Shown one piece after another: positions 1 through 64,000 of a stretch of DNA of 64,000 nt; the stretch's first letter is position 1; every line of letters begins with the position of its first letter. The notes beneath the pieces were generated by a model. It made no database searches and was not told the origin of the DNA. It was given only the letters and a program-made list of their open reading frames with translations. Location of the stretch: NCBI GenBank assembly GCA_022791255.1, contig JAAVYR010000016.1, positions 64,497 through 128,496 on the forward strand. The letters are read 5' to 3'. Origin of the DNA: Peptococcaceae bacterium (GTDB lineage Bacteria > Bacillota > Dehalobacteriia > UBA4068 > JAAVYR01). Position numbers and translations under genes: made by a program.

Positions 1-62
1 TAAAAAATACGCTATTACGAATACAACTGTAAGGAACATAGCATTTTAAGAGGTAAAACCAT

Positions 63-236
63 ATGAACAATTTTATTCCCAAACAACCGAAATCCGAACC
101 ATTTACCATTCGAATTGACAAGAAGAAAATGGCAGAACTGCAGAAACTAGCAACCAGTCACCATCTAAGCTGCAGCGCTTTCATTAACCAGTGCATAGAC
201 TTCGCCTTAGCCCATCTTTCCACCCCAAAAGAATGA
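63..236 (+). CDS. small ribbon-helix-helix (CopG/MobC-like) DNA-binding protein, 57 aa; not in the supplied ORF track because it is under 60 aa
   Basis: AAGAGG ribosome-binding site 10 nt upstream of the ATG at 63. The 57-aa product MNNFIPKQPKSEPFTIRIDKKKMAELQKLATSHHLSCSAFINQCIDFALAHL has the beta-strand/helix pattern (TIRIDK...SxSxFIxQxI) typical of RHH antitoxin/relaxosome accessory proteins. Confidence 0.4.
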   Translation: MNNFIPKQPKSEPFTIRIDKKKMAELQKLATSHHLSCSAFINQCIDFALAHLSTPKE

Positions 237-248
237 CTACCAGCCCGA

Positions 249-1859
249 TTACGCCTGATTTGCCTTAAATTCCAGGTATTCTTCGTAAGTGCCGATACGG
301 TCAATGATGCCGTCGGGATTTAGCTCGATGATGCGGTTGGCCACCGTTTCGATAAATTCATGGTCGTGAGAGGTGAAGAGAATGTTGCTCTTAAACTCCA
401 TCAGCCCTTTGTTTACCGCCGTGATAGACTCCAAGTCCAGGTGATTGGTAGGCTGGTCTAAGATGAGCACATTAGAGCCAAACATCATCATCCGGGAGAG
501 CATGCAGCGCACCTTTTCCCCACCGGAGAGCACATTGACAGGCTTGAAGATGTCTTCCCCAGAGAAGAGCATTCTGCCCATGAAGCCGCGAAGATATGTC
601 TCCGTCTGGTCTTTAGAGTATTGCCGCATCCAGTCTAGGATAGTCAAATCACAGCCGTCGAAGTAGGCAGAGTTGTCATTTGGGAAGTAGGACCGACTGG
701 TGCTGACGCCCCATTTGAAGGTGCCAGCGTCCGGTTCCATCTCTTCCATAAGGATTTTAAATAATGTGGTATTGGCGATTTCGTTTTCGCCAACAAAGGC
801 AATCTTATCGCCTCTGTTTACCGTGAAGGACACATTATCCAGCACCTTCACACCGTCAATGGTTTTGGTTAAACCCTCTACAGTGAGGATATCTTTCCCC
901 ACTTCCCGGTCCATCTGGAAGCCGACAAAAGGATAACGACGGCTGGAAGCAGGCATTTCTTCGATGGTCAGCTTATCCAGGAGCTTTCTGCGGCTGGTAG
1001 CCTGTTTGGATTTAGATTTATTGGCAGAGAAGCGGGCGATAAAGGTTTGCAGCTCTTTAGCCCGTTCTTCCGCTTTTTTATTTTGCTGTTTGAGCATGGC
1101 CTGCATCATTTGGCTGGACTCATACCAGAACTCATAGTTGCCCACATACATTTTAATCTTGGTATAGTCGATATCCACGATATGGGTGCAGACAGTATTT
1201 AAGAAGTGACGGTCGTGAGAGACCACTATAACCGTACCTTCATAGTCCAGAAGAAAGTCTTCCAGCCAGTTAATAGAAGCGATATCCAAGTGGTTGGTAG
1301 GTTCGTCCAAGAGCAAGATTTCTGGGTTACCGAATAAAGCTTGGGCCAATAAAATCTTTACCTTTTCTTTCCCGGTAAGAGAACTCATTTTTTCATAGAG
1401 GAGAGACTCTGGAAGTCCCAGCCCTTGGATGAGACGAGAAGCATTAGACTCCGCTTCCCAGCCGTCAAGTTCTGCAAATTCCCCTTCCAGTTCCGCCACA
1501 CGCAGACCGTCTTCATCAGAAAAGTCCGGCTTTTCATAGATGGCGTCCTTTTCCTTCATGATGTCATAGAGTTTCTTATTGCCCATAATGATGGTATCCA
1601 GGACGGTATACTCTTCATAGGCGTAGTGGTCTTGCTTGAGGACAGACATCCGTTCATCATCCGGGATGATGACTTCCCCGGTAGAAGTCTCCAGCTCTCC
1701 GCAGAGAATTTTGAGAAAAGTGGACTTCCCAGCACCATTGGCGCCGATGACCCCATAGCAGTTACCAGAGATAAACTTTAAATTTACATCAGAAAATAAA
1801 TTGGTACCATTAAAATTCAAACTCACATTGGAAACAATAATCATATTTGCCTCCCGCAT
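249..1859 (-). CDS. ABC-F family ATPase (two tandem ABC domains, no transmembrane domain)
   Basis: Two Walker A motifs (GANGAGKST, GENEIANTT-like), two ABC signature motifs (LSGGEK) and Walker B (LLLDEPTNHLD, LILDQPTNHLD). A short Lys/Arg-rich inter-domain linker suggests a housekeeping EttA/YdiF-type rather than an ARE-type protein. The real start is possibly at the MIIVSN Met. Confidence 0.85.
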   Translation of the reverse strand: MREANMIIVSNVSLNFNGTNLFSDVNLKFISGNCYGVIGANGAGKSTFLKILCGELETSTGEVIIPDDERMSVLKQDHYAYEEYTVLDTIIMGNKKLYDIMKEKDAIYEKPDFSDEDGLRVAELEGEFAELDGWEAESNASRLIQGLGLPESLLYEKMSSLTGKEKVKILLAQALFGNPEILLLDEPTNHLDIASINWLEDFLLDYEGTVIVVSHDRHFLNTVCTHIVDIDYTKIKMYVGNYEFWYESSQMMQAMLKQQNKKAEERAKELQTFIARFSANKSKSKQATSRRKLLDKLTIEEMPASSRRYPFVGFQMDREVGKDILTVEGLTKTIDGVKVLDNVSFTVNRGDKIAFVGENEIANTTLFKILMEEMEPDAGTFKWGVSTSRSYFPNDNSAYFDGCDLTILDWMRQYSKDQTETYLRGFMGRMLFSGEDIFKPVNVLSGGEKVRCMLSRMMMFGSNVLILDQPTNHLDLESITAVNKGLMEFKSNILFTSHDHEFIETVANRIIELNPDGIIDRIGTYEEYLEFKANQA

Positions 1860-1940
1860 CTTTTCTATTTTTCACCCTTGCGGGTTATCATCTTATAACA
1901 TAAAAGTTTATCATACCTACCTGGAAAAATCCAGTCTGGA

Positions 1941-2714
1941 TTATTCTGTTTTCCGCCGCGCCACCACCACAAAACGGCCATCGTCCGTATGGTAGCTGCA
2001 GGTAGATAGGGTCAAAATCTGGTCTCCATAGACAGCCGTAACACCGGTATCGTAGAGAGAGGCCGCCTTTACCTGGCGTATATACTGATTAAATTTCTGC
2101 TCATTGGTCAAGTCTGCATAGCGATAGTAACGAAATACCCCTTCATCAGCATCTGTATACACACGGCTATAAAAGGCGCCTATTACCTCATATTCACCAG
2201 CAGAAGCCACTGTATAAAAGGAGATAAGGGGATGCTCCTGCCAATAGCTTTTCTTAGCATAAGGCATAAGCGCACCAAACATGGTCCCATTTTTCATATT
2301 ATGACCATAGATGACCACATGACTGCTGTCCGGCGAAGAACCCTCACCGATAAATAGGCAGCCGCTGGCAGCATAGGCTTTATCAAAACCACGGTGGAGA
2401 TAATATTCTGGGTCATCAGGCGTATACATAACGGGATAACTTAAATCTGTTCCCGCTACAGATAACCAACCGGCAAAATCAGGATTTTGCCCAGCCAAAA
2501 GCTTTAAGGCTGATATAGGCTCTCGTTGGCGCACCAAAGCTGCCAAACGGTCATTGGCCTGCTTTTCCTTCTGTTCTACAGAGAGCTGCTTTACCAACAC
2601 CGCTCCAGAACCAAGAAAGACTGCGCCGCACAAAGTAAGGAGCAACACCCATACCAACGGCCTTTTACTTTTATGCTGTTTTTTATCTTCTATCTGCTCA
2701 GACATTACCACCAT
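1941..2714 (-). CDS. srtB: class B sortase (transpeptidase) with an N-terminal membrane anchor
   Basis: N-terminal transmembrane segment, catalytic His (IYGHN), TLSTC active-site Cys motif and downstream Arg (RFVVVARR). Confidence 0.7.
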   Translation of the reverse strand: MVVMSEQIEDKKQHKSKRPLVWVLLLTLCGAVFLGSGAVLVKQLSVEQKEKQANDRLAALVRQREPISALKLLAGQNPDFAGWLSVAGTDLSYPVMYTPDDPEYYLHRGFDKAYAASGCLFIGEGSSPDSSHVVIYGHNMKNGTMFGALMPYAKKSYWQEHPLISFYTVASAGEYEVIGAFYSRVYTDADEGVFRYYRYADLTNEQKFNQYIRQVKAASLYDTGVTAVYGDQILTLSTCSYHTDDGRFVVVARRKTE

Positions 2715-2741
2715 GCCTCTTTACTTCAGATTATATTGCCA

Positions 2742-4109
2742 CTAGATAAGCCCCAACGACTTGAAACTTTGATAAACATCCCGGACAGCTACAGCGTCTA
2801 GGGGCAGCTGCTTTTTCCCCACGCTGCTGCTCTGGGAATAAACGCATTTATTAAAGGCAAATTTCGCCGCTTCCTTCATCCGCCGCTCGGGCTGGGATAC
2901 CGCTCTCGCTTCCCCTACTAAGCCGATTTCCCCCATAATGATGGTGTGCTTATCAATGGGTCGGTCCCGGAAGCTAGAGGCAATAGCAGCCGCCACTGCT
3001 AAGTCCACAGCAGGGTCGTCTACTCTGAGCCCCCCTGCCATATTTACATAAACATCCTGCCCAGAGAGGGCCAACCCCAGCTTCTTCTCTAGCACTGCCA
3101 GAATAATCGCTAGTCGATTATAATCAATGCCTACCCCCAGACGACGCGGATTACCAAAGAAAGTCGGCGTTGTTAGGGCCTGTACTTCCAGGAGGATGGG
3201 ACGCGTCCCCTGCATCACACAAGTTACCGTTGTCCCGCAAGCCTGCTCTGGCCGCTGAGAAAGGAATACACTAGACGGGTCGGAAAAATGCTGCAAGCCA
3301 TCCTCCTGCATTTCAAAGACACCGATTTCATTGGTAGAGCCAAAACGGTTTTTCACCGCGCGGAGCAAACGGAAGCTCTGGTACCGCTCCCCTTCAAAGT
3401 AAAGCACCGTATCCACCATGTGCTCCAGCAGTCGAGGCCCCGCTAAGGTCCCTTCTTTGGTTACATGGCCCACGATAATCACCGGAATATTATTTTCTTT
3501 TGCATATTGCATCAGCGTGTGGGTAATGGCCCGCACCTGAGTAATGCTGCCTGGCACCGACGGCAAATCGGGTAAAAATACCGACTGGATAGAGTCTAAG
3601 ATTAAGAGCTTATGAGGAGCAGTCCTAGCCTCTATCATTACATTATCCATATTGTTTTCATTGAGCAAAAGCACCTGGGGAATGAGAGCCCCCAAGCGTT
3701 CTGCCCGCATTCTTACCTGATGAGCAGACTCTTCCCCCGAGACATAAAGCACATCACCGTACTTTTGTCCCATAACAGCCGCTACCTGCAAAAGCAAGGT
3801 AGATTTCCCAATGCCCGGTTCCCCGCCTAGGAGCACCAAAGACCCTGGCACCAGCCCCCCGCCTAGTACAGTGTCTAATTCCGGCATATCTAAGATAAAC
3901 CGCTCTACATCTTGATTAGGCACAGTGGGAATGGGCATGGGCTTATTACCAGTACTGACCATGGCGATACGCTTATTAACAGGCGGCTGGTCACCAGTGG
4001 TCTCCGCTACCATCGTATTCCAACTACCACAACCAGGGCATTTTCCCATCCAGCCAGAGCTAGTAGTACCACACTCACTACACACATATACATATTTGGT
4101 TTTTGCCAT
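2742..4109 (-). CDS. radA: DNA repair protein RadA/Sms
   Basis: N-terminal C4 zinc finger (CSECGTTSSGWMGKCPGCGSWN), RecA-like Walker A (GEPGIGKST), KNRFG motif and a C-terminal Lon-protease-like domain. Confidence 0.9.
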   Translation of the reverse strand: MAKTKYVYVCSECGTTSSGWMGKCPGCGSWNTMVAETTGDQPPVNKRIAMVSTGNKPMPIPTVPNQDVERFILDMPELDTVLGGGLVPGSLVLLGGEPGIGKSTLLLQVAAVMGQKYGDVLYVSGEESAHQVRMRAERLGALIPQVLLLNENNMDNVMIEARTAPHKLLILDSIQSVFLPDLPSVPGSITQVRAITHTLMQYAKENNIPVIIVGHVTKEGTLAGPRLLEHMVDTVLYFEGERYQSFRLLRAVKNRFGSTNEIGVFEMQEDGLQHFSDPSSVFLSQRPEQACGTTVTCVMQGTRPILLEVQALTTPTFFGNPRRLGVGIDYNRLAIILAVLEKKLGLALSGQDVYVNMAGGLRVDDPAVDLAVAAAIASSFRDRPIDKHTIIMGEIGLVGEARAVSQPERRMKEAAKFAFNKCVYSQSSSVGKKQLPLDAVAVRDVYQSFKSLGLI

Positions 4110-4173
4110 TTTTTCTCTCCCTACTTAAAATCTATAAACAATATCTACTATCCACTATCTACTAATAAGCGCC

Positions 4174-4521
4174 TTATTGCGGCATTTGCTTTTGCCTGGT
4201 ATAAAAGGGCTGCCGACCAGACACTACTGTTTTACCAAATGCCGTATGCAGTCCCACAATATCTAACGGCGCAGCTGCCTGCACCTCTTGACAAATCTTC
4301 CCGATGGTAGCAAAATATTGCGAAACGTCCGTTACACAGTCTAATACCAAAAGATAGCTGCCCTTGCCATCCTGTTCCATCCAAAGCAAGTAGGCACTGT
4401 CTACTGCAAGTATTGACGCCAAATAGTCTTTTAGTGCAGCCATCAAGGGTAATCCATGATTTCCCGGTTCACCTATCTGCACCGTGGTTCCTTGGGGCAA
4501 TACATATATTTCTTCTTTCAT
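4174..4521 (-). CDS. hypothetical protein (115 aa)
   Basis: ORF with consistent codon usage between radA and apgM. No recognisable motif. Confidence 0.4.
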   Translation of the reverse strand: MKEEIYVLPQGTTVQIGEPGNHGLPLMAALKDYLASILAVDSAYLLWMEQDGKGSYLLVLDCVTDVSQYFATIGKICQEVQAAAPLDIVGLHTAFGKTVVSGRQPFYTRQKQMPQ

Positions 4522-4537
4522 TGTCCTACGCCTTTCC

Positions 4538-5779
4538 TTATTTGCAAATACTTAAAAACTCCTGTAACAATGCTGGACCGTTAGGTAAAGAATAACCGCT
4601 TTCCCGCGCTGCGTCTTCTGTAAACACCCTTTTCCCTTGTCCACTATCTCCCATACTATCTCCCATGGTAGAACGATAATAGACAAAGGGGATAGGCTCT
4701 GCCGTATGGGTACGGATGGCCACCGGCGTCGGATGGTCTGGTAAGACTAAGATGGAGAAATCCTCGCCTAACTCCCGCAACCCTTCTAGAACCGGACCAA
4801 CGACCTGCTCATCAATGGTAGCAATGGAATTTATCTTTGCCTGAGCGTCCCCTTTATGTCCGCACTCGTCAGGCGACTCGATATGAACAAAGACGAAGTC
4901 TTTCCCATTTGCAAGAGCTGCCAGCGCTGCCTGACCTTTCCCATGAAAATTGGTATGGATAGCACCAGTAGCGCCAGCTACTGCAATATGTTCCATGCCA
5001 GCGCAAAGAGCAATGCCGCGGATTAAGTCCACAGCGCAGACCACAGCCCCCTCCAGGCCATAGAGTGCACGGAAAGGCGTCAAGTTTGGTTTCCGCCCTT
5101 CCCCCCAAAACCAGCAAGAATTAGCCGGTCTTAGTCCCCGGGCCATTCTTTCTTGGTTCACAGGATGGTCCTTGAGGATTTCATAAGAAGCCTTCATCAA
5201 CTCCGTCAGCTGAACACCATAAGTCCCTTGAGGTAAATACGCTCCAATGGTCTTCCCTAAAATATCATGAGGCGGCGTGCAAAGAGAGCCAAGCTCTCCT
5301 TTTTCTTTTAGGAAACAGTGACGGTAGCTCACGCCCAGATGCAGTGTATCCCCCGCTCCTGTCAAAAGAGGACGCACTGCAGCCAAAAGCTGAGCTGCTT
5401 CTTCTGTAGTAATTTCATCAGAGCTATGGTCTAAGATGGTACGCGCCTCATAAGGAATATCCCCCTCTGCCGGGTCTAACGTCACCAGATTACAGCGAAA
5501 GGAGACTCCTTGCGGTGACATATCAATGCCCATGCTCACAGCTTCCAACGGAGAACGGCCGCTATAAAACGCTAGCGGATCGTAACCTAATACAGAAAGA
5601 TTTGCCACATCACTACCAGGGCTCATGCCGGCAGGTACTGTTTTTACCATACCCATTTTGCCATGGGTAGCCAGCCAATCCATATGCGGGGTAAAGCTTA
5701 CTGCCAGGGGCGTTCTATCCCCCAGTTCCGGAATATTCCAATCTGCCATGCCATCGCAGAGAATTACCATATATTTCAT
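4538..5779 (-). CDS. apgM: cofactor-independent phosphoglycerate mutase, archaeal type
   Basis: MKYMVILCDGMADW N-terminus and the metalloenzyme-superfamily architecture typical of the ApgM family. Length 413 aa. Confidence 0.8.
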   Translation of the reverse strand: MKYMVILCDGMADWNIPELGDRTPLAVSFTPHMDWLATHGKMGMVKTVPAGMSPGSDVANLSVLGYDPLAFYSGRSPLEAVSMGIDMSPQGVSFRCNLVTLDPAEGDIPYEARTILDHSSDEITTEEAAQLLAAVRPLLTGAGDTLHLGVSYRHCFLKEKGELGSLCTPPHDILGKTIGAYLPQGTYGVQLTELMKASYEILKDHPVNQERMARGLRPANSCWFWGEGRKPNLTPFRALYGLEGAVVCAVDLIRGIALCAGMEHIAVAGATGAIHTNFHGKGQAALAALANGKDFVFVHIESPDECGHKGDAQAKINSIATIDEQVVGPVLEGLRELGEDFSILVLPDHPTPVAIRTHTAEPIPFVYYRSTMGDSMGDSGQGKRVFTEDAARESGYSLPNGPALLQEFLSICK

Positions 5780-5865
5780 CCCATTTGCCTCCTCAGCTTG
5801 ATTAGTTTCATTCTATCATATCTTCTATGTCATCACAATAAGCCTTCCTGGATATTGCTCCATAT

Positions 5866-5985
5866 TACAAAAGCATTACTTACTACTACCGACAATTACC
5901 ATCCCCTCTGTCAGAAGTACTCAGTATATCTCTCGTACATCGTGGCACCATATGTCATCCTGAGGAACACCGTGACAAAGGATCT
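5866..5985. repeat. dispersed intergenic repeat, copy 1: TACTACCGACAATTAC...GTCAGAAGTACTCAGTAT...CGTGGCA module plus GTCATCCTGAGG...AAGGATC hairpin module
   Basis: Direct sequence similarity to copies at 25885-26000, 50258-50350, 50928-51185 and 23090-23135. Confidence 0.6.
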
Positions 5986-6016
5986 AATACTGCACCCACT
6001 TTTCCTGAAAGATATC

Positions 6017-6045
6017 TTGACAAAGAAAGAAAGATTTGTTATAGT
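6017..6045 (+). promoter_or_regulatory. sigma-A promoter for the tRNA-Ser pair
   Basis: TTGACA (6017-6022), 17-nt spacer, TATAGT (6040-6045), about 37 nt upstream of the first tRNA. Confidence 0.5.
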
Positions 6046-6082
6046 AAATCGTAACCCCTAAATAGACGCGGGTCTCTTGTAT

Positions 6083-6172
6083 GGAGGGGTGTCCGAGCGG
6101 TTTAAGGAGGCGGTCTTGAAAACCGTTGAGTCTGAGAGGGCTCCGTGGGTTCGAATCCCACCTCCTCCGCCA
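6083..6172 (+). tRNA. tRNA-Ser (anticodon TGA), class II with a long variable arm, CCA encoded
   Basis: GGAGGGGTGTCCGAGCGG...GGTTCGAATCCCACCTCCTCCGCCA. Anticodon loop is CTTGAAA. Confidence 0.85.
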
Positions 6173-6194
6173 AATAGTTTCACAGTTTGATTAT

Positions 6195-6287
6195 GGAGAG
6201 TTGGCCGAGTCGGTCGAAGGCGCTCGCCTGCTAAGCGAGTATACGGGTAACACTGTATCGAGGGTTCGAATCCCTTGCTCTCCGCCA
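6195..6287 (+). tRNA. tRNA-Ser (anticodon GCT), class II, CCA encoded
   Basis: GGAGAGTTGGCCGAGTCGG...GGTTCGAATCCCTTGCTCTCCGCCA. Anticodon loop is CTGCTAA. Confidence 0.85.
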
Positions 6288-6288
6288 A

Positions 6289-6318
6289 AATCCCGAAGGC
6301 ATTCCCTTCGGGATTTTA
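6289..6318 (+). terminator. rho-independent terminator after the tRNA-Ser pair
   Basis: AATCCCGAAGG-cattc-CCTTCGGGATTTT hairpin plus a T-tract. Confidence 0.5.
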
Positions 6319-6361
6319 CTTTATCCAACTATTATCAAATATCAAACAAGGAGTTGTTACC

Positions 6362-6625
6362 ATGGAATACACCTACTACCCCAAAAATATCTGCGCCAAA
6401 GAAATCACTTTCCACATAGAAGGAAATGTAGTTACCAATATCCAGTTTGTAGGAGGCTGCAACGGCAACCTTAAAGCCATCGCAAAGCTAGTCGATGGCT
6501 GGACGGTAGAAGACATCACAGCAAAACTTGCCGGTAACACTTGCGGGTACAAATCGACTTCCTGCGCTGACCAGCTAACCATCGCCGTACAAGAAGCATA
6601 TCATACAGAAAATAAAGCCAGCTAA
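6362..6625 (+). CDS. TSCPD-domain protein (TIGR03905-like, four conserved Cys)
   Basis: MEYTYYPKNICAKEITFHIEGNVVTNIQFVGGCNGNLKAIAKLVDGW...TSCADQL. The start is chosen at the ATG at 6362 rather than the longer ORF-track start. Confidence 0.6.
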   Translation: MEYTYYPKNICAKEITFHIEGNVVTNIQFVGGCNGNLKAIAKLVDGWTVEDITAKLAGNTCGYKSTSCADQLTIAVQEAYHTENKAS

Positions 6626-6640
6626 TATAATAAAAACAAA

Positions 6641-6678
6641 AAAGAGAACCAAGATCTTTTGCTTGGTTCTCTTTTTAT
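6641..6678. terminator. bidirectional terminator between the TSCPD gene and the ECF S-component gene
   Basis: AAAGAGAACCAAG-atcttttg-CTTGGTTCTCTTTTT perfect hairpin flanked by A/T tracts on both strands. Confidence 0.5.
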
Positions 6679-7373
6679 ATCCGGTATTGCTTTTTTGCCC
6701 GCAGGAGCAGTTTCTGCCAGCGCTCCCCCTGCCAATAAAGAAAGATGCTGTTGCTTAGGCCATGGGCCAAATCAAAATAAATGCTGGTAGCACAAGCCGT
6801 CACCAGTGCTCCCCAAGAAAAAGACGGCATGAAGGTAAGCACACTCCAGACATTCATGCCTACACCAAATAGGAGCCCGCTAACAAATCCCCAGCTAACC
6901 AATAGCATACGATGAGAAGCAAGATAGGCCCCCAACACCCCGCTAAAGAGACCCATCCCCCCCCAAGCTGCCATCTGCCACAGGCTCCAGGGTCCATGCC
7001 CCAAAAGAAGGTTAGAAGAAAAAGCCGCCCCTACCCCTACCATGAAACCAAACCGCCCGCCAAAAACCATACCGCAGATAATCACGATAAAAGAAGTAGG
7101 CTGCACACTGGGAAGCCAGGCAAAGACCACCCTGCCCAAAGCCCCCATAACGATACATAAGGCCAAGAGAATAAGGGTTGCCGCACCATAGGTTTGCCCT
7201 TCAAACCAAAGCACACCAAAGAAAAGAAAGACAATCAGAGCAAGAAAACAAACTGCCGGACGAGAAATCATTTCCTGCAAATATCCTTGAGAAATCATCC
7301 CCAAAAGGCCCAGGAACAAAAGACCTAAAAGCAATAACACCATATGAATGCTTACTGATTTTCTTCTTGCCAT
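6675..7373 (-). CDS. ECF transporter substrate-specific (S) component; substrate unknown
   Basis: About 230 aa, 5-6 transmembrane helices, Gly-rich. It is the last gene of the operon with ecfT and a fused ecfA-ecfA'. Start placed at MARRKS (7373). Confidence 0.45.
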   Translation of the reverse strand: MARRKSVSIHMVLLLLGLLFLGLLGMISQGYLQEMISRPAVCFLALIVFLFFGVLWFEGQTYGAATLILLALCIVMGALGRVVFAWLPSVQPTSFIVIICGMVFGGRFGFMVGVGAAFSSNLLLGHGPWSLWQMAAWGGMGLFSGVLGAYLASHRMLLVSWGFVSGLLFGVGMNVWSVLTFMPSFSWGALVTACATSIYFDLAHGLSNSIFLYWQGERWQKLLLRAKKQYRI

Positions 7374-7458
7374 TTGTCCTGCGCCTCCTTTCTCCTCCTC
7401 AGGTATTTTCCTGTATATTGCCACCCGTTAGACACCTTGTTCCCGGAAACATCATGTT

Positions 7459-9171
7459 TTACTTTCGTACTTCGTGACAGGCTCCCCAGCTTTCAGGAAT
7501 ATTGTCCCCGTTGTACCAACCACATTCCCGAGCCAGCTCGCCAAAAAGCTTTCCCCCTACAGTGGTCTGCCAATACCTACCCAGGAAGAAATCTGCCCCT
7601 GACTGCACCTTTGATAAAGCGCCATGACAAAGAGTCGTAAAGCTGGTACCTACTGCCGCAGCAAACTCTAAATCATGCGTAGCTAGGATAAGGGCACTAT
7701 CCTTCTTGCCACAGAGGATTTCTTTAAGTGCCGCCTTATTTTCCTCATCCAGCCCCCGGGTAGGCTCGTCTAGGATATAGACCGCTGCCGGCCGCGCCAG
7801 CGCCATACAGAGTGCCACCCGCTGCTGCTGACCAGCACTTAATGTATATAAATCTTCCTGCAAAAAAGCCGCAACTCCCAGCTGTTCAAGGATTTGCCTA
7901 TATTCAGCATTTTCCTGGTAATGGGGGTCTAGGACCAAAAATTCCTGATGAGGCGTATCATAACGGAAATGATATTGACTGGTTTGAGAAAGATAACTGA
8001 TACCGTCTGCTTTCCCCTGGAGCTGCCACTTGCCTTGCAATGGCTTTAGGATGCCAGCCATTGTCTTTAGCAGGGTGGTCTTCCCCGCACCATTACTGCC
8101 ACAGATAACAAGCCGCTCTCCTTGATGGGCCTGGAGCGAAATCTGCCGCAAAATAATGTCTCTGCCACCAGGATAAGCAAAAGATATTTCCCTTCCCTGG
8201 AACACGATAGGCCCCAGCTTCTTTTCCGACAAAGAGACAACAGGCTCCTTGCCATCTGTATTGATTAGCGCTGTTATTTCCCAAGCTGCAAGCAACGATT
8301 TCCCCTCGGGGACCGTTAAAGGCAGATGGGATAAATCTTGCCCGCTTTTGGCAAAAATCTTACTGACAAGGGGCAAACCAAAATCATCTTGTTGCCGCCA
8401 ACTAAAGTTGACGAAGTCTCGCGGACTGCCCACAAAAGAGATTTTTCCCTGGTCTATCTTGATAACTTGGTCCGCAAGACTCCATAGGTCTTCTAACCGC
8501 TGTTCGCTTATGAGGATAGCCACTGCCGTTTCCCGCCGCAGCCGCTGGAGGATTTCCACCACGCGCCAGGTGCTTTCCGGGTCTAGTTGGGAAAAAGGCT
8601 CGTCCAACAACAACAGTTTGGGACGAAAACAAAGCAACGCACATAAATTTACCAGCTGTTTCTGTCCACCGGAAAGGTCTGCCGTTTTCCTAGACAAGAG
8701 ATGCTCCATCCCGCAAAAGCTCACAGTATCTGCAATCCTTGCTTGGATTTCCACTGCAGGTAAACCAAGGTTTTCCAAACCAAAAGCCAGCTCCTTATAG
8801 ACGGTGTCCATTACCAACTGAGCCTCAGGATTTTGGAAAAGGAAGCCAATCTCCGCCACAGCCTCTTGAGAAGAGAGCTTATCCATATCTTTTCCAAGGA
8901 AGGAAAGCTGCCCAGCCATTTCCCCTTGAGGCCGCAGGATAGGCTTCAAACAGCGCAAAAGCGTGGTCTTTCCGCTGCCGCTCCTGCCCAAAAGCAAGGT
9001 AACTTGTCCCGGATTTAATGTAAAGTCTGCTTGAGAAAGGACCGGACAAGACGCCTCTATATAAGAAAAAGAAAGACCCTGCGCCGTTAAAATAGTAGCG
9101 CCTGCTGTTATTTCATCGTCCCGCAATGGGGCATCCTGACTGGTATTATCTATTTGGTGTAGTTCCGCCAT
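7459..9171 (-). CDS. ecfA: ECF transporter duplicated ATPase (EcfA-EcfA' fusion)
   Basis: Two ABC ATPase domains (GRSGSGKTT and GSNGAGKTT Walker A; LSGGQKQ and LSAGQQQ signatures) and an FQNPEAQL Q-loop typical of EcfA/CbiO. Start placed at MAELHQ (9171), 22 nt into the end of the upstream gene. The 62-aa N-terminal extension in the ORF track is rejected. Confidence 0.75.
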   Translation of the reverse strand: MAELHQIDNTSQDAPLRDDEITAGATILTAQGLSFSYIEASCPVLSQADFTLNPGQVTLLLGRSGSGKTTLLRCLKPILRPQGEMAGQLSFLGKDMDKLSSQEAVAEIGFLFQNPEAQLVMDTVYKELAFGLENLGLPAVEIQARIADTVSFCGMEHLLSRKTADLSGGQKQLVNLCALLCFRPKLLLLDEPFSQLDPESTWRVVEILQRLRRETAVAILISEQRLEDLWSLADQVIKIDQGKISFVGSPRDFVNFSWRQQDDFGLPLVSKIFAKSGQDLSHLPLTVPEGKSLLAAWEITALINTDGKEPVVSLSEKKLGPIVFQGREISFAYPGGRDIILRQISLQAHQGERLVICGSNGAGKTTLLKTMAGILKPLQGKWQLQGKADGISYLSQTSQYHFRYDTPHQEFLVLDPHYQENAEYRQILEQLGVAAFLQEDLYTLSAGQQQRVALCMALARPAAVYILDEPTRGLDEENKAALKEILCGKKDSALILATHDLEFAAAVGTSFTTLCHGALSKVQSGADFFLGRYWQTTVGGKLFGELARECGWYNGDNIPESWGACHEVRK

Positions 9172-9980
9172 ATGCGCCCCTCCTTGCCTTCCCAATAAAA
9201 CAGAAAGATAATCATTCCTAGGATAAACAGAAAGCTTCCGCCTGGCCATTGACGATAGCTGCCAAAGAAAAAGCAGCCAAACGCCCCCAGCCAACAAATA
9301 AGACCTAGGGTATCCCGCCATTGCCAAGGATACGCTCGTACAGAGCTGCCATGACAAAGCCCATAACCACGACTATTAACGCTATCTACCGTCTCCATGC
9401 CCCACTGGATAGACCAGCCAGCAAAGGCATAGAGGCTGTCTCCTATGGCCTTGCAACGCTGCCGGAGAGATAGACTATCCTGCCTCGCCCCTTTTCCCAT
9501 AGCAAGGATTTGCCACTTTTCTTCCATATTTTTTTTGCAGCGGGCAAATATCCCACCAGAGAAGAGAAACACCATCGCCGTCTGGGGAAGCACCTTCCGC
9601 CACAACCAGAGCCATTTATCCCTGGGAAATACCTGTACTGCCACCTGCCAAAAGAGCAGCAGAGACAGAAGCAACACTCCCATATACAAGCCGTAAAGCA
9701 AACCTTCTTTTAAGACAGGCCGACCAAAAAAATAAAAGAGGATTTCTCTTCCTCTGTTATAAAAGAACAGGTTAAATAAGACTGTTACCGCAGTAAGGAG
9801 CAAGTACCATTTTAAGGCTGCCACTCCCTGCCGCCCTCGCCGCCAAAAATACCAGATAAGATTAAAAGCAGCCAGCAGCAAGCCATAGGGAGACTGGGCG
9901 TAGAAAAACATGGCAAAGAGCCATGCACCCAACACGCACAGCAACACCAGCGGATGAAGTTTAGCGATGCCCCAATCCAT
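9150..9980 (-). CDS. ecfT: ECF transporter transmembrane (T) component, EcfT/CbiQ family
   Basis: 276-aa polytopic membrane protein, first gene of the operon, overlapping the ATPase gene start. Confidence 0.55.
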   Translation of the reverse strand: MDWGIAKLHPLVLLCVLGAWLFAMFFYAQSPYGLLLAAFNLIWYFWRRGRQGVAALKWYLLLTAVTVLFNLFFYNRGREILFYFFGRPVLKEGLLYGLYMGVLLLSLLLFWQVAVQVFPRDKWLWLWRKVLPQTAMVFLFSGGIFARCKKNMEEKWQILAMGKGARQDSLSLRQRCKAIGDSLYAFAGWSIQWGMETVDSVNSRGYGLCHGSSVRAYPWQWRDTLGLICWLGAFGCFFFGSYRQWPGGSFLFILGMIIFLFYWEGKEGRIWRNYTK

Positions 9981-10232
9981 AGAGAGATCCTTTCCTTTTT
10001 ACAGCTATTCACTACAACGCAAATACTTTGGGAATGTTTCTCTTTCTTCTTTTACAAAAAGAACAAGCAAAGCCAGCCCAAAGTATTTGTGTTCTACCTA
10101 TTATAATTGATAGTACCATTTTTCCAAATTTTTAGCAAATGATAACACTTTGATAACATTGTGATTGTAGATTTTTAAATTTAATCCCGTCATAATAAAG
10201 TGAGACTATTTATAAGGAGGTAATTTTTCCCC

Positions 10233-10685
10233 GTCATCCTGAGGGGCTTTGCCCCGAAGGATCTTTAAATACTTTCTCGGGGAGCCGCCGCCTGTTTGAC
10301 GCGGGGAACGCTAACTTCTGGCGAGGCTGTTACTAGGTCAACCAGGCGGCAGTTTTGCTTCTTTTTCTAAAAGAAGTTAAAGACTTACCCAAAGGAACTT
10401 ATAGCATTTGCCCTTCTGTCAAAAGTACAATGTATATATTTAATAGTCACTTTCTACCGCTGACAGCTGGGCAAGTACGAATAATTTACTTTGGGCTCGC
10501 TTTGCCTGTTCTTTTAAGAAAAGAACCAAAATCGCAATCTGGTTGCCTTCCCCATTTACGAAAAGATCCTTCGCATTTGCTAACGCTCTGCTCAGGATGA
10601 CATAGAGAGACAGTGTCTACTTCTGATTGTCATCCTGAGGGGCATTTGCCCTGAAGGATCCTTCGCTTTCGCTTAGGATGACAAT
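10233..10685. mobile_element. non-autonomous MITE-like element, copy A
   Basis: GTCATCCTGAGG at 10233-10244 and its inverse CTCAGGATGAC at 10591-10601. A 65-nt 5' module and a 208-bp core (10341-10548) are about 90% identical to copy B at 23163-23371. An extra hairpin unit lies at 10629-10685. No intact ORF: the 81-aa ORF shares 15 aa with the copy-B ORF and then frameshifts. Confidence 0.45.
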
Positions 10686-10719
10686 ATGCATTACTTTTAT
10701 TTCTAGGAGGAACTATTTT

Positions 10720-11016
10720 ATGAAAAGCATTCTATACGACCTTTACTATGGCAATATCGACCCATCATCTTTCTATGAACCTCTGTTAAAAGAACATCGC
10801 AATTTCTTACGACGAAAATTTAATTCCCTTGATACGCTAAAGGATGAGCTTGATAAAGATTACCCTCAATTAGAAAACATCTTTGAGGAAGTGTCTGATT
10901 TTGCTTTTATAGAAGCTCGCTGGGATACATCTAATGCCTTCATGCAGGGTTTTTCTATGGGTGCTCGCATGATAGCTGAGGCTTACTGTATGGACCTTTC
11001 CGCCAAAGATAATTAA
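10720..11016 (+). CDS. hypothetical protein (98 aa)
   Basis: ORF starting at MKSILYDLYYGN immediately 3' of repeat element A, followed by a bidirectional terminator. Confidence 0.35.
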   Translation: MKSILYDLYYGNIDPSSFYEPLLKEHRNFLRRKFNSLDTLKDELDKDYPQLENIFEEVSDFAFIEARWDTSNAFMQGFSMGARMIAEAYCMDLSAKDN

Positions 11017-11030
11017 GAAATACTTAACAA

Positions 11031-11062
11031 AAAAGGTCCTTCCCGTGGGAAGGACCTTTGCA
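11031..11062. terminator. bidirectional terminator between the hypothetical gene and serS
   Basis: AAAAAAGGTCCTTCCC-gtg-GGAAGGACCTTT hairpin. Confidence 0.5.
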
Positions 11063-11080
11063 CATTCTTTTTCAGCTTTG

Positions 11081-12364
11081 CTATTTTTGGATAGCAGGAA
11101 TTTCCGTAACGCCACCCATGTAAGGCACAAGAACATCCGGGATTTTTACACTGCCGTCTGCTTGCTGGTAGTTTTCCAGGATAGCCGCTACCGTCCGTCC
11201 TACGGCAAGACCGGAGCCATTTAAGGTGTGAACAAATTCCGGTTTGCTGTTTGCATCCCGACGGAAGCGGATATTCGCACGCCGCGCTTGAAAATCTACA
11301 AAGTTGGAGCAAGAGGAGATTTCTTTATAAGCATTGTAGCTGGGCAGCCACACTTCCAGGTCATAAGTTTTGCTGGAGGAGAAGCCCAAGTCCCCGGTAC
11401 AAAGAATAATTACCCGATAAGGCAGCCCCAAGAGTTGCAATACTTTTTCTGCATGGCCCGTTAATTTTTCCAGTTCTTCATCGCTTTCTTCCGGCTTGGT
11501 AAATTTCACCATTTCCACCTTGTTAAATTGATGTTGGCGGATGATACCTCTGGTATCTCTCCCTGCAGAGCCTGCCTCTGCCCGGAAGCAGGCAGAATAT
11601 GCCGTGTGAGAGAGAGGTAGTTGGTCAGCAGAGAGGATTTCATCCCGATACATATTGGTAACGGTTACTTCTGCCGTAGGGATAAGGTAGTAGTCCAAGC
11701 CTTCCAATTTAAACATATCTTCAGAGAATTTTGGTAGTTGTCCCGTGCCAATCATGCTAGCACTATTGGCGATGAAAGGAGTAAACATTTCCGTGTAGCC
11801 ATCTTCCTGGGTATGGGTATCTAAGAAAAAGTTGGTGACCGCCCGTTCCAGCCTTGCACCCAACCCTTTATAGAGGGTAAACCGCGCGCCGGTAAGTTTT
11901 GCACCTCGCGCAAAGTCTAGGATATCCAAGTCTTCGCCAATATCCCAGTGAGCTTTGAAATCAAAATCGAAGTCTCTGGGCGTGCCCCACTTGCGGATTT
12001 CTACATTATCATCTTCAGAAGTCCCTACCGGCACGCAGCCTTGGGGAATATTAGGGATGGTGAGGATTTCCGATTGGATTTTTGCATCAATCTCTGCTAA
12101 TACCTGGTCTTTAGCAGCGATTTCATCCCCCAGCTTCCGGGTAGCTTCCATTTGTTCGCTTGCATCTTTCCCTTGTTGTTTTAAGATGCCGATTTCTTTA
12201 GAAGCTGCATTCCGGGTTGCTTTCATTTGTTCTACTTCTGTTAGCAGCGCCCGCCGTTCCTGTTCTAGTTTTAAGAAGCCATCCAGAGAAACTTTACCGC
12301 CCCTTTTGGCCAAGGCTTCTTCTACAATTTGCTGATTTTCACGAATAAATTTAATATCCAGCAT
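11081..12364 (-). CDS. serS: serine--tRNA ligase
   Basis: [12 protein letters not shown]-terminus with a coiled-coil arm. Class II synthetase motifs ([43 protein letters not shown]). Confidence 0.9.
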
Positions 12365-12570
12365 ATCTTTGCCCCCTATCAACGATTATCTCAAATAGGA
12401 AAACTATATTCTTTTCCACTCATGATACTGTTATTTTTATATTATACCCATATTTGGCCCCAATTACCAGCCTTTTCCTAAAAATCTTCCTTCAGATCAT
12501 CGAAAATGATACTAAATAAAAAGAGATACAGCCAATATCTGTATCTCTTTTTATCAATATCGTCTTACAA

Positions 12571-13086
12571 TCAAATATTATTATGCAACATATACAAGAT
12601 CAAAGACTCCGTATCAAATATATACACATCGTAATTCTCATATTTTTCATACTGAAAACCAGTTCTAGGATGAGGCGGCTCTGAACATTTATCAACAATA
12701 TAGAAATAATCTGTTTCAGAAAGACATTCTACATTAAAATCATATGCAGGAAAATAATCTGTATGCTTCACCCATCTCTCAAAATCATCCACATAATGGC
12801 TGATTTCCAGAATATCTGATGTTTCCATCTTTTTTAAGCATGGATTATTCTCTAGATGAGACAGAACCTCTTCTGAATAACACCTTTTTTCATAAATGGT
12901 ATAATCTTGAAAACCGTCACTGCAATAATATGCTTCTGATATAGGTTTAGGCAAACTGGCAATAACAGAGTCGGGATGAGATATATCATAAACAAGAAAA
13001 TATCCTCCCATCAAAGCGAATAAACTAAGAAAAAAAACAACAAAACCACCAACAATACAAAAGACAATCAAAAAGAATTTTTTCAA
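12571..13086 (-). CDS. hypothetical membrane-anchored protein (171 aa), low-GC gene
   Basis: N-terminal transmembrane segment and a Tyr/Asp/Glu-rich extracytoplasmic part. About 35% GC versus about 50% in the flanks. Confidence 0.45.
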   Translation of the reverse strand: MKKFFLIVFCIVGGFVVFFLSLFALMGGYFLVYDISHPDSVIASLPKPISEAYYCSDGFQDYTIYEKRCYSEEVLSHLENNPCLKKMETSDILEISHYVDDFERWVKHTDYFPAYDFNVECLSETDYFYIVDKCSEPPHPRTGFQYEKYENYDVYIFDTESLILYMLHNNI

Positions 13087-13249
13087 ACATCTTCACCTCT
13101 TTGCTTTCACTGGCATTGTAACAAAGAAATAGCTGCTTTTATATAGTGATTTTTGCTGCATCTTGCAACAAATTGTCGAAGAAAGTCGAAGATGTGTTCT
13201 TGCTAAGCATCGCAATCATCTAAAGTTTCTCTTTTTCTTATCTCCAATA

Positions 13250-13285
13250 AAAAAGAGACTGCATAGACTATGCAATCTCTTTTTA
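13250..13285 (-). terminator. rho-independent terminator after gyrA
   Basis: AAAAGAGACTGCATAG-act-ATGCAATCTCTTTTT hairpin just downstream of the gyrA stop. Confidence 0.5.
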
Positions 13286-13292
13286 TTTTTAT

Positions 13293-15788
13293 TTATTGCA
13301 ATGGCAATTCTTCTTGATTAAGCCGTTCCCCAGTTTCATCATCTGTACCAGTGGGGTCGTCCTTACCACCGATGACTTTTGCCATATCGATAACAGCGTC
13401 TCCTTCGCCCAGGCGGATAAGGGTTACCCCATGGGCATAGCGCCCTTGTTGAGAAATATCGTCCACATTGATACGGATGATAATACCTTCTCGGGACATA
13501 ATCATCATTTCATCGCCGGGACGTACCACTTCGATGGCGGCAAGCTTCCCAGTCTTTTCATTGCAGCGGAGAGCAAATACCCCTTTGCCGCCCCGGCCCG
13601 TCTGACGGAAGTCTGCTACCGGCGTCCGTTTCCCATAGCCCCGTTCAGAAACGACTAATAGTTCGCCGCCTTCTTGGACGGTATCCATGCTGACTACATA
13701 GTCATCGTCAGCCAGACGAATGCCTCGCACACCGCGGGTAACTCTGCCCATGGGACGAACATCTTCTTCAGAGAAGCGAATGGCTGCCCCATCTGCCGTA
13801 GAGAGAATGATTTCCTCATCACCTTTGGTCAGCTTCACCCCAATGAGACGGTCACCGTCATCCAGCTTGATAGCCTGGAGACCATCGCGACGGGAAGAGT
13901 CATAGTCAGTGAGTAAACTCTTCTTTACAGTGCCTTGGGCCGTAGCCATAAAGAGATAATATTCATCCGTAAATTGCTTTACCGGAATAACTGCCGTTAC
14001 TTCATCTTCCCCGGTTAAGTTCAATAGGTTGACAAGAGCAGTACCTTTGGCAGTCCGTCCCGCTTCAGGAATTTCATGGACCTTAAGGCGGAAGCACTTA
14101 CCTTTGTCCGTAAAGAACATCAGGTAGTTGTGGGTGGTGGTAATAAAGAGCTTATCGACAAAGTCTTCCTGTTTGGTAGACATGGCCGTTACCCCTCTGC
14201 CACCCCGCTTCTGCTGACGGTAAGTACCTACTGGGATGCGTTTGATATAGCCGTTGTTGGTAATGGTAATAACTACATCTTCATCAGCGATTAAGTCTTC
14301 GACAGACAAATCACCCTCGTCATAGGTGATGACCGTTCTTCTTTCGTCACCGAATTTATCTTTAATAGCGGTGATTTCTTCTTTGATGATAGAAAGAACC
14401 AGCTGTTCATTGCTTAATACCTCTTGGAGATAAGCAATGGTTTTAATCAGTTCTCTGTATTCGTCTTCCAGCTTTTCCCGTTCCAAGCCTGTTAATGCCC
14501 GCAAGCGCATTTCCAAGATTGCCTGGGTTTGCTTTTCAGAGAGGCCAAAGCGTGCCATGAGTTTTTCCTTGGCTTCAGCAGTAGAGGCAGCAGAGCGAAT
14601 GGTGGCTACCACTTCGTCGATGAAGTCTAGCGCAATCTTTAACCCTTCTACAATATGGGCCCGGGCTTCCGCCTTGGCTAAATCAAAGCGGCTGCGGCGA
14701 ACAATAACATCTTCTTGGTGCTTAATATAGTGCGTCAAAATCTGCTTTAAGTTTAATACTCTTGGCACACCGTCTACCAGCGCCAGCATAATAGCGCCGA
14801 AGGTTTCTTGCATTTGGGTGTGTTTATAGAGCTGGTTTAGGATGACATTACCGTTGACATCCCGTCTGAGCTCGATGACAACCCGCATGCCTTCCCGGTC
14901 ACTTTCGTCCCGTAGGTCGGTGATGCCATCAATTTTCTTATCCCGCACCAGTTCGGCAATGCGTTCGATTAAGCGAGCTTTATTTACCTGATAAGGAAGT
15001 TCCGTCACCACGATACGCTGTTTGCCATTAGACATTTGCTCGATGACAGAACGTGCCCGTACACGGATAGCGCCACGGCCTGTTTCATAAGCAGAAGCAA
15101 TACCGTCTGTACCTAAGATAATGCCGGCAGTAGGAAAGTCAGGCCCTTTAATATACTGCCGCAATCCTTTGATATCAATATCTGGGTTATCGATTAAAGC
15201 GACAACACCGTCAATGACCTCCCCTAAATTGTGAGGAGGGATATTGGTAGCCATCCCCACGGCAATCCCAGAGGAACCATTAACTAATAAATTTGGGAAA
15301 CGGGCCGGGAGCACGGTAGGCTCTTGGTCGTCACCGTCATAGTTAGGCATGAAATCAACGGTGTCTTTGTTTAAGTCCGTCATCATTTCCAGAGCGATTT
15401 TCTGCATACGAACTTCCGTATAACGCATAGCAGCCGCCGAGTCGCCGTCTACAGAACCAAAGTTGCCATGACCGTCAACGAGAGGCATTCTGAGAGAGAA
15501 GTCCTGGGCCAAACGAACGATGGTATCATACACCGCTGTATCGCCGTGTGGATGATACTTCCCTAAAACATCCCCTACTACACGGGCAGATTTTTTATGA
15601 GGTTTATCCGGCGTTACCCCTTGCTCATACATGGAGTAAAGCACCCGACGGTGAACAGGCTTCAAGCCGTCCCGCACATCAGGAAGAGCACGCCCAACGA
15701 TAACACTCATGGCATATTCGATATATGAGTCTTTCATTTCCCGTTCTACATTGACGGGAACGATTTTGCCATTGATAAATTCTTCCAT
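13293..15788 (-). CDS. gyrA: DNA gyrase subunit A
   Basis: 831 aa. Active-site region [10 protein letters not shown] and QRDR-like segment [12 protein letters not shown]-terminal beta-pinwheel repeats. Confidence 0.95.
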
Positions 15789-15821
15789 ATATTATGTTCC
15801 TCCTATAAAACCAAGGCTCTT

Positions 15822-17765
<1,944 letters not shown>

Positions 17766-17906
17766 TCACTCCTTTATCTATTTTACAAGGATTGCACACC
17801 TTGTTTTACTGCATATTTCCTGGGAGCATCCATAAAAAATCAGCAATGGAAATTCACCCTAGACAATCTAAATTATACCATAATCTTTATGGTATCACAA
17901 GAAAAA

Positions 17907-18923
17907 TTAACCAGAAAAAGTCGCCTTCATCTGCTGGTAGACCTCTTGATGACAAGGTGTAGACACGCCTAAGCACTTCCCCCATTTCAGCAAATACCCA
18001 TTCAGATAATCAATCTCCGTTTTACGATGATAAGCCGTATCCTGATACATAGAAGAATAGTTTTCTGCTGTTGCGGCAATGGTTTCTGCTAAAGCTTCCG
18101 TTACTGTAGCAGCCGGAAGAAAGTCCTCTCGCCCCAGCACCTCCCGACCATAACCATGAGCCACGGCTATTCCTTCTGCTAAAAGTCCTTCTTTCCACCT
18201 ACGCTGTTCCCCCGTTAAATCATGAGAAGCCAGCCCCCCATTAGGTATTTGCCAAAGAGCGGTCAGCGGGTTAATCACACTATTGACTAAAAGCTTTCGC
18301 CACATCTCGTCAACAAAGTTTTCCGCATAAAAGCACATTGGCAACAAAGATAAAATTTCAGCAAGCACCTTTTTACTTGCTTCACTCTCTACATAGCCAT
18401 GAGAAGCAGGAGGTAGGCTGCCCCAATAGACAGCTCCCTCGCCTCTGGCAGAGACTTCACCGGGATTTACTAGATACGCCCCCTGGAAAGATACCGCAAA
18501 GAATACCTGTCCCAGTTTGGGCAAACATGGCGCTAACCTTCCCTGCTGCTGCCATAAGGTAAGCAAAGACTCCCCACCAAAGCCCGCACCGTTGGCCAAA
18601 CACAACACCGGAATACCGGCAGGCAAAAGCGGCAAAAGCTCCGCCAAAACGGTATCCACCTGATAGGCCTTGACAGCAAGGATAACGCTATCCAACCTAG
18701 AGAGAGGTAACGCTTCCATTTGGTTTACTACCGTAATGGGGATTTTTCTCGTTTCACCGAGCACTGGATGAAAACAAATATTGCCCAGCTCTTGCATTAC
18801 GCCATAGCGCTCCTGGTCTTTTTCCACCACCCATAGGTCAGCTACCCCTGCAAGTCCTAAAAGCCCAGCCCATAAAGAACCCATCGCTCCTCCGCCGATG
18901 ATAGCCATTGCCATAAGACCCAC
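17907..18923 (-). CDS. panE: 2-dehydropantoate 2-reductase (ketopantoate reductase, ApbA/PanE family)
   Basis: Rossmann GGGAMG motif at the N-terminus. C-terminal SSMYQDTAYHRKTEIDYLNGYL matches the PanE signature. Co-oriented directly downstream of panB. The true start is probably the MAIIGG Met. Confidence 0.7.
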   Translation of the reverse strand: MGLMAMAIIGGGAMGSLWAGLLGLAGVADLWVVEKDQERYGVMQELGNICFHPVLGETRKIPITVVNQMEALPLSRLDSVILAVKAYQVDTVLAELLPLLPAGIPVLCLANGAGFGGESLLTLWQQQGRLAPCLPKLGQVFFAVSFQGAYLVNPGEVSARGEGAVYWGSLPPASHGYVESEASKKVLAEILSLLPMCFYAENFVDEMWRKLLVNSVINPLTALWQIPNGGLASHDLTGEQRRWKEGLLAEGIAVAHGYGREVLGREDFLPAATVTEALAETIAATAENYSSMYQDTAYHRKTEIDYLNGYLLKWGKCLGVSTPCHQEVYQQMKATFSG

Positions 18924-19010
18924 CTCCTTCTTGTCGTCCTTGTATAAACAGAAGGAGAGGGCACCCCTCTCCTTATAAAATCCAGTAAATTTACCATATT
19001 GTCATCCTGT

Positions 19011-19847
19011 TTAGTAAATCTTTTTTAATTCTTCTGCATCCATGGCAAAACTATGGGCCTCATCTGGGAAAGCACCGCTTTTTACATCTGCTGCAAATTC
19101 ATTAAAGGCCTGCAGAATAGTATCGCCTAATTGGGCATATTTCTTTACGAAAACTTGGTTAAAGGCGCTGTCAAAACCCAGCATATCGTGGAGCACCAAT
19201 ACTTGTCCATCACAATCTGCCCCGGCACCAATGCCAATGGTAGGTACATCTAATTTTTCCGTTACCATGGCAGCTACTTCTTTGGTAACGCATTCTAAGA
19301 GCACGCAAAAGGCCCCCGCTTCCTCTAAAGTTTGCGCTGCTTCCACCAGGGCATAAGCAGCTTCTTCATTGCGGCCCTGGATTTTATATCCCCCCAGCTT
19401 CGAGACTGTCTGCGGCGTCAGCCCAATGTGCGCCATGACAGGGATACCCATTTTTACCATAGCCTGCACGGTGAGGGCGATTTCTTCCCCGCCTTCGATT
19501 TTCACCCCATGAGCGCCGCCTTCCTTCATCAGGCGGATTGCACTTTCGATGGCTTGTTCTTTCCCGCATTGATAAGAACCAAAGGGCATATCGGCAATGA
19601 CTAATGTGTTTTTCACCGCACGAGCCACAGGACGGGTATGATGGATCATATCCTCTAGCGTTACCGGTACCGTCGTATCATATCCTAGCATCACATTGCC
19701 CAGGGAGTCCCCGACCAAGATAATATCAGCGTCACTTGCTTCGGCAATTTTAGCAAAAGCATAGTCATAGGCCGTTACCATAACGATTTTTTCGCCTTTT
19801 TCTTTTTTCAGTTGTAAGCCGGGAATTGTCACTTTTTTCTTTGCCAT
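19011..19847 (-). CDS. panB: 3-methyl-2-oxobutanoate hydroxymethyltransferase
   Basis: VMVTAYDYAFAKI, ILVGDSLGNVMLGYDTT and GAHGVKIEGG motifs. Confidence 0.9.
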   Translation of the reverse strand: MAKKKVTIPGLQLKKEKGEKIVMVTAYDYAFAKIAEASDADIILVGDSLGNVMLGYDTTVPVTLEDMIHHTRPVARAVKNTLVIADMPFGSYQCGKEQAIESAIRLMKEGGAHGVKIEGGEEIALTVQAMVKMGIPVMAHIGLTPQTVSKLGGYKIQGRNEEAAYALVEAAQTLEEAGAFCVLLECVTKEVAAMVTEKLDVPTIGIGAGADCDGQVLVLHDMLGFDSAFNQVFVKKYAQLGDTILQAFNEFAADVKSGAFPDEAHSFAMDAEELKKIY

Positions 19848-20223
19848 TTCCCACCAAACCTCCTTAAATCAATCCTCATTTACGCATAGTTCCAGTTGTT
19901 ATCGGATATTCTGTTTTTCAGCTATTTCTTAGCTTCCTGTTTTATGATAGAAGCCATACCCTATATATTATTTTTCATATTACTGCTATTCTACCACAAT
20001 TTTCCTGAAATGACCAGCATCCCGTCAGGAAATCCCAAAATTCTCCACTAAGAACCTATAAGAACCTGTAGGAACCCAGAGATAAACACCAGAGAAATTT
20101 AAATTAAATTGAAACTAAATAAAGCCTGTGTTAGAATATAGGTTAATCCTACAAAACTAATTAGTAGAAATTCAGATATTTGATTATGTTTGATTATGAT
20201 AGACAGAAGGAGCGTCGCTTATC

Positions 20224-21405
20224 GTGAAACAACCATATTTTACGCCAGAGAATAAAAAGCACCTGCTTATGAATGGGCTCTTAGTAGCCTTTGGCGTCTG
20301 TCTTTATTTTTATTTTATTCATATTGAAGAAATGCACGACTTCTGGGCAAAGCTGACCACCATTTTAAGTCCATTCATCATTGGAGGCATTTTTGCTTAT
20401 TTGTTGTTTCGTCCTACCATGTGGGCAGAAAAGTTACTTTTTGCACTGCCCGGCATGAAAAAAGCACCATCCAGACTGGTCCGCCTTCTCGCTATCTTAC
20501 TGGCAGTGACCTTTTTTGTGATTTTAATCGTCATCTTAATCGCCAATGTATTACCGGAATTAGTCAACAGCTTAATGACCCTGTTTAACGCTTTTCCAGA
20601 ATTATTAGCTTCCTTTGAAGAAAATATTTGGAAATGGCTAGACTCTTTAAATGAAAGCCAACAGGAATACCTGCAATCTCTAATCCATTCGACTTCTGCT
20701 TATCTGCAACAAATGGCAGCCTATCTTGCTACCCTCATCCCAGAGATTTTCAATTATTCCCGCGCTGCCTCTAAAATGCTCTTAAACATGTTTGTGGCTA
20801 TGATTATTACCGTATATCTGCTGCTGGATAAAGAAGCTTTCTTACCAAAGCTCAAACGAAATATTTTAGCAGTATTTGGCCCCGAACGAGCAACCCGCAT
20901 TAATAAGGTGGGAACACTTACCAATCACATTTTCAGCAACTTCATCGCTGGAAAGATTTTAGACTCCATCATCATTGGCGTGCTGTGCTTTGCTTGCCTT
21001 GCCTTGATGAAGATGCCCTATCATCTGCTTATCAGCGTGATTATTGGCGTTACCAATGTAATCCCATTCTTTGGACCTTTTATTGGCGCCGTACCCAGCA
21101 TTTTCCTCATCCTTATGGTAGATCCATCTAAAGCGCTGCTGCTTGCTATCTTTATCTTGATTTTGCAGCAAGTAGACGGCAATATTATCGGGCCAAAGAT
21201 TTTAGGCGACTCTCTGGGGCTGCCCTCTATCTGGATTGTCTTTGCAATCCTCGTGGGCGGCGGTCTTTTCGGCTTCATCGGGATGTTAGTAGGCGTGCCT
21301 ACCTTTGCAGTCATTTACACTTTGTTTAATGAATTTGCCGAAAAACGCATCGCCGAACAAACAGAAAACCAACCCCCAACCTTAAACACCAGCCAAGAAA
21401 AATAG
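20224..21405 (+). CDS. AI-2E family transporter (PerM/YdiK, UPF0118)
   Basis: Eight predicted transmembrane helices. The VIPFFGPFIGAVPS motif is characteristic of the family. Confidence 0.8.
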   Translation: MKQPYFTPENKKHLLMNGLLVAFGVCLYFYFIHIEEMHDFWAKLTTILSPFIIGGIFAYLLFRPTMWAEKLLFALPGMKKAPSRLVRLLAILLAVTFFVILIVILIANVLPELVNSLMTLFNAFPELLASFEENIWKWLDSLNESQQEYLQSLIHSTSAYLQQMAAYLATLIPEIFNYSRAASKMLLNMFVAMIITVYLLLDKEAFLPKLKRNILAVFGPERATRINKVGTLTNHIFSNFIAGKILDSIIIGVLCFACLALMKMPYHLLISVIIGVTNVIPFFGPFIGAVPSIFLILMVDPSKALLLAIFILILQQVDGNIIGPKILGDSLGLPSIWIVFAILVGGGLFGFIGMLVGVPTFAVIYTLFNEFAEKRIAEQTENQPPTLNTSQEK

Positions 21406-21408
21406 GAG

Positions 21409-22191
21409 ATGACGAACGTGGCAGAAAAATCCTCAAAAACAGCTGCCAGAAAAAGGCTGAAAAAGAAATTGTTCCATATGGGACTATCCATGGCAAAGCC
21501 ACTGCTCCTATGGAGCGCATTGCTACTCCTTGCCGACGGCTGCGCTCTAACGGGACTCATCCGCACTTGTAATGACGGCGGTTTTCTTCCCGTCCTGTTC
21601 TGGGTATTGTTCACTGCTTTGACCACCACCATTTTACTGTTGATAACAGGCGTTATTTATCAGCTTTGCAGCTTCAAGGCAAAGGTCGCTTTTCACTTAC
21701 TAGAGGATATACGAGGCCTGCTCCGTCAAACAGAACGAACGATTTACCACCATTTAGAGGCCCGGCAGGAAAAAGATTTTCGCCGTACAGTGCATCTCGC
21801 TCTGGAAAACATCGCCAACGATAAAGAGCAGCAGAAAGAATTACTCATGCAACTACAGGCTTTATCACTGCCCAGCTTAGAACAATCCTCCTCCACAACG
21901 GAAAAACAAGAAAGCCACTTAGAGCGATTGACTAATTTTTTAAATCAAAGTGTGGATACCTTCGTCTATTTACAGCAGATATATCATCAGCTGCAAGAAC
22001 TAGGCCTAACGGTAAAAAGCAATGACCAACAAAAAGAGACTGGAACAAACAACAGCCCTGACAACAAACAAGATAACAGCAATGACGATGACAACCATAA
22101 CGATCACAATGATGAGATTATTTTGCAGGAACTTTTAACAGAAGTAAACCGCTTGCAAGAACAATTAGAAAAACTCCACCTAGCCAAATAG
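21409..22191 (+). CDS. hypothetical membrane protein with a coiled-coil and an Asn/Asp-rich low-complexity tail
   Basis: Two N-terminal transmembrane helices, heptad-like Q/L/E-rich segments and a C-terminal NDDDNHNDHND tract. Start codon 4 nt after the upstream stop. Confidence 0.4.
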   Translation: MTNVAEKSSKTAARKRLKKKLFHMGLSMAKPLLLWSALLLLADGCALTGLIRTCNDGGFLPVLFWVLFTALTTTILLLITGVIYQLCSFKAKVAFHLLEDIRGLLRQTERTIYHHLEARQEKDFRRTVHLALENIANDKEQQKELLMQLQALSLPSLEQSSSTTEKQESHLERLTNFLNQSVDTFVYLQQIYHQLQELGLTVKSNDQQKETGTNNSPDNKQDNSNDDDNHNDHNDEIILQELLTEVNRLQEQLEKLHLAK

Positions 22192-22207
22192 CCCAATCAG
22201 TAAGAAT

Positions 22208-22252
22208 ATAAGAAAGGCGCCTCCTGAAAAAGAAGGTGCCTTTCTTTTGTTT
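22208..22252 (+). terminator. rho-independent terminator
   Basis: AAGAAAGGCGCC-tcctgaaaaagaa-GGTGCCTTTCTTTTGTTTTT. Confidence 0.45.
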
Positions 22253-22377
22253 TTACTAACTTTTTCCAGATTTTTAAAATATTCCATTTTACTATTGCGC
22301 TAATTTTTGATAGAATGTAGTATCATATGACAAAAAGCGACATAATCTAGTCGCAACACCCTGGAGGCACTGTATCT

Positions 22378-22977
22378 ATGCAAAAATCATCTTATCGACC
22401 ACAAGAGCCCTGCTACCTATATGTAGTACTCACCAACAGCAGCTCTGTGGTAAGTAAGCTTATCAATATGGTCACCCGCGACCAGTTTACCCACGCATCC
22501 GTTTCCTTGGACCGCAATTTAGAACACATGTTCAGCTTTAGTCGGGTTCTTTCGCCTTACCCCTTCTGGGGCGGCTTTAAGCAGGAGAAACTACGCCGCG
22601 GCTTTTATGCCCGCAATAAGACGCTACCAGGCGCCATCCTCCAGCTGGAAGTCAGCAGAGAGCAATACGCCCGGGCCGCTGAGCAAATCTTTTATTTTAA
22701 TAACCACAAATCCCAATTTCACTATGACATTATTGGTCTTTTAGGTCACATCATTGATGTGCCGCTGACTCGGAAAAATAGATACACCTGCTCTAAGTTT
22801 GTAGCCAATGTGCTGGAGGAAGCAGAAGTTTATTCCTTTGATAAGCCTATCTCCCTCATTCGCCCCCAAGATTTCTTAGGCCTGCCCGCCCAGGTCATCT
22901 ATTGCGGAGACTTAAAGCAATACGCCCGCAGCACCTATCTTTACCAAGTAGAGAAGTTACAGCAACAGATTATATAA
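22378..22977 (+). CDS. putative YiiX/YaeF-like permuted papain-fold enzyme (peptidase C92-like)
   Basis: GGAGG ribosome-binding site. A candidate catalytic Cys in the YTCSKFVANVLE context near the C-terminus, with upstream His/Asp. The assignment is tentative. Confidence 0.35.
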   Translation: MQKSSYRPQEPCYLYVVLTNSSSVVSKLINMVTRDQFTHASVSLDRNLEHMFSFSRVLSPYPFWGGFKQEKLRRGFYARNKTLPGAILQLEVSREQYARAAEQIFYFNNHKSQFHYDIIGLLGHIIDVPLTRKNRYTCSKFVANVLEEAEVYSFDKPISLIRPQDFLGLPAQVIYCGDLKQYARSTYLYQVEKLQQQII

Positions 22978-23026
22978 AAAAGAGAGATGGCATTTTTATC
23001 ATCTCTCTTTTTCTATGTCATTCTGA

Positions 23027-23523
23027 GCAAAGGCGAAGGATCTTTAAATACTTTCTCGGGGACCCGCCGCCTATATATACCACTTTTATATATTTGCCTA
23101 CATTCTGCTTTTCCCAGTCCGGAAGTACTAAGCATCGCTTACCTTAAAAGTGGCAGATTATAACCAGGCGGCAGTTTTGCTTCTTTTTCAAAAAGAAGTT
23201 AAAGATTTACCCAAAGGAACTTACACCACTTGTACTTCGGTCAAAAGTAAAATATATATTATTAAAAAGTTACTATCTACTTTTGACAGTTGGGCAAGTA
23301 CGAATTATTTACCTTGGGTTCGCTTTGCCTGTTCTTTTAAGAAAAGAACCAAAATCGCAATCTGGTTGCCTTTGCCTGGCAGCCTCGTCACTACCTAGTG
23401 CTCCCCGCGGCAAACAGATTGCCTTCCCCATATACTAAAAGATCCTTCGTCACTTTGTTCCTCAGGATGACATATAGAGGCAGTGTGTACTTCTGATTGT
23501 CATCCTGAGCGAAAGCGAAGGAT
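23027..23523. mobile_element. non-autonomous MITE-like element, copy B
   Basis: GTCATTCTGAGC at 23027-23038 and CTCAGGATGAC at 23460-23470. The 208-bp core (23163-23371) is about 90% identical to copy A. A terminal hairpin unit GTCATCCTGAGCGAAAGCGAAGGATC lies at 23498-23523. The variable middle embeds a copy of the short dispersed repeat (23090-23135). Confidence 0.45.
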
Positions 23524-23567
23524 CTTAAAAAAAGCCAAAGAACAATTTTCTTTTTGTTCCTTGGCTT

Positions 23568-23798
23568 TTATTTTTCTTCTTCATCTGGTAAAAATTCAAT
23601 AATATCGTTAGGCGTACAATCCAATATCCTGCACAATCGCTCCATAGTATCTGTATTCATATGCTTATTATGTCTTAATCTAGTAACAGTATTAGCACTA
23701 AATCCTTCTTTATAAATGAGAGTATATGTGGTAACTTTTCTATCTTTCATTGTCCGCCATAAAGGACTATAGCTAAGCACTCCACATCCCTCCCTCAT
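23568..23798 (-). CDS. helix-turn-helix transcriptional regulator (short XRE/YozG-like)
   Basis: The TLIYKEGFSANTVTRLRHNKHMNTDTMERLCRILDCTPNDIIEF segment is a classic short HTH regulator. Lies in a low-GC region. Confidence 0.6.
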   Translation of the reverse strand: MREGCGVLSYSPLWRTMKDRKVTTYTLIYKEGFSANTVTRLRHNKHMNTDTMERLCRILDCTPNDIIEFLPDEEEK

Positions 23799-23876
23799 TT
23801 AGTAGTTATCAACATTATCAAATAAAAGATAATAATTGCATATTACTAACAGGTTATGTATAATAAAAGAGCGTAG

Positions 23877-24104
23877 TTATTTTTTAGGATAGGGCTTCAT
23901 TTCAAAAGTCCTACCCATCAAGTAGTCCACACTGGTTCCATAGAAGTCCGCAAGTTTCCCCATGACATCTACTGGTACATCTAATCTGCCTATTTCATAA
24001 CTTGAATAAGTCGTTTGATGAACATTTAAATACTGAGCCAATTGTTCTTGACTCAAATCGTGGTCTTCTCTTAAATCACGAATACGCTGATACATCCCTT
24101 TCAC
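23877..24104 (-). CDS. XRE-family helix-turn-helix transcriptional regulator
   Basis: The LREDHDLSQEQLAQYLNVHQTTYSSYEIGRLDVPVDVMGKLADFYGTSVDYL segment matches an HTH_3 fold. Lies in a low-GC region. Confidence 0.7.
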   Translation of the reverse strand: MKGMYQRIRDLREDHDLSQEQLAQYLNVHQTTYSSYEIGRLDVPVDVMGKLADFYGTSVDYLMGRTFEMKPYPKK

Positions 24105-24190
24105 CTCTAGGCTTAGTATGCAATATTCATCTTTTTTTACTCCTCGTTTAATACATTTTCACTTAACGCTATTTTAGGAAGGTGTTTTTT

Positions 24191-24424
24191 ATGGTACGCA
24201 TGATAGGTGAACACTATTGCTATAACATCTACTGTCTCTATCAGTGGTGCGACCGCTGTGCCGCTATTGACATCACCATCGACGCCGACGGCCGCTGCGC
24301 CAGCTGCGTGCCTCTCCGCCTCACCGAAGAAGAGCTCAAGGAACGCAAACAGAAATATTACGGTATCGAGCTAGAGGAGCCCACGCCCTACACCGTGAAA
24401 AAACATAACGACCCCGATGAATGA
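24191..24424 (+). CDS. small Cys-rich (zinc-ribbon-like) hypothetical protein
   Basis: AGGAAGG ribosome-binding site. CYNIYC...CDRC...C..C cysteine pairs. 77 aa. Confidence 0.35.
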   Translation: MVRMIGEHYCYNIYCLYQWCDRCAAIDITIDADGRCASCVPLRLTEEELKERKQKYYGIELEEPTPYTVKKHNDPDE

Positions 24425-24592
24425 AAGCCCCCTTCCCGTCTGCCTACACTAGAAGACATCAAACGAATTGAAAAAGCCTATCGCGATGAAAAGCTCCACC
24501 GCTATGGCCGCAAAGAATACCCCAAAAAAAAGAGAGTCAGAAAAAAATAATTTCCGACTCTCTTTTTCATTGGTTTTATAAATACCGATTAT

Positions 24593-25762
24593 TTATTTGG
24601 TCAGCCGCTCCATGGCCTTTTTGGTGTTTTCCGCCGTGTTAAAGGCAGTAAGGCGCAGATACCCTTCGCCATTTTTCCCAAAGCCGGAGCCAGGAGTCAC
24701 TACAATGTGATACTGCTCTAAGAGCACATCAAAGTATTCCCAAGAAGTCAGGCCGTCCGGGCAATGCAGCCAGATGTAGGGAGAATGGACCCCGCCGCAA
24801 TAGGAAATACCCAGCTTATCAAAGGCAGCCCCCATGACTTTGGCATTTTCCCGGTAGTGGGCGATGTTTTCTTTACACTGGGCCATGCCTTCCGGAGTAA
24901 AGACAGCTTCTGCTCCTCGCTGTACGATGTATGGCACCCCGTTAAATTTCGTGGTCTGTCGCCGCAGCCACATAGCATTTAAGGACGCGCCGTCTTTTAC
25001 CAATGCTTTTGGTACGATGGTATAACCGCAGCGTGTGCCGGTAAAGCCTGCTGTCTTAGAAAGAGAGCAAAGCTCGATGGCGCATTTTTCTGCCCCAGGG
25101 ATTTGATAAATAGAAGTAGGCAGCACAGGGTCGTTGATGAATGCTTCATATGCAGCGTCAAATAAGATAACCGCGTCATGAGCCAAGGCATATTCTACCC
25201 AAGCAGTTAATTGTTCTCTGTTATACACAGCCCCTGTAGGGTTATTTGGGGAGCAGATGTAGATGATATCCACATGTTCTTCCCCCGGCATCGGCAGGAA
25301 GCCGTTGGCAGCGTTAGCGTCTAAGAGCACCACTTTTCTGCCATCCATGATATTGGTATCTACATAAACAGGATATACAGGGTCCGGAACAGCTACAATA
25401 TTATTGGTAGAGAAAATATTTAAGATGTTGCCTACATCGCTTTTAGCACCGTCAGAAATGAAAATTTCATCCAGCGCCAGCTCTACACCTTTGCCGGCAT
25501 AATATTTAACGATAGCCTCTCTTAAGAAACCATAGCCTTGTTCATCGCCATAGCCGTGGAAGGTTTCGGCTTTGCCCATTTCAGCCACAGCCTTGGTCAT
25601 AGCATCGATAACCACAGGGACTAAAGGACGCGTCACATCGCCAATGCTCAAGCGAATAATTTCTGCATCTGGATGAGCCGCCGTATATTCCCGTTGTCTG
25701 CGGGCAACTTCTGTAAATAAATAGCTAGTCGCTAAGTTAGAAAAATTTTCATTTACCTTCAT
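24593..25762 (-). CDS. dapL: LL-diaminopimelate aminotransferase
   Basis: KVNENFSNLATSYLFTEV, LSIGD, IFISDGAK, CSPNNPTG, ILFDAAY, FNG, HYRENA and VTPGSGFG blocks match DapL. PLP-binding Lys in SLSKTAGFTG. Confidence 0.85.
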   Translation of the reverse strand: MKVNENFSNLATSYLFTEVARRQREYTAAHPDAEIIRLSIGDVTRPLVPVVIDAMTKAVAEMGKAETFHGYGDEQGYGFLREAIVKYYAGKGVELALDEIFISDGAKSDVGNILNIFSTNNIVAVPDPVYPVYVDTNIMDGRKVVLLDANAANGFLPMPGEEHVDIIYICSPNNPTGAVYNREQLTAWVEYALAHDAVILFDAAYEAFINDPVLPTSIYQIPGAEKCAIELCSLSKTAGFTGTRCGYTIVPKALVKDGASLNAMWLRRQTTKFNGVPYIVQRGAEAVFTPEGMAQCKENIAHYRENAKVMGAAFDKLGISYCGGVHSPYIWLHCPDGLTSWEYFDVLLEQYHIVVTPGSGFGKNGEGYLRLTAFNTAENTKKAMERLTK

Positions 25763-25884
25763 AAAAATAAACCTCCTCTTGCCGGCATCTCATACATACC
25801 AGCCTGCACTTATCTGATTGTGTAGATTAGCATATCACATTCCCGTAAAAATTTCCAGAACATTCTAAGATATGCCACATTCTA

Positions 25885-26000
25885 CAAAAGCATTTCATAC
25901 TACTACCGACAATTACCTATTCATCTGCCGGAAGTACCCAGTATCGCCCTCCTACAGCGTGGCACTATCCTAAGATCCTTCACATTCGTTCAGGATGACA
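25885..26000. repeat. dispersed intergenic repeat, copy 2 (hairpin module inverted)
   Basis: CATACTACTACCGACAATTACC...CTGCCGGAAGTACCCAGTAT...CGTGGCA...AAGATCCTTC...CAGGATGAC. Confidence 0.6.
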
Positions 26001-26197
26001 GGAAAATATTTTTTTGTATGTTTCGCTCTTCATAGGGACAGTATAACTGGTACGAAAAGAAATTTTTTCCTATCTTCATGAGAAACCCTATTGACTTACT
26101 AGGAATAACATGATATTTTGTATGCAGGATAAATTCCATCAAAAAAATTGCATCAAAAGATAAAACCTCTATCTGTACCAGGAAAAGGAGCGAGAAT

Positions 26198-27385
26198 ATG
26201 CAAATCTATGCAGATAACGCCGGCACTACCAAAATGAGCCGCACCGCAATAGACGCCATGCTACCATATATGGAGACTTACTATGGCAACCCTTCTAGCC
26301 TCCACACTGTAGGCCAAGAAGCAGCAGAAGCTCTTGCTGAGGCTCGGGCAGAAATGGCCACCATCTTAGGCTGCGAACCACGGGAAATCATCTTTACCTC
26401 CGGCGGCAGCGAAGCAGATAACCAAGCCATTTTTTCTGCAGCAGCCATCGGCGAAAAGAAAGGGAAAAAACACATTATCTCCACCGCCTTTGAACACCAC
26501 GCTGTACTGCACACCTTAAAGCGACTGGAAAAACAAGGCTTTGAAATCACCCTCCTAGATGTCCATGAAAACGGACTGGTTACCCCAGAACAAGTACGGG
26601 ACGCCATCCGGGAGGATACCTGCCTGGTAACCATCATGTATGTCAATAATGAAATCGGCACCATCCAGCCCATCCGGGAAATTGGCGCTGTCTGTCGAGA
26701 AAAAGGCGTACTCTTTCACACCGACGCCGTACAAGCAATCGGCCATATTCCCGTCAATGTAAAGGATGACAATGTGGATATGCTGTCTCTTTCTGGACAC
26801 AAGTTCCGCGGACCCAAAGGCATCGGCGCTCTTTATGTGCGGAAAGGTATCGTCCTCACCAACTTAATAGAAGGCGGCGCTCAAGAACGAGGCAAACGAG
26901 CTGGCACAGAAAACATCCCTGCTATCATGGGCATGGTAGCCGCTCTCAAAGAAGCAGTAGACCACATGGAAGAAAATACCAAAAAGGTCCAAGCCTTACG
27001 GGACAAGCTGATCACCGGCTTATCTCAAATCCCCCATTGCGCCTTAAACGGCGATGCAACCCACCGCCATCCCGGCAATGTGAATTTCTGTTTTGAAGGC
27101 ATCGAAGGGGAAAGCCTGCTGCTCTTATTAGACGCCAAAGGCATCTGCGCCTCTTCCGGCTCTGCCTGCACCTCCGGGTCTTTAGACCCCAGCCATGTGC
27201 TCCTGGCCATCGGCAGAGTCCATGATGTAGCCCATGGGTCTCTCCGCCTCAGCCTGAACGAAGAAAATACCGAGGCAGAGGTAGACTATATGCTGGAGGA
27301 AATCCCCAAAGTAGTAGCATACCTCCGCAATATGTCCCCAGTATGGAAAGACTTAATAAATGGCAAACGGCAATTTATTTTATAG
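26198..27385 (+). CDS. nifS: cysteine desulfurase (NifS/IscS class)
   Basis: [13 protein letters not shown]-terminus, PLP-binding Lys in [17 protein letters not shown] and active-site loop [17 protein letters not shown]. Confidence 0.85.
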
Positions 27386-27415
27386 AAATACGCAAGTAAA
27401 AGGAGGCCTCCTTTC

Positions 27416-27850
27416 ATGGCATTATATAGTGAAAAAGTAATGGACCACTTCACCAATCCCCGCAATGTAGGCGAGTTGGAAAACGCTGACGGCGTAGGCG
27501 AAGTAGGCAACGCTAAGTGCGGCGATATTATGAAAATCTACTTAAAAATTGACGATAACATCATTACCGATGTGAAATTTAACACCTTTGGCTGTGGCAG
27601 CGCCATCGCTTCCTCTTCTATGGCTACGGAAATGATAAAAGGCAAGTCTATCGACGAAGCATTGGAACTGACCAACAAAGCAGTGGTAGAAGCATTAGAC
27701 GGCTTGCCGCCTCATAAAATCCACTGCTCCGTTCTAGCCGAAGAAGCAGTAAAAGCTGCCTTAAAAGACTACTATGACAAAAATAATATTCCTTATGATA
27801 AGGCACTTTTCCCAGACTGTGACTCCTGTGCCCATTGCGCCGACCACTAA
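27416..27850 (+). CDS. nifU: Fe-S cluster assembly scaffold (NifU/IscU N-terminal-domain type)
   Basis: Conserved GNAKCGD, FNTFGCGSAIASSS and HCSVLAEEA cysteine motifs. Confidence 0.85.
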   Translation: MALYSEKVMDHFTNPRNVGELENADGVGEVGNAKCGDIMKIYLKIDDNIITDVKFNTFGCGSAIASSSMATEMIKGKSIDEALELTNKAVVEALDGLPPHKIHCSVLAEEAVKAALKDYYDKNNIPYDKALFPDCDSCAHCADH

Positions 27851-27946
27851 AATAAGATAAAACCAAAAACTACCCCTTACCAAATCATTGCCGGTAAGAG
27901 GTAGTTTCTTTTTTACTACCCATTACCTACGCAAAGAAAAGAAGTA

Positions 27947-27975
27947 TTTTCCAGTATTGACAAGAGATAGTCATT
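27947..27975 (+). promoter_or_regulatory. strong sigma-A promoter with an extended -10
   Basis: TTGACA (27947-27952), 17-nt spacer, TGgTATTAT (27967-27975). Confidence 0.55.
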
Positions 27976-28042
27976 GTGGTATTATTTTTTATATCAAAAA
28001 TCCAAACGCTTATCAGCAAATGGGAAGAAAGGAAGACATTAC

Positions 28043-28135
28043 ATGACAGTAATCAACGGGAACAACATGAACATGTGCATGGCTATGATGATGCGGACCA
28101 AAGATTGCTGTATCATGCGATGCTTCATGCTCTAA
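28043..28135 (+). CDS. putative Met/Cys-rich leader peptide (30 aa)
   Basis: GAAAGGAAG ribosome-binding site 8 nt upstream. Product MTVINGNNMNMCMAMMMRTKDCCIMRCFML has 9 Met and 4 Cys in 30 codons. Sits between a strong promoter and a terminator/antiterminator structure. Confidence 0.45.
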   Translation: MTVINGNNMNMCMAMMMRTKDCCIMRCFML

Positions 28136-28174
28136 ATCAAGTTCCCATTAGCGGAAATTGATAACGAGGCTATC

Positions 28175-28227
28175 AAATGGAAATAGTAATCTTTGGAAGT
28201 CAACAAATCAGTGGCTTCCATTTTTTT
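28175..28227 (+). promoter_or_regulatory. putative transcription attenuator (mutually exclusive antiterminator and terminator)
   Basis: Terminator stem TGGAAG (28194-28199) pairs with CTTCCA (28215-28220), followed by TTTTTTT. Upstream AAATGGAA (28175-28182) can alternatively pair with TTCCATTT (28217-28224), which sequesters the 3' arm. Confidence 0.4.
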
Positions 28228-28289
28228 ATGCTTATTTTTTGTTAATCGTATAAATCATGCAAATCATGCAAGGAAAGAAGGTAGCTTTC

Positions 28290-28826
28290 ATGTTAGAAAT
28301 ATTATGGCACGGCAGAGGCGGACAGGGTGCTTTTACAGCAGCCCGTCTTCTAGGAGCCGCCTTTATCCAGACAGAGTCTGGCTTTGCCCTAGCCTTTCCC
28401 TCTTTCGGTCCAGAACGACGAGGCGCACCCATTCGTGCTTTTACTAAGTTAGATAAAAAGCCCATCACCAATCGCAGTGAAATAGAAAAAGCTGACTTTG
28501 TCATCTATCTAGACGATACCCTATTTCCTGGAGAAGCAGCTTTTGCAGAATTAAAGCCCAATGGCAAAATCCTCTTAAACACCAAAGAAACTTGGGAAGA
28601 TGAACAAATCATCACCATAGACGGCGATTGCTTAGCTACAGAAATCTTAGGCAGACCCATTACCAATACAGTCATGCTAGGCGTCATCTCCACACTGGCA
28701 CCGGAAATCACACTGGACCATCTTACCGCTGCTATTGCAAGCTATATGCCGCCGAAACTGCAGGGAAAAAATATTGCTTTGATAAAAGCCGCAGCTGAGA
28801 CCATCAGTAAGGAGGCCCATCAATGA
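28290..28826 (+). CDS. porG: 2-oxoacid:ferredoxin oxidoreductase, gamma subunit
   Basis: MLEILWHGRGGQGAFTAARLLG is the typical gamma-subunit N-terminus. The stop overlaps the next start. Confidence 0.8.
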   Translation: MLEILWHGRGGQGAFTAARLLGAAFIQTESGFALAFPSFGPERRGAPIRAFTKLDKKPITNRSEIEKADFVIYLDDTLFPGEAAFAELKPNGKILLNTKETWEDEQIITIDGDCLATEILGRPITNTVMLGVISTLAPEITLDHLTAAIASYMPPKLQGKNIALIKAAAETISKEAHQ

Positions 28827-29131
28827 TGAAAACACCCTATTTGCGAGCACACACGCCAAAGACTTTTGCCGACATCCCAGAGGCCACTGCTTATGAGGCG
28901 GGCTACCTAGTGACAAAAAATGCCGGCTGGCGTAATATGCGCCCCGTTATCGACCAAGATAAATGTATTGGCTGCCTCCAATGTTACCTGTATTGTCCAG
29001 AAGGCGTCATTGCAAAAGACACGGAAAACGAAAAAAAAGTAAAAATCGATTATGATTTTTGCAAAGGGTGCGGCATCTGCAGACGAATGTGCAAGCTAGA
29101 CGCCATCAGAATGGAGGCGGAAAAACAATGA
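28823..29131 (+). CDS. porD: 2-oxoacid:ferredoxin oxidoreductase, delta subunit (2x[4Fe-4S] ferredoxin)
   Basis: Two CxxCxxCxxxCP motifs (CIGCLQCYLYCP, CKGCGICRRMC). ATGA overlaps with both neighbours. Confidence 0.8.
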   Translation: MMKTPYLRAHTPKTFADIPEATAYEAGYLVTKNAGWRNMRPVIDQDKCIGCLQCYLYCPEGVIAKDTENEKKVKIDYDFCKGCGICRRMCKLDAIRMEAEKQ

Positions 29132-30303
29132 GTAACCCCCAGAAAAGAAAAGCCTTTTTGTCCGGGAATGAAGCATTTGCCGAGGGCATTCGTCTCGCTC
29201 GTCCCCAAGTAATTTCCGCCTATCCCATCACCCCGCAAACTTTAGTAGTAGAACGCCTCTCTGAAATGGTAGAAGACGAGAGTCTTGCAGCAGAGTTTAT
29301 CCATGTAGAGTCCGAACATTCCGCCCTTTCCTGTGCCATGGGAGCCTCTGCAGTAGGCGCCAGAGCCTTCACGGCTACTTCTTCTCAGGGGCTGCTTTAT
29401 ATGGCAGAGTGTCTGACTTACGCTTCTGGCGGGCGGTTCCCCATCGTGATGATGAACGCCAATCGAGCCACCGCCCTTCCCTGGAATATTTACGGCGACC
29501 AGCGAGACTCTCTCTCCCTCTTAGACTGCGGCTGGATACAAGCCTATGCAGAAAATGCCCAGGAGAGCCTGGACCTTGCGCTGATGAGTTATTACATCGC
29601 CGAGCACCCACAAGTCGCCACCCCCTTCATGGTCAATCTAGACGGTTTCGTCCTCACCCACACCTATGAGGTAGTACATATCCCAGACCAGGAGCAGGCA
29701 GACGCCTTTTTGCCGCCTTATGAGACGGAAAACAAATTAGACTTTGCCCACCCCAGAAACATGGGCTTCTCTGTAGGACCAGAGCTCAATGACGGCTTCA
29801 AATATAAAGAACATCTCGCCATGGTCCATGCCAAAGCCGTGATTGCAGAAGCAGAAGAGAAATTTGCTAAGATTTTCGGCAGAACCTATCCGGGCCTGAT
29901 TGAGACTTATCAGACAGAAGGCGCCGACTATATCCTGATTACCCTAGGCACCATTGCCGGACAGGTAAAAGATGTAGTAGAAACTTTAAGGGCAAAAGGG
30001 GAAAAGGTCGGCATGATACGCCTCCGCTATATGCGACCCTTCCCTAATGAGGAAATTGCCGCTGCCGTAACAGGCGCCACTGCTATCGGCGTCTTAGAAA
30101 AGGATATTTCCTTTGGCAATGAAGGCACGGTCTACACCAATGTAAATTCCGCCCTGCAAAAGACCGGTATATCCCTACCAACTTCTAACTATATCGGCGG
30201 CTTAGGCGGCAAGAATATTAGCCCTCAAGATATCGAGTGTATTTTCCAATCACTAAAAAAGAAATCCGCGCAAGTAAAATTCTTAGGGTTAGAGGAGGTG
30301 TAG
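29128..30303 (+). CDS. porA: 2-oxoacid:ferredoxin oxidoreductase, alpha subunit
   Basis: Start at MSNPQKRK overlapping the porD stop. FLSGNEAFAEGIRLARPQVISAYPITPQT and ESEHSALSCAMGASAVGARAFTATSSQGLLYM motifs. Confidence 0.85.
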   Translation: MSNPQKRKAFLSGNEAFAEGIRLARPQVISAYPITPQTLVVERLSEMVEDESLAAEFIHVESEHSALSCAMGASAVGARAFTATSSQGLLYMAECLTYASGGRFPIVMMNANRATALPWNIYGDQRDSLSLLDCGWIQAYAENAQESLDLALMSYYIAEHPQVATPFMVNLDGFVLTHTYEVVHIPDQEQADAFLPPYETENKLDFAHPRNMGFSVGPELNDGFKYKEHLAMVHAKAVIAEAEEKFAKIFGRTYPGLIETYQTEGADYILITLGTIAGQVKDVVETLRAKGEKVGMIRLRYMRPFPNEEIAAAVTGATAIGVLEKDISFGNEGTVYTNVNSALQKTGISLPTSNYIGGLGGKNISPQDIECIFQSLKKKSAQVKFLGLEEV

Positions 30304-30306
30304 CCG

Positions 30307-31200
30307 GTGACAATCAACGCGAAGAATATGACAGATACCGAGTTTTTCTATGGCCACAAGGGCTGTGCCGGCTGCGGCGGAAGCCTAGCCGTCCGCATCG
30401 CTCTGAAAGTCCTAGGAGAACGGTCTATTGCCGTGCTGCCGGCAGGCTGTATGTCTGCTGTGGGGTTTAATTTCCCCCAATTATGTTTTGGCAATAACGC
30501 CATCATCTCCACCTTTGCCGGCACTGCCTCTATGCTCACCGGCATTGCAGCAGGGTTACGGGCTCAGGGTGTGACAGATTTCCAGGCGGTAGGCTTTGCC
30601 GGGGATGGCGGTACGGCAGATATTGGTTTACAAGCCTTATCCGGTGCCATCGACCGTAACGATGATATTCTCTACATCTGCTATGATAACGAAGCATACA
30701 TGAATACAGGTATTCAGAAAAGCTCTCTCACTCCATATGGTGCCAAAACCACGACAACACCAGCAGGGAAACACATCCGCGGCAATCTGCGGCCCAAGAA
30801 AAATTTATTTGAAATCGTTGCCGCCCATGGGATCCCCTATGCCGCCACGGCCAGCGTAGGCGATCTCCCGGACTTTATGGCAAAGGTAGAAAAAGCCGCC
30901 ACTATCCGCGGCACCAAATACATCCATGTGATGGCGCCTTGTCCTACCGGCTGGGGCATTGCCACCGACGCTACGATTGACGCTGCCAGAGAAATGGTAG
31001 ATTGCGGCTTATGGTATTTAGCAGAATATGAAAACGGTACCTACACCTTAAATCGGAAACCGAAAAACTTTAGTGACATTGGCACCTACCTAAAAAACCA
31101 AGGCCGCTTCCGTCACCTAACAGACGATGATATCGCCGCTATTACAGAGACACGAGATAAAAAATGGCAACAGATTAACAAAAACTTTTTATATAGATAA
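30307..31200 (+). CDS. porB: 2-oxoacid:ferredoxin oxidoreductase, beta subunit (TPP-binding)
   Basis: GTG start 4 nt after the porA stop. GCAGCGG, GDGG and the TPP-binding fold. CPTGWG motif. Confidence 0.85.
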   Translation: MTINAKNMTDTEFFYGHKGCAGCGGSLAVRIALKVLGERSIAVLPAGCMSAVGFNFPQLCFGNNAIISTFAGTASMLTGIAAGLRAQGVTDFQAVGFAGDGGTADIGLQALSGAIDRNDDILYICYDNEAYMNTGIQKSSLTPYGAKTTTTPAGKHIRGNLRPKKNLFEIVAAHGIPYAATASVGDLPDFMAKVEKAATIRGTKYIHVMAPCPTGWGIATDATIDAAREMVDCGLWYLAEYENGTYTLNRKPKNFSDIGTYLKNQGRFRHLTDDDIAAITETRDKKWQQINKNFLYR

Positions 31201-31215
31201 TAGGAGGAACATAAC

Positions 31216-32565
31216 ATGACCGAACCGAAAAACAGACCAGATAATTCTTGTAAATATTGGAATGAGACACTGGAAACCATGCCCCATGCAGAACTGGAAA
31301 AACTCCAACTGGAACGACTCAAAGAAATGGTGGCTTTCGCCTATGAAAATGCCCCCTACTACAAACGGTCCTTTGATGCAGCAGGTGTAAAGCCAGAAGA
31401 TATCCAGAGTCTGGCAGACCTAGCCAAATTCCCTTTTATCGATAAGAAAACCCAGCGGGATACCCAAGGAGTCGGCTCCTTCCTGGGCGAACTATGCGCC
31501 GTACCGGAAGAAGATGTAGTCTTTATCTCCACCTCTAGTGGTTCCACAGGTGTTCCCACCATGAGCCCCTTCACCAAACAAGATTTTGACGAATTCCAAG
31601 ATACAGAAAGCCGCTGGTTTTGGCAAATCGGTATGCGCCCCAACGACCGTTATGTTCATGCCCTAAACTTCTCCCTCTATGTAGGCGGACCGGATGTTAT
31701 CGGCGCCCAAAACCTTGGTGCACTCTGCATCTGGGGCGGCACTCTTCCCAGCGAACGATTGCTTTTTGTGCTCAAGACATACCAACCTACCATCATCTGG
31801 ACCAGTCCTTCCTATGCTTGGTATTTAGGAGAAACCGCTAAGAAAAACGGCATCGACCCTAAGAAAGATTTAGCCATCCGCAAAATTATCGTAGCAGGAG
31901 AAGCAGGCGGCTCCATCCCTGCCACGCGCAAAGCCATCGAAGACCTCTGGGGAGCAGAGCTCTATGACTTCTATGGATTATCCGATATTTTCGGCGCTTG
32001 CGCTGCTATGTGCGAAGCCAAAGACGGTCTCCACATTGCCGAAGACCAAATCTTAGTAGAAACCGTTGATATTAACACTGGCGAAGTGCTGCCGGCTGGC
32101 TCTGTAGGAGAATTAGTTTACACCACTTTACGGAAACATGCCCGCCCGATGATACGGTTCCGCACCGGCGATATTGGCTGGATAGATAACACCCCTTGCA
32201 GCTGCGGCCGCACCCATGGCCGCATTCACATCCAAGGCCGCAAAGACGATATGTTCATTGTCTCTGCTGTAAATGTATTCCCTAGCGACATTGAAGCAGT
32301 ACTCCGAGGCCTTAAAGGCATTACCGGGGAATACTTGGTTCGCATCTTTGAAAAAGACCTTACCTGCAAATATGCAGTAGAAATCGAAAAAACCAGTGAC
32401 AACACGGAAACTGATGATGAAGTCGCAAAACGGGTTTCTGCAGCACTAAAAGGCAGAATAGGCGTAAAACCATATACCGTCACCGTTCATCCCGACGGCG
32501 GCCTGGACACCCGCTCCGAACATAAGGCAAAACGGGTTATCGACGAGCGAACCACTCGTGTATGA
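31216..32565 (+). CDS. phenylacetate-CoA ligase family protein (PaaK / F390-synthetase-like adenylate-forming enzyme)
   Basis: N-terminal LERLKEMVAFAYENAPYYKR, AMP-binding SSGSTGVPT and a C-terminal PaaK-type domain. Co-transcribed with porGDAB. Confidence 0.8.
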   Translation: MTEPKNRPDNSCKYWNETLETMPHAELEKLQLERLKEMVAFAYENAPYYKRSFDAAGVKPEDIQSLADLAKFPFIDKKTQRDTQGVGSFLGELCAVPEEDVVFISTSSGSTGVPTMSPFTKQDFDEFQDTESRWFWQIGMRPNDRYVHALNFSLYVGGPDVIGAQNLGALCIWGGTLPSERLLFVLKTYQPTIIWTSPSYAWYLGETAKKNGIDPKKDLAIRKIIVAGEAGGSIPATRKAIEDLWGAELYDFYGLSDIFGACAAMCEAKDGLHIAEDQILVETVDINTGEVLPAGSVGELVYTTLRKHARPMIRFRTGDIGWIDNTPCSCGRTHGRIHIQGRKDDMFIVSAVNVFPSDIEAVLRGLKGITGEYLVRIFEKDLTCKYAVEIEKTSDNTETDDEVAKRVSAALKGRIGVKPYTVTVHPDGGLDTRSEHKAKRVIDERTTRV

Positions 32566-32576
32566 TGAAAATAATA

Positions 32577-32612
32577 TAAAAAAGAGACTGCAATTTTTTG
32601 CAGTCTCTTTTT
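32577..32612 (+). terminator. rho-independent terminator of the por/paaK operon
   Basis: AAAAAGAGACTGCAA-tttttt-GCAGTCTCTTTTTTATT. Confidence 0.55.
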
Positions 32613-32674
32613 TATTGGTATGCTTTTATAAAAAAACATCCATACAGAACCATCTGTATGGATGCAAGAATGCT

Positions 32675-32750
<76 letters not shown>

Positions 32751-32753
32751 ATA

Positions 32754-32838
<85 letters not shown>

Positions 32839-32860
32839 ATATAAAATAAGTTTTAAGAAT

Positions 32861-32936
32861 TGGAGCCGAAGATGGGACTCGAACCCGCAACCTGCTGATT
32901 ACAAATCAGCTGCTCTGCCAATTGAGCTACTTCGGC
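32861..32936 (-). tRNA. tRNA-Thr (anticodon TGT)
   Basis: GCCGAAGTAGCTCAATTGGCAGAGCAGCTGATTTGTAATCAGCAGGTTGCGGGTTCGAGTCCCATCTTCGGCTCCA. Confidence 0.85.
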
Positions 32937-33049
32937 TTACTTCAGAACAAAAGTTATTATATCAGTCTTTTCCCTATTTGTCAACGGAATATCTGAGAAA
33001 CATAAAATTTTTCCCGCCTAAATCATAAAATACCCGGCAGCCATCATCC

Positions 33050-33706
33050 TTATACACGGCTTTCCAGGTATTTTTCCAGTTTCCGTTTGACGCGCTGCAG
33101 CGCATTGTCGATAGATTTCACATGACGGTCCAAGTCTTGCGCGATTTCCTGATAAGACTTGCCCTCGAGATAATACATAAGTACCTTCCACTCCAGAGAG
33201 CTTAAAATTTCCCCCATTTTATTTTCGATATCTTCAAACTCTTCTCGGCTAATCATTAATTCTTCAGGGTCGGTAATCTTCCCACCAGCAATGATATCCA
33301 TCAGCGTTCGGTCAGAGTCCTCATCATAGATAGGCTTGTTTAAGGACACATAAGAGTTTAAGGGAATATGCTTTTGTCTTGTCGCAGTCTTAATGGCAGT
33401 AATAATCTGCCGCGTAATACAAAGCTCCGCAAAGGCACGAAAAGACGCCTTCTTATCTCCGCGAAAATCACGGATAGCTTTATAAAGACCAATCATCCCT
33501 TCTTGGATAATATCCTCACGGTCTGCACCTATCAAAAAATAGGAACGAGCTTTGGCACGAACAAAATTTTTATACTTATGGATGAGATATTCCTGGGCAG
33601 CTAACTGCCCGTCTCTGGCTAAATCCACAATCTGCTCGTCCAACATTAAGTCAAAGGGTTGAGAAATTTCTTTTTGGGTCTGTCCTGCCATGCTTTTTTC
33701 CTCCAT
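33050..33706 (-). CDS. sigH: RNA polymerase sigma-H factor
   Basis: 218 aa, nearly collinear with B. subtilis SigH. Matching blocks include YRNFVRAKARSYFLIGADREDIIQEGMIGLYKAIRDF and RHVKSIDNALQRVKRKLEKYLE. Confidence 0.85.
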   Translation of the reverse strand: MEEKSMAGQTQKEISQPFDLMLDEQIVDLARDGQLAAQEYLIHKYKNFVRAKARSYFLIGADREDIIQEGMIGLYKAIRDFRGDKKASFRAFAELCITRQIITAIKTATRQKHIPLNSYVSLNKPIYDEDSDRTLMDIIAGGKITDPEELMISREEFEDIENKMGEILSSLEWKVLMYYLEGKSYQEIAQDLDRHVKSIDNALQRVKRKLEKYLESRV

Positions 33707-33957
33707 TTCTCAACACTTTTTCTCATCTGCACAAGTTCCCTAGAAGTTACCCTTTAGATTATACCGGGCTACAAAAGCCCCTGTCAATAGCACTTCCTAA
33801 CAAAGCTGTCAATATTTACCGTATGCCCCGCAGCTATTCTTTTCTTAGTTAGGTTAACAAAATCAACTAAAATCTTGCTGAAAATCCATATCTTTTATTT
33901 ATTTATTTCCCCCTGAGGGATTTTGCCCCAAAGGATCCTTTTCCATTATGAGCCGTT

Positions 33958-34719
33958 TTAGATGCTTTGCTGATGCGCAGCATGACGCTGCCTTTGCCGC
34001 AACGCTTCATATAGCAGCACTGCTCCAGCATTGGATACATTGAGAGAGTTCACCTGCCCAGCCATAGGAATATGAACCAAATAGTCACAGTTCTTTAAAA
34101 GCAGTGGCGCAATGCCTTTCCCTTCGCTGCCCAGCACCAGCGCAATAGGACCAGTAAAATCACATTGCCAAAGGCCACTAGAACCAGGCCGTTCTGCTTC
34201 TGCTCCTGCTACCCATAGCCCTGCTTTTTTCAGCTTTTCCACCGCCTGTACCAGGTTTCCTACCCGAGCAATAGGCATAAAAGCAGCAGCCCCTGCCGAT
34301 ACCTTGATGACTGTTTCATTGACAGCCACAGCCCGTCGCTGGGGGATAATGATACCATGAACCCCTACACATTCTGCTGTACGAATAAGAGCTCCTAGAT
34401 TATGCGGGTCCTCTACCTCTGACAACACCAACACCAGAGGCGCTTCTCCCGCTTCTTCAGCTCGTGCCAGGATATCCTCTACCTCTACATAGGTAAAGTC
34501 GCTGACTTCCGCCGCAATGCCCTGATGGTGCTCTTTCGTCATATTATCCAGCACAGACCGGTCCACGAAAGTAAAAGGAACCTTTTTTTCTTTACAAAGT
34601 GCAGTAACTTTCGCCACAAAGGCCCGGTCCATACCTTGGGCAAGCCAGACTTTATGGATGGTCCGCCCACTTTTCATGCCTTCCAGCACTGCATTTTTCC
34701 CATAAATTTTTTCCGCCAT
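33958..34719 (-). CDS. rlmB: 23S rRNA (guanosine-2'-O)-methyltransferase RlmB (SpoU/TrmH family, YacO)
   Basis: Start at MAEKIYGKNAV 6 nt after the thyX stop. SPOUT motifs LVLGSEGKGI and NVSNAGAVLLYE. Confidence 0.8.
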   Translation of the reverse strand: MAEKIYGKNAVLEGMKSGRTIHKVWLAQGMDRAFVAKVTALCKEKKVPFTFVDRSVLDNMTKEHHQGIAAEVSDFTYVEVEDILARAEEAGEAPLVLVLSEVEDPHNLGALIRTAECVGVHGIIIPQRRAVAVNETVIKVSAGAAAFMPIARVGNLVQAVEKLKKAGLWVAGAEAERPGSSGLWQCDFTGPIALVLGSEGKGIAPLLLKNCDYLVHIPMAGQVNSLNVSNAGAVLLYEALRQRQRHAAHQQSI

Positions 34720-34724
34720 GGCTA

Positions 34725-35423
34725 CTATTCCTCTGTCTTTCTGCCCCGCTTCACTACATTTTTCGTTCGACCGCAACACATAGCCCCTTCGAAACATAAG
34801 TCCATCGATACACAAGTCGGCCCAGCCCCAGCAAAGAGATGAGGCGCTACCTGCTGTACTTCTTTTAACATCAGGTTTGCCATTTTACGGATTTCCCATT
34901 GGGCCCGTGTGCAACAACGCAACTCAAAGAAATGTAAGAGACTCCGGGCATTCATGGTCACGATTAAGTTGGTACTGGCAGCATTGGGCAGGATATAGCG
35001 AGCGTCTTCCGGGGCAATGCCCAACGCCAGCAGTTCATTATATTTTCCCTGCAAATCATCAATGATTGCCAGATATTTTTCTTTTAGCTCATCATTTGCG
35101 GCAATAGAGTCTGGGATAACATAGTCAAAGGCTTTTTCCTTCACATAACGTTGGGACTTCTGAGAGAAGGACACTCCGATACGGTGCCGCACCAGCTGAT
35201 GAGAAAGGGCTCTGCTTACCCCATCAATAGAAAAAGTAAAAGACGCATGTTCAAAAGGAGAAGTATGACCTAACGAAACCAACCGCTGCAAAAATTTCTC
35301 CACCTCTTGGTCAGAAAAGCCCTCCATAATATCACTGCCGCTCTTCGGTGAGTAGCAAAGACGGGCTGCCGCCGCCACGACCCTTTCCGGTTCCGGTGTA
35401 TGAGAAATCAGTGTTACTTCCAT
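34725..35423 (-). CDS. thyX: FAD-dependent thymidylate synthase
   Basis: ThyX signature RHRxxSxxxxSxR (LVRHRIGVSFSQKSQRY). Confidence 0.85.
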   Translation of the reverse strand: MEVTLISHTPEPERVVAAAARLCYSPKSGSDIMEGFSDQEVEKFLQRLVSLGHTSPFEHASFTFSIDGVSRALSHQLVRHRIGVSFSQKSQRYVKEKAFDYVIPDSIAANDELKEKYLAIIDDLQGKYNELLALGIAPEDARYILPNAASTNLIVTMNARSLLHFFELRCCTRAQWEIRKMANLMLKEVQQVAPHLFAGAGPTCVSMDLCFEGAMCCGRTKNVVKRGRKTEE

Positions 35424-35427
35424 AGGT

Positions 35428-35952
35428 TCATACCTCCTCTATGTTTTCTGCGCCGCCGCAAAACTTGTCCTTACCAATCCCCACAGGGATTTGTCCTGCA
35501 GCTTCCCATTGCCACAGGACCTGGAATATTTCTGTCAGCCGTTCCAAGTTTTGCGTTAAATAGAGATAGCCCACCAACGCTTCTAACCCCGTCGCAAGAC
35601 GATAAGTAGGCGCTGTAGTGCTTTTAGGCAGGTGCCCGCCTTTGGCATTACGCCCCCGGCGCAAGATATCCTTTTCTGCTTCGTTAAGCTTCGGTTCAAT
35701 AGCTAATGCCAGCGCTGCTTGGGTTTCCGCACAGACCAGCTGGATGGTTTTTTGGTGGATTTGCTTTACCTTGACAGCGCTTCCCATCAACATATACTGC
35801 CGGACTAATAGCTCATAAACAGCATCCCCCATATAAGCCAAGGTCAATACAGAATGCTGCAGAGGCTGTTGTCCAGCCATATCCTGCCAGGCTGGCAGCT
35901 GATAGCGTACATCCTTTTGTGGTTTTCCTGCTAAAATTACTTCCTGCGTCAA
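35428..35952 (-). CDS. mrnC: mini-ribonuclease III
   Basis: LAYMGDAVYELLVR RNase III signature. About 170 aa. Position directly downstream of cysS as in Bacillus (yazC). Confidence 0.8.
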   Translation of the reverse strand: MTQEVILAGKPQKDVRYQLPAWQDMAGQQPLQHSVLTLAYMGDAVYELLVRQYMLMGSAVKVKQIHQKTIQLVCAETQAALALAIEPKLNEAEKDILRRGRNAKGGHLPKSTTAPTYRLATGLEALVGYLYLTQNLERLTEIFQVLWQWEAAGQIPVGIGKDKFCGGAENIEEV

Positions 35953-35982
35953 AAAATTACCGCTCCCTTGTCTTCTCTCTTT

Positions 35983-37395
35983 TTATTTGCTCTGCTTCCA
36001 ACGAGGCCCCTGCGGTGTATCCTCGATGACAATATCCATTGCCTTTAAGGCGTCACGGATTTGGTCTGCCAGAGCCCAGTTTTTTTCAGTACGGGCCTTG
36101 CCGCGGATATCCATGATGAGCGCCATCAGTCCATCGGTCAGGTCGTCCCGTTGGGCAGCCTCCGGTAGGATAACCCCCAACACACTATGCCACTCGGTAA
36201 ATAAATCTAGTGCTGCCTGCAGCTGCCCACTGCTGGCAAGATTATCTTTTAACCAGCTATTTACTTCTCTGCAGAAATCAAAGATAACAGCAATGGCCAG
36301 CGCCGTATTAAAGTCATCGTCCATCGCCGCAATGAAATCTGCCCGGGCTTGTTCTATTACAGAAGAAATATTCGCTCCATCACCAACTGCCTCAACAGCC
36401 GCCGCCAGTGCAGCCTCTAGGTTGGTAACACAGTTGGTTATCCGCTCTAAGCCTTTTGCCGCTACAGAAAGCTTTTCATCATCAAAGTCGATAGGGCTAC
36501 GGTAGTGGGTAGAAAGCAGATAAAACCGTACCACTTCCCCAGAGAATTTCTCTAAGACATCCCGAAGCAGGAAGAAATTACCCAAAGACTTAGACATTTT
36601 TTCCTGGTTTACGGTAATAAAGCCATTATGCAGCCAATACTTCGCCATTTCCGGTCCACAGAGCGCTTCCGACTGGGCGATTTCATTTTCATGGTGTGGG
36701 AAGATTAAGTCCGCTCCACCACCATGGATGTCAAAATGAGGTCCTAGATATTTCTTACTCATGGCCGAGCACTCGATGTGCCAACCGGGACGCCCCATAC
36801 CCCAGGGACTTTCCCAGGCAGGTTCGCCAGGCTTTGCGCCCTTCCAGAGGGCAAAATCCATGGCGTCTTCTTTTACCTCGCCTATTTCCACCCGAGCACC
36901 TGCCATCATGTCGTCTAAGTTCCGTTTAGAGAGCTTGCCATAGTCTGCAAAGGAACGAACCCGGAAATAGACATCATTACCAGCTACATAAGCATGACCG
37001 CTAGCAATCAGCGCCTCAACCATCTGGATGATTTCTGGCATATGTTGGGTTACCTTCGGGTGAATATCTGCCGGTAAGATTTTGATTTGCGCTACATCTT
37101 CTTCATAGGCTTTGATGTATTTTTCAGCAACGGCAGCAGCTGTAATGCCTTCTTCTCCAGACCGTTTAATAATCTTATCGTCTACATCCGTGAAATTTTG
37201 CACATAGGTAACCTGATAGCCGCGATAGATGAGATAACGGCGAATGGTATCAAACACCGTAATGGGACGAGCATTGCCCACATGGATGTAATTGTACACG
37301 GTTGGCCCGCACACATACATGCCGACTTTGCCCTCTTCCAGAGGCACAAAAGGTTCCTTTTTCTGATGCAAGGTATTATACACTGTAATACTCAT
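35983..37395 (-). CDS. cysS: cysteine--tRNA ligase
   Basis: HIGNAR (HIGH-class) and KMSKS motifs. Zn-binding Cys residues. 470 aa. Confidence 0.9.
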
Positions 37396-37487
37396 ATTCC
37401 ACCGCCTATTTTTTTACATTCATTCTTTTGCTATCTTCTATCTATATGCAGATAGCTACAGCCGCTGCGCCTAAAATCAAAAAAATC

Positions 37488-38915
37488 TTATTTCAGCGCC
37501 CCGCTCAACCGAGCCAGCACCTTTTCTTTACCCATTAAAGCCATGATTTTATCAATGTCCGGGCCATGGCATTCCCCAGTTACAGCAGCGCGGATAGGCA
37601 TATAGACTGCCGCGCCCTTGTAGCCTGTTTCTTTACACAGCTGTTTGATAGCAGTACGGATATTTTCCGGGGTAAAGTCGTCCATAGCATTCACCTTTTC
37701 CAGCATCACGCCAAGGACAGTAGGCACTTGTTCCCCTGCCATCACTTCCTGCACCTGTTCACTAGGAGCCGGCATTTCCCCGTCAATAAGAGGCATCAGT
37801 TCTTTGATATCTGCAAAACAGCTTAAATGATTGGTCATAGTTTCGGCCAGAAGCAAAAGCCGCTCCTGGTCTCCTTGCCAACCAGCAGAGAGGTGCGGCA
37901 AGATACCTGCTGCGATGTCTTCCACCGGCAGCTTCCGTAAATATTGGCCATTGAGCCAGCGAAGCTTATCCATATCAAAGACTGCCGGACTTTTAGATAC
38001 TCTATCCAGAGAAAATTCCTCTACCAGCTGTTCCAGGCTAAAGATTTCTTCTTCTTTTTCCGGTGCCCAGCCCAGGAGGGCTAGGAAGTTTACCAACGCT
38101 TCCGGTAAGAAGCCTTGTTCTTTATAGTTCACCACAGACACGGAGCCATGGCGTTTACTCATTTTGCTACGGTCTTTGCCTAATATCAAAGAGATATGAG
38201 CAAATTTCGGCGTCGGATAGCCTAACGCCTCATAAAGCAATACTTGTCTTGGTGTATTGGAAAGGTGCTCCTCCCCACGAATAACATGAGAGATTTCCAT
38301 GGTATAGTCGTCTACCACGACAGCAAAGTTGTAAGTAGGGATACCATCTGACTTCATAATGACAAAATCCCCTACCCCATCACTTTCAAAGGTTACATCG
38401 CCACGAACTAAGTCGGGGATTAAGATTTGCTTGCCGGCCGGCACCCGGAAACGGACAACAGGCTTTCTACCTTGGGCTTCCAATGCTTGCCGCTGTTCTG
38501 GCGTCAAATCCCGGCATTTCCCGGAGTAATGAGGGGTCTCCCCTTTTTCCTGTTGGGCAGCTCGTTCTGCTTCGATTTCTTCTTCACTGCAATAGCAATA
38601 ATAAGCTTTTCCTTCGTCGATGAGCTGTTGGGCGATGGCCCGATAAGTTTCCAGCCGTTCCATCTGACGGTAGGGCGCATAAGGGCCGCCAATGTCAATC
38701 CCTTCGTTCCAGGTAATGCCCAACCAACGCAAAGAGTCCTTAATATTTTCTTCCGACTCTGGTGTAGAACGGTCTCTATCCGTATCTTCGATGCGCACGA
38801 TAAAATCGCCGCCGTTTTTCTTTGCTAGCAAATAGTTAAATAACGCAGACCGCGCGCCGCCAATATGTAACGGCCCGGTAGGACTGGGTGCAAACCGTAC
38901 CCGTAATTTTGTCAT
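37488..38915 (-). CDS. gltX: glutamate--tRNA ligase
   Basis: Start at MTKLRVRFAPSPTGPLHIGGARSALFNYL (HIGH region). KMSKR motif. 475 aa. Confidence 0.9.
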   Translation of the reverse strand: MTKLRVRFAPSPTGPLHIGGARSALFNYLLAKKNGGDFIVRIEDTDRDRSTPESEENIKDSLRWLGITWNEGIDIGGPYAPYRQMERLETYRAIAQQLIDEGKAYYCYCSEEEIEAERAAQQEKGETPHYSGKCRDLTPEQRQALEAQGRKPVVRFRVPAGKQILIPDLVRGDVTFESDGVGDFVIMKSDGIPTYNFAVVVDDYTMEISHVIRGEEHLSNTPRQVLLYEALGYPTPKFAHISLILGKDRSKMSKRHGSVSVVNYKEQGFLPEALVNFLALLGWAPEKEEEIFSLEQLVEEFSLDRVSKSPAVFDMDKLRWLNGQYLRKLPVEDIAAGILPHLSAGWQGDQERLLLLAETMTNHLSCFADIKELMPLIDGEMPAPSEQVQEVMAGEQVPTVLGVMLEKVNAMDDFTPENIRTAIKQLCKETGYKGAAVYMPIRAAVTGECHGPDIDKIMALMGKEKVLARLSGALK

Positions 38916-39201
38916 TTCACAATCCCCTCTCACTCTACATAAACTATAACAAAATAAACAAAACCATCATTTGTTTTTGGTTTGTTTTTGAGGTGTTTTT
39001 GGTCGTCTCTATGACCATATCGCCACCGTTATCAGCTGGATAGCAATCTGGTATCGATAATGGTATCAATAATGGATATATACTAGTTTATTCTACCACG
39101 GTTTTTATAAAAATCCTAGTGTTTCCCTGGTAAAGTTTTTACTTTTTCTTGAAACAAAAAATAGTTTCCGCCTAATACTTCTCACAGCGAAAGGAGAACC
39201 C

Positions 39202-39951
39202 ATGCTGGAAAGCCATCTTTTTACCGGTCTGGAATACTTTACCACCCATTCTCCTGGTGAAATCCTCTGGACCATCCTCACCGTGACCATGATTGATTTA
39301 GTTTTAAGCGGTGATAATGCTGCCGTCATCGCGCTGGCTGTCAGAGGATTGCCTGCCCATATCAAGAGAAAAGCTACCACCTACGGCATTACCATCGCTA
39401 TTATCCTACAAGTAGCCTTCACGCTGATGGCCACTTGGCTGATGACCATTCCATATCTGACTGCTATTGGCGGATTATCGCTGCTCTTTATCACCTGGAA
39501 ACTGCTGACTGACCACGACTATGAAGAGGAACTAGCCCCACCACCAGATAAAGAAGAACGAACCTTTCCCGAGGCGCTGCTCTTTATCATTCTGGCTAAT
39601 CTTTCCATGTCCTTTGATAATGTGTTAGGGGTGGCAGGCGCTGCAGGCGGCAACTACTCTCTGGTTTTTTGTAGTCTGCTTTTATCCATCCCCCTACTGA
39701 TTTTAGGTGCTGGCTGGATTGGAAAGCTCATGGAACTATTCCCGCCTGTTATCTTCATAGGCGGCGGCATCCTTGCCCACACAGCCATCAGCATGATTTT
39801 CATGGATAGCGCCCTAAACCTCGCTGAGAAAATCGCCCCTTTTAGCGGTAGCCTCTTAGGCTGGATCGTCGGGCTTTCCATTATGATATATGGTTGCACG
39901 AAAAAAGCCCTACCCCGCAAAAAAGAAAACAAGACCCGAAACCAAACCTAA
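39202..39951 (+). CDS. TerC/YjbE family integral membrane protein
   Basis: Repeated SxDNxxV motifs (LSGDNAAVIALAV, SFDNVLGVAGAAGG) typical of the TerC family. Seven predicted transmembrane helices. Confidence 0.75.
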   Translation: MLESHLFTGLEYFTTHSPGEILWTILTVTMIDLVLSGDNAAVIALAVRGLPAHIKRKATTYGITIAIILQVAFTLMATWLMTIPYLTAIGGLSLLFITWKLLTDHDYEEELAPPPDKEERTFPEALLFIILANLSMSFDNVLGVAGAAGGNYSLVFCSLLLSIPLLILGAGWIGKLMELFPPVIFIGGGILAHTAISMIFMDSALNLAEKIAPFSGSLLGWIVGLSIMIYGCTKKALPRKKENKTRNQT

Positions 39952-39993
39952 AAAGGTGGTTCTCTCTGAAAGAGAACCACCTTTTCTTATTTT
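39950..39993. terminator. bidirectional terminator between the TerC-family gene and the anti-sigma gene
   Basis: AAAAAGGTGGTTCTCTC-tgaa-AGAGAACCACCTTTTCTT hairpin. Confidence 0.55.
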
Positions 39994-40015
39994 GTTACCA
40001 GCGCTATAAAGCTCG

Positions 40016-41035
40016 TTATTTGATAAATTCTTTTTGATGAACAATAATGCCTTCATTGGGGTCACTATTTTTATCAATCTCAAAATCTTCCCCAGCGCGT
40101 ACTTCTACATCTTCCATATTAGCGTTGTCTACTTGGAACGAGATATCACCGTCAGCCACATCACCATGGTTCGCGTTATCACCATCGTCCCCGTCATCTC
40201 TAGCCATCTCCGCGTCAATGGCTTTTAAGATTTGTTCCGCTTTTTGCGGGTCAGCTTTTTTAGGGTCTAAAGGCAAGGTAAAGAGAATATTGCAGCCATC
40301 ATAGTCAGCTTTTGGTGTAATCACACCAGTTGCTTCATCCATCTGGTAAGAGCTATTGTCCAAGAAAGCTTCCCCTAATACCGCCAGATAAACCTGACGG
40401 TCAGCAAAACACTGAATGTCATCAAACTCAACAATACGATAAAGCACACCATCAACAATCTGCATCTGGGCGCTACCATGATACATGGTGAAAATATTGT
40501 ACTGCCAGGGAGTTTGCCCCTGGATAAGAGGCGTTACCAAAATTTCATCATCAAAAGTCATAGGGGTACCATCCGTTTTTTCCACGGCAACTACAGCATA
40601 GGTATTGCCGGGAGCCACATCCCAGGTATCGGGCTGGAAATCACTGATATTTTCTCCGCTTACCACACCCAGCACTGTCGCCCGATATGGACCATCCGTC
40701 ATGGTTTGAGGTGCAAAGTCACTGCCGGCCAGTTGCGCTGCCAGCTTTTTATCGCCCAGCTGCTCTGCTACTTCACCTGCTGTCAAATATTGATAAGCGG
40801 CAAAGGCTGTCGCACTCATAGCAGCAACAAATGCAGCTGCCAACAGAATAGTTTTAATAGGTTTTTTAGTAGTTCTTTCCATGGTCATAGGAATAATCTC
40901 CTCCTCTTTTGGCAAGTTTTTATCGATGCGTTCATCTAGTTCGTTTAGTTCGTTTATAGAAAAAGGAGGTGTAATAGCAGCTTTTATGGCCTTGCTATGG
41001 GCCGCAAGTCTTGCTTCCAACTCTTTCAGTTCCAT
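40016..41035 (-). CDS. putative anti-sigma factor (DUF4179-like; single transmembrane helix, extracytoplasmic C-terminal domain)
   Basis: Directly downstream of an ECF sigma gene, overlapping it by 1 nt. Short cytoplasmic N-terminal segment, one transmembrane helix (ILLAAAFVAAMSATAFAAY) and an acidic C-terminus. Confidence 0.5.
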   Translation of the reverse strand: MELKELEARLAAHSKAIKAAITPPFSINELNELDERIDKNLPKEEEIIPMTMERTTKKPIKTILLAAAFVAAMSATAFAAYQYLTAGEVAEQLGDKKLAAQLAGSDFAPQTMTDGPYRATVLGVVSGENISDFQPDTWDVAPGNTYAVVAVEKTDGTPMTFDDEILVTPLIQGQTPWQYNIFTMYHGSAQMQIVDGVLYRIVEFDDIQCFADRQVYLAVLGEAFLDNSSYQMDEATGVITPKADYDGCNILFTLPLDPKKADPQKAEQILKAIDAEMARDDGDDGDNANHGDVADGDISFQVDNANMEDVEVRAGEDFEIDKNSDPNEGIIVHQKEFIK

Positions 41036-41586
41036 TAAGATACATCTCCTTCCAAATAATTCTTAAGCTGTATCATCGCGTTTTTGGTACGGTATTTTAC
41101 AGTGGATACAGGCAAGTCTAACATTTGAGCTACCTCTTCATAAGTCATATCATGGTAAAAGCGCAAAGTCAGATAGATAGACACTTCTCGATGAAGCCGG
41201 CACAGCGCGTCTAAAATCTCTATATCTTCTGTGGCAACATGAGAACAAGCGTCTAACTGGTCCGTCAGCGGCTCCGTGTATTTTTCTTTTCGCAAAAAAT
41301 CCTTGCACTTATTAATGACAATGCGCGTCAACCATGTTTTGAAATATGCTTGATTTTTTAAGGTAGCAAAATTTCGGTAAGCAGCAAGCACGGCCTCTTG
41401 TACAGCGTCTTTGGCATTTTCCGTGTTATGAAGATATCCTACCGCCACTAAAAATAAAGATTTTTCGATTTTCTGGTATTCCTGTTCGAACAGCTGCCGC
41501 AAGTATGGTCCCTCCTTTTTATCAGCCTCTGTAAGACTCTTACACTTATTAGACGACAAAATCAGAAAAAAAGTCAAACCCCACAA
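41035..41586 (-). CDS. RNA polymerase ECF-type sigma-70 factor
   Basis: Region 2 (AKDAVQEAVLAAYRNF, FKTWLTRIVINKCKDFLRK) and region 4 (YEEVAQMLDLPVSTVKYRTKNAMIQLKNYLE). The annotated N-terminus may be over-extended. Confidence 0.75.
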   Translation of the reverse strand: MWGLTFFLILSSNKCKSLTEADKKEGPYLRQLFEQEYQKIEKSLFLVAVGYLHNTENAKDAVQEAVLAAYRNFATLKNQAYFKTWLTRIVINKCKDFLRKEKYTEPLTDQLDACSHVATEDIEILDALCRLHREVSIYLTLRFYHDMTYEEVAQMLDLPVSTVKYRTKNAMIQLKNYLEGDVS

Positions 41587-41665
41587 AAAGTTTTTTGCTA
41601 GGTTTGACTTTTTTTATATTTATTATTTCATTTTAATACTGATATTTTATCTTATGTTTATTTTA

Positions 41666-42121
41666 TCAACGAGGGAATTGGCCATCCATGCGGATAAAGC
41701 CCTCTTGCCAACACCGCTCATCTATTTTCCATCGTGTTATTGTCCATTCTTCCCGCTCGTATTGATGTTTTAAGTAAGCAAGCTCGTTCTTCGCCTGCGC
41801 CTCTGTAGAAAAACAATCACTTTCTATCACATCAATCTCATCAAAAGCCTCATTGGTATTCCACCCCTGTACCATCCATACAAAAACGGGTGTTTTATCA
41901 TCTTCACTGCCAAGCACCGCTTTCTGCTTAATTCGATAAGTACAGGGAAATTCGCAAAAACCCTGCACATTCTGTAAATAATTCCGGGCAATATCCTCAG
42001 CCTGCTGTTCCGTTGCAAAAAGACCAATGTCAAAATCTTCGGAATGATTACCATAAGATAATTCTGTATCGGTCAATGTCAATAAATATAATATCAAGGT
42101 TACACCTCTATTTTTTGACAA
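41666..42121 (-). CDS. hypothetical protein (151 aa)
   Basis: ORF with a ribosome-binding site. No recognisable motif. Confidence 0.35.
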   Translation of the reverse strand: MSKNRGVTLILYLLTLTDTELSYGNHSEDFDIGLFATEQQAEDIARNYLQNVQGFCEFPCTYRIKQKAVLGSEDDKTPVFVWMVQGWNTNEAFDEIDVIESDCFSTEAQAKNELAYLKHQYEREEWTITRWKIDERCWQEGFIRMDGQFPR

Positions 42122-42125
42122 GGAT

Positions 42126-43661
42126 TTATTCCCACTCTACCGTAGCCGGCGGTTTCCCGGAAATATCATAGACCACTCTACCCGCTCCCGCCACCTCATT
42201 AGAGATACGAGCAGAGATTTTTCCTAAAATGCGATGAGGGATAGATGCATATTCCGCCGTCATAAAGTCGGTAGTCGTTACCGCCCGCACGCCAATGACA
42301 TAGTCATATGCCCGCTCGTCACCGACTACCCCTACTGTACGAATGCCTGGCAACACTGCAAAATATTGGTCGGGACGGTTTTTCAGCTTATCAACCTCTT
42401 CCCGAACAATGGCGTCTGCATTGCGTAACACTTCCAATTTTTCTTCGGTAATCTCTCCTAAAATCCGCACGGCAAGGCCAGGGCCAGGAAACGGCTGCCG
42501 ATTAACCAAAAAGTCAGGTAGTCCTAACTGCCGCCCTAATGCCCGCACTTCATCCTTAAAAAGCCCCCGCAAAGGCTCTACCACACCGTCAAAGCCGATG
42601 TTTTCCGGAAGGCCCCCTACATTATGATGACTCTTAATGGTAGCTGCGGCGCTGCCCCCAGACTCGATAACATCAGGATAAATGGTACCTTGGGCAAGAA
42701 AAGGAATAGCCCCCAGCTTAAGAGCCTCTTCTTCAAAGACGCGGATAAATTCTCCACCGATGATTTTCCGCTTTTGTTCAGGATCTGTCACCCCAGCAAG
42801 AAGCCCAAGGAACCGCTCCCCGGCATTGACCCGGATAAACTTCATATTCCGCTGGGAGAAAATGCCTTCGATTTCGTCGCCTTCCTTTTTCCGCATAAGG
42901 CCATGGTCTACAAAAACAGCCGTCAGCTTCCCCGGCAAGGCCCGCTCAATCAGAGCCGCACAAACAGAAGAGTCCACACCGCCAGAGAGCGCTAAGAGTA
43001 CCTGATTATCACCGACCTTTTCCCGAAGGAACATTGACGCTTCTTCTATGTATTCGCCAATATCATAATCGCCCTTGGCATGGCAGATTTCATATAAGAA
43101 GTTATGTAACAGCTTGTCCCCTTGCTCCGTATGCTTCACCTCTGGGTGAAACTGCACGCCATAAAATTTGCGGTTCTCATCACAAACTGCCGCAATCTTA
43201 CAACCTTTGGTCTTTGCTGCAATGTGAAAACCTGCCGGCACTTCTACCACTTCATCCAGATGGCTCATTAGGCTCGTAATAGTCTCATTCATGCCGATAA
43301 ACAAAGGACAATTTTGCATCAAGGCTGTTTTCGTTTTGCCATATTCTCCACCCTTTGCCGCAGGACGAACCTTACCACCTAGAGAAAAACACATCATCTG
43401 CATGCCATAACAAATCCCTAAAATTGGTATCCCCAGCTGAAAGATGGCAGGGTCTGCCAAAGGAGAGCCCTCCCGATAAACACTTTTAGGACCACCGGTA
43501 AAAACAATACCGATGGGGGCCATTTCTTTTACTTTCTGGGCGGAAATATGTCCGGGATGAATTTCCGTATATACCTTTTGCCCTCGGATATTGGAGGCAA
43601 TAAGTTCTTTATATTGTCCGCCAAAGTCCAGCACCAGGACTAGTTCTTTTTTATCAGCCAT
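42126..43661 (-). CDS. guaA: GMP synthase (glutamine-hydrolysing)
   Basis: N-terminal class-I glutamine amidotransferase domain (LGICYGMQ, HPE). ATP pyrophosphatase SGGVDSSV P-loop. C-terminal dimerisation domain ending in PATVEWE. Confidence 0.95.
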   Translation of the reverse strand: MADKKELVLVLDFGGQYKELIASNIRGQKVYTEIHPGHISAQKVKEMAPIGIVFTGGPKSVYREGSPLADPAIFQLGIPILGICYGMQMMCFSLGGKVRPAAKGGEYGKTKTALMQNCPLFIGMNETITSLMSHLDEVVEVPAGFHIAAKTKGCKIAAVCDENRKFYGVQFHPEVKHTEQGDKLLHNFLYEICHAKGDYDIGEYIEEASMFLREKVGDNQVLLALSGGVDSSVCAALIERALPGKLTAVFVDHGLMRKKEGDEIEGIFSQRNMKFIRVNAGERFLGLLAGVTDPEQKRKIIGGEFIRVFEEEALKLGAIPFLAQGTIYPDVIESGGSAAATIKSHHNVGGLPENIGFDGVVEPLRGLFKDEVRALGRQLGLPDFLVNRQPFPGPGLAVRILGEITEEKLEVLRNADAIVREEVDKLKNRPDQYFAVLPGIRTVGVVGDERAYDYVIGVRAVTTTDFMTAEYASIPHRILGKISARISNEVAGAGRVVYDISGKPPATVEWE

Positions 43662-43715
43662 AGATACACCGACCTTTCTCTCTCGAAGAAATCATAGAAA
43701 CATCCCAAATTTATT

Positions 43716-45242
43716 TTATAATAACGGCGCAAACATACGAAGAATTGCCTGGATAAATCGCTTGCCATTACTGGTCTTTCTCACCTCTTCCAAGGTCACT
43801 TCATGACAAAGTCCCATAGTCTGTATGATATCCTCCTTCACCGCTTGCACCACAGAGGAATAGTAAAAGGCCGTACAGCATTCAAAATGCAGATAAAGGC
43901 TGCGATAATCCATATTTGCCGTGCCCACTGTCGCTACCATATCATCAGCGACAAACATTTTACCATGGACAAAACCCGGTGTATATTCATAAATCCGCAC
44001 CCCGGCAAACAGCAACGTTTTATAGAAAGATTGCGTTACCCAGAATACCAGCTTCTTATCGGGAATACCTGGCGTGATAATACGCACGTCCACACCAGAA
44101 CGAGCCGCAAGGCTTAGGGCTGTCACTGTCTCATGGTCTAATATCAAATAAGGCGTAATGATATAGACATATTTTTCAGCCCGGTTAATGATATTGAGGT
44201 ATGCATGTTCTGAGACAGGGGTACTATTTAAGGGGGTTGCACCATAAGGCTGGACAAAGCCATCCTCTGCACAGCTGCAAGGCACCTGATAACGAAGGTA
44301 GTCTTCTTTGAGCCCAGTAGCAAATCGCCACATTTCCAAGAACATCAGGGTAAAGCTCCACACCGCATCCCCGCGAATAAGAACTGCCGTATCTTTCCAG
44401 TGACCATAAGGATGGGTCAGATTGATATACTCATCTGCAATATTGGTACCGCCGTTATAAGCCATAACGCCGTCAATAATACAGATTTTCCGGTGGTCAC
44501 GGCTATTGACAAAACCATCTAAGCGAGGACGGAAAGGATTAAAGGCCACCAACTGGATACCAGCCTCTCGAGCCAGTCTGTCCAAATCATCCGGGAGAGT
44601 CGACGCACTGCCCAAGTCGTCATACATCAGCCGCACTTCTACACCGTTCGCTGCCCTATCTTTTAAAATGGCAAAAATATTTTGCCACATTTCCCCTTCC
44701 GAAACAATAAAATATTCCATAAAGATAAATGTTTTCGCTTGGGAGAGTTCCTTACATAAGGACTGATACCAATCCTCCCCTACCGGAAAATATTCACAAG
44801 CTGTATTGGTACAAACTGGCCCATTGGCCATCTGTTGGATAAATTCTCCTTGCCGAGCCAAGCTAGGATTACGGCTCTCTAAGCGGTCCAACACAGAGTC
44901 TGTCTGCAGGTTTAAATAGGCAGTTTCTTCATAAATCTTTCTTAAAAGCTTCCGTTTACTCCATTTGATTTTCACCCGCTGCCAAAAGATAAAATAATAC
45001 GCACCCACCAGCGGTAGCCCCATAATCAAAAGGGCCCATGCCATTTTATAAGCAGGATTTAAATCGCTGCTGAACAACCACAACATAATAAAAAAGCTAG
45101 AAAACATCAACGCTGAATAAACAAAGGCACTGTTTGCAGCGAGAATAATCACCACCAGCGTAATGAGACACAATTGGGCAGCAATCAAAAGGCCAAAGAT
45201 AAATACACGAGAAAAGATTAAACGAAGTAATTTATTTTTCAT
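43716..45242 (-). CDS. cls: cardiolipin synthase
   Basis: Two N-terminal transmembrane helices and two PLD HKD motifs (HRKICIIDG, HGKMFVADD). Confidence 0.85.
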   Translation of the reverse strand: MKNKLLRLIFSRVFIFGLLIAAQLCLITLVVIILAANSAFVYSALMFSSFFIMLWLFSSDLNPAYKMAWALLIMGLPLVGAYYFIFWQRVKIKWSKRKLLRKIYEETAYLNLQTDSVLDRLESRNPSLARQGEFIQQMANGPVCTNTACEYFPVGEDWYQSLCKELSQAKTFIFMEYFIVSEGEMWQNIFAILKDRAANGVEVRLMYDDLGSASTLPDDLDRLAREAGIQLVAFNPFRPRLDGFVNSRDHRKICIIDGVMAYNGGTNIADEYINLTHPYGHWKDTAVLIRGDAVWSFTLMFLEMWRFATGLKEDYLRYQVPCSCAEDGFVQPYGATPLNSTPVSEHAYLNIINRAEKYVYIITPYLILDHETVTALSLAARSGVDVRIITPGIPDKKLVFWVTQSFYKTLLFAGVRIYEYTPGFVHGKMFVADDMVATVGTANMDYRSLYLHFECCTAFYYSSVVQAVKEDIIQTMGLCHEVTLEEVRKTSNGKRFIQAILRMFAPLL

Positions 45243-45503
45243 GCCGCCCTCCTAAAAAATATTGCAATATTCCTTTATTTTTTTATTGTACCATGAACCC
45301 TAGGGAACCTCAAATAAAATCTTCCGGTTTCCCTTCTGGTTATCGCACGGATTAGCCAGTTTTTCATATAATAATGATAAACAGGAAACTTTCAAAAATA
45401 GTCTGTCTATTTTTCATAGGCTTTCGCTCCACATCGTACCACCGTGTCCATAAGGCAGGGGCTCCAGCCCCCCGAAACAAACACAAAACAGGAGGTACCG
45501 TTT

Positions 45504-46529
45504 ATGGATTATCCATTTTTTACCAACGGCTATACCGCAGTAAATGGCTGCAGCACTAACACAAGTAATGTGGCAAACAATAACAACACATTAACTACCT
45601 GCAGCAGCTGCAATAATAACCGTACCGTTGTGACCAATACGAGAACCGCAAATGGTCAAATCGTATTGCCCACTGGTTGCTTTTGTCCACCAAGCAGATG
45701 CAACCGGGTACTGGCTTCTCCTTGCTGCCAAGGAATGACACCAGATACCAGAGGCTGCACCAGCAGCCAAGTTTATACCTATGCAAATATCGTATTTGAC
45801 GCCAAGGAAGTAGAGGGAGACCAAATCAAAGAAAAAATCTGTGTTCCCTCTGACGAATGTAATTTCACTGCCATTTATAATGGCTGCAATGGTTGCTGTG
45901 ACGGCTGCCCGCAAATTGACGAACATTCCTGCTTCAAGGTAGTCAGCTACTGCATTCGGGTAAAACATGCCCGCCCCAGATGTCTCCTCACTGGAGCAGA
46001 CTTCACTATCAATAACTATCCGGCAAACGACGCTGATGTAGAACACTTAGGTTTTGATACCTATCGTATTCCCTTAAGCGGCTTCACACCGGATATTTAT
46101 GAAGCCACTTGCACCTGCGATAACTTAGGTACCAAAGCTTCCCTCATTGTATCTCCCAATGGCTTCCCTGTGGAATACATGATGGAATATGCTTTATGCG
46201 GCTATGTCACCACCAGCTGTGGTACTTATTGCTTCGAAATTACCTTTGAAGACGCCTGCCCTATGGTGACCAATGGTCTGACCTCTTTCTTCGTCAAAGA
46301 CCTCTGTCTGCCAATCCCACGCTGCCACCAAATCCCAGAACTGAAAACCAGCTTCTGCTTTGACGCAAGTCTCGTAGCACCTGAAATCCATGCTACTTGC
46401 TGCAACCACTTAGTATTGACAGATACCTTAGTCATCACTCCAAAAGTATTGGCAGAAACGACTGTCAACAAACGGGTCGTAGCCACTGTTTGTCAATTCC
46501 CTGACAACGAAATCTACTGCTGCAAATAA
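45504..46529 (+). CDS. cysteine-rich protein of unknown function (341 aa, 32 Cys, no signal peptide)
   Basis: Strong AGGAGG ribosome-binding site 9 nt upstream of the ATG at 45504. Asn/Thr-rich N-terminus followed by many CC, CxC and CxxC pairs. No hydrophobic leader. Confidence 0.5.
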   Translation: MDYPFFTNGYTAVNGCSTNTSNVANNNNTLTTCSSCNNNRTVVTNTRTANGQIVLPTGCFCPPSRCNRVLASPCCQGMTPDTRGCTSSQVYTYANIVFDAKEVEGDQIKEKICVPSDECNFTAIYNGCNGCCDGCPQIDEHSCFKVVSYCIRVKHARPRCLLTGADFTINNYPANDADVEHLGFDTYRIPLSGFTPDIYEATCTCDNLGTKASLIVSPNGFPVEYMMEYALCGYVTTSCGTYCFEITFEDACPMVTNGLTSFFVKDLCLPIPRCHQIPELKTSFCFDASLVAPEIHATCCNHLVLTDTLVITPKVLAETTVNKRVVATVCQFPDNEIYCCK

Positions 46530-46605
46530 GTATCTCACTAAGATAGCGCACGCTGCCTATCTATAGTCGTCTGCTTTCCTTAACAAATACAAAAATACGG
46601 TTTTA

Positions 46606-46652
46606 CAGAAAACCCGGCTATTGTCAGTTTTTACAATAGCCGGGTTTTTATA
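46606..46652. terminator. bidirectional terminator
   Basis: AAAACCCGGCTATTGT-cagtttttac-AATAGCCGGGTTTTT perfect 15-bp stem. Confidence 0.55.
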
Positions 46653-46674
46653 CGGATAATACGGAACAGCGACA

Positions 46675-48105
46675 TTATTGGCAACGAGCATAAAACTCAT
46701 CATAAGTCCAATTGTTCACATAGCAGGTATAAGCGATTTGCTTCCCTACATAGCGCAAATGCCACCATTCAGCAGGATAACCAGTCACTGCCTCCTTTTC
46801 CTTTGGGTAACGAATGATAAAGCCATATTCATGGGCATGGTCCCGCAACCAAAGAGCCTCTTTACACTGAGAAAGATTTTCATCTAATCGATTAGCACTG
46901 TTTACCACATCCATGGCCAGTCCTGTCTGGTGCTCACTGGTACCAGGTTTGGCACGATAGGGATTAGAACCATTACCATACAAGCCCTTTTGGGTCTGAT
47001 AGCTGCGATAACCAGAACGAACAAATATCTCGATACCATCTGCTTTCGCACCGCTAAACAGCGTTTTCAGTTGTTCATAAGCAAAAGGTTCCATGAGCCC
47101 TTGCTGGGTTTTAGCCGGCAGCGTCTGCTGGGTAATCAGGGTAGGCTGATAGGTCTCCGGAAGGGTATGGGTTTTATTCACCAGTACCCAGAGACTGGTC
47201 GGTGTATCCATTTGTTTTTTCATATAAGCTTTATTTTTTGCGGTTAACGGAAATAAACTATTATCTGCTTTGAGCCGTTCCAGAAAATATTTTTCATAAC
47301 GATAGCTATCATTTTGTAGGATTGGTAAATCAGCCAGGATGGCTTCCTTCTCTGCAATGGTACCTATCTGCACCAGACGGTCGCCCCAGCAAACGCTGGT
47401 CACATAGCCTGTTTCCAGGTTTAACGTTACTTCCTTCAAACACAAGAAATGATAAGAAATATCTGCCAATAACAAACGATTTAAGGGCAAAAGACGATAT
47501 TTCTGCAAATCAGAAAGAGGCATGTCCTTGCCTTGGGCAGCAAGCGCAGAAGAAAGCAGGGTAATATATTCCTGGGTGGTCAAAGGCGCAAGCGGGTCCA
47601 TATCCTGCGTTATCATACCATGGTTCATGGCATAGGCGATAAAAGGTCTCCCCCAGGCCGGCACAGCATCAGACACCTGTCCTGGGTTCACTGCTTGTCC
47701 ACGAGCAGCTTGTTCCTGACCAGTCAACCGCAGCGCTAGGATAATCCCTTCCATGCGGTTAGGCGCGCCAGATAAATAAGCAGCATCATATACGCCATGT
47801 TTCTTAGGCCATTGGATAAAAGAGAAGTGCTCTAAGGCAATGACATTGGCTAAAGACTCTCTGCCAGCAGGCAAGTCATCCAACACCAAAACAGCAGTGT
47901 TCCCCTGGGCAACTGTCACCTCTCCATTTTCATCTACGGCATAAACAGGTTTGTCCCCTTTTGGAAAAAAGCAAATAAGACCTAAGCACAGAAAAGCCGC
48001 TGCCCCTGCACCAATCATTTTATTACGGCCGGCAGGCGTCTGCCAAAGGGTACGCAACTGCTGGCAGCTATATTTTAATTTTTCTTTTACTTCTTCTAAT
48101 TTCAT
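46675..48105 (-). CDS. membrane-anchored D-alanyl-D-alanine carboxypeptidase, peptidase M15B (VanY-like)
   Basis: N-terminal transmembrane segment. C-terminal M15 motifs: SGYRSYQTQ, GTSEHQTGLAMDV (HxxxxxxD zinc site) and EYGFIIRYP...EWWHLRYVG. Confidence 0.7.
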   Translation of the reverse strand: MKLEEVKEKLKYSCQQLRTLWQTPAGRNKMIGAGAAAFLCLGLICFFPKGDKPVYAVDENGEVTVAQGNTAVLVLDDLPAGRESLANVIALEHFSFIQWPKKHGVYDAAYLSGAPNRMEGIILALRLTGQEQAARGQAVNPGQVSDAVPAWGRPFIAYAMNHGMITQDMDPLAPLTTQEYITLLSSALAAQGKDMPLSDLQKYRLLPLNRLLLADISYHFLCLKEVTLNLETGYVTSVCWGDRLVQIGTIAEKEAILADLPILQNDSYRYEKYFLERLKADNSLFPLTAKNKAYMKKQMDTPTSLWVLVNKTHTLPETYQPTLITQQTLPAKTQQGLMEPFAYEQLKTLFSGAKADGIEIFVRSGYRSYQTQKGLYGNGSNPYRAKPGTSEHQTGLAMDVVNSANRLDENLSQCKEALWLRDHAHEYGFIIRYPKEKEAVTGYPAEWWHLRYVGKQIAYTCYVNNWTYDEFYARCQ

Positions 48106-48494
48106 TTGTTCAGTCCTTCATTTATCACAGCATATAAACCAAATTCTGATTATGTTTTACTTTTTTTATCATACCATAAAACGACAAAATATACTATAAA
48201 GATTTCCTTAATTTTTTGATAACAGAACCCAGGAAATAACTTCCATCACCTATATATGGGAACAATTAAAAAACTATCCACAAAATGTGGATAGTCTGTG
48301 TATATCCTAGTCATAAAAAAATAGTACCAAACCAGAACTTCTCTTGTCGTTCTATTACTTTGCTGGTAAAATAAAAAACAAGATAACCAATCTCCATCAC
48401 AGCGATGTTCTTAAAGATATCAAATATATTTTTTAATAGTTCTAATGATAACAAAATAATGACACAATAAGAAAACGATGAGGAGGTATCACAT

Positions 48495-50192
48495 ATGACT
48501 ATGGAAAAAACAGGCGGAGAAATTGTGGTAGAAGTTTTAAAATCGGAAGGGGTTACCCATATTTTCGGCTACCCAGGAGGAGCAGCACTCCCTCTTTATG
48601 ATGCATTAAGCACTAGCGATATCACGCACATTCTTACTCGTCATGAACAGGGCGCAGCCCATGCAGCAGATGGTTATGCCCGTGCTACCGGGAAAGTCGG
48701 CGTCTGCATCTCTACCTCTGGCCCAGGCGCTACTAATCTAGTAACAGGCATAGCTACTGCCAATATGGACTCAATCCCTATGGTATGTATTACCTGCCAG
48801 GTAGCAGCCAGCCTCTTAGGCAAGGACTCCTTCCAAGAAGCAGACGTTGTGGGTATTACCGCCCCTATTACCAAGTTTAACCATATGGTACAGTCTGTAG
48901 AAGAGTTGGGTACTGTCTTAAAGCAAGCCTTTCACATCGCCCGCAGTGGCAGACCTGGTCCTGTAGTAGTAGATATCCCTAAAGATTTATTTGGTGCTAC
49001 TTGTGACTTCACCCTGCCAGAAACAGAGGAAGACCTCCATTTAAATGGCTATCATGTCCAGGCAGAAGGGAATACCCAGGATATCGACGCAGTCGTTGCA
49101 GCGCTTGCCACTGCCAAACGGCCCGTTCTCTTCATGGGCGGTGGTGTCATTGCTGCCGGTGCGGAAAAAGCCATGCTTCAGGTTGCCACCAAAACCAATA
49201 TTCCAGTGGTTACCAGCCTGATGGCAATATCGGCTCTGCCCACCGACCTGCCAAATTATCTAGGCATGGTAGGCATGCACGGTACTTACGCCGCCAATAT
49301 GGCTGTCACAGAAGCAGACCTACTCATTGGCTTAGGGGTACGCTTCGACGACCGGGTTACCAGCGTCATCAGTAAATTCGTCCCCCATGGGAAAATCGCC
49401 CATTTCGATATTGACCCATCAGAACTAGGTAAAAATGTACCTACAGAGTGGACTGTCCAAGGAGACCTAGCCTGGTCTTTGCCAATCTTCGCAGAAAAAG
49501 CACAAGTAGGCAATATCACCCCTTGGCAAGAACAGATAAAAAACTGGCAAGAAACCCATCCGCTGCCCCAGGCACCAGAACCAACAGAAGAAGAGGCGCT
49601 CATCTCTCCGCCAGCAGTTTTTGAACTGCTCAATAAAATCATGCCTAAAGACAGCATATTAGTCACGGATGTAGGCCAACACCAAATGTGGGCCGCTCAA
49701 TATGCAGAACGCATGCTTCCCCGCACCTTCCTTACCTCTGGAGGCTTAGGAACCATGGGTTATGGTCTGCCTGCTGCAGTTGGCGCCGCCATCGGCTGCC
49801 CCGGCAAAGAAGTATGGCTCATCTCAGGAGACGGCAGCATCATGATGAATTGTCAAGAGCTAGCAACTCTTGCAGAACAACAACTACCCGTAAAAATCCT
49901 CGTCCTTAATAACCGAGGCCTAGGTATGGTGCGTCAATGGCAACGGATGTTCTTTGGCAAGCGTTGCTTCGGTTCTAAACACGAAATAGATACCAACTTT
50001 GCCACCTTAGCCAAAGCCATGGGTGTAGAAGGCCAACGGGTAGACAATATCCATGACCTAAATATCGCACTACAGGCTGCAGCAAAGATAGCCAAAGGCC
50101 CTATGCTCATCGACGCTCGTATTCTGGAAGAGGCTAATGTATATCCTATGGTAGCGCCAGGTGCTGCCATCTATGAAATGATTGAGTGCTAA
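48495..50192 (+). CDS. ilvB: acetolactate synthase (acetohydroxy-acid synthase), large catalytic subunit
   Basis: TPP enzyme N-terminal (GYPGGAALPLYDAL) and C-terminal TPP-binding motifs (GLGTMGYGLPAAVGA, ISGDGSIMMNCQELAT). 565 aa. Confidence 0.9.
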   Translation: MTMEKTGGEIVVEVLKSEGVTHIFGYPGGAALPLYDALSTSDITHILTRHEQGAAHAADGYARATGKVGVCISTSGPGATNLVTGIATANMDSIPMVCITCQVAASLLGKDSFQEADVVGITAPITKFNHMVQSVEELGTVLKQAFHIARSGRPGPVVVDIPKDLFGATCDFTLPETEEDLHLNGYHVQAEGNTQDIDAVVAALATAKRPVLFMGGGVIAAGAEKAMLQVATKTNIPVVTSLMAISALPTDLPNYLGMVGMHGTYAANMAVTEADLLIGLGVRFDDRVTSVISKFVPHGKIAHFDIDPSELGKNVPTEWTVQGDLAWSLPIFAEKAQVGNITPWQEQIKNWQETHPLPQAPEPTEEEALISPPAVFELLNKIMPKDSILVTDVGQHQMWAAQYAERMLPRTFLTSGGLGTMGYGLPAAVGAAIGCPGKEVWLISGDGSIMMNCQELATLAEQQLPVKILVLNNRGLGMVRQWQRMFFGKRCFGSKHEIDTNFATLAKAMGVEGQRVDNIHDLNIALQAAAKIAKGPMLIDARILEEANVYPMVAPGAAIYEMIEC

Positions 50193-50257
50193 CCATTCGT
50201 TACTTAAAAGAAACTCACTGCTTTTTACACAAGGTCCAGATAGTGCCGGATGTTGCT

Positions 50258-50350
50258 CCATACTACGGAAGCAATACTTTCTACTATCGATAATTACTTT
50301 TTCTTCTATCAGAAGTACGCAATATTTCTCTTGCACTCTGTGACACTATA
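50258..50350. repeat. dispersed intergenic repeat, copy 3 (degenerate), lying between ilvB and ilvN
   Basis: ACTACGGAAGCAATAC...CTACTATCGATAATTAC...TATCAGAAGTACGCAATAT...TGTGACA. Confidence 0.5.
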
Positions 50351-50410
50351 AAAGACTTCTTAGCATGACAACATTTTATAAAAAATATTTTCTAAAAGGG
50401 GGTAGGTATT

Positions 50411-50917
50411 TTGCGCCATGCCATCGTTGCCCTGGTCGAGAATAAACCAGGGGTCTTAAGCAAGCTATGCGGCCTTATTGCCCGAAAAGGCTTTAACATC
50501 ATCAATCTTTCTGTAGCAGACACAGAAAGGCCCTCTGTCACCCGCATATCTATGGCAGTAGAAACTACAGAACCTACTGCTCCTGCAGAATTAGCTCAAG
50601 TAGTCCATCAACTGGAAAAGCAGCCCTATGTGCTCCAGGTGTTTAATCTCACCCAGGCGGACCCTATCGCCCGAGAAACCGCTCTCTTCAAAATCGCTGC
50701 CGCACCAGTCGTCCGTGGAGAAGTCTTCCATACCTGCGAAAACTTCCGCGCCCGCGTGCTAGAGGCCGGCCCCGACTCTATGGTAGTAGAAATCACCGGC
50801 GACCATCAAAAGATAGATGCCTTCATTTCCGCTATCGAAAAATACCACATTATCGAGAGCATCCGTACTGGTGAAGTCTTCATGACCAAAGACAATCATC
50901 CCCTACTCTCCAAATAA
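50411..50917 (+). CDS. ilvN: acetolactate synthase small (regulatory) subunit, ACT domain
   Basis: TTG start. The HAIVALVENKPGVLSKLCGLIARKGFNIINLSVADTE segment is a typical ACT domain. 168 aa. Confidence 0.85.
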   Translation: MRHAIVALVENKPGVLSKLCGLIARKGFNIINLSVADTERPSVTRISMAVETTEPTAPAELAQVVHQLEKQPYVLQVFNLTQADPIARETALFKIAAAPVVRGEVFHTCENFRARVLEAGPDSMVVEITGDHQKIDAFISAIEKYHIIESIRTGEVFMTKDNHPLLSK

Positions 50918-50927
50918 TGCCGGACTA

Positions 50928-51185
50928 TGCTCCAAATTACAAAGGCACTACTCTCTACTACCGAGCAATTACATATCCTTCTGTCAGAAGTAGCAAGTAT
51001 TTACCAGGCATATCGTGGCATTATCCGTACATCGTGGCATAATCTTGTCATCCTGAGCAAAGTGAAACGGAGCAAAGGATCTTAGATACTGCCACACACT
51101 ACAAAAGCATTGCTCTCTACTACCAGCAATCACACATCTCGCTGCCGGAAGTACTTAGTATTTCTCATGTACTTTGTGGCAATAT
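50928..51185. repeat. dispersed intergenic repeat, two tandem copies (4 and 5), the first with a hairpin module
   Basis: CTCTACTACCGAGCAATTAC...CTGTCAGAAGTAGCAAGTAT...CGTGGCA...GTCATCCTGAGCAAAG...CAAAGGATCT, then CTCTACTACCAGCAATCAC...GCCGGAAGTACTTAGTAT...TGTGGCA. Confidence 0.6.
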
Positions 51186-51188
51186 ATA

Positions 51189-51222
51189 AAAGGACCTCCG
51201 TTAAATAACGGAGGTCCTTTTT
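51189..51222 (-). terminator. rho-independent terminator of the 1057-aa SLH protein gene
   Basis: AAAAGGACCTCCGTTA-aat-AACGGAGGTCCTTTTTT. Confidence 0.55.
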
Positions 51223-51251
51223 TCTGGTGAATAATCAACCGTTGAGATTAA

Positions 51252-54200
51252 TTATTTCCAGGTTTCTTTGTTCCCATCTTTGGTGTAATCATGTTCGTTT
51301 GCAGCTTCGATTACATCAAAGTATGCCCAGTGGTTAGTAGCCACATCTGGGAAGGTTTTGTATTGAGCGCCAGCGATGCTAGCAGCGTCAATTTCCCGTT
51401 CAAGCATGTTGTTTACGATGCTTACTACTTCAGCTCTGCTGATGTTTTGGTTTGGACGGAAGGTACCATCTGGGTAACCGCCGATCCAGCCTTTAGCATA
51501 TGCAGAGTTGATGCTGTTGATAGCCCAGTGGCTAGCAGCTACATCAGTAAATGCATTCTTGTCGGTGTTTTCCAGTTTGTCGAAGCGGGAAGCCATAGCA
51601 GCAAATTCAGCTCTGGTAATTGCAGCATCTGGACGGAAAGTACCGTCTTCATAACCATTGATGATGTTGTAATCTTCCATGTAGCCGATGTAGTTTGCAT
51701 ACCAAGCGCCTGCTTTTACATCACTGAAGCTGGAGTTGTAGCTAGCTTCTACATCCATTTTTTCATTCATCAAGCGAGCGAAGATAGTGATAGCTTCTGC
51801 TCTGGTGATGGATTTATTTGGAGCGAAGGTGCCGTCTTCATAACCACGAACATAAGCGATATGGTCGTCTTTGTTCAGGTCAGCAGTTTTGTTGCTTTCA
51901 AAGATAGCAGTAAAGGTAGTATCTTCTTTAATTCTTACATCAGAAGGATCTACGATTGTCTTGCCATCTAAGGACCAACCTTTGAATTCGTAACCATCTT
52001 TAGCAGTTACTTTAGGCGCTTTGGTAGGATATGCGTTAGCTTTTACGCTTTCGCTGTCGCTGCCAGAGATAGTGCCGCCTTTGCCTACTTTGTAGGTTAC
52101 ATCATAGTATTTGCCGCCGCTGGAGCTAGAACCGCCACCGATAGAACCGGTAGAGGATTTCTTAGGTGTGCCGGTAGCTGTACCAGCGTCACTTGTACCA
52201 GCGTTGTTAGTTGCAGTTACTTCTACAGTGTATTGGTCGCCATTGGTCAGGCCAGTAACTACCTTTTCTAAAGGTTGATCTGCAGTTACATCTGCAGCAG
52301 TGCCTACAACATCACCGTTTTTATCTTTTACGGTTACGGTGTATTTGGTGATTTCAGCACCGTTTTCAGCAGGTTTCGTCCAAGTGATAGTCAATTTTTC
52401 GTTGCCTGCTTTTACAGTTACGACTGGAGCGTCTGGTTTTTGAGCTGGGATATTGGTTACATTAGAACCAATAGTACCGCTATAAGTGCCATCTTCTTTT
52501 GCAGTAGCTTTTACAGTGATATTTTTGCCGATATCATCTTTTGTGATAGTATATTCGATACCGGTTTCACCAGCAATAGCATCGTCACCACGATACCATT
52601 GTAATGTTACATCATTCATAGTAACACCAGCAGGTCCCATGGTTCCTTCAGCAGCTGTTAATTTTTCACCAACAGTGGTGTTACCAGTTACTGCTAATTG
52701 ACCAGTCAATACTGCTTTACCTGGAGTAATTGCTGCGCTGGTCTTGCTACCAGTGTAGTTACCATCTGCTTTAGCAGTGATTTTTACGGTGATAGCTTTA
52801 TTCATATCATCAGCAGTTACAGTGTAAGTAGTACCAGTTGCACCAGCAATATTAGCACCTGCGCGTAACCATTGGATATCTACATCAGCTGCAGCTGCAT
52901 TTACACCAGTAAAGTTTGCAGTGAGAGTTTCCCCAATAGATGCAGCGCCGTCACCATTAGCATCAGTCAAGTCAATGGTAGGAGCATTGTTGATAGCCAA
53001 TTTGCCAATAGTCCAGTCAATGGTCAAGCCTTCTTTTGCAGCATAGTTAGCACCAGCATCTACTTTGAAGGTTACTACATAAGTACCAGCATTAGTAGCA
53101 GTGGTAGCAACAGCACCAGCTGCACCATTCTTAGGCTGTACATTGGTTACAGTGATAGTACCCATACCGTTAACACCATCTTTTGCAGCAACAACAGGTG
53201 TTTGAGCAGCTTTGTTATAAATAACATCTGTTACTTTGAAATTGCCGTTTTGAGGTTCGGTTAATGGTTTTGGAGCGCCAACAGTAATATTAGCTGCAGC
53301 ACTAGCCTTGTAGTTGTCGTTTTCTTTTACCCGTACCCAATATTTAGTACCAGCATTAGTACCATTTACAGTGATTTTACCATCAGCACCAGCAGCAACT
53401 ACAGTAGCATCAGTAAAGGTTGTACCATTAGTGCTGATTTCATAGGTTCTGGTATTATCATAGTTTTTAATGGTAATAACACCATCGTTACCTGCGATAG
53501 TAGCATCTTGTTTTTCCAAGTTAGGAGTATCAGTATCAGCTTTTGCTACCGTTACAGATAAGTTCTGATCGATGGTTTGACCAGATTTTGCAGATGTAAA
53601 GGTTACTTTACCAGTGTAAGTCTTAGCGTCTACCTTAGTAGCTTTCAAGGTAACCTTTACAGTAGCGGTTTTAGCGCCAGTGTTAGGTACAGTTACAGTC
53701 ATTTTTTCTAAGTCAAAGTTACCTGCACCTGTAGCATCTAAGCTAACTGCAACATCATCCAATTCATCTGTACCAATGTTGGTCAGAGTGAATGTTGTTT
53801 CAGCAGTTAATGCAGAACCTGTGTATTTCAGGTTGGTTGGGAAAGCAGCAGTATTTGCTACTTTAAATGCAAACTGAACTGGAACTTTACCATCTACCAA
53901 AGTAACAGTTGCGGTTTTAGCATCATCTGGCCCTTCACTAGTAGCATATATCCATGCAAGCAACTGATCGGTAGGTCCAAATCCTGTTACGGGAACAATC
54001 TTACTTGTTGCACCATTCATAAGATTTTCATCGTTATTAACATTAATTAAAACGCTACTAGATGGTGCACCATTCCCTACATTTGCTGTAATATCAGCAA
54101 CACCACCATAGGGATAAGTCTCACCATTTTCGTTATCGTACCAATCCATAAAGGCTTTGGTAATAACAGTTGTGTAAATACCTTCACCGCCGTCAGCACC

Positions 54201-54425
54201 AATTTTAATGCCAACACCAGTCATTTTTGCGGTATCGGTTTCTTCGGCCCCAGATGCATTAATGTTTACAAACTGCACACTATGGCTTGCTGCAAAAGCA
54301 GATATTGGTGTAATTGTAAACAGCATGGATGCACAGAGAACAGAAGCTACTACTTTTTTCAAAGATAGTTTACCCACTTCTTTAATCTCTCCTTTCAATA
54401 TTAAAATAAAGACATACGTTTGCAA
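51252..54425 (-). CDS. S-layer-homology (SLH) domain surface protein, 1057 aa, multi-domain
   Basis: N-terminal signal peptide (…LFTITPISAFA/ASH). Thr/Ala/Gly/Val-rich beta-sandwich repeats, an FN3 domain (PDAPVVTVKAGNEKLTITWTKP...YTVEVTATN) and a Listeria-Bacteroides-type repeat (YDVTYKVGKGGTISG...GYEFKGW). Three C-terminal SLH domains (FSDV..WYANYI, FTDVAASHWA, FPDVATNHWA). Confidence 0.8.
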   Translation of the reverse strand: MQTYVFILILKGEIKEVGKLSLKKVVASVLCASMLFTITPISAFAASHSVQFVNINASGAEETDTAKMTGVGIKIGADGGEGIYTTVITKAFMDWYDNENGETYPYGGVADITANVGNGAPSSSVLINVNNDENLMNGATSKIVPVTGFGPTDQLLAWIYATSEGPDDAKTATVTLVDGKVPVQFAFKVANTAAFPTNLKYTGSALTAETTFTLTNIGTDELDDVAVSLDATGAGNFDLEKMTVTVPNTGAKTATVKVTLKATKVDAKTYTGKVTFTSAKSGQTIDQNLSVTVAKADTDTPNLEKQDATIAGNDGVITIKNYDNTRTYEISTNGTTFTDATVVAAGADGKITVNGTNAGTKYWVRVKENDNYKASAAANITVGAPKPLTEPQNGNFKVTDVIYNKAAQTPVVAAKDGVNGMGTITVTNVQPKNGAAGAVATTATNAGTYVVTFKVDAGANYAAKEGLTIDWTIGKLAINNAPTIDLTDANGDGAASIGETLTANFTGVNAAAADVDIQWLRAGANIAGATGTTYTVTADDMNKAITVKITAKADGNYTGSKTSAAITPGKAVLTGQLAVTGNTTVGEKLTAAEGTMGPAGVTMNDVTLQWYRGDDAIAGETGIEYTITKDDIGKNITVKATAKEDGTYSGTIGSNVTNIPAQKPDAPVVTVKAGNEKLTITWTKPAENGAEITKYTVTVKDKNGDVVGTAADVTADQPLEKVVTGLTNGDQYTVEVTATNNAGTSDAGTATGTPKKSSTGSIGGGSSSSGGKYYDVTYKVGKGGTISGSDSESVKANAYPTKAPKVTAKDGYEFKGWSLDGKTIVDPSDVRIKEDTTFTAIFESNKTADLNKDDHIAYVRGYEDGTFAPNKSITRAEAITIFARLMNEKMDVEASYNSSFSDVKAGAWYANYIGYMEDYNIINGYEDGTFRPDAAITRAEFAAMASRFDKLENTDKNAFTDVAASHWAINSINSAYAKGWIGGYPDGTFRPNQNISRAEVVSIVNNMLEREIDAASIAGAQYKTFPDVATNHWAYFDVIEAANEHDYTKDGNKETWK

Positions 54426-54446
54426 CCGAATTTTTTAAAATCACCA

Positions 54447-56552
54447 CTATTCACCAGGTGCAAAAATAGAACCTGCCGTGGTACCCAATGCGTCTGTAAT
54501 TTCCCGTTTGGTTAAGTCTCGTTCTCCACCATCGCTATTTTTTGCTGACCAAGCATTGAGGATAGCATTTCTAATAGCAGCAGCGTTACCAGCACCGGTA
54601 ACACTAATGCCCACTGCACGTAATTGGCTATTATTAATTTGATCCATTGTATTATCTCGACAACAATCATTAATCCAACCTAAATAACATTCATATAAAT
54701 AGGTCTTATCTGCACGAGATAGAACAGCACGATTAGAACCATCAAATTGAACAGTCTGTGTTGTTCCCTTATCATAAGTAGATGTGGATACCCCTACACG
54801 AGAACCGCAAGAAACCCAGTTACTCATGCCATAAGTATCAACAACTTCCCAAATAACACGGTCAATCCCTGCGGTTGTTGTCGCATATGGTAAGAGCTCA
54901 ATCACTTCTTTATCCGCACCGGATAAATCATATAAACTATATAGAGTGTTAGAACCGGAAATCATTCTCACACGGAGCGCCGGTTTGGCCGGGCGAGGGA
55001 TAATCTTACCCTCTGCATTTTTCCGAGTTACTTCTACTTTGATATAGTTTACACCGGCCGTAGTATAGCGACCGTAATCTACTGGAGTTACCGTGTATTG
55101 TCTTCCTGGTTCACCCATAGCTTCCCACTCAGCAATGTAGGCTTCATCTGCCACAAAAGCAGCCTTGAGCACCATATCCCCTTGGACGTCCGTAAAATCA
55201 GCTTTATCAGCCGGCTCACCTAGCTGACGGGACGCATCCGGTTCGGTCTCACTATCCACTGCCATATTATTGGCATTACTAGATGAAACTCTTGCACCAT
55301 AAGTGGTAGGTGTTTCACTTTCATACGGGATCCAACAACCAAAGATATATCCTGGATGTGCGTATTCCAGTTGTTTATCTTCTTGGAATTTACTTACGTA
55401 TTGGGTAGCGTCCCCTTTTGGGACGATTACAGATCCCAGCATAGAATTATCCCAATCATAAAATACAATAGCAGCAAAGTCACTCGGGTCAGGAGGCCCG
55501 CCACTACCAGAGTTTACAGAGATACCATTTTTCACTGACAGGAAGTGCCAGTTTAGGATATCCACAGGCTCGGTATCCGTGGTGTAAAAATATGTACCAC
55601 TGCGCCCTGCAGGAGAATTAACCGCAGTGGCATCCTCTGCCACTTTGATACCATATTTCGCCATGAAATCCTCTGCCGTCTCTGCTGGAGGGTCATCAGG
55701 ATTTTCTGGGGTATCTGGGTTATCAGGGTCCGTTGGATCAGTTGGCCCCGGTTCTGTAGGCTCTCCGCCACCTTCTCCCGTACCACCGCCACCTTCACTA
55801 CCATCTCCTGTTTCATCAGCCTGAGTGCTAGGCTCATCTGTTTCATCAGGGTTTGGTGTGGGGTTTTCAGGGTCTGGTTCTTCCGGGTCAGGGGTCGGCT
55901 CTACAGGCGGTTCTTCCGGTGGTTCCGGCGTCTCCGTTGGTAACGCAAAACGCACTGTTACCACTTGGTCCACAGCAGATGTAGCGTCTATCAAGCCATG
56001 ATTAGACTGGAAACCATTACCGGCTGCCAGTTCTTGTAAGCCTTCTAGTCCCATCTCGCTGGGTTGCACCTGATTTAGCCCATATAATGGTGCCGGTGCT
56101 TGCACAGGCACATTGGTAGGGGTAGGTGCTTCCACGCTTAAGTAAAGATATCCCTTATTGGTCGTGCTGTCAATGACAGTAAATGCAGTCTTCCCGCTGA
56201 TAATGTCTTTCCCCTTCGTAGGCAAAGGCACAGCGTGGTCCCACATCGTTTCACCTTCAGCTAGCGCCGTTGGGTCTACTTTAGCCTTATTTAACAGTTC
56301 GTCCGTTACTTCATCTGCCCATCCGCAAGGCTTGAGCGCAGAGGCATCATATTCTAATACCACACCGGTAGATTGGAAGCTATCATTCTTGCTATCTATT
56401 CTTAAGCCCAGTTCTAATGCAGCGCCATTATCCACTCTGGCCGCAACGACCGTTACTTCCGGTGGCACTTGGTTCGCACCCACAACACCCAGGCTAAAGA
56501 AAGCTACCAATAATGCTGCCATGCACATCAATAACATGATTTTCTTTCTCAT
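54447..56552 (-). CDS. secreted surface protein, 701 aa, with an N-terminal cohesin-like module and a Pro/Glu/Thr/Asp-rich linker
   Basis: Signal peptide MRKKIMLLMCMAALLVAFFSLGVVGA. About 170-aa N-terminal domain containing a TGVVLEYDASALKP block. About 90-residue PE/PT/DP-rich linker. C-terminal domain of unknown function. Confidence 0.5.
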   Translation of the reverse strand: MRKKIMLLMCMAALLVAFFSLGVVGANQVPPEVTVVAARVDNGAALELGLRIDSKNDSFQSTGVVLEYDASALKPCGWADEVTDELLNKAKVDPTALAEGETMWDHAVPLPTKGKDIISGKTAFTVIDSTTNKGYLYLSVEAPTPTNVPVQAPAPLYGLNQVQPSEMGLEGLQELAAGNGFQSNHGLIDATSAVDQVVTVRFALPTETPEPPEEPPVEPTPDPEEPDPENPTPNPDETDEPSTQADETGDGSEGGGGTGEGGGEPTEPGPTDPTDPDNPDTPENPDDPPAETAEDFMAKYGIKVAEDATAVNSPAGRSGTYFYTTDTEPVDILNWHFLSVKNGISVNSGSGGPPDPSDFAAIVFYDWDNSMLGSVIVPKGDATQYVSKFQEDKQLEYAHPGYIFGCWIPYESETPTTYGARVSSSNANNMAVDSETEPDASRQLGEPADKADFTDVQGDMVLKAAFVADEAYIAEWEAMGEPGRQYTVTPVDYGRYTTAGVNYIKVEVTRKNAEGKIIPRPAKPALRVRMISGSNTLYSLYDLSGADKEVIELLPYATTTAGIDRVIWEVVDTYGMSNWVSCGSRVGVSTSTYDKGTTQTVQFDGSNRAVLSRADKTYLYECYLGWINDCCRDNTMDQINNSQLRAVGISVTGAGNAAAIRNAILNAWSAKNSDGGERDLTKREITDALGTTAGSIFAPGE

Positions 56553-56597
56553 GTTCCGTTTTCCCTCCTTCGATCCATTATCCTTGCATGGGGCAAA

Positions 56598-58286
56598 TCA
56601 ATTATTCTGCCGCACCACCTCCTTCACCTGATTATAATAATCTTTATGCATTAAGATATTTAAATCTTGCATATCTATTTTACCATCGCCGTCAATATCT
56701 GCACAGTATTTTTCATAGTTATATTTTGCCAATTTTTGTTCGGCGACCGCATTGCCTTCTTCTGCAGGCGGTTCTTTCCGACTATGGTTGATAAAGCCTA
56801 AGAGAACGGTTCTATCGGAAAGCTTGGTCTTATCATCGCCACCGACTTCTGTTTCTTTTTCATTGGTGATATCACCAGGAATTAAGAAGGTATCCGGCAC
56901 GCTGCATTCACCGCTTGCCAGAGAGAGACCTTCATACACAGCAGTGATATGGCCCGGCTTTAAGATTTCTACCTTATAGATCCCAGCTTCCCCCACAGTA
57001 AAGGTTCCTTTTTGTTTATATCTCCAAGTACCCTTACTATTACCGTGAAAAGTCTTTTGGCCAGTGACATCTAGCTCTGTCCAGCTTGTCCCACTGCTAG
57101 CATCATCCCCTGTAGTGGTATCACCAGCGTCATCAGCCAGTCCGCTTTCACCGCCGCCACTTTCACTATCTCCGCCATCTTCACCACCACCAGGTGTTTC
57201 CCCGCCGCCTTCTTCCGTGTCGCCGCCTTGGGGACCTTGCCATACCGGCAACTCTATAAAACCAGTGACATCAGCAGGATAGGTTCCATCTTCGCCTTGA
57301 AGATACCACTTGATGGTAACTGGCTTTTTGGGGTCATAAGAAGTAATCACACCAGCTTCCAGCTCAGAAGCTAAATCACAATCAATATCTGTCTGTACTT
57401 GCAGCTCGATACGATAAGTGCCATCTGCTTCTTTTTCTACTGGACAAATAAATTCATGATAAGGCATACCATTGATGCAGACTTCGCCATCGATTTCCTC
57501 TACCACCAATTTACCTTCAAACTCAGCAGGCAATCGTTTAGCTACCAACTCCGGTAAATCATCAATAGTTACCGGCAAGTCGGCTATATTTACTTCTACA
57601 TTATGACGGAAATACCCTTGGTAGTAACCAACACGGTCAGGCCGAACCTGCATTTCCTCTGCTGTTGCTGTTCGCCAGATACTTTCTGCTACCATCAAAT
57701 CATGGTCAGGAACGGTATTCCCATAGTGAGAATGTTCCTTAATCATGTCCTCAAAATGGAGCAACTGAATATCTGCCAGCGATAAATCAGCAACAGCACT
57801 GCCATCAGTATCCTGCAAAAGGATTTCCAGCAAATGAACACGATGCTCTTCTCCGTTTACAGGAGGTAAAACATTACTACGAGTCCAGCCAAGGGCATAA
57901 TACTCAGCACCAGAGTCCCGGGTACCGCTTAAAACATTTCCTCCCAAACCAATAGCCGCCAGTTCATAATAAGGCTCACTACCACTGGCAATGTGCGGTG
58001 TAATGTTAGCATTACTTCCTGCTGGCAATTGAAAGCCAAAAGAGCCAGAATATAACGGTGCGTCTGCCGGTTCTATTAAATATACATTTAATGTTCTTGC
58101 ACCACCAGTCCCCAGCATTGCAACATTACCCAATGTAACCTCATACCGATAAGGCACAACTGGAACATCAGGAACGACAGGGTCTTCCTCTCCTTCAGAG
58201 GCAGCCCTTACCACCAATGGCGCAGCCAACACAAAAACCATGAAGCAAAGCAATAATAAATATCGCCTTTTTCCAACCCGCTGCAT
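56598..58286 (-). CDS. secreted protein, 562 aa, with a C-terminal dockerin-like Ca-binding repeat
   Basis: Signal peptide (…VVRA/ASEG), Gly/Asp/Glu-rich linker and C-terminal DIDGDGKIDMQDLNILMHKDYY (DxDxDGxxDxxD, an EF-hand/dockerin-type loop). Confidence 0.5.
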   Translation of the reverse strand: MQRVGKRRYLLLLCFMVFVLAAPLVVRAASEGEEDPVVPDVPVVPYRYEVTLGNVAMLGTGGARTLNVYLIEPADAPLYSGSFGFQLPAGSNANITPHIASGSEPYYELAAIGLGGNVLSGTRDSGAEYYALGWTRSNVLPPVNGEEHRVHLLEILLQDTDGSAVADLSLADIQLLHFEDMIKEHSHYGNTVPDHDLMVAESIWRTATAEEMQVRPDRVGYYQGYFRHNVEVNIADLPVTIDDLPELVAKRLPAEFEGKLVVEEIDGEVCINGMPYHEFICPVEKEADGTYRIELQVQTDIDCDLASELEAGVITSYDPKKPVTIKWYLQGEDGTYPADVTGFIELPVWQGPQGGDTEEGGGETPGGGEDGGDSESGGGESGLADDAGDTTTGDDASSGTSWTELDVTGQKTFHGNSKGTWRYKQKGTFTVGEAGIYKVEILKPGHITAVYEGLSLASGECSVPDTFLIPGDITNEKETEVGGDDKTKLSDRTVLLGFINHSRKEPPAEEGNAVAEQKLAKYNYEKYCADIDGDGKIDMQDLNILMHKDYYNQVKEVVRQNN

Positions 58287-58344
58287 AATATTACCTTCTT
58301 TTTACTTTCCAGATTTCAATATAATTCTAACCCGATATCATCAC

Positions 58345-60087
58345 CTAGTTTAACTTATTGTAAATACGATATAAGAATACGGCTGTTTCCGCCCGGGTAG
58401 TGTTTGCTAAAGGATTAAGTTTATGACTTTCATCCCCGGCGATAAAGCCTTCTTCTACCATACGCCCTACACTCTCAATAGCATAATCCGAAATTTGGTT
58501 TTTGTCTACAAATTCCGCAAAAATTGTTTCATCAACAGAAGCCCCTTCTATCTTTTGCAGATAAACAAGAGCGCGGCTGGTTAATACCATCATATCTTGC
58601 CGGCTGATACTAGCTTCCGGTTCAAAGCGGTTATCGCCGCTGCCCTGGGCAATCCCCAGCTGTTTCGCAATGGCAATTTCCTTATAATAATATTTATCCG
58701 GTGTTACATCGGCAAAGTTCCCTTCTGGTTCTCCATTAGGACTTAACATTCTCACTAATAAAACCATAAAGTCCGCCCGGGTAATTCGGTCATTTGGAGA
58801 GAAGGTAGTTGGCGTTGTTCCTTTGATAATGCCCTTTTCCGCTAAAGCCAAAATTGCTTCTCTAGCCCAAGGTACAGAAGTCAAATCACTAAAACTGCTA
58901 CCATTGGTTGCTGTACCATTATTGGCATTGTTTTCGTTATCTTCTTTATCCTGTTTGATGTCACTAATAGCCCCACGGCTTAACACTGTCAATACAAAAT
59001 CTCTGGTAGCAGAAGCCTGATTTTTCTTTACAGTAGCTGTTAGCGTTACTTGCGTTTTAGTAGCCCGAGGAAATACATTCCCGGTGTTACTAATCACTTC
59101 CGAGTCACTGCTAGCCCAAGTGATTTCGGTACTATCTTGGCCAGTAGTAGGCAAGCCTACAATGCTGGTAACAGCATTGGCGCTATCTCCCGGTATGTAA
59201 GAAATGGTCAAATGCTCTGTCACATAGTCCACCAATTGTTGGTCCGTTAACAGCACCACTTCTTCAGTTTTATCTACTTTATCCACGGTTACTTTATCAT
59301 ATTTAGTACCATAACCGTTCAGAGACACCCGATAGGAATAAGTACCATCGGTTAAATATGTTTCTGCTTTGCCATTGCTATCTGCTTCCACTGTCCGATT
59401 GTTTACTAATACGCTAGCAGCCAAAGCCTGTCCCACACCATCTTTGATATCAAAGGTAATGAGGCGCAAGTTTGCTGGTCTTGCATCGTCATTCGGATAG
59501 TCGAAGGTCACATCGCAAAACAGTTCATTATCAAGGTTATAAAAATAATAGGTTAAATCTAATGCACCGATAAACGCGCCGCTCCGCCAATTTACATTGC
59601 CGGCTGCACTCATGTCTAAAAGTCTTAAAGTATCCCAGTCGAGGTCATCGGCAGTTACCCCGTCTGCTAATTGAAATTCTAATTGAACCAACGCTTTTGG
59701 TTCGGTACGGCTATCTAAAGTATTCTCTTGAGAATACCAAGCAAACATAACATAGCCGTCTTCATTGGAAATCAAATCACTTACATCATAGTTATCTTGA
59801 GTAACTACTACCCCAGCCTGTCTTTGAATGGCTCTATTAAAGTCGTTAGCTCGAGATAATTGCATTTTAGTTTCATCAAAATCTAAAGCAAAGCGGCCGA
59901 TGGAACCTTCTACCCCTTCTATAGAAATGGTAGCAATAAAACGGTTGCCAGAGGCGATATTTCCTTCTACTATGTAGCCTACTTGGTCTGCAGCCATTGC
60001 TTGTACGCCACAGCATAAGAAGCACAAGACAGCTACCAGCAGAGTAGCAAACCACTTTTGTTTACCCATCAACCTCTCTCCTTTCAA
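58345..60087 (-). CDS. SLH-anchored surface protein, 580 aa, with an N-terminal cohesin-like module (putative anchoring scaffoldin)
   Basis: Signal peptide (…CCGVQAMA/ADQ). N-terminal beta-rich domain with a GRFALDFDETKMQLS block, an Ig-like middle domain (ITWASSDSEVISNTGNV) and three C-terminal SLH domains (FSDLTSVPWAREAI, FADVTPDKYYYKEI, FAEFVDKNQISDYAI). Confidence 0.65.
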   Translation of the reverse strand: MKGERLMGKQKWFATLLVAVLCFLCCGVQAMAADQVGYIVEGNIASGNRFIATISIEGVEGSIGRFALDFDETKMQLSRANDFNRAIQRQAGVVVTQDNYDVSDLISNEDGYVMFAWYSQENTLDSRTEPKALVQLEFQLADGVTADDLDWDTLRLLDMSAAGNVNWRSGAFIGALDLTYYFYNLDNELFCDVTFDYPNDDARPANLRLITFDIKDGVGQALAASVLVNNRTVEADSNGKAETYLTDGTYSYRVSLNGYGTKYDKVTVDKVDKTEEVVLLTDQQLVDYVTEHLTISYIPGDSANAVTSIVGLPTTGQDSTEITWASSDSEVISNTGNVFPRATKTQVTLTATVKKNQASATRDFVLTVLSRGAISDIKQDKEDNENNANNGTATNGSSFSDLTSVPWAREAILALAEKGIIKGTTPTTFSPNDRITRADFMVLLVRMLSPNGEPEGNFADVTPDKYYYKEIAIAKQLGIAQGSGDNRFEPEASISRQDMMVLTSRALVYLQKIEGASVDETIFAEFVDKNQISDYAIESVGRMVEEGFIAGDESHKLNPLANTTRAETAVFLYRIYNKLN

Positions 60088-60254
60088 TTTCGTAAGTCAT
60101 CAAAATTCGTAACTTGTAAGTTTAAAAACATATAACATATCACTTCCTGGGCAGCCTGAGCAATATCTCAAGCCGCCCGGAAGTCATATGATGAAACTAT
60201 AGTCTAACCAATTTAATCATAGTATACCATAGTTTTTTTTAGATAACCACTGGC

Positions 60255-63200
60255 TTATTTTGCCATGAATTCTGCATAGGTTTCTTGGTTATAAGCCTTA
60301 CCGAAGCTATTCTTTGCGTAAAGGATATCGTTAACATCGGTAACACCACCGTTATCGTTGATATCGCCCCACAATTGAGCTTGACAGCCTGGTGTGTTGG
60401 TCAAGATACCATTGGCAATCTGAGACAAGTCTCTCATGTCAACAACGATACCGTTGCGGTTTGCTTCCCCAGCAGTCAATTGAACTTCTTTCACATCACC
60501 AGTATCTGGTTTACCAAATACGATAGTATCCTCTACATTAGCGTCAGTAGCGATTTCAAAATCAGTGATGACATATTTCAAGAAACCGTTTTTGGTAACA
60601 GTTACAGTCCAGTTACCACTAGGAACATGAGCAGTTACATTGGATTTCTGGCTGATAGGCTTATCACCAGTAAATTCAAATGTTGTATCATCATCCCGAG
60701 TAAAGGTAACTTTTGCTGCGGTCTGAGGATCTTCGCTGATTAAGTATTTTACAATCATGGTTACTGTGAAGGTTTGTTCATCGAAGTTTGCAACGATAAT
60801 TGTATCTGCTTTTACTGGATCCATGGTGTAAGTAGTAACTTTAGTAGTTGCATCTGCAGCAGGTACAGTTACTTTTGTACCGTCAACAGTTACTTCACCT
60901 AATTGATATTTTTCAGCAGGTTTCATATCGAAGCTTGGGGTATCCCCGATGTTTACAACCGTAATACCATGAGCAACGATAGTACCTTGGCCTTTCCCTA
61001 CTTTAGAGGTAACAATCTTTTGGATTGGATCGCCATCTAAAGGTTTGAAAGTAGCAGTAATGGTATGATTATTGTTTGCTTCTAGACCAGTCAAACTTAC
61101 AGAAGCTTTTACAACGCCGTTATTTTTAGCATCTGGATCAGTAGTATGATCTGTCGCAATAACTGTTACAGAACCACCAGTTAATGTTGCGGTGGTACCA
61201 GGTGTATCAGCTAATGCAATGTCTTGACCGTCTACAATAATTCTATCGATTTCATAACCATCTTTTGCTTCTACAGTAGCGGCAAAGTCTTCATAGTTAT
61301 CACCAGAGGCAGCGATAATATAATCTTTGCGGTCGCCTTTGCCGATAACATCGGTATCATGTTTGATTTCCCCAAATTCACCGCCTACTACAGTAACAAC
61401 AGGCGCATGTTTCGGATCTACTTCTTCACCTTTTTCATCAAATTCACCGAAGATAACAGTAATTACTTGGTCAGAAGCTACATTGGTAAAGGTGTGTTTG
61501 TATACAAAGCCATCTTTACCTTTGTCATCACCTAAGTTTACATCAACACCGTTAACGATAACTTGGGATACTGCATAGTAATGTCCGGTAGCTAAGCCAG
61601 TTGCAGCATCAGGAGTGAATACGAATTCACTGGAAGTGCTAGAGCCTTTATCTAATGTTTCTACAACATTTTTGTTGTCACCAGATACTTCAACTTTATC
61701 TGTAACAGCTACAGGAGCAGTAATAGTACCATTACCTTGTGCATTCGCAGTAACAGTGTATTGTGCTGGAACAAATTTTGTGTTGTCAATCTTAATGGAC
61801 AAATCACCAGCTTGCAACCGTTCATCTAATGGAGTAGCTGGATTATCAGTGCCATCCGGATCTAATGGGTCACCGATAATATCGTCAGCTGGGATTTTAT
61901 ATTGGTTTGTAGTTTTATCTAAGGTAGCAGTAGTGGTCTTAATAACAGTTGGATTACCGTCATCGCCTTCTGGCCCATAGATAGTTACTTCCAATGTTTC
62001 AGGTTTGGTGCCATCCCAGTCATAACCAGGTTTTGGTTGGATGTTGAAGCTGTATTCTACACCGTTGAAAGCGACAGTATCACCGGAAAGTTGACCTTTT
62101 TCATCACCGTCAGGTGTAGCTGTAGCGCTATCGCCACTGCCTTCTACAAAATCTAATACAACAGGGTGATAGATTTTTGCTTTCAAAGGAGCTTCATTGC
62201 GTACAGTTTCTTTTGCAACAGAGAATTCTTTTAATTCTTTTGCTTTTGCTTCATCAATGTTGCCAGGATATGGCCAGAAGCCTAATTTTTCTACAATGAA
62301 TTTGTAGGTAGTGTCAGCAGTAGCTGTGAAGTATACTTCCCCACGGTCATCGGTAGTCAATGTCATGATTGGGGTAGCGTCAGCGTCAGCTGCAGCTGCG
62401 TCGTAAACCCTTACAGTAGCGTTTTCAATTGGGTCACCAGTTTCTACATTGGTTACGATAAATTCAGCTCTGATATTGTTTTCCGGACGAGGGAAAGTAA
62501 TCTGAGTCCGTACGTCATAACCAATTGCTTCTGGGTTATAATTTTCATCCATTGGGTCTTTGTAAGGGAATGCTTGGTAGAAACCTTCACTGCCTACACG
62601 ACCAGTAGCCATGGATTTGTCCAAACGACCTTCAGGTAATTCACCGCTGGTAAATTTGCTTGGATCATTTTGGTCATCAGCTACACGCCAGAAGTTGCCT
62701 AAGAATTCATCAATAGCGTCTTGTTTACCAGCAAAGTTAGTGTTTGCCCAAGCAAGATATGCAGTTTCATCTACAGGTGTTACGAATAAAGACTCGTTAT
62801 TGATGAGAGTTTCTACATCTACACCTTCTTTTACATCTAAGGTGTAGGTAGCGATTAATACTTTATTTGTAAGAGCATCTACATAACCAGGGTCAAGAAG
62901 GCCACTGGACTCATCTTTCCCTTTCCAGGAGAACATGTGGATACCATGTGCAGCGTCAGTAGTTGGGTTGTCTAATTTAGCTGTTGTGAATTCGCTTTCA
63001 GTTAAACGAACAGTAGATGCAGTGTTTAATACAAAGCCATTGGTTGCAGCTAAATCAAAGATTTTTGTATCATAACGCAAACCAAAAGTACCGTGAGTAG
63101 CTTTCATGTTTTGTAATTCTACAGTAACGGTCATTTGCGTTTGGGCTTCATTCCAAGTACCAGTTACTACATACAAAGGTCCGTTTACAGCAGTCAAGCC

Positions 63201-64000
63201 GCTACCAGATGGCATATTGTTAGCAGTCCCTTTGTTATCACCATCAAAAGTGATTTCGTTACCGCCGGTTACAGTGCCGTCAGTCAAAGTACCACCGATG
63301 ATAGCTTTATCTTCTTCTACCTTCAGTTCGATGTTTTCACCGGCTTCATAGCCAGGAGCAGTAATATTGATGATATAATCACCAGCTGGCAAGTTCAAAT
63401 CAACATTACCATCTTTATCATCATCAGTGAAAGGAAGTGGTAATTTACCTTCGATAGCTTCTGTTACACTACCATTTGGGTTTTTGCTTACGGTAATGGT
63501 AGCGCCTTCGATAGGATTACCTTCGCTATCTTTTACCGGAATGGTAATCAACTTTTGTTGTTTTGCCATGGTTACGGTAACGATAGGATTAGCGGAGTCG
63601 GTCTTCTGGGTTAATTCCATCCCAGAACCAGTAAGCTCAATGGTACCATTGCCGCCGACAGTTACTTTTACACTACCAGCCATTGGCACATAGCCGTCTT
63701 TGCTAATAGCGATGTCATAAGTTGCGGTATTTTCTTTTTTCTCAGCTGTAACTTTCCCTTGTGCATTAGTAGTATATTCAGTGGTATCAACAAGAACTTT
63801 TACACCTTCTAGTGGTGCGTTGCTATTGTCACCGTCTAATACTACAAAGTCAAAGGGATATGTTCCCATTTGTCTTTCATTACATACTAAGGATTTGGTT
63901 TCGCCTTCTGTCGTAACAGTAAATTTGCCGCTGGTAACTTCATGAGTCGCAGCTACATCAGTACCAGTTGGGTCAATTGTGTAGTTATATTCCCCAGCTT
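60255..64000 (-). CDS. giant secreted surface protein (over 1240 aa, N-terminus beyond the window end) with a C-terminal two-repeat dockerin-like module
   Basis: The reading frame stays open upstream of the first in-window Met at 63869 through to the window edge. Thr/Val/Asp-rich beta-sandwich repeats and a cohesin-like block (TFGLRYDTKIFDL). C-terminal NRNGIVVDMRDLSQIANGIL plus GDINDNGGVTDVNDILYAKNSF, a duplicated Ca-binding DxNxNGxVxxxD loop typical of dockerins. Confidence 0.6.
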   Translation of the reverse strand, partial: AGEYNYTIDPTGTDVAATHEVTSGKFTVTTEGETKSLVCNERQMGTYPFDFVVLDGDNSNAPLEGVKVLVDTTEYTTNAQGKVTAEKKENTATYDIAISKDGYVPMAGSVKVTVGGNGTIELTGSGMELTQKTDSANPIVTVTMAKQQKLITIPVKDSEGNPIEGATITVSKNPNGSVTEAIEGKLPLPFTDDDKDGNVDLNLPAGDYIINITAPGYEAGENIELKVEEDKAIIGGTLTDGTVTGGNEITFDGDNKGTANNMPSGSGLTAVNGPLYVVTGTWNEAQTQMTVTVELQNMKATHGTFGLRYDTKIFDLAATNGFVLNTASTVRLTESEFTTAKLDNPTTDAAHGIHMFSWKGKDESSGLLDPGYVDALTNKVLIATYTLDVKEGVDVETLINNESLFVTPVDETAYLAWANTNFAGKQDAIDEFLGNFWRVADDQNDPSKFTSGELPEGRLDKSMATGRVGSEGFYQAFPYKDPMDENYNPEAIGYDVRTQITFPRPENNIRAEFIVTNVETGDPIENATVRVYDAAAADADATPIMTLTTDDRGEVYFTATADTTYKFIVEKLGFWPYPGNIDEAKAKELKEFSVAKETVRNEAPLKAKIYHPVVLDFVEGSGDSATATPDGDEKGQLSGDTVAFNGVEYSFNIQPKPGYDWDGTKPETLEVTIYGPEGDDGNPTVIKTTTATLDKTTNQYKIPADDIIGDPLDPDGTDNPATPLDERLQAGDLSIKIDNTKFVPAQYTVTANAQGNGTITAPVAVTDKVEVSGDNKNVVETLDKGSSTSSEFVFTPDAATGLATGHYYAVSQVIVNGVDVNLGDDKGKDGFVYKHTFTNVASDQVITVIFGEFDEKGEEVDPKHAPVVTVVGGEFGEIKHDTDVIGKGDRKDYIIAASGDNYEDFAATVEAKDGYEIDRIIVDGQDIALADTPGTTATLTGGSVTVIATDHTTDPDAKNNGVVKASVSLTGLEANNNHTITATFKPLDGDPIQKIVTSKVGKGQGTIVAHGITVVNIGDTPSFDMKPAEKYQLGEVTVDGTKVTVPAADATTKVTTYTMDPVKADTIIVANFDEQTFTVTMIVKYLISEDPQTAAKVTFTRDDDTTFEFTGDKPISQKSNVTAHVPSGNWTVTVTKNGFLKYVITDFEIATDANVEDTIVFGKPDTGDVKEVQLTAGEANRNGIVVDMRDLSQIANGILTNTPGCQAQLWGDINDNGGVTDVNDILYAKNSFGKAYNQETYAEFMAK

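Follow-up and report, generated by a model that had tools for sequence, protein, structure and literature searches.

Organisation of the locus

The window analysed here, a 64,000-nt stretch of a contig from a Peptococcaceae bacterium, ends in a block of genes that makes up most of a conserved locus of six genes. Within the window, five co-oriented open reading frames on the minus strand were recovered exactly where a first-pass annotation had placed them, encoding products of 1057, 701, 562 and 580 aa and a fifth frame (60255 onward) that stays open up to base 63998, at the window edge. The description of all five products as giant was appropriate for two of them and not for the other three. 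The genes are referred to as P1 to P5:

51252..54425, minus strand: P1, secreted, 1057 aa; Ig-like repeats, FN3, a Listeria-Bacteroides repeat and three SLH repeats
54447..56552, minus strand: P2, secreted, 701 aa; N-terminal beta module, Pro/Thr/Glu-rich linker and C-terminal region of ~400 aa
56598..58286, minus strand: P3, secreted, 562 aa; N-terminal cohesin and C-terminal dockerin
58345..60069, minus strand: P4, 574 aa from ATG 60069 (580 aa from TTG 60087)
60255..64000, minus strand: P5, C-terminal 1247 residues of 1573 aa; the gene runs to virtual coordinate 64976

The true start of P4 is probably the ATG at 60069, and the exact 574-aa product (P0001) is present in public assemblies, where NCBI annotates it as an 'SLH domain-containing protein' from the MAG of a Peptococcaceae bacterium. 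Signal peptides with a basic n-region, hydrophobic core and AxA-type site, as the first-pass annotation had proposed, were recognized by eye in the four complete window proteins. The N-terminus of P5 lies outside the window and was recovered, following a suggestion to extend past 64000, from contig L001, which overlaps the window by 6859 bp at 100% identity and continues the locus. Full-length P5 (L001:5094-9815) begins with MKLNKKFNKIVSWVLCLAMVFNLMPVFPALGA, a signal peptide, followed by a further cohesin. Upstream of P5, beyond the window edge, lies a sixth gene, P6, whose product is an FN3 array; its length, 3435 aa, is a lower bound, as both contigs stop inside the gene and the N-terminal half is not covered. 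Pfam matched 12 FN3 stretches in the last 1592 aa of P6, and its C-terminal dockerin is canonical and internally duplicated (Dockerin_1 36.2 bits, cut-off 22.9).

The six genes lie on one strand in the order P6-P5-P4-P3-P2-P1 with short intergenic gaps. This order is shared by locus L005 and by L004, a 43%-identical relative, and is also found in MAGs of gut Clostridia (L007, L008, L009, L010, L011 and L014), where the locus is either complete or truncated at the end of a contig. A goat-gut MAG carries three paralogous P5-P4-P3 triads (L012, L013 and L015), which suggests that these three genes are the core unit.

P4 couples a single divergent cohesin to a triple SLH anchor

P4 consists of a cohesin, a CarboxypepD_reg-like domain, an aBig_2 domain and three SLH repeats, with the following features located:

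59485..59991, minus strand: N-terminal cohesin, residues 27-195 (AF2 fold, family A2 profile against the PDB, Pfam link via the family)
58978..59223, minus strand: aBig_2, atrophied bacterial Ig (PF20578, E 3.3e-22)
58366..58914, minus strand: triple SLH cell-wall anchor (Pfam SLH E 5.1e-32, 3 stretches; B. anthracis Sap SLH domain in the PDB, E 6e-13)

The P4 module itself gave no Pfam Cohesin match, and its assignment was made through its family and its fold. Pfam Cohesin (PF00963) was matched by 13 of 38 members of the P4 cohesin family (best 2.3e-6), and the six best PDB matches of the family profile, A2, were all cohesins, at marginal E-values of 0.0025-0.01 and with the best one extending across 112 positions. 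An AF2 model computed from a five-sequence alignment (pLDDT ~80 for residues 1-125, pTM 0.68, mean pLDDT 67.5) returned cohesins as 17 of its 17 best matches, bearing out specifically the fold expected of this module in the first pass. As a control, the FN3, CarboxypepD_reg and Ig-like modules of the locus proteins do not match A2. The family is small, with 80 clusters out of 1.84 billion representatives; SLH accompanies it in 52 of 69 members and a catalytic domain in none of the 69. P4 is an SLH-anchoring monovalent scaffoldin, with a single divergent cohesin and a triple SLH.

P5 and P3 combine cohesins with dockerins

The window part of P5 contains:

63297..63836, minus strand: CarboxypepD_reg-like beta-sandwich repeats (PF13620, E 2.2e-21, 3 stretches)
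62718..63185, minus strand: internal cohesin, full-length residues 598-753, motif TFGLRYDTKIFDL (hhalign, hmmsearch)
60258..60488, minus strand: C-terminal divergent dockerin, repeats GEANRNGIVVDMRDLSQIANGIL and GDINDNGGVTDVNDILYAKNSFG (family-level Dockerin_1, PDB)

The ortholog alignment of the internal module matched A2 by hhalign with 98.3% probability (E 1.3e-14, 136 columns), and an A2 HMM built without P5 found the module by hmmsearch at E 7.8e-18. All nine PDB matches of the N-terminal module family, A8, were cohesins (best 3l8q, E 1.3e-5). Across full-length P5, PF13620 was matched in 4 stretches (E 1.4e-20). The tail as encoded in the window drew a blank in Pfam even at E ≤ 10. Among its orthologs (family A3), 6 of 12 members matched Dockerin_1 (best 3e-5), and the 11 best PDB matches of the A3 profile were dockerin-containing chains, headed by 2y3n_B (E 5.4e-5), with an alignment to the CipA type II dockerin 2b59_B (E 0.004) spanning positions 4-69. 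The calcium loops are atypical in this strain: loop 1 has glutamate at position 1, and loop 2 contains one inserted residue that sets it apart from all orthologs but one. By its module content, a pair of cohesins, numerous beta-sandwich spacers and a dockerin at the C-terminus, P5 is an adaptor scaffoldin.

P3, the exact product of which is present on two Logan contigs, has orthologs at the equivalent position in 11 related loci, and carries both module types in a shorter chain:

57756..58151, minus strand: N-terminal cohesin, residues ~46-177 (hhalign)
56622..56885, minus strand: C-terminal dockerin, residues 468-555, two repeats (family-level Dockerin_1, PDB)

The N-terminal module gave no direct PDB match; its 11-ortholog profile, A7, aligned with A2 at 95.6% probability (E 1.3e-8, 118 aligned columns). 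This cohesin was absent from the list in the first-pass annotation. The tail, taken there as a single repeat, is instead a two-repeat dockerin in which the first calcium loop is split by an 8-residue insertion (GDITNEKETEVGGDDKTKLSDRT; alignment A4) and the second is canonical (DIDGDGKIDMQD). Alone, the window sequence scored 16.8-20.0 bits against Dockerin_1, under the cut-off of 22.9, and all 11 members of the ortholog family A4 matched (best E 3.8e-11). The A4 profile aligned with C. thermocellum dockerins in the PDB across both repeats (4fl4, E 3.1e-11; 2yik, E 9.4e-11). P3 is classed, from these profile matches, as a small adaptor with one cohesin and one dockerin.

At the level of ortholog families, the dockerins of P3 and P5 are established, as the first pass had supposed from their DxDxDG/DxNxNG loops, which are present in the sequences together with the other quoted motifs. 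Given the loop insertion in P3 and the atypical loops of P5, the dockerins of this particular strain might be weakened or non-functional.

With both module types within P3 and within P5, these proteins could self-polymerize non-covalently, head to tail, with P4 as the nucleus and P6 as the cap, to give a surface fibre or matrix rather than a defined branched complex. The goat-gut triads fit such an arrangement, and for P3 the cohesin and dockerin have correlated distance matrices (r 0.75-0.76, partial 0.39-0.54). This is a weak lead: the taxa are few and not independent, and other pairs correlate no less strongly; across the locus the distance-correlation analysis singled out no cohesin-dockerin pairing. 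Evidence for self-specificity is absent, and in known scaffoldins a cohesin and a dockerin on a single polypeptide are usually non-cognate. Head-to-tail assembly is improbable.

P2 and P1 lack recognizable dockerins

The remaining two proteins contain:

55938..56474, minus strand: P2 N-terminal module, residues 27-205, motif TGVVLEYDASALKP, possible divergent cohesin
52188..52421, minus strand: P1 FN3, residues 669-746 (Pfam fn3, E 1.3e-11)
51906..52106, minus strand: P1 Listeria-Bacteroides repeat (Flg_new), residues 774-840 (PF09479, E 1e-7, 32.4 bits, cut-off 27)
51306..51899, minus strand: P1 triple SLH cell-wall anchor, residues ~843-1040 (Pfam SLH E 3.4e-40, 3 stretches, best 899-942)

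The FN3 domain, the Listeria-Bacteroides repeat and the two triple SLH anchors reported in the first pass were all reproduced by these searches. In P1, neither a cohesin nor a dockerin was detected by Pfam, and there was no match with A2. The P1 position is filled by a long protein (904-1555 aa) in L004, L005, L007, L008, L010 and L014; SLH is present in those of L004 and L005, and the C-terminus of the L008 protein resembles that of P1 in the window. P1 is, as judged from its domains, a second SLH-anchored FN3/Ig-like protein of the locus that carries no cohesin or dockerin.

P2 matched no Pfam or NCBIfam family and is without an anchor or dockerin. Its C-terminal ~400 aa have no detectable relatives, the profile of its orthologs (P0106-P0115) finding nothing related in the PDB. 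The proposal that the N-terminal modules are cohesins held through family profiles for P4 and for the internal module of P5; the corresponding matches of the P2 TGVVLEYDASALKP module were non-significant. Its ortholog profile found just two PDB entries, both type II cohesins (E 0.03 and 0.98), and hhalign aligned it in register with A2 over 45 columns at 12.8% probability. The AF2 model (pLDDT 61) had type II cohesins as its top 7 Foldseek matches, though at E 0.012-0.09 and TM ~0.35, and PIG-T and pilins scored at a similar Z. The P2 module is only a possible divergent cohesin.

Beta-sandwich folds are common, and the P2 module also resembles PIG-T and pilins. The cohesins could be structural beta-sandwiches and the dockerins calcium-binding stabilizing tails, in six S-layer-associated or secreted proteins that act independently and have no more than their regulation in common. 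The window modules scored under Pfam thresholds (SLH was matched, Cohesin in no window protein, and Dockerin_1 sub-threshold in P3 or absent in P5), and in this strain both P3 and P5 have calcium loops that depart from the typical form. Such a lack of interaction is nevertheless very improbable: the P4 module finds specifically cohesins as its best matches, the two repeats of the dockerin layout are retained in all three tails even among distant orthologs, and cohesin- and dockerin-bearing genes strictly co-occur in conserved order across distant genomes, as expected of interacting partners.

Cohesin and dockerin inventory and the absence of enzymes

In total the locus holds three dockerins (P3, P5 and P6) and four or five cohesins, and a profile search of the other 51 kb of the window found no further copy of either module. 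By Pfam, no catalytic, enzyme or CBM family is present in P1-P5 or the visible 1592 aa of P6, in keeping with the earlier statement that no glycoside hydrolases are attached. With cohesins exceeding dockerins, partners encoded elsewhere, possibly enzymes, are plausible.

The locus could accordingly be the scaffoldin cluster of a cellulosome- or amylosome-type enzyme-integrating complex, in which P4, P5 and P3 are the anchoring and adaptor scaffoldins and dockerin-fused enzymes, CAZymes or others, from elsewhere in the genome occupy their spare cohesins. P5 carries the two or more cohesins by which such systems are recognized, and sequence-based annotation can miss cellulosomes with divergent cohesins (PMC13463774). 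Neither a dockerin-fused enzyme nor a CBM occurs in the ~70 kb of the genome examined, the scaffoldins have just one or two cohesins each, and all three dockerin carriers are non-catalytic, as are the proteins with the P4 cohesin family. For the related genomes, MAGs of uncultured gut Clostridia, no fibre-degrading role is recorded here. An enzyme-integrating complex is, on balance, rather unlikely. In true cellulosome producers, scaffoldin genes also cluster without enzyme genes (cipA-olpB-orf2p-olpA; the R. flavefaciens sca cluster), and for this reason, with ~70 kb inspected, the label 'non-cellulosomal' applied in the first pass is not secured.

Comparison with known systems

Among the closest known systems to P4 are the SLH-anchoring scaffoldins SdbA, OlpB and Orf2p of Acetivibrio thermocellus and related Acetivibrio/Pseudobacteroides proteins. 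In contrast to these, the P4 cohesin is single, N-terminal and missed by Pfam Cohesin, CarboxypepD_reg-like and aBig_2 domains are added, the docked partners are without enzymes, CBM3 or a recognizable X-module, and the host, a Clostridia-type bacterium of the gut that is uncultured, is not a known cellulose degrader.

In R. flavefaciens, the non-catalytic, substrate-binding CttA docks on the wall-anchored cohesin of ScaE, both genes lying in the sca cluster, which also serves ~200 dockerin enzymes. ScaE-CttA offers a functional analogy for P6 or P5 on P4, as here too a non-enzymatic surface protein with a C-terminal dockerin would meet a wall-bound monovalent cohesin from one scaffoldin gene cluster. 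However, ScaE is sortase-anchored and P4 SLH-anchored, and CttA binds cellulose by defined modules whereas P6, covered in its C-terminal part, is an FN3 array.

Adaptor scaffoldins (A. cellulolyticus ScaB, R. flavefaciens ScaC) are also among the closest systems, and a 'monovalent adaptor' class has been described (PMC11557425). What sets the proteins of this locus apart is the great length of their non-cohesin spacers (CarboxypepD_reg-like and Ig-like), the N-terminal placement of the cohesins right behind the signal peptide, and the lack of known enzyme clients. Non-cellulosomal cohesins and dockerins occur in the glycosidase/toxin complexes of C. perfringens and in Archaeoglobus fulgidus. 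Those catalogued (Peer et al. 2009, FEMS Microbiol Lett 291:1, as cited in PMC13487519) are for the most part isolated modules or pairs of enzymes, whereas a full anchor-adaptor-cargo set is found here in one conserved operon-like locus. P6 and P1 resemble Gram-positive fibrillar adhesins, with an FN3/Ig stalk and wall anchor, in being secreted long FN3/Ig-like stalk arrays. P6 instead terminates in a dockerin rather than an LPXTG, SLH or TM anchor, and no adhesive head domain was identified in the C-terminal part of P6 that is covered.

A putative wall-anchored cohesin-dockerin assembly

The core of the first-pass interpretation, an SLH-anchored cohesin protein with dockerin-bearing partners, is supported through family profiles and folds and not by direct Pfam Cohesin or Dockerin_1 matches of the window proteins; it withstands the refuting conditions named in the first pass, although only in part along the line of testing suggested there. 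Given secreted proteins with wall anchors and divergent dockerin and cohesin modules, assembly into a large non-enzymatic surface structure is probable. The favoured reading is that the locus encodes a self-contained, non-enzymatic cohesin-dockerin assembly, non-covalently anchored to the wall via SLH and displaying giant beta-sandwich proteins; we consider this likely, though well short of certain. Following Sec export, the SLH repeats of P4 would bind the secondary cell-wall polymer, and its cohesin would capture the Ca2+-loaded dockerin of P5, or possibly that of P3. P6 and P3 would then attach by their dockerins to the cohesins of P5. The outcome would be a branched non-covalent stalk from which a very long FN3 fibre projects from the wall, with a dockerin 'plug' where ordinary fibrillar adhesins have an LPXTG or SLH anchor. 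The principle is familiar from cellulosomes, and this wall-anchored, enzyme-free version has not been described before. Judged by domain content, its role is most likely adhesion, or the tethering of cell to substrate or cell to cell, in the gut.

Organisation of the secreted-protein locus

The five minus-strand open reading frames (ORFs) reported in the first-pass annotation were recovered at exactly the same coordinates in an ORF listing:

51252-54425, minus strand, P1 (1057 aa), ORF call
54447-56552, minus strand, P2 (701 aa), ORF call; listed by NCBI as 'hypothetical protein HFI72_05615'
56598-58286, minus strand, P3 (562 aa), ORF call
58345-60087, minus strand, P4, ORF call
60255 onward, minus strand, P5, frame still open at 63998, the last full codon

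Signal peptides had been claimed for these proteins and can be recognised by eye in the N-terminal sequences of P1 to P4. The start of P4 is most likely the ATG at 60069, giving a protein of 574 aa, because this exact 574-aa product is already on record. The NCBI entry for P4, located on a 129,667-bp contig, reads 'MAG: S-layer homology domain-containing protein [Peptococcaceae bacterium]'. P5 had been described as open at the window edge, with the locus running on past 64000, and this was borne out by a JGI metagenome contig (L001) that is 100% identical to window positions 57142-64000 and adds 6 kb. Full-length P5 reconstructed from this contig comprises 1573 aa and possesses its own signal peptide together with an additional N-terminal module. 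The next gene upstream, P6, encodes at least 3435 aa in L001 (1-5073, equivalent to virtual window positions 64997 to beyond 70069) and at least 3411 aa in the related contig L004 (1-5458), both lengths being lower bounds because each contig ends inside the gene. A search of metagenome contigs for the N-terminus of P6 found nothing.

The remainder of the window is ordinary chromosome, including gyrB, gyrA, gltX, cysS, guaA, a PLD-type (cardiolipin-synthase-like) gene, ilvB/ilvN and a VanY-type peptidase. Profile search of this part revealed no additional cohesin or dockerin, and a promoter and terminator scan of 50800-64000 returned matches at chance level only. The VanY D-Ala-D-Ala carboxypeptidase domain (E 1.4e-33) lies at the C-terminus of a 476-aa protein adjoining ilvB (46675-48105), the N-terminal ~330 aa of which are unannotated. 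GC skew is negative in all 2-kb bins of window positions 1-64000 (cumulative -3.64), and the minus strand carries most genes of the window, including gyrB/gyrA (13293-17756) and the entire surface-protein block.

SLH anchors and accessory domains

Pfam confirmed the SLH triplets proposed for P1 (E 3.4e-40) and P4 (E 5.1e-32), as well as the FN3 domain (E 1.3e-11) and the Listeria-Bacteroides repeat (E 1e-7) of P1. Pfam further assigned aBig_2 to P4 and CarboxypepD_reg-like repeats to P5, and P1 additionally contains FN3/Ig-like repeats. NCBIfam gave only sub-threshold matches to the locus proteins, driven by SLH and FN3. Participation of P1 through a cohesin or a dockerin was rejected, given that neither signal was detected in it, including in comparison with the 38-sequence profile of the P4 N-terminal module (A2).

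P4-type modules and their relationship to cohesins

Cohesin domains had been suggested for the N-terminal modules of several of the proteins, with Pfam Cohesin (PF00963) as the check. No window protein matches this family and neither does full-length P5 (E<=0.1 to 10), whereas 13 of the 38 members of A2 do so individually at E<=0.1 (best 2.3e-6). At E<=0.001, a Pfam Cohesin match was present in only 2 of 69 full-length family members. The modules are similarly inconspicuous to direct sequence comparison. Searches of PDB sequences with P4 and P5 using phmmer returned SLH and aBig_2 relatives only, with no cohesin or dockerin, and a word-indexed search for homologs of the isolated P4 module failed to retrieve even P4 itself, so that a longer query was needed. 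In an all-against-all BLASTP of the locus proteins the cohesin-like modules were barely alike (18% identity between P4 and P5, E 0.19). Paralogy of the modules was demonstrable by profiles only.

Profile comparison supports homology of the P5 N-terminal and P4 modules to solved cohesins, and the modelled P4 module shares with these a nine-stranded beta-sandwich jelly-roll. The P4 N-terminal module was modelled with AlphaFold2 (four orthologs) with a core pLDDT of ~80 and a pTM of 0.68. Its family is small: HMMER, run exhaustively over 1.84 billion representatives, found 80 proteins at E<=1e-3, and the module is nearly always located immediately after the signal peptide. A profile of five sequences (A1) had no match in the PDB and the 38-sequence profile was needed; the best six PDB matches of A2 were all cohesins at marginal E-values (0.0025-0.01), the best extending over 112 positions. 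The FN3, Ig-like and CarboxypepD_reg modules of the same proteins, serving as an internal control, do not match the cohesin profile.

The internal module of P5 (62718-63185) aligned with A2 in hhalign at 98.3% probability (E 1.3e-14) and matched the A2 HMM, of which P5 is not a member, with an E-value of 7.8e-18. The N-terminal module of P3 (profile A7, 11 orthologs) aligned with A2 over 118 columns (probability 95.6%, E 1.3e-8) and its profile had no direct match in the PDB. For the N-terminal module of P5, all nine PDB matches were cohesins, led by 3l8q (E 1.3e-5) and 4uyp (E 0.0011), with an aligned stretch against A2 of 36 columns only. With its internal and N-terminal modules, the latter lying outside the window in L001, P5 qualifies as a scaffoldin with two or more cohesins. 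When the window strain (L001:5094-5900) is compared with the related contig L005 (600-1500), identity is 36% for the P5 N-terminal cohesin and 50-74% for the other modules; a module that is exposed or determines specificity would be expected to diverge at such a fast rate.

The N-terminal module of P2 is a doubtful case. Its profile had two PDB matches only, both type II cohesins, with E-values of 0.03 (not significant) and 0.98, and the hhalign probability against A2 was 12.8%. A moderate model built from database matches, which has a pLDDT of 61 and some 50 residues in a disordered loop, gave type II cohesins as the best seven Foldseek matches (E 0.012-0.09, TM ~0.35). P2 contains neither an anchor nor a dockerin. 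Its C-terminal ~400 aa (residues ~291-701, 54447-55682) are conserved among orthologs, for example in FYDWD and GYxF..W motifs, and have no relative in Pfam, NCBIfam or PDB sequences, including when searched as an ortholog profile. Overall, four cohesins are supported (one in P4, two in P5 and one in P3), with that of P2 a doubtful fifth.

Dockerin tails

The first-pass annotation had also assigned dockerin-type repeats to the C-termini of P3 and P5. Against Dockerin_1 (PF00404; Pfam gathering threshold 22.9 bits), the window P3 tail scored 16.8-20.0 bits, below the cut-off and through its second repeat only, and the window P5 tail had no match even at E<=10. The assignment held for their ortholog families, however, with Dockerin_1 matched at E<=1 by 11 of 11 P3-type tails (best 3.8e-11) and by 6 of 12 P5-type tails (best 3e-5). 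P6 also ends in a dockerin. Its last 1592 aa contain 12 FN3 stretches and this C-terminal domain, with near-identical repeats, GDVNGDGKINALDKNTVVRNQNK and GDVNNDGKINALDKNTVVRNQNK; unlike the window tails of P3 and P5, this dockerin is above threshold (36.2 bits).

The weak score of the window P3 tail can be viewed alongside its orthologs. In L004 (11830-13308), a 43%-identical relative, P3 ends in a clean two-repeat dockerin, GDLDGDGKTKLTDRTLLLGFL ... ADINGDGTITMEDLNIMM, with a canonical first Ca loop, GDLDGDGKTKLTD. In the window strain (56622-56885; ortholog alignment A4) this loop is split by an 8-residue insertion, and in L005 (7300-8940) the insertion is longer still. These insertions represent lineage-specific remodelling of one of two Ca sites. 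The P5 loops of the window strain are likewise atypical, with Glu at loop position 1 and, in loop 2, a one-residue insertion relative to all orthologs but one.

Comparison with solved structures covered both repeats. The A4 alignment of P3 tails matched Clostridium thermocellum dockerins 4fl4 (E 3.1e-11, positions 12-68) and 2yik (E 9.4e-11), which ranked above calmodulins drawn by the EF-hand-like loop. For the P5 tail alignment (A3), the best 11 PDB matches were all dockerin-containing chains (top 2y3n_B, E 5.4e-5), and it aligns with the CipA type II dockerin 2b59_B over positions 4-69. Across orthologs, all three tails show two repeats in their sequences, in keeping with the dockerin layout of tandem ~22-residue segments of Ca loop plus helix. 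An interpretation of the tails as isolated EF-hand loops was rejected, as both repeats align with solved dockerins. Because their ortholog families match Dockerin_1 and solved dockerins, the P3 and P5 tails are probably dockerins by family, with Ca-binding competence in the window strain uncertain.

Conservation of the locus in gut Clostridia

The gene order P6-P5-P4-P3-P2-P1 is kept in L004 and L005. After the cluster in L005 come ilvB and VanY, matching the arrangement in the window (ilvN/ilvB), and the locus is therefore syntenic in its flank. In L004 (19204-21000), the gene directly after the cluster is instead one for c-di-GMP turnover (GGDEF/EAL). Scanning one genome per species with profile A1 identified ten loci in uncultured Clostridia MAGs, which by their labels apparently originate from the gut of humans, mice, rabbits and goats and include UMGS491, Lapin-008, MGBC132292, Hominilimicola sp., HRGM_2601, RGIG2264 and an Oscillospiraceae MAG. 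Wherever contigs were long enough, the same neighbours and all three kinds of dockerin tail were present. Carriers of P4-type cohesins contain SLH in 52 of 69 cases and aBig_2 in 42, with a catalytic domain in none of the 69. That the modules do not bind one another at all is very improbable, given that the partners are strictly conserved together in distant genomes and that the fold matches are specific.

The goat-gut MAG Clostridia bacterium RGIG2264 encodes three paralogous P5-P4-P3 triads (L012:2-5319, L013:2-5380 and L015:2-8045), with pairwise identities of 47-58% for the P4 cohesins and 40-62% for the dockerin tails. Because of these paralogous triads, the combination of adaptor (P5), anchor (P4) and small adaptor (P3) may form a duplicable core unit.

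A model for assembly on the cell surface

In addition to its four supported cohesins and one doubtful one, the locus encodes dockerins on P6, P5 and P3 and SLH anchors on P4 and P1. The SLH-anchoring scaffoldin class is defined by an SLH domain together with one or more cohesins (PMC11557425), and P4 combines a cohesin and three SLH repeats in one secreted polypeptide. In the proposed arrangement, the SLH repeats would hold P4 on the wall, where it would present one cohesin socket; P5 would dock onto P4 and add two sockets, into which P3 and P6, the latter an FN3 fibre at least 3435 residues long, would plug. By this inferred scheme P4 would be the anchor, P5 and P3 adaptors and P6 the client of a cellulosome-like hierarchy with structural cargo, using the anchoring, adaptor and client classes defined for complex cellulosomes in PMC11557425. 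Mirror-tree style correlation of distance matrices over 5-12 loci yielded weak, non-independent signals that discriminated no cohesin-dockerin pair. Head-to-tail polymerisation of the proteins carrying both a cohesin and a dockerin, as an alternative to this hierarchy, is considered quite unlikely.

The absence of attached glycoside hydrolases described in the first-pass annotation held in the ~70 kb examined, with no glycoside hydrolase, CBM or enzyme family found by Pfam or NCBIfam in P1-P5 or the visible part of P6. Genuine scaffoldin clusters likewise lack enzyme genes, and the cohesins of this locus outnumber its dockerins, as might be the case if it served dockerin-bearing enzymes encoded elsewhere in the genome. 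This explanation is nevertheless judged unlikely, as each visible dockerin carrier is non-catalytic, cohesin valency is low and nothing enzymatic occurs in the ~70 kb.

With structural cargo on a P4 anchor as the preferred reading, the role of the locus is most likely adhesion or tethering, by analogy with two known systems. In Ruminococcus flavefaciens, the substrate-binding protein CttA is borne on ScaE through a dockerin, and the present locus would resemble this pair in its dockerin-borne, non-enzymatic cargo. It also resembles fibrillar adhesins with FN3/Ig stalks, in that stalk domains are found in P6 (12 FN3) and P1 (FN3/Ig-like); no adhesive, ligand-binding domain was identified in P1 or the visible part of P6.

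Relationship to known systems and significance

To our knowledge, cohesin-dockerin assembly is known almost solely for organising plant-fibre-degrading enzymes, and we are aware of hardly any catalogued non-cellulosomal cohesins or dockerins for which the architecture has been worked out. The module families described here are all known ones, with cohesins recognised by fold and profile, dockerins by family profile and SLH directly. The published definition of a cellulosome requires a dockerin-fused glycoside hydrolase (quoted in PMC13487519); because none was found in the available sequence, the system is, within that sequence, not a cellulosome. Non-cellulosomal cohesin and dockerin proteins with non-catalytic parents were catalogued by Peer et al. 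2009, as cited in PMC13487519. Neither the six-gene locus nor its family of cohesins was found described in the literature searched. Standard annotation overlooks the system, naming P4 an SLH protein and P2 'hypothetical', which accords with the report that sequence annotation misses divergent families of cohesins, so that such assemblies stay hidden (PMC13463774).

A more far-reaching proposal, put forward tentatively, is that the locus represents a so far unrecognised family of non-enzymatic 'dockable' surface fibres in uncultured gut Clostridia. Here a six-gene operon would build the P4 socket, the P5 and P3 adaptors and the P6 fibre of more than 3400 residues, plugged in by its dockerin, with Pfam-invisible cohesins and possibly head-to-tail polymerisation of the subunits that carry both modules. 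Docking of this kind would be a general way of attaching giant adhesins, exchangeable and an alternative to anchoring by sortase or SLH.

The locus constitutes a compact, complete set, comprising one anchor, a pair of adaptors and a giant cargo that is non-catalytic, which recurs in gut MAGs and through which other uses of cohesin-dockerin docking become testable. It is valuable chiefly because it offers gut Clostridia a small cohesin-dockerin system that is non-enzymatic and amenable to testing. If its function is adhesion, the proteins of the locus could be major surface determinants of these poorly known bacteria.
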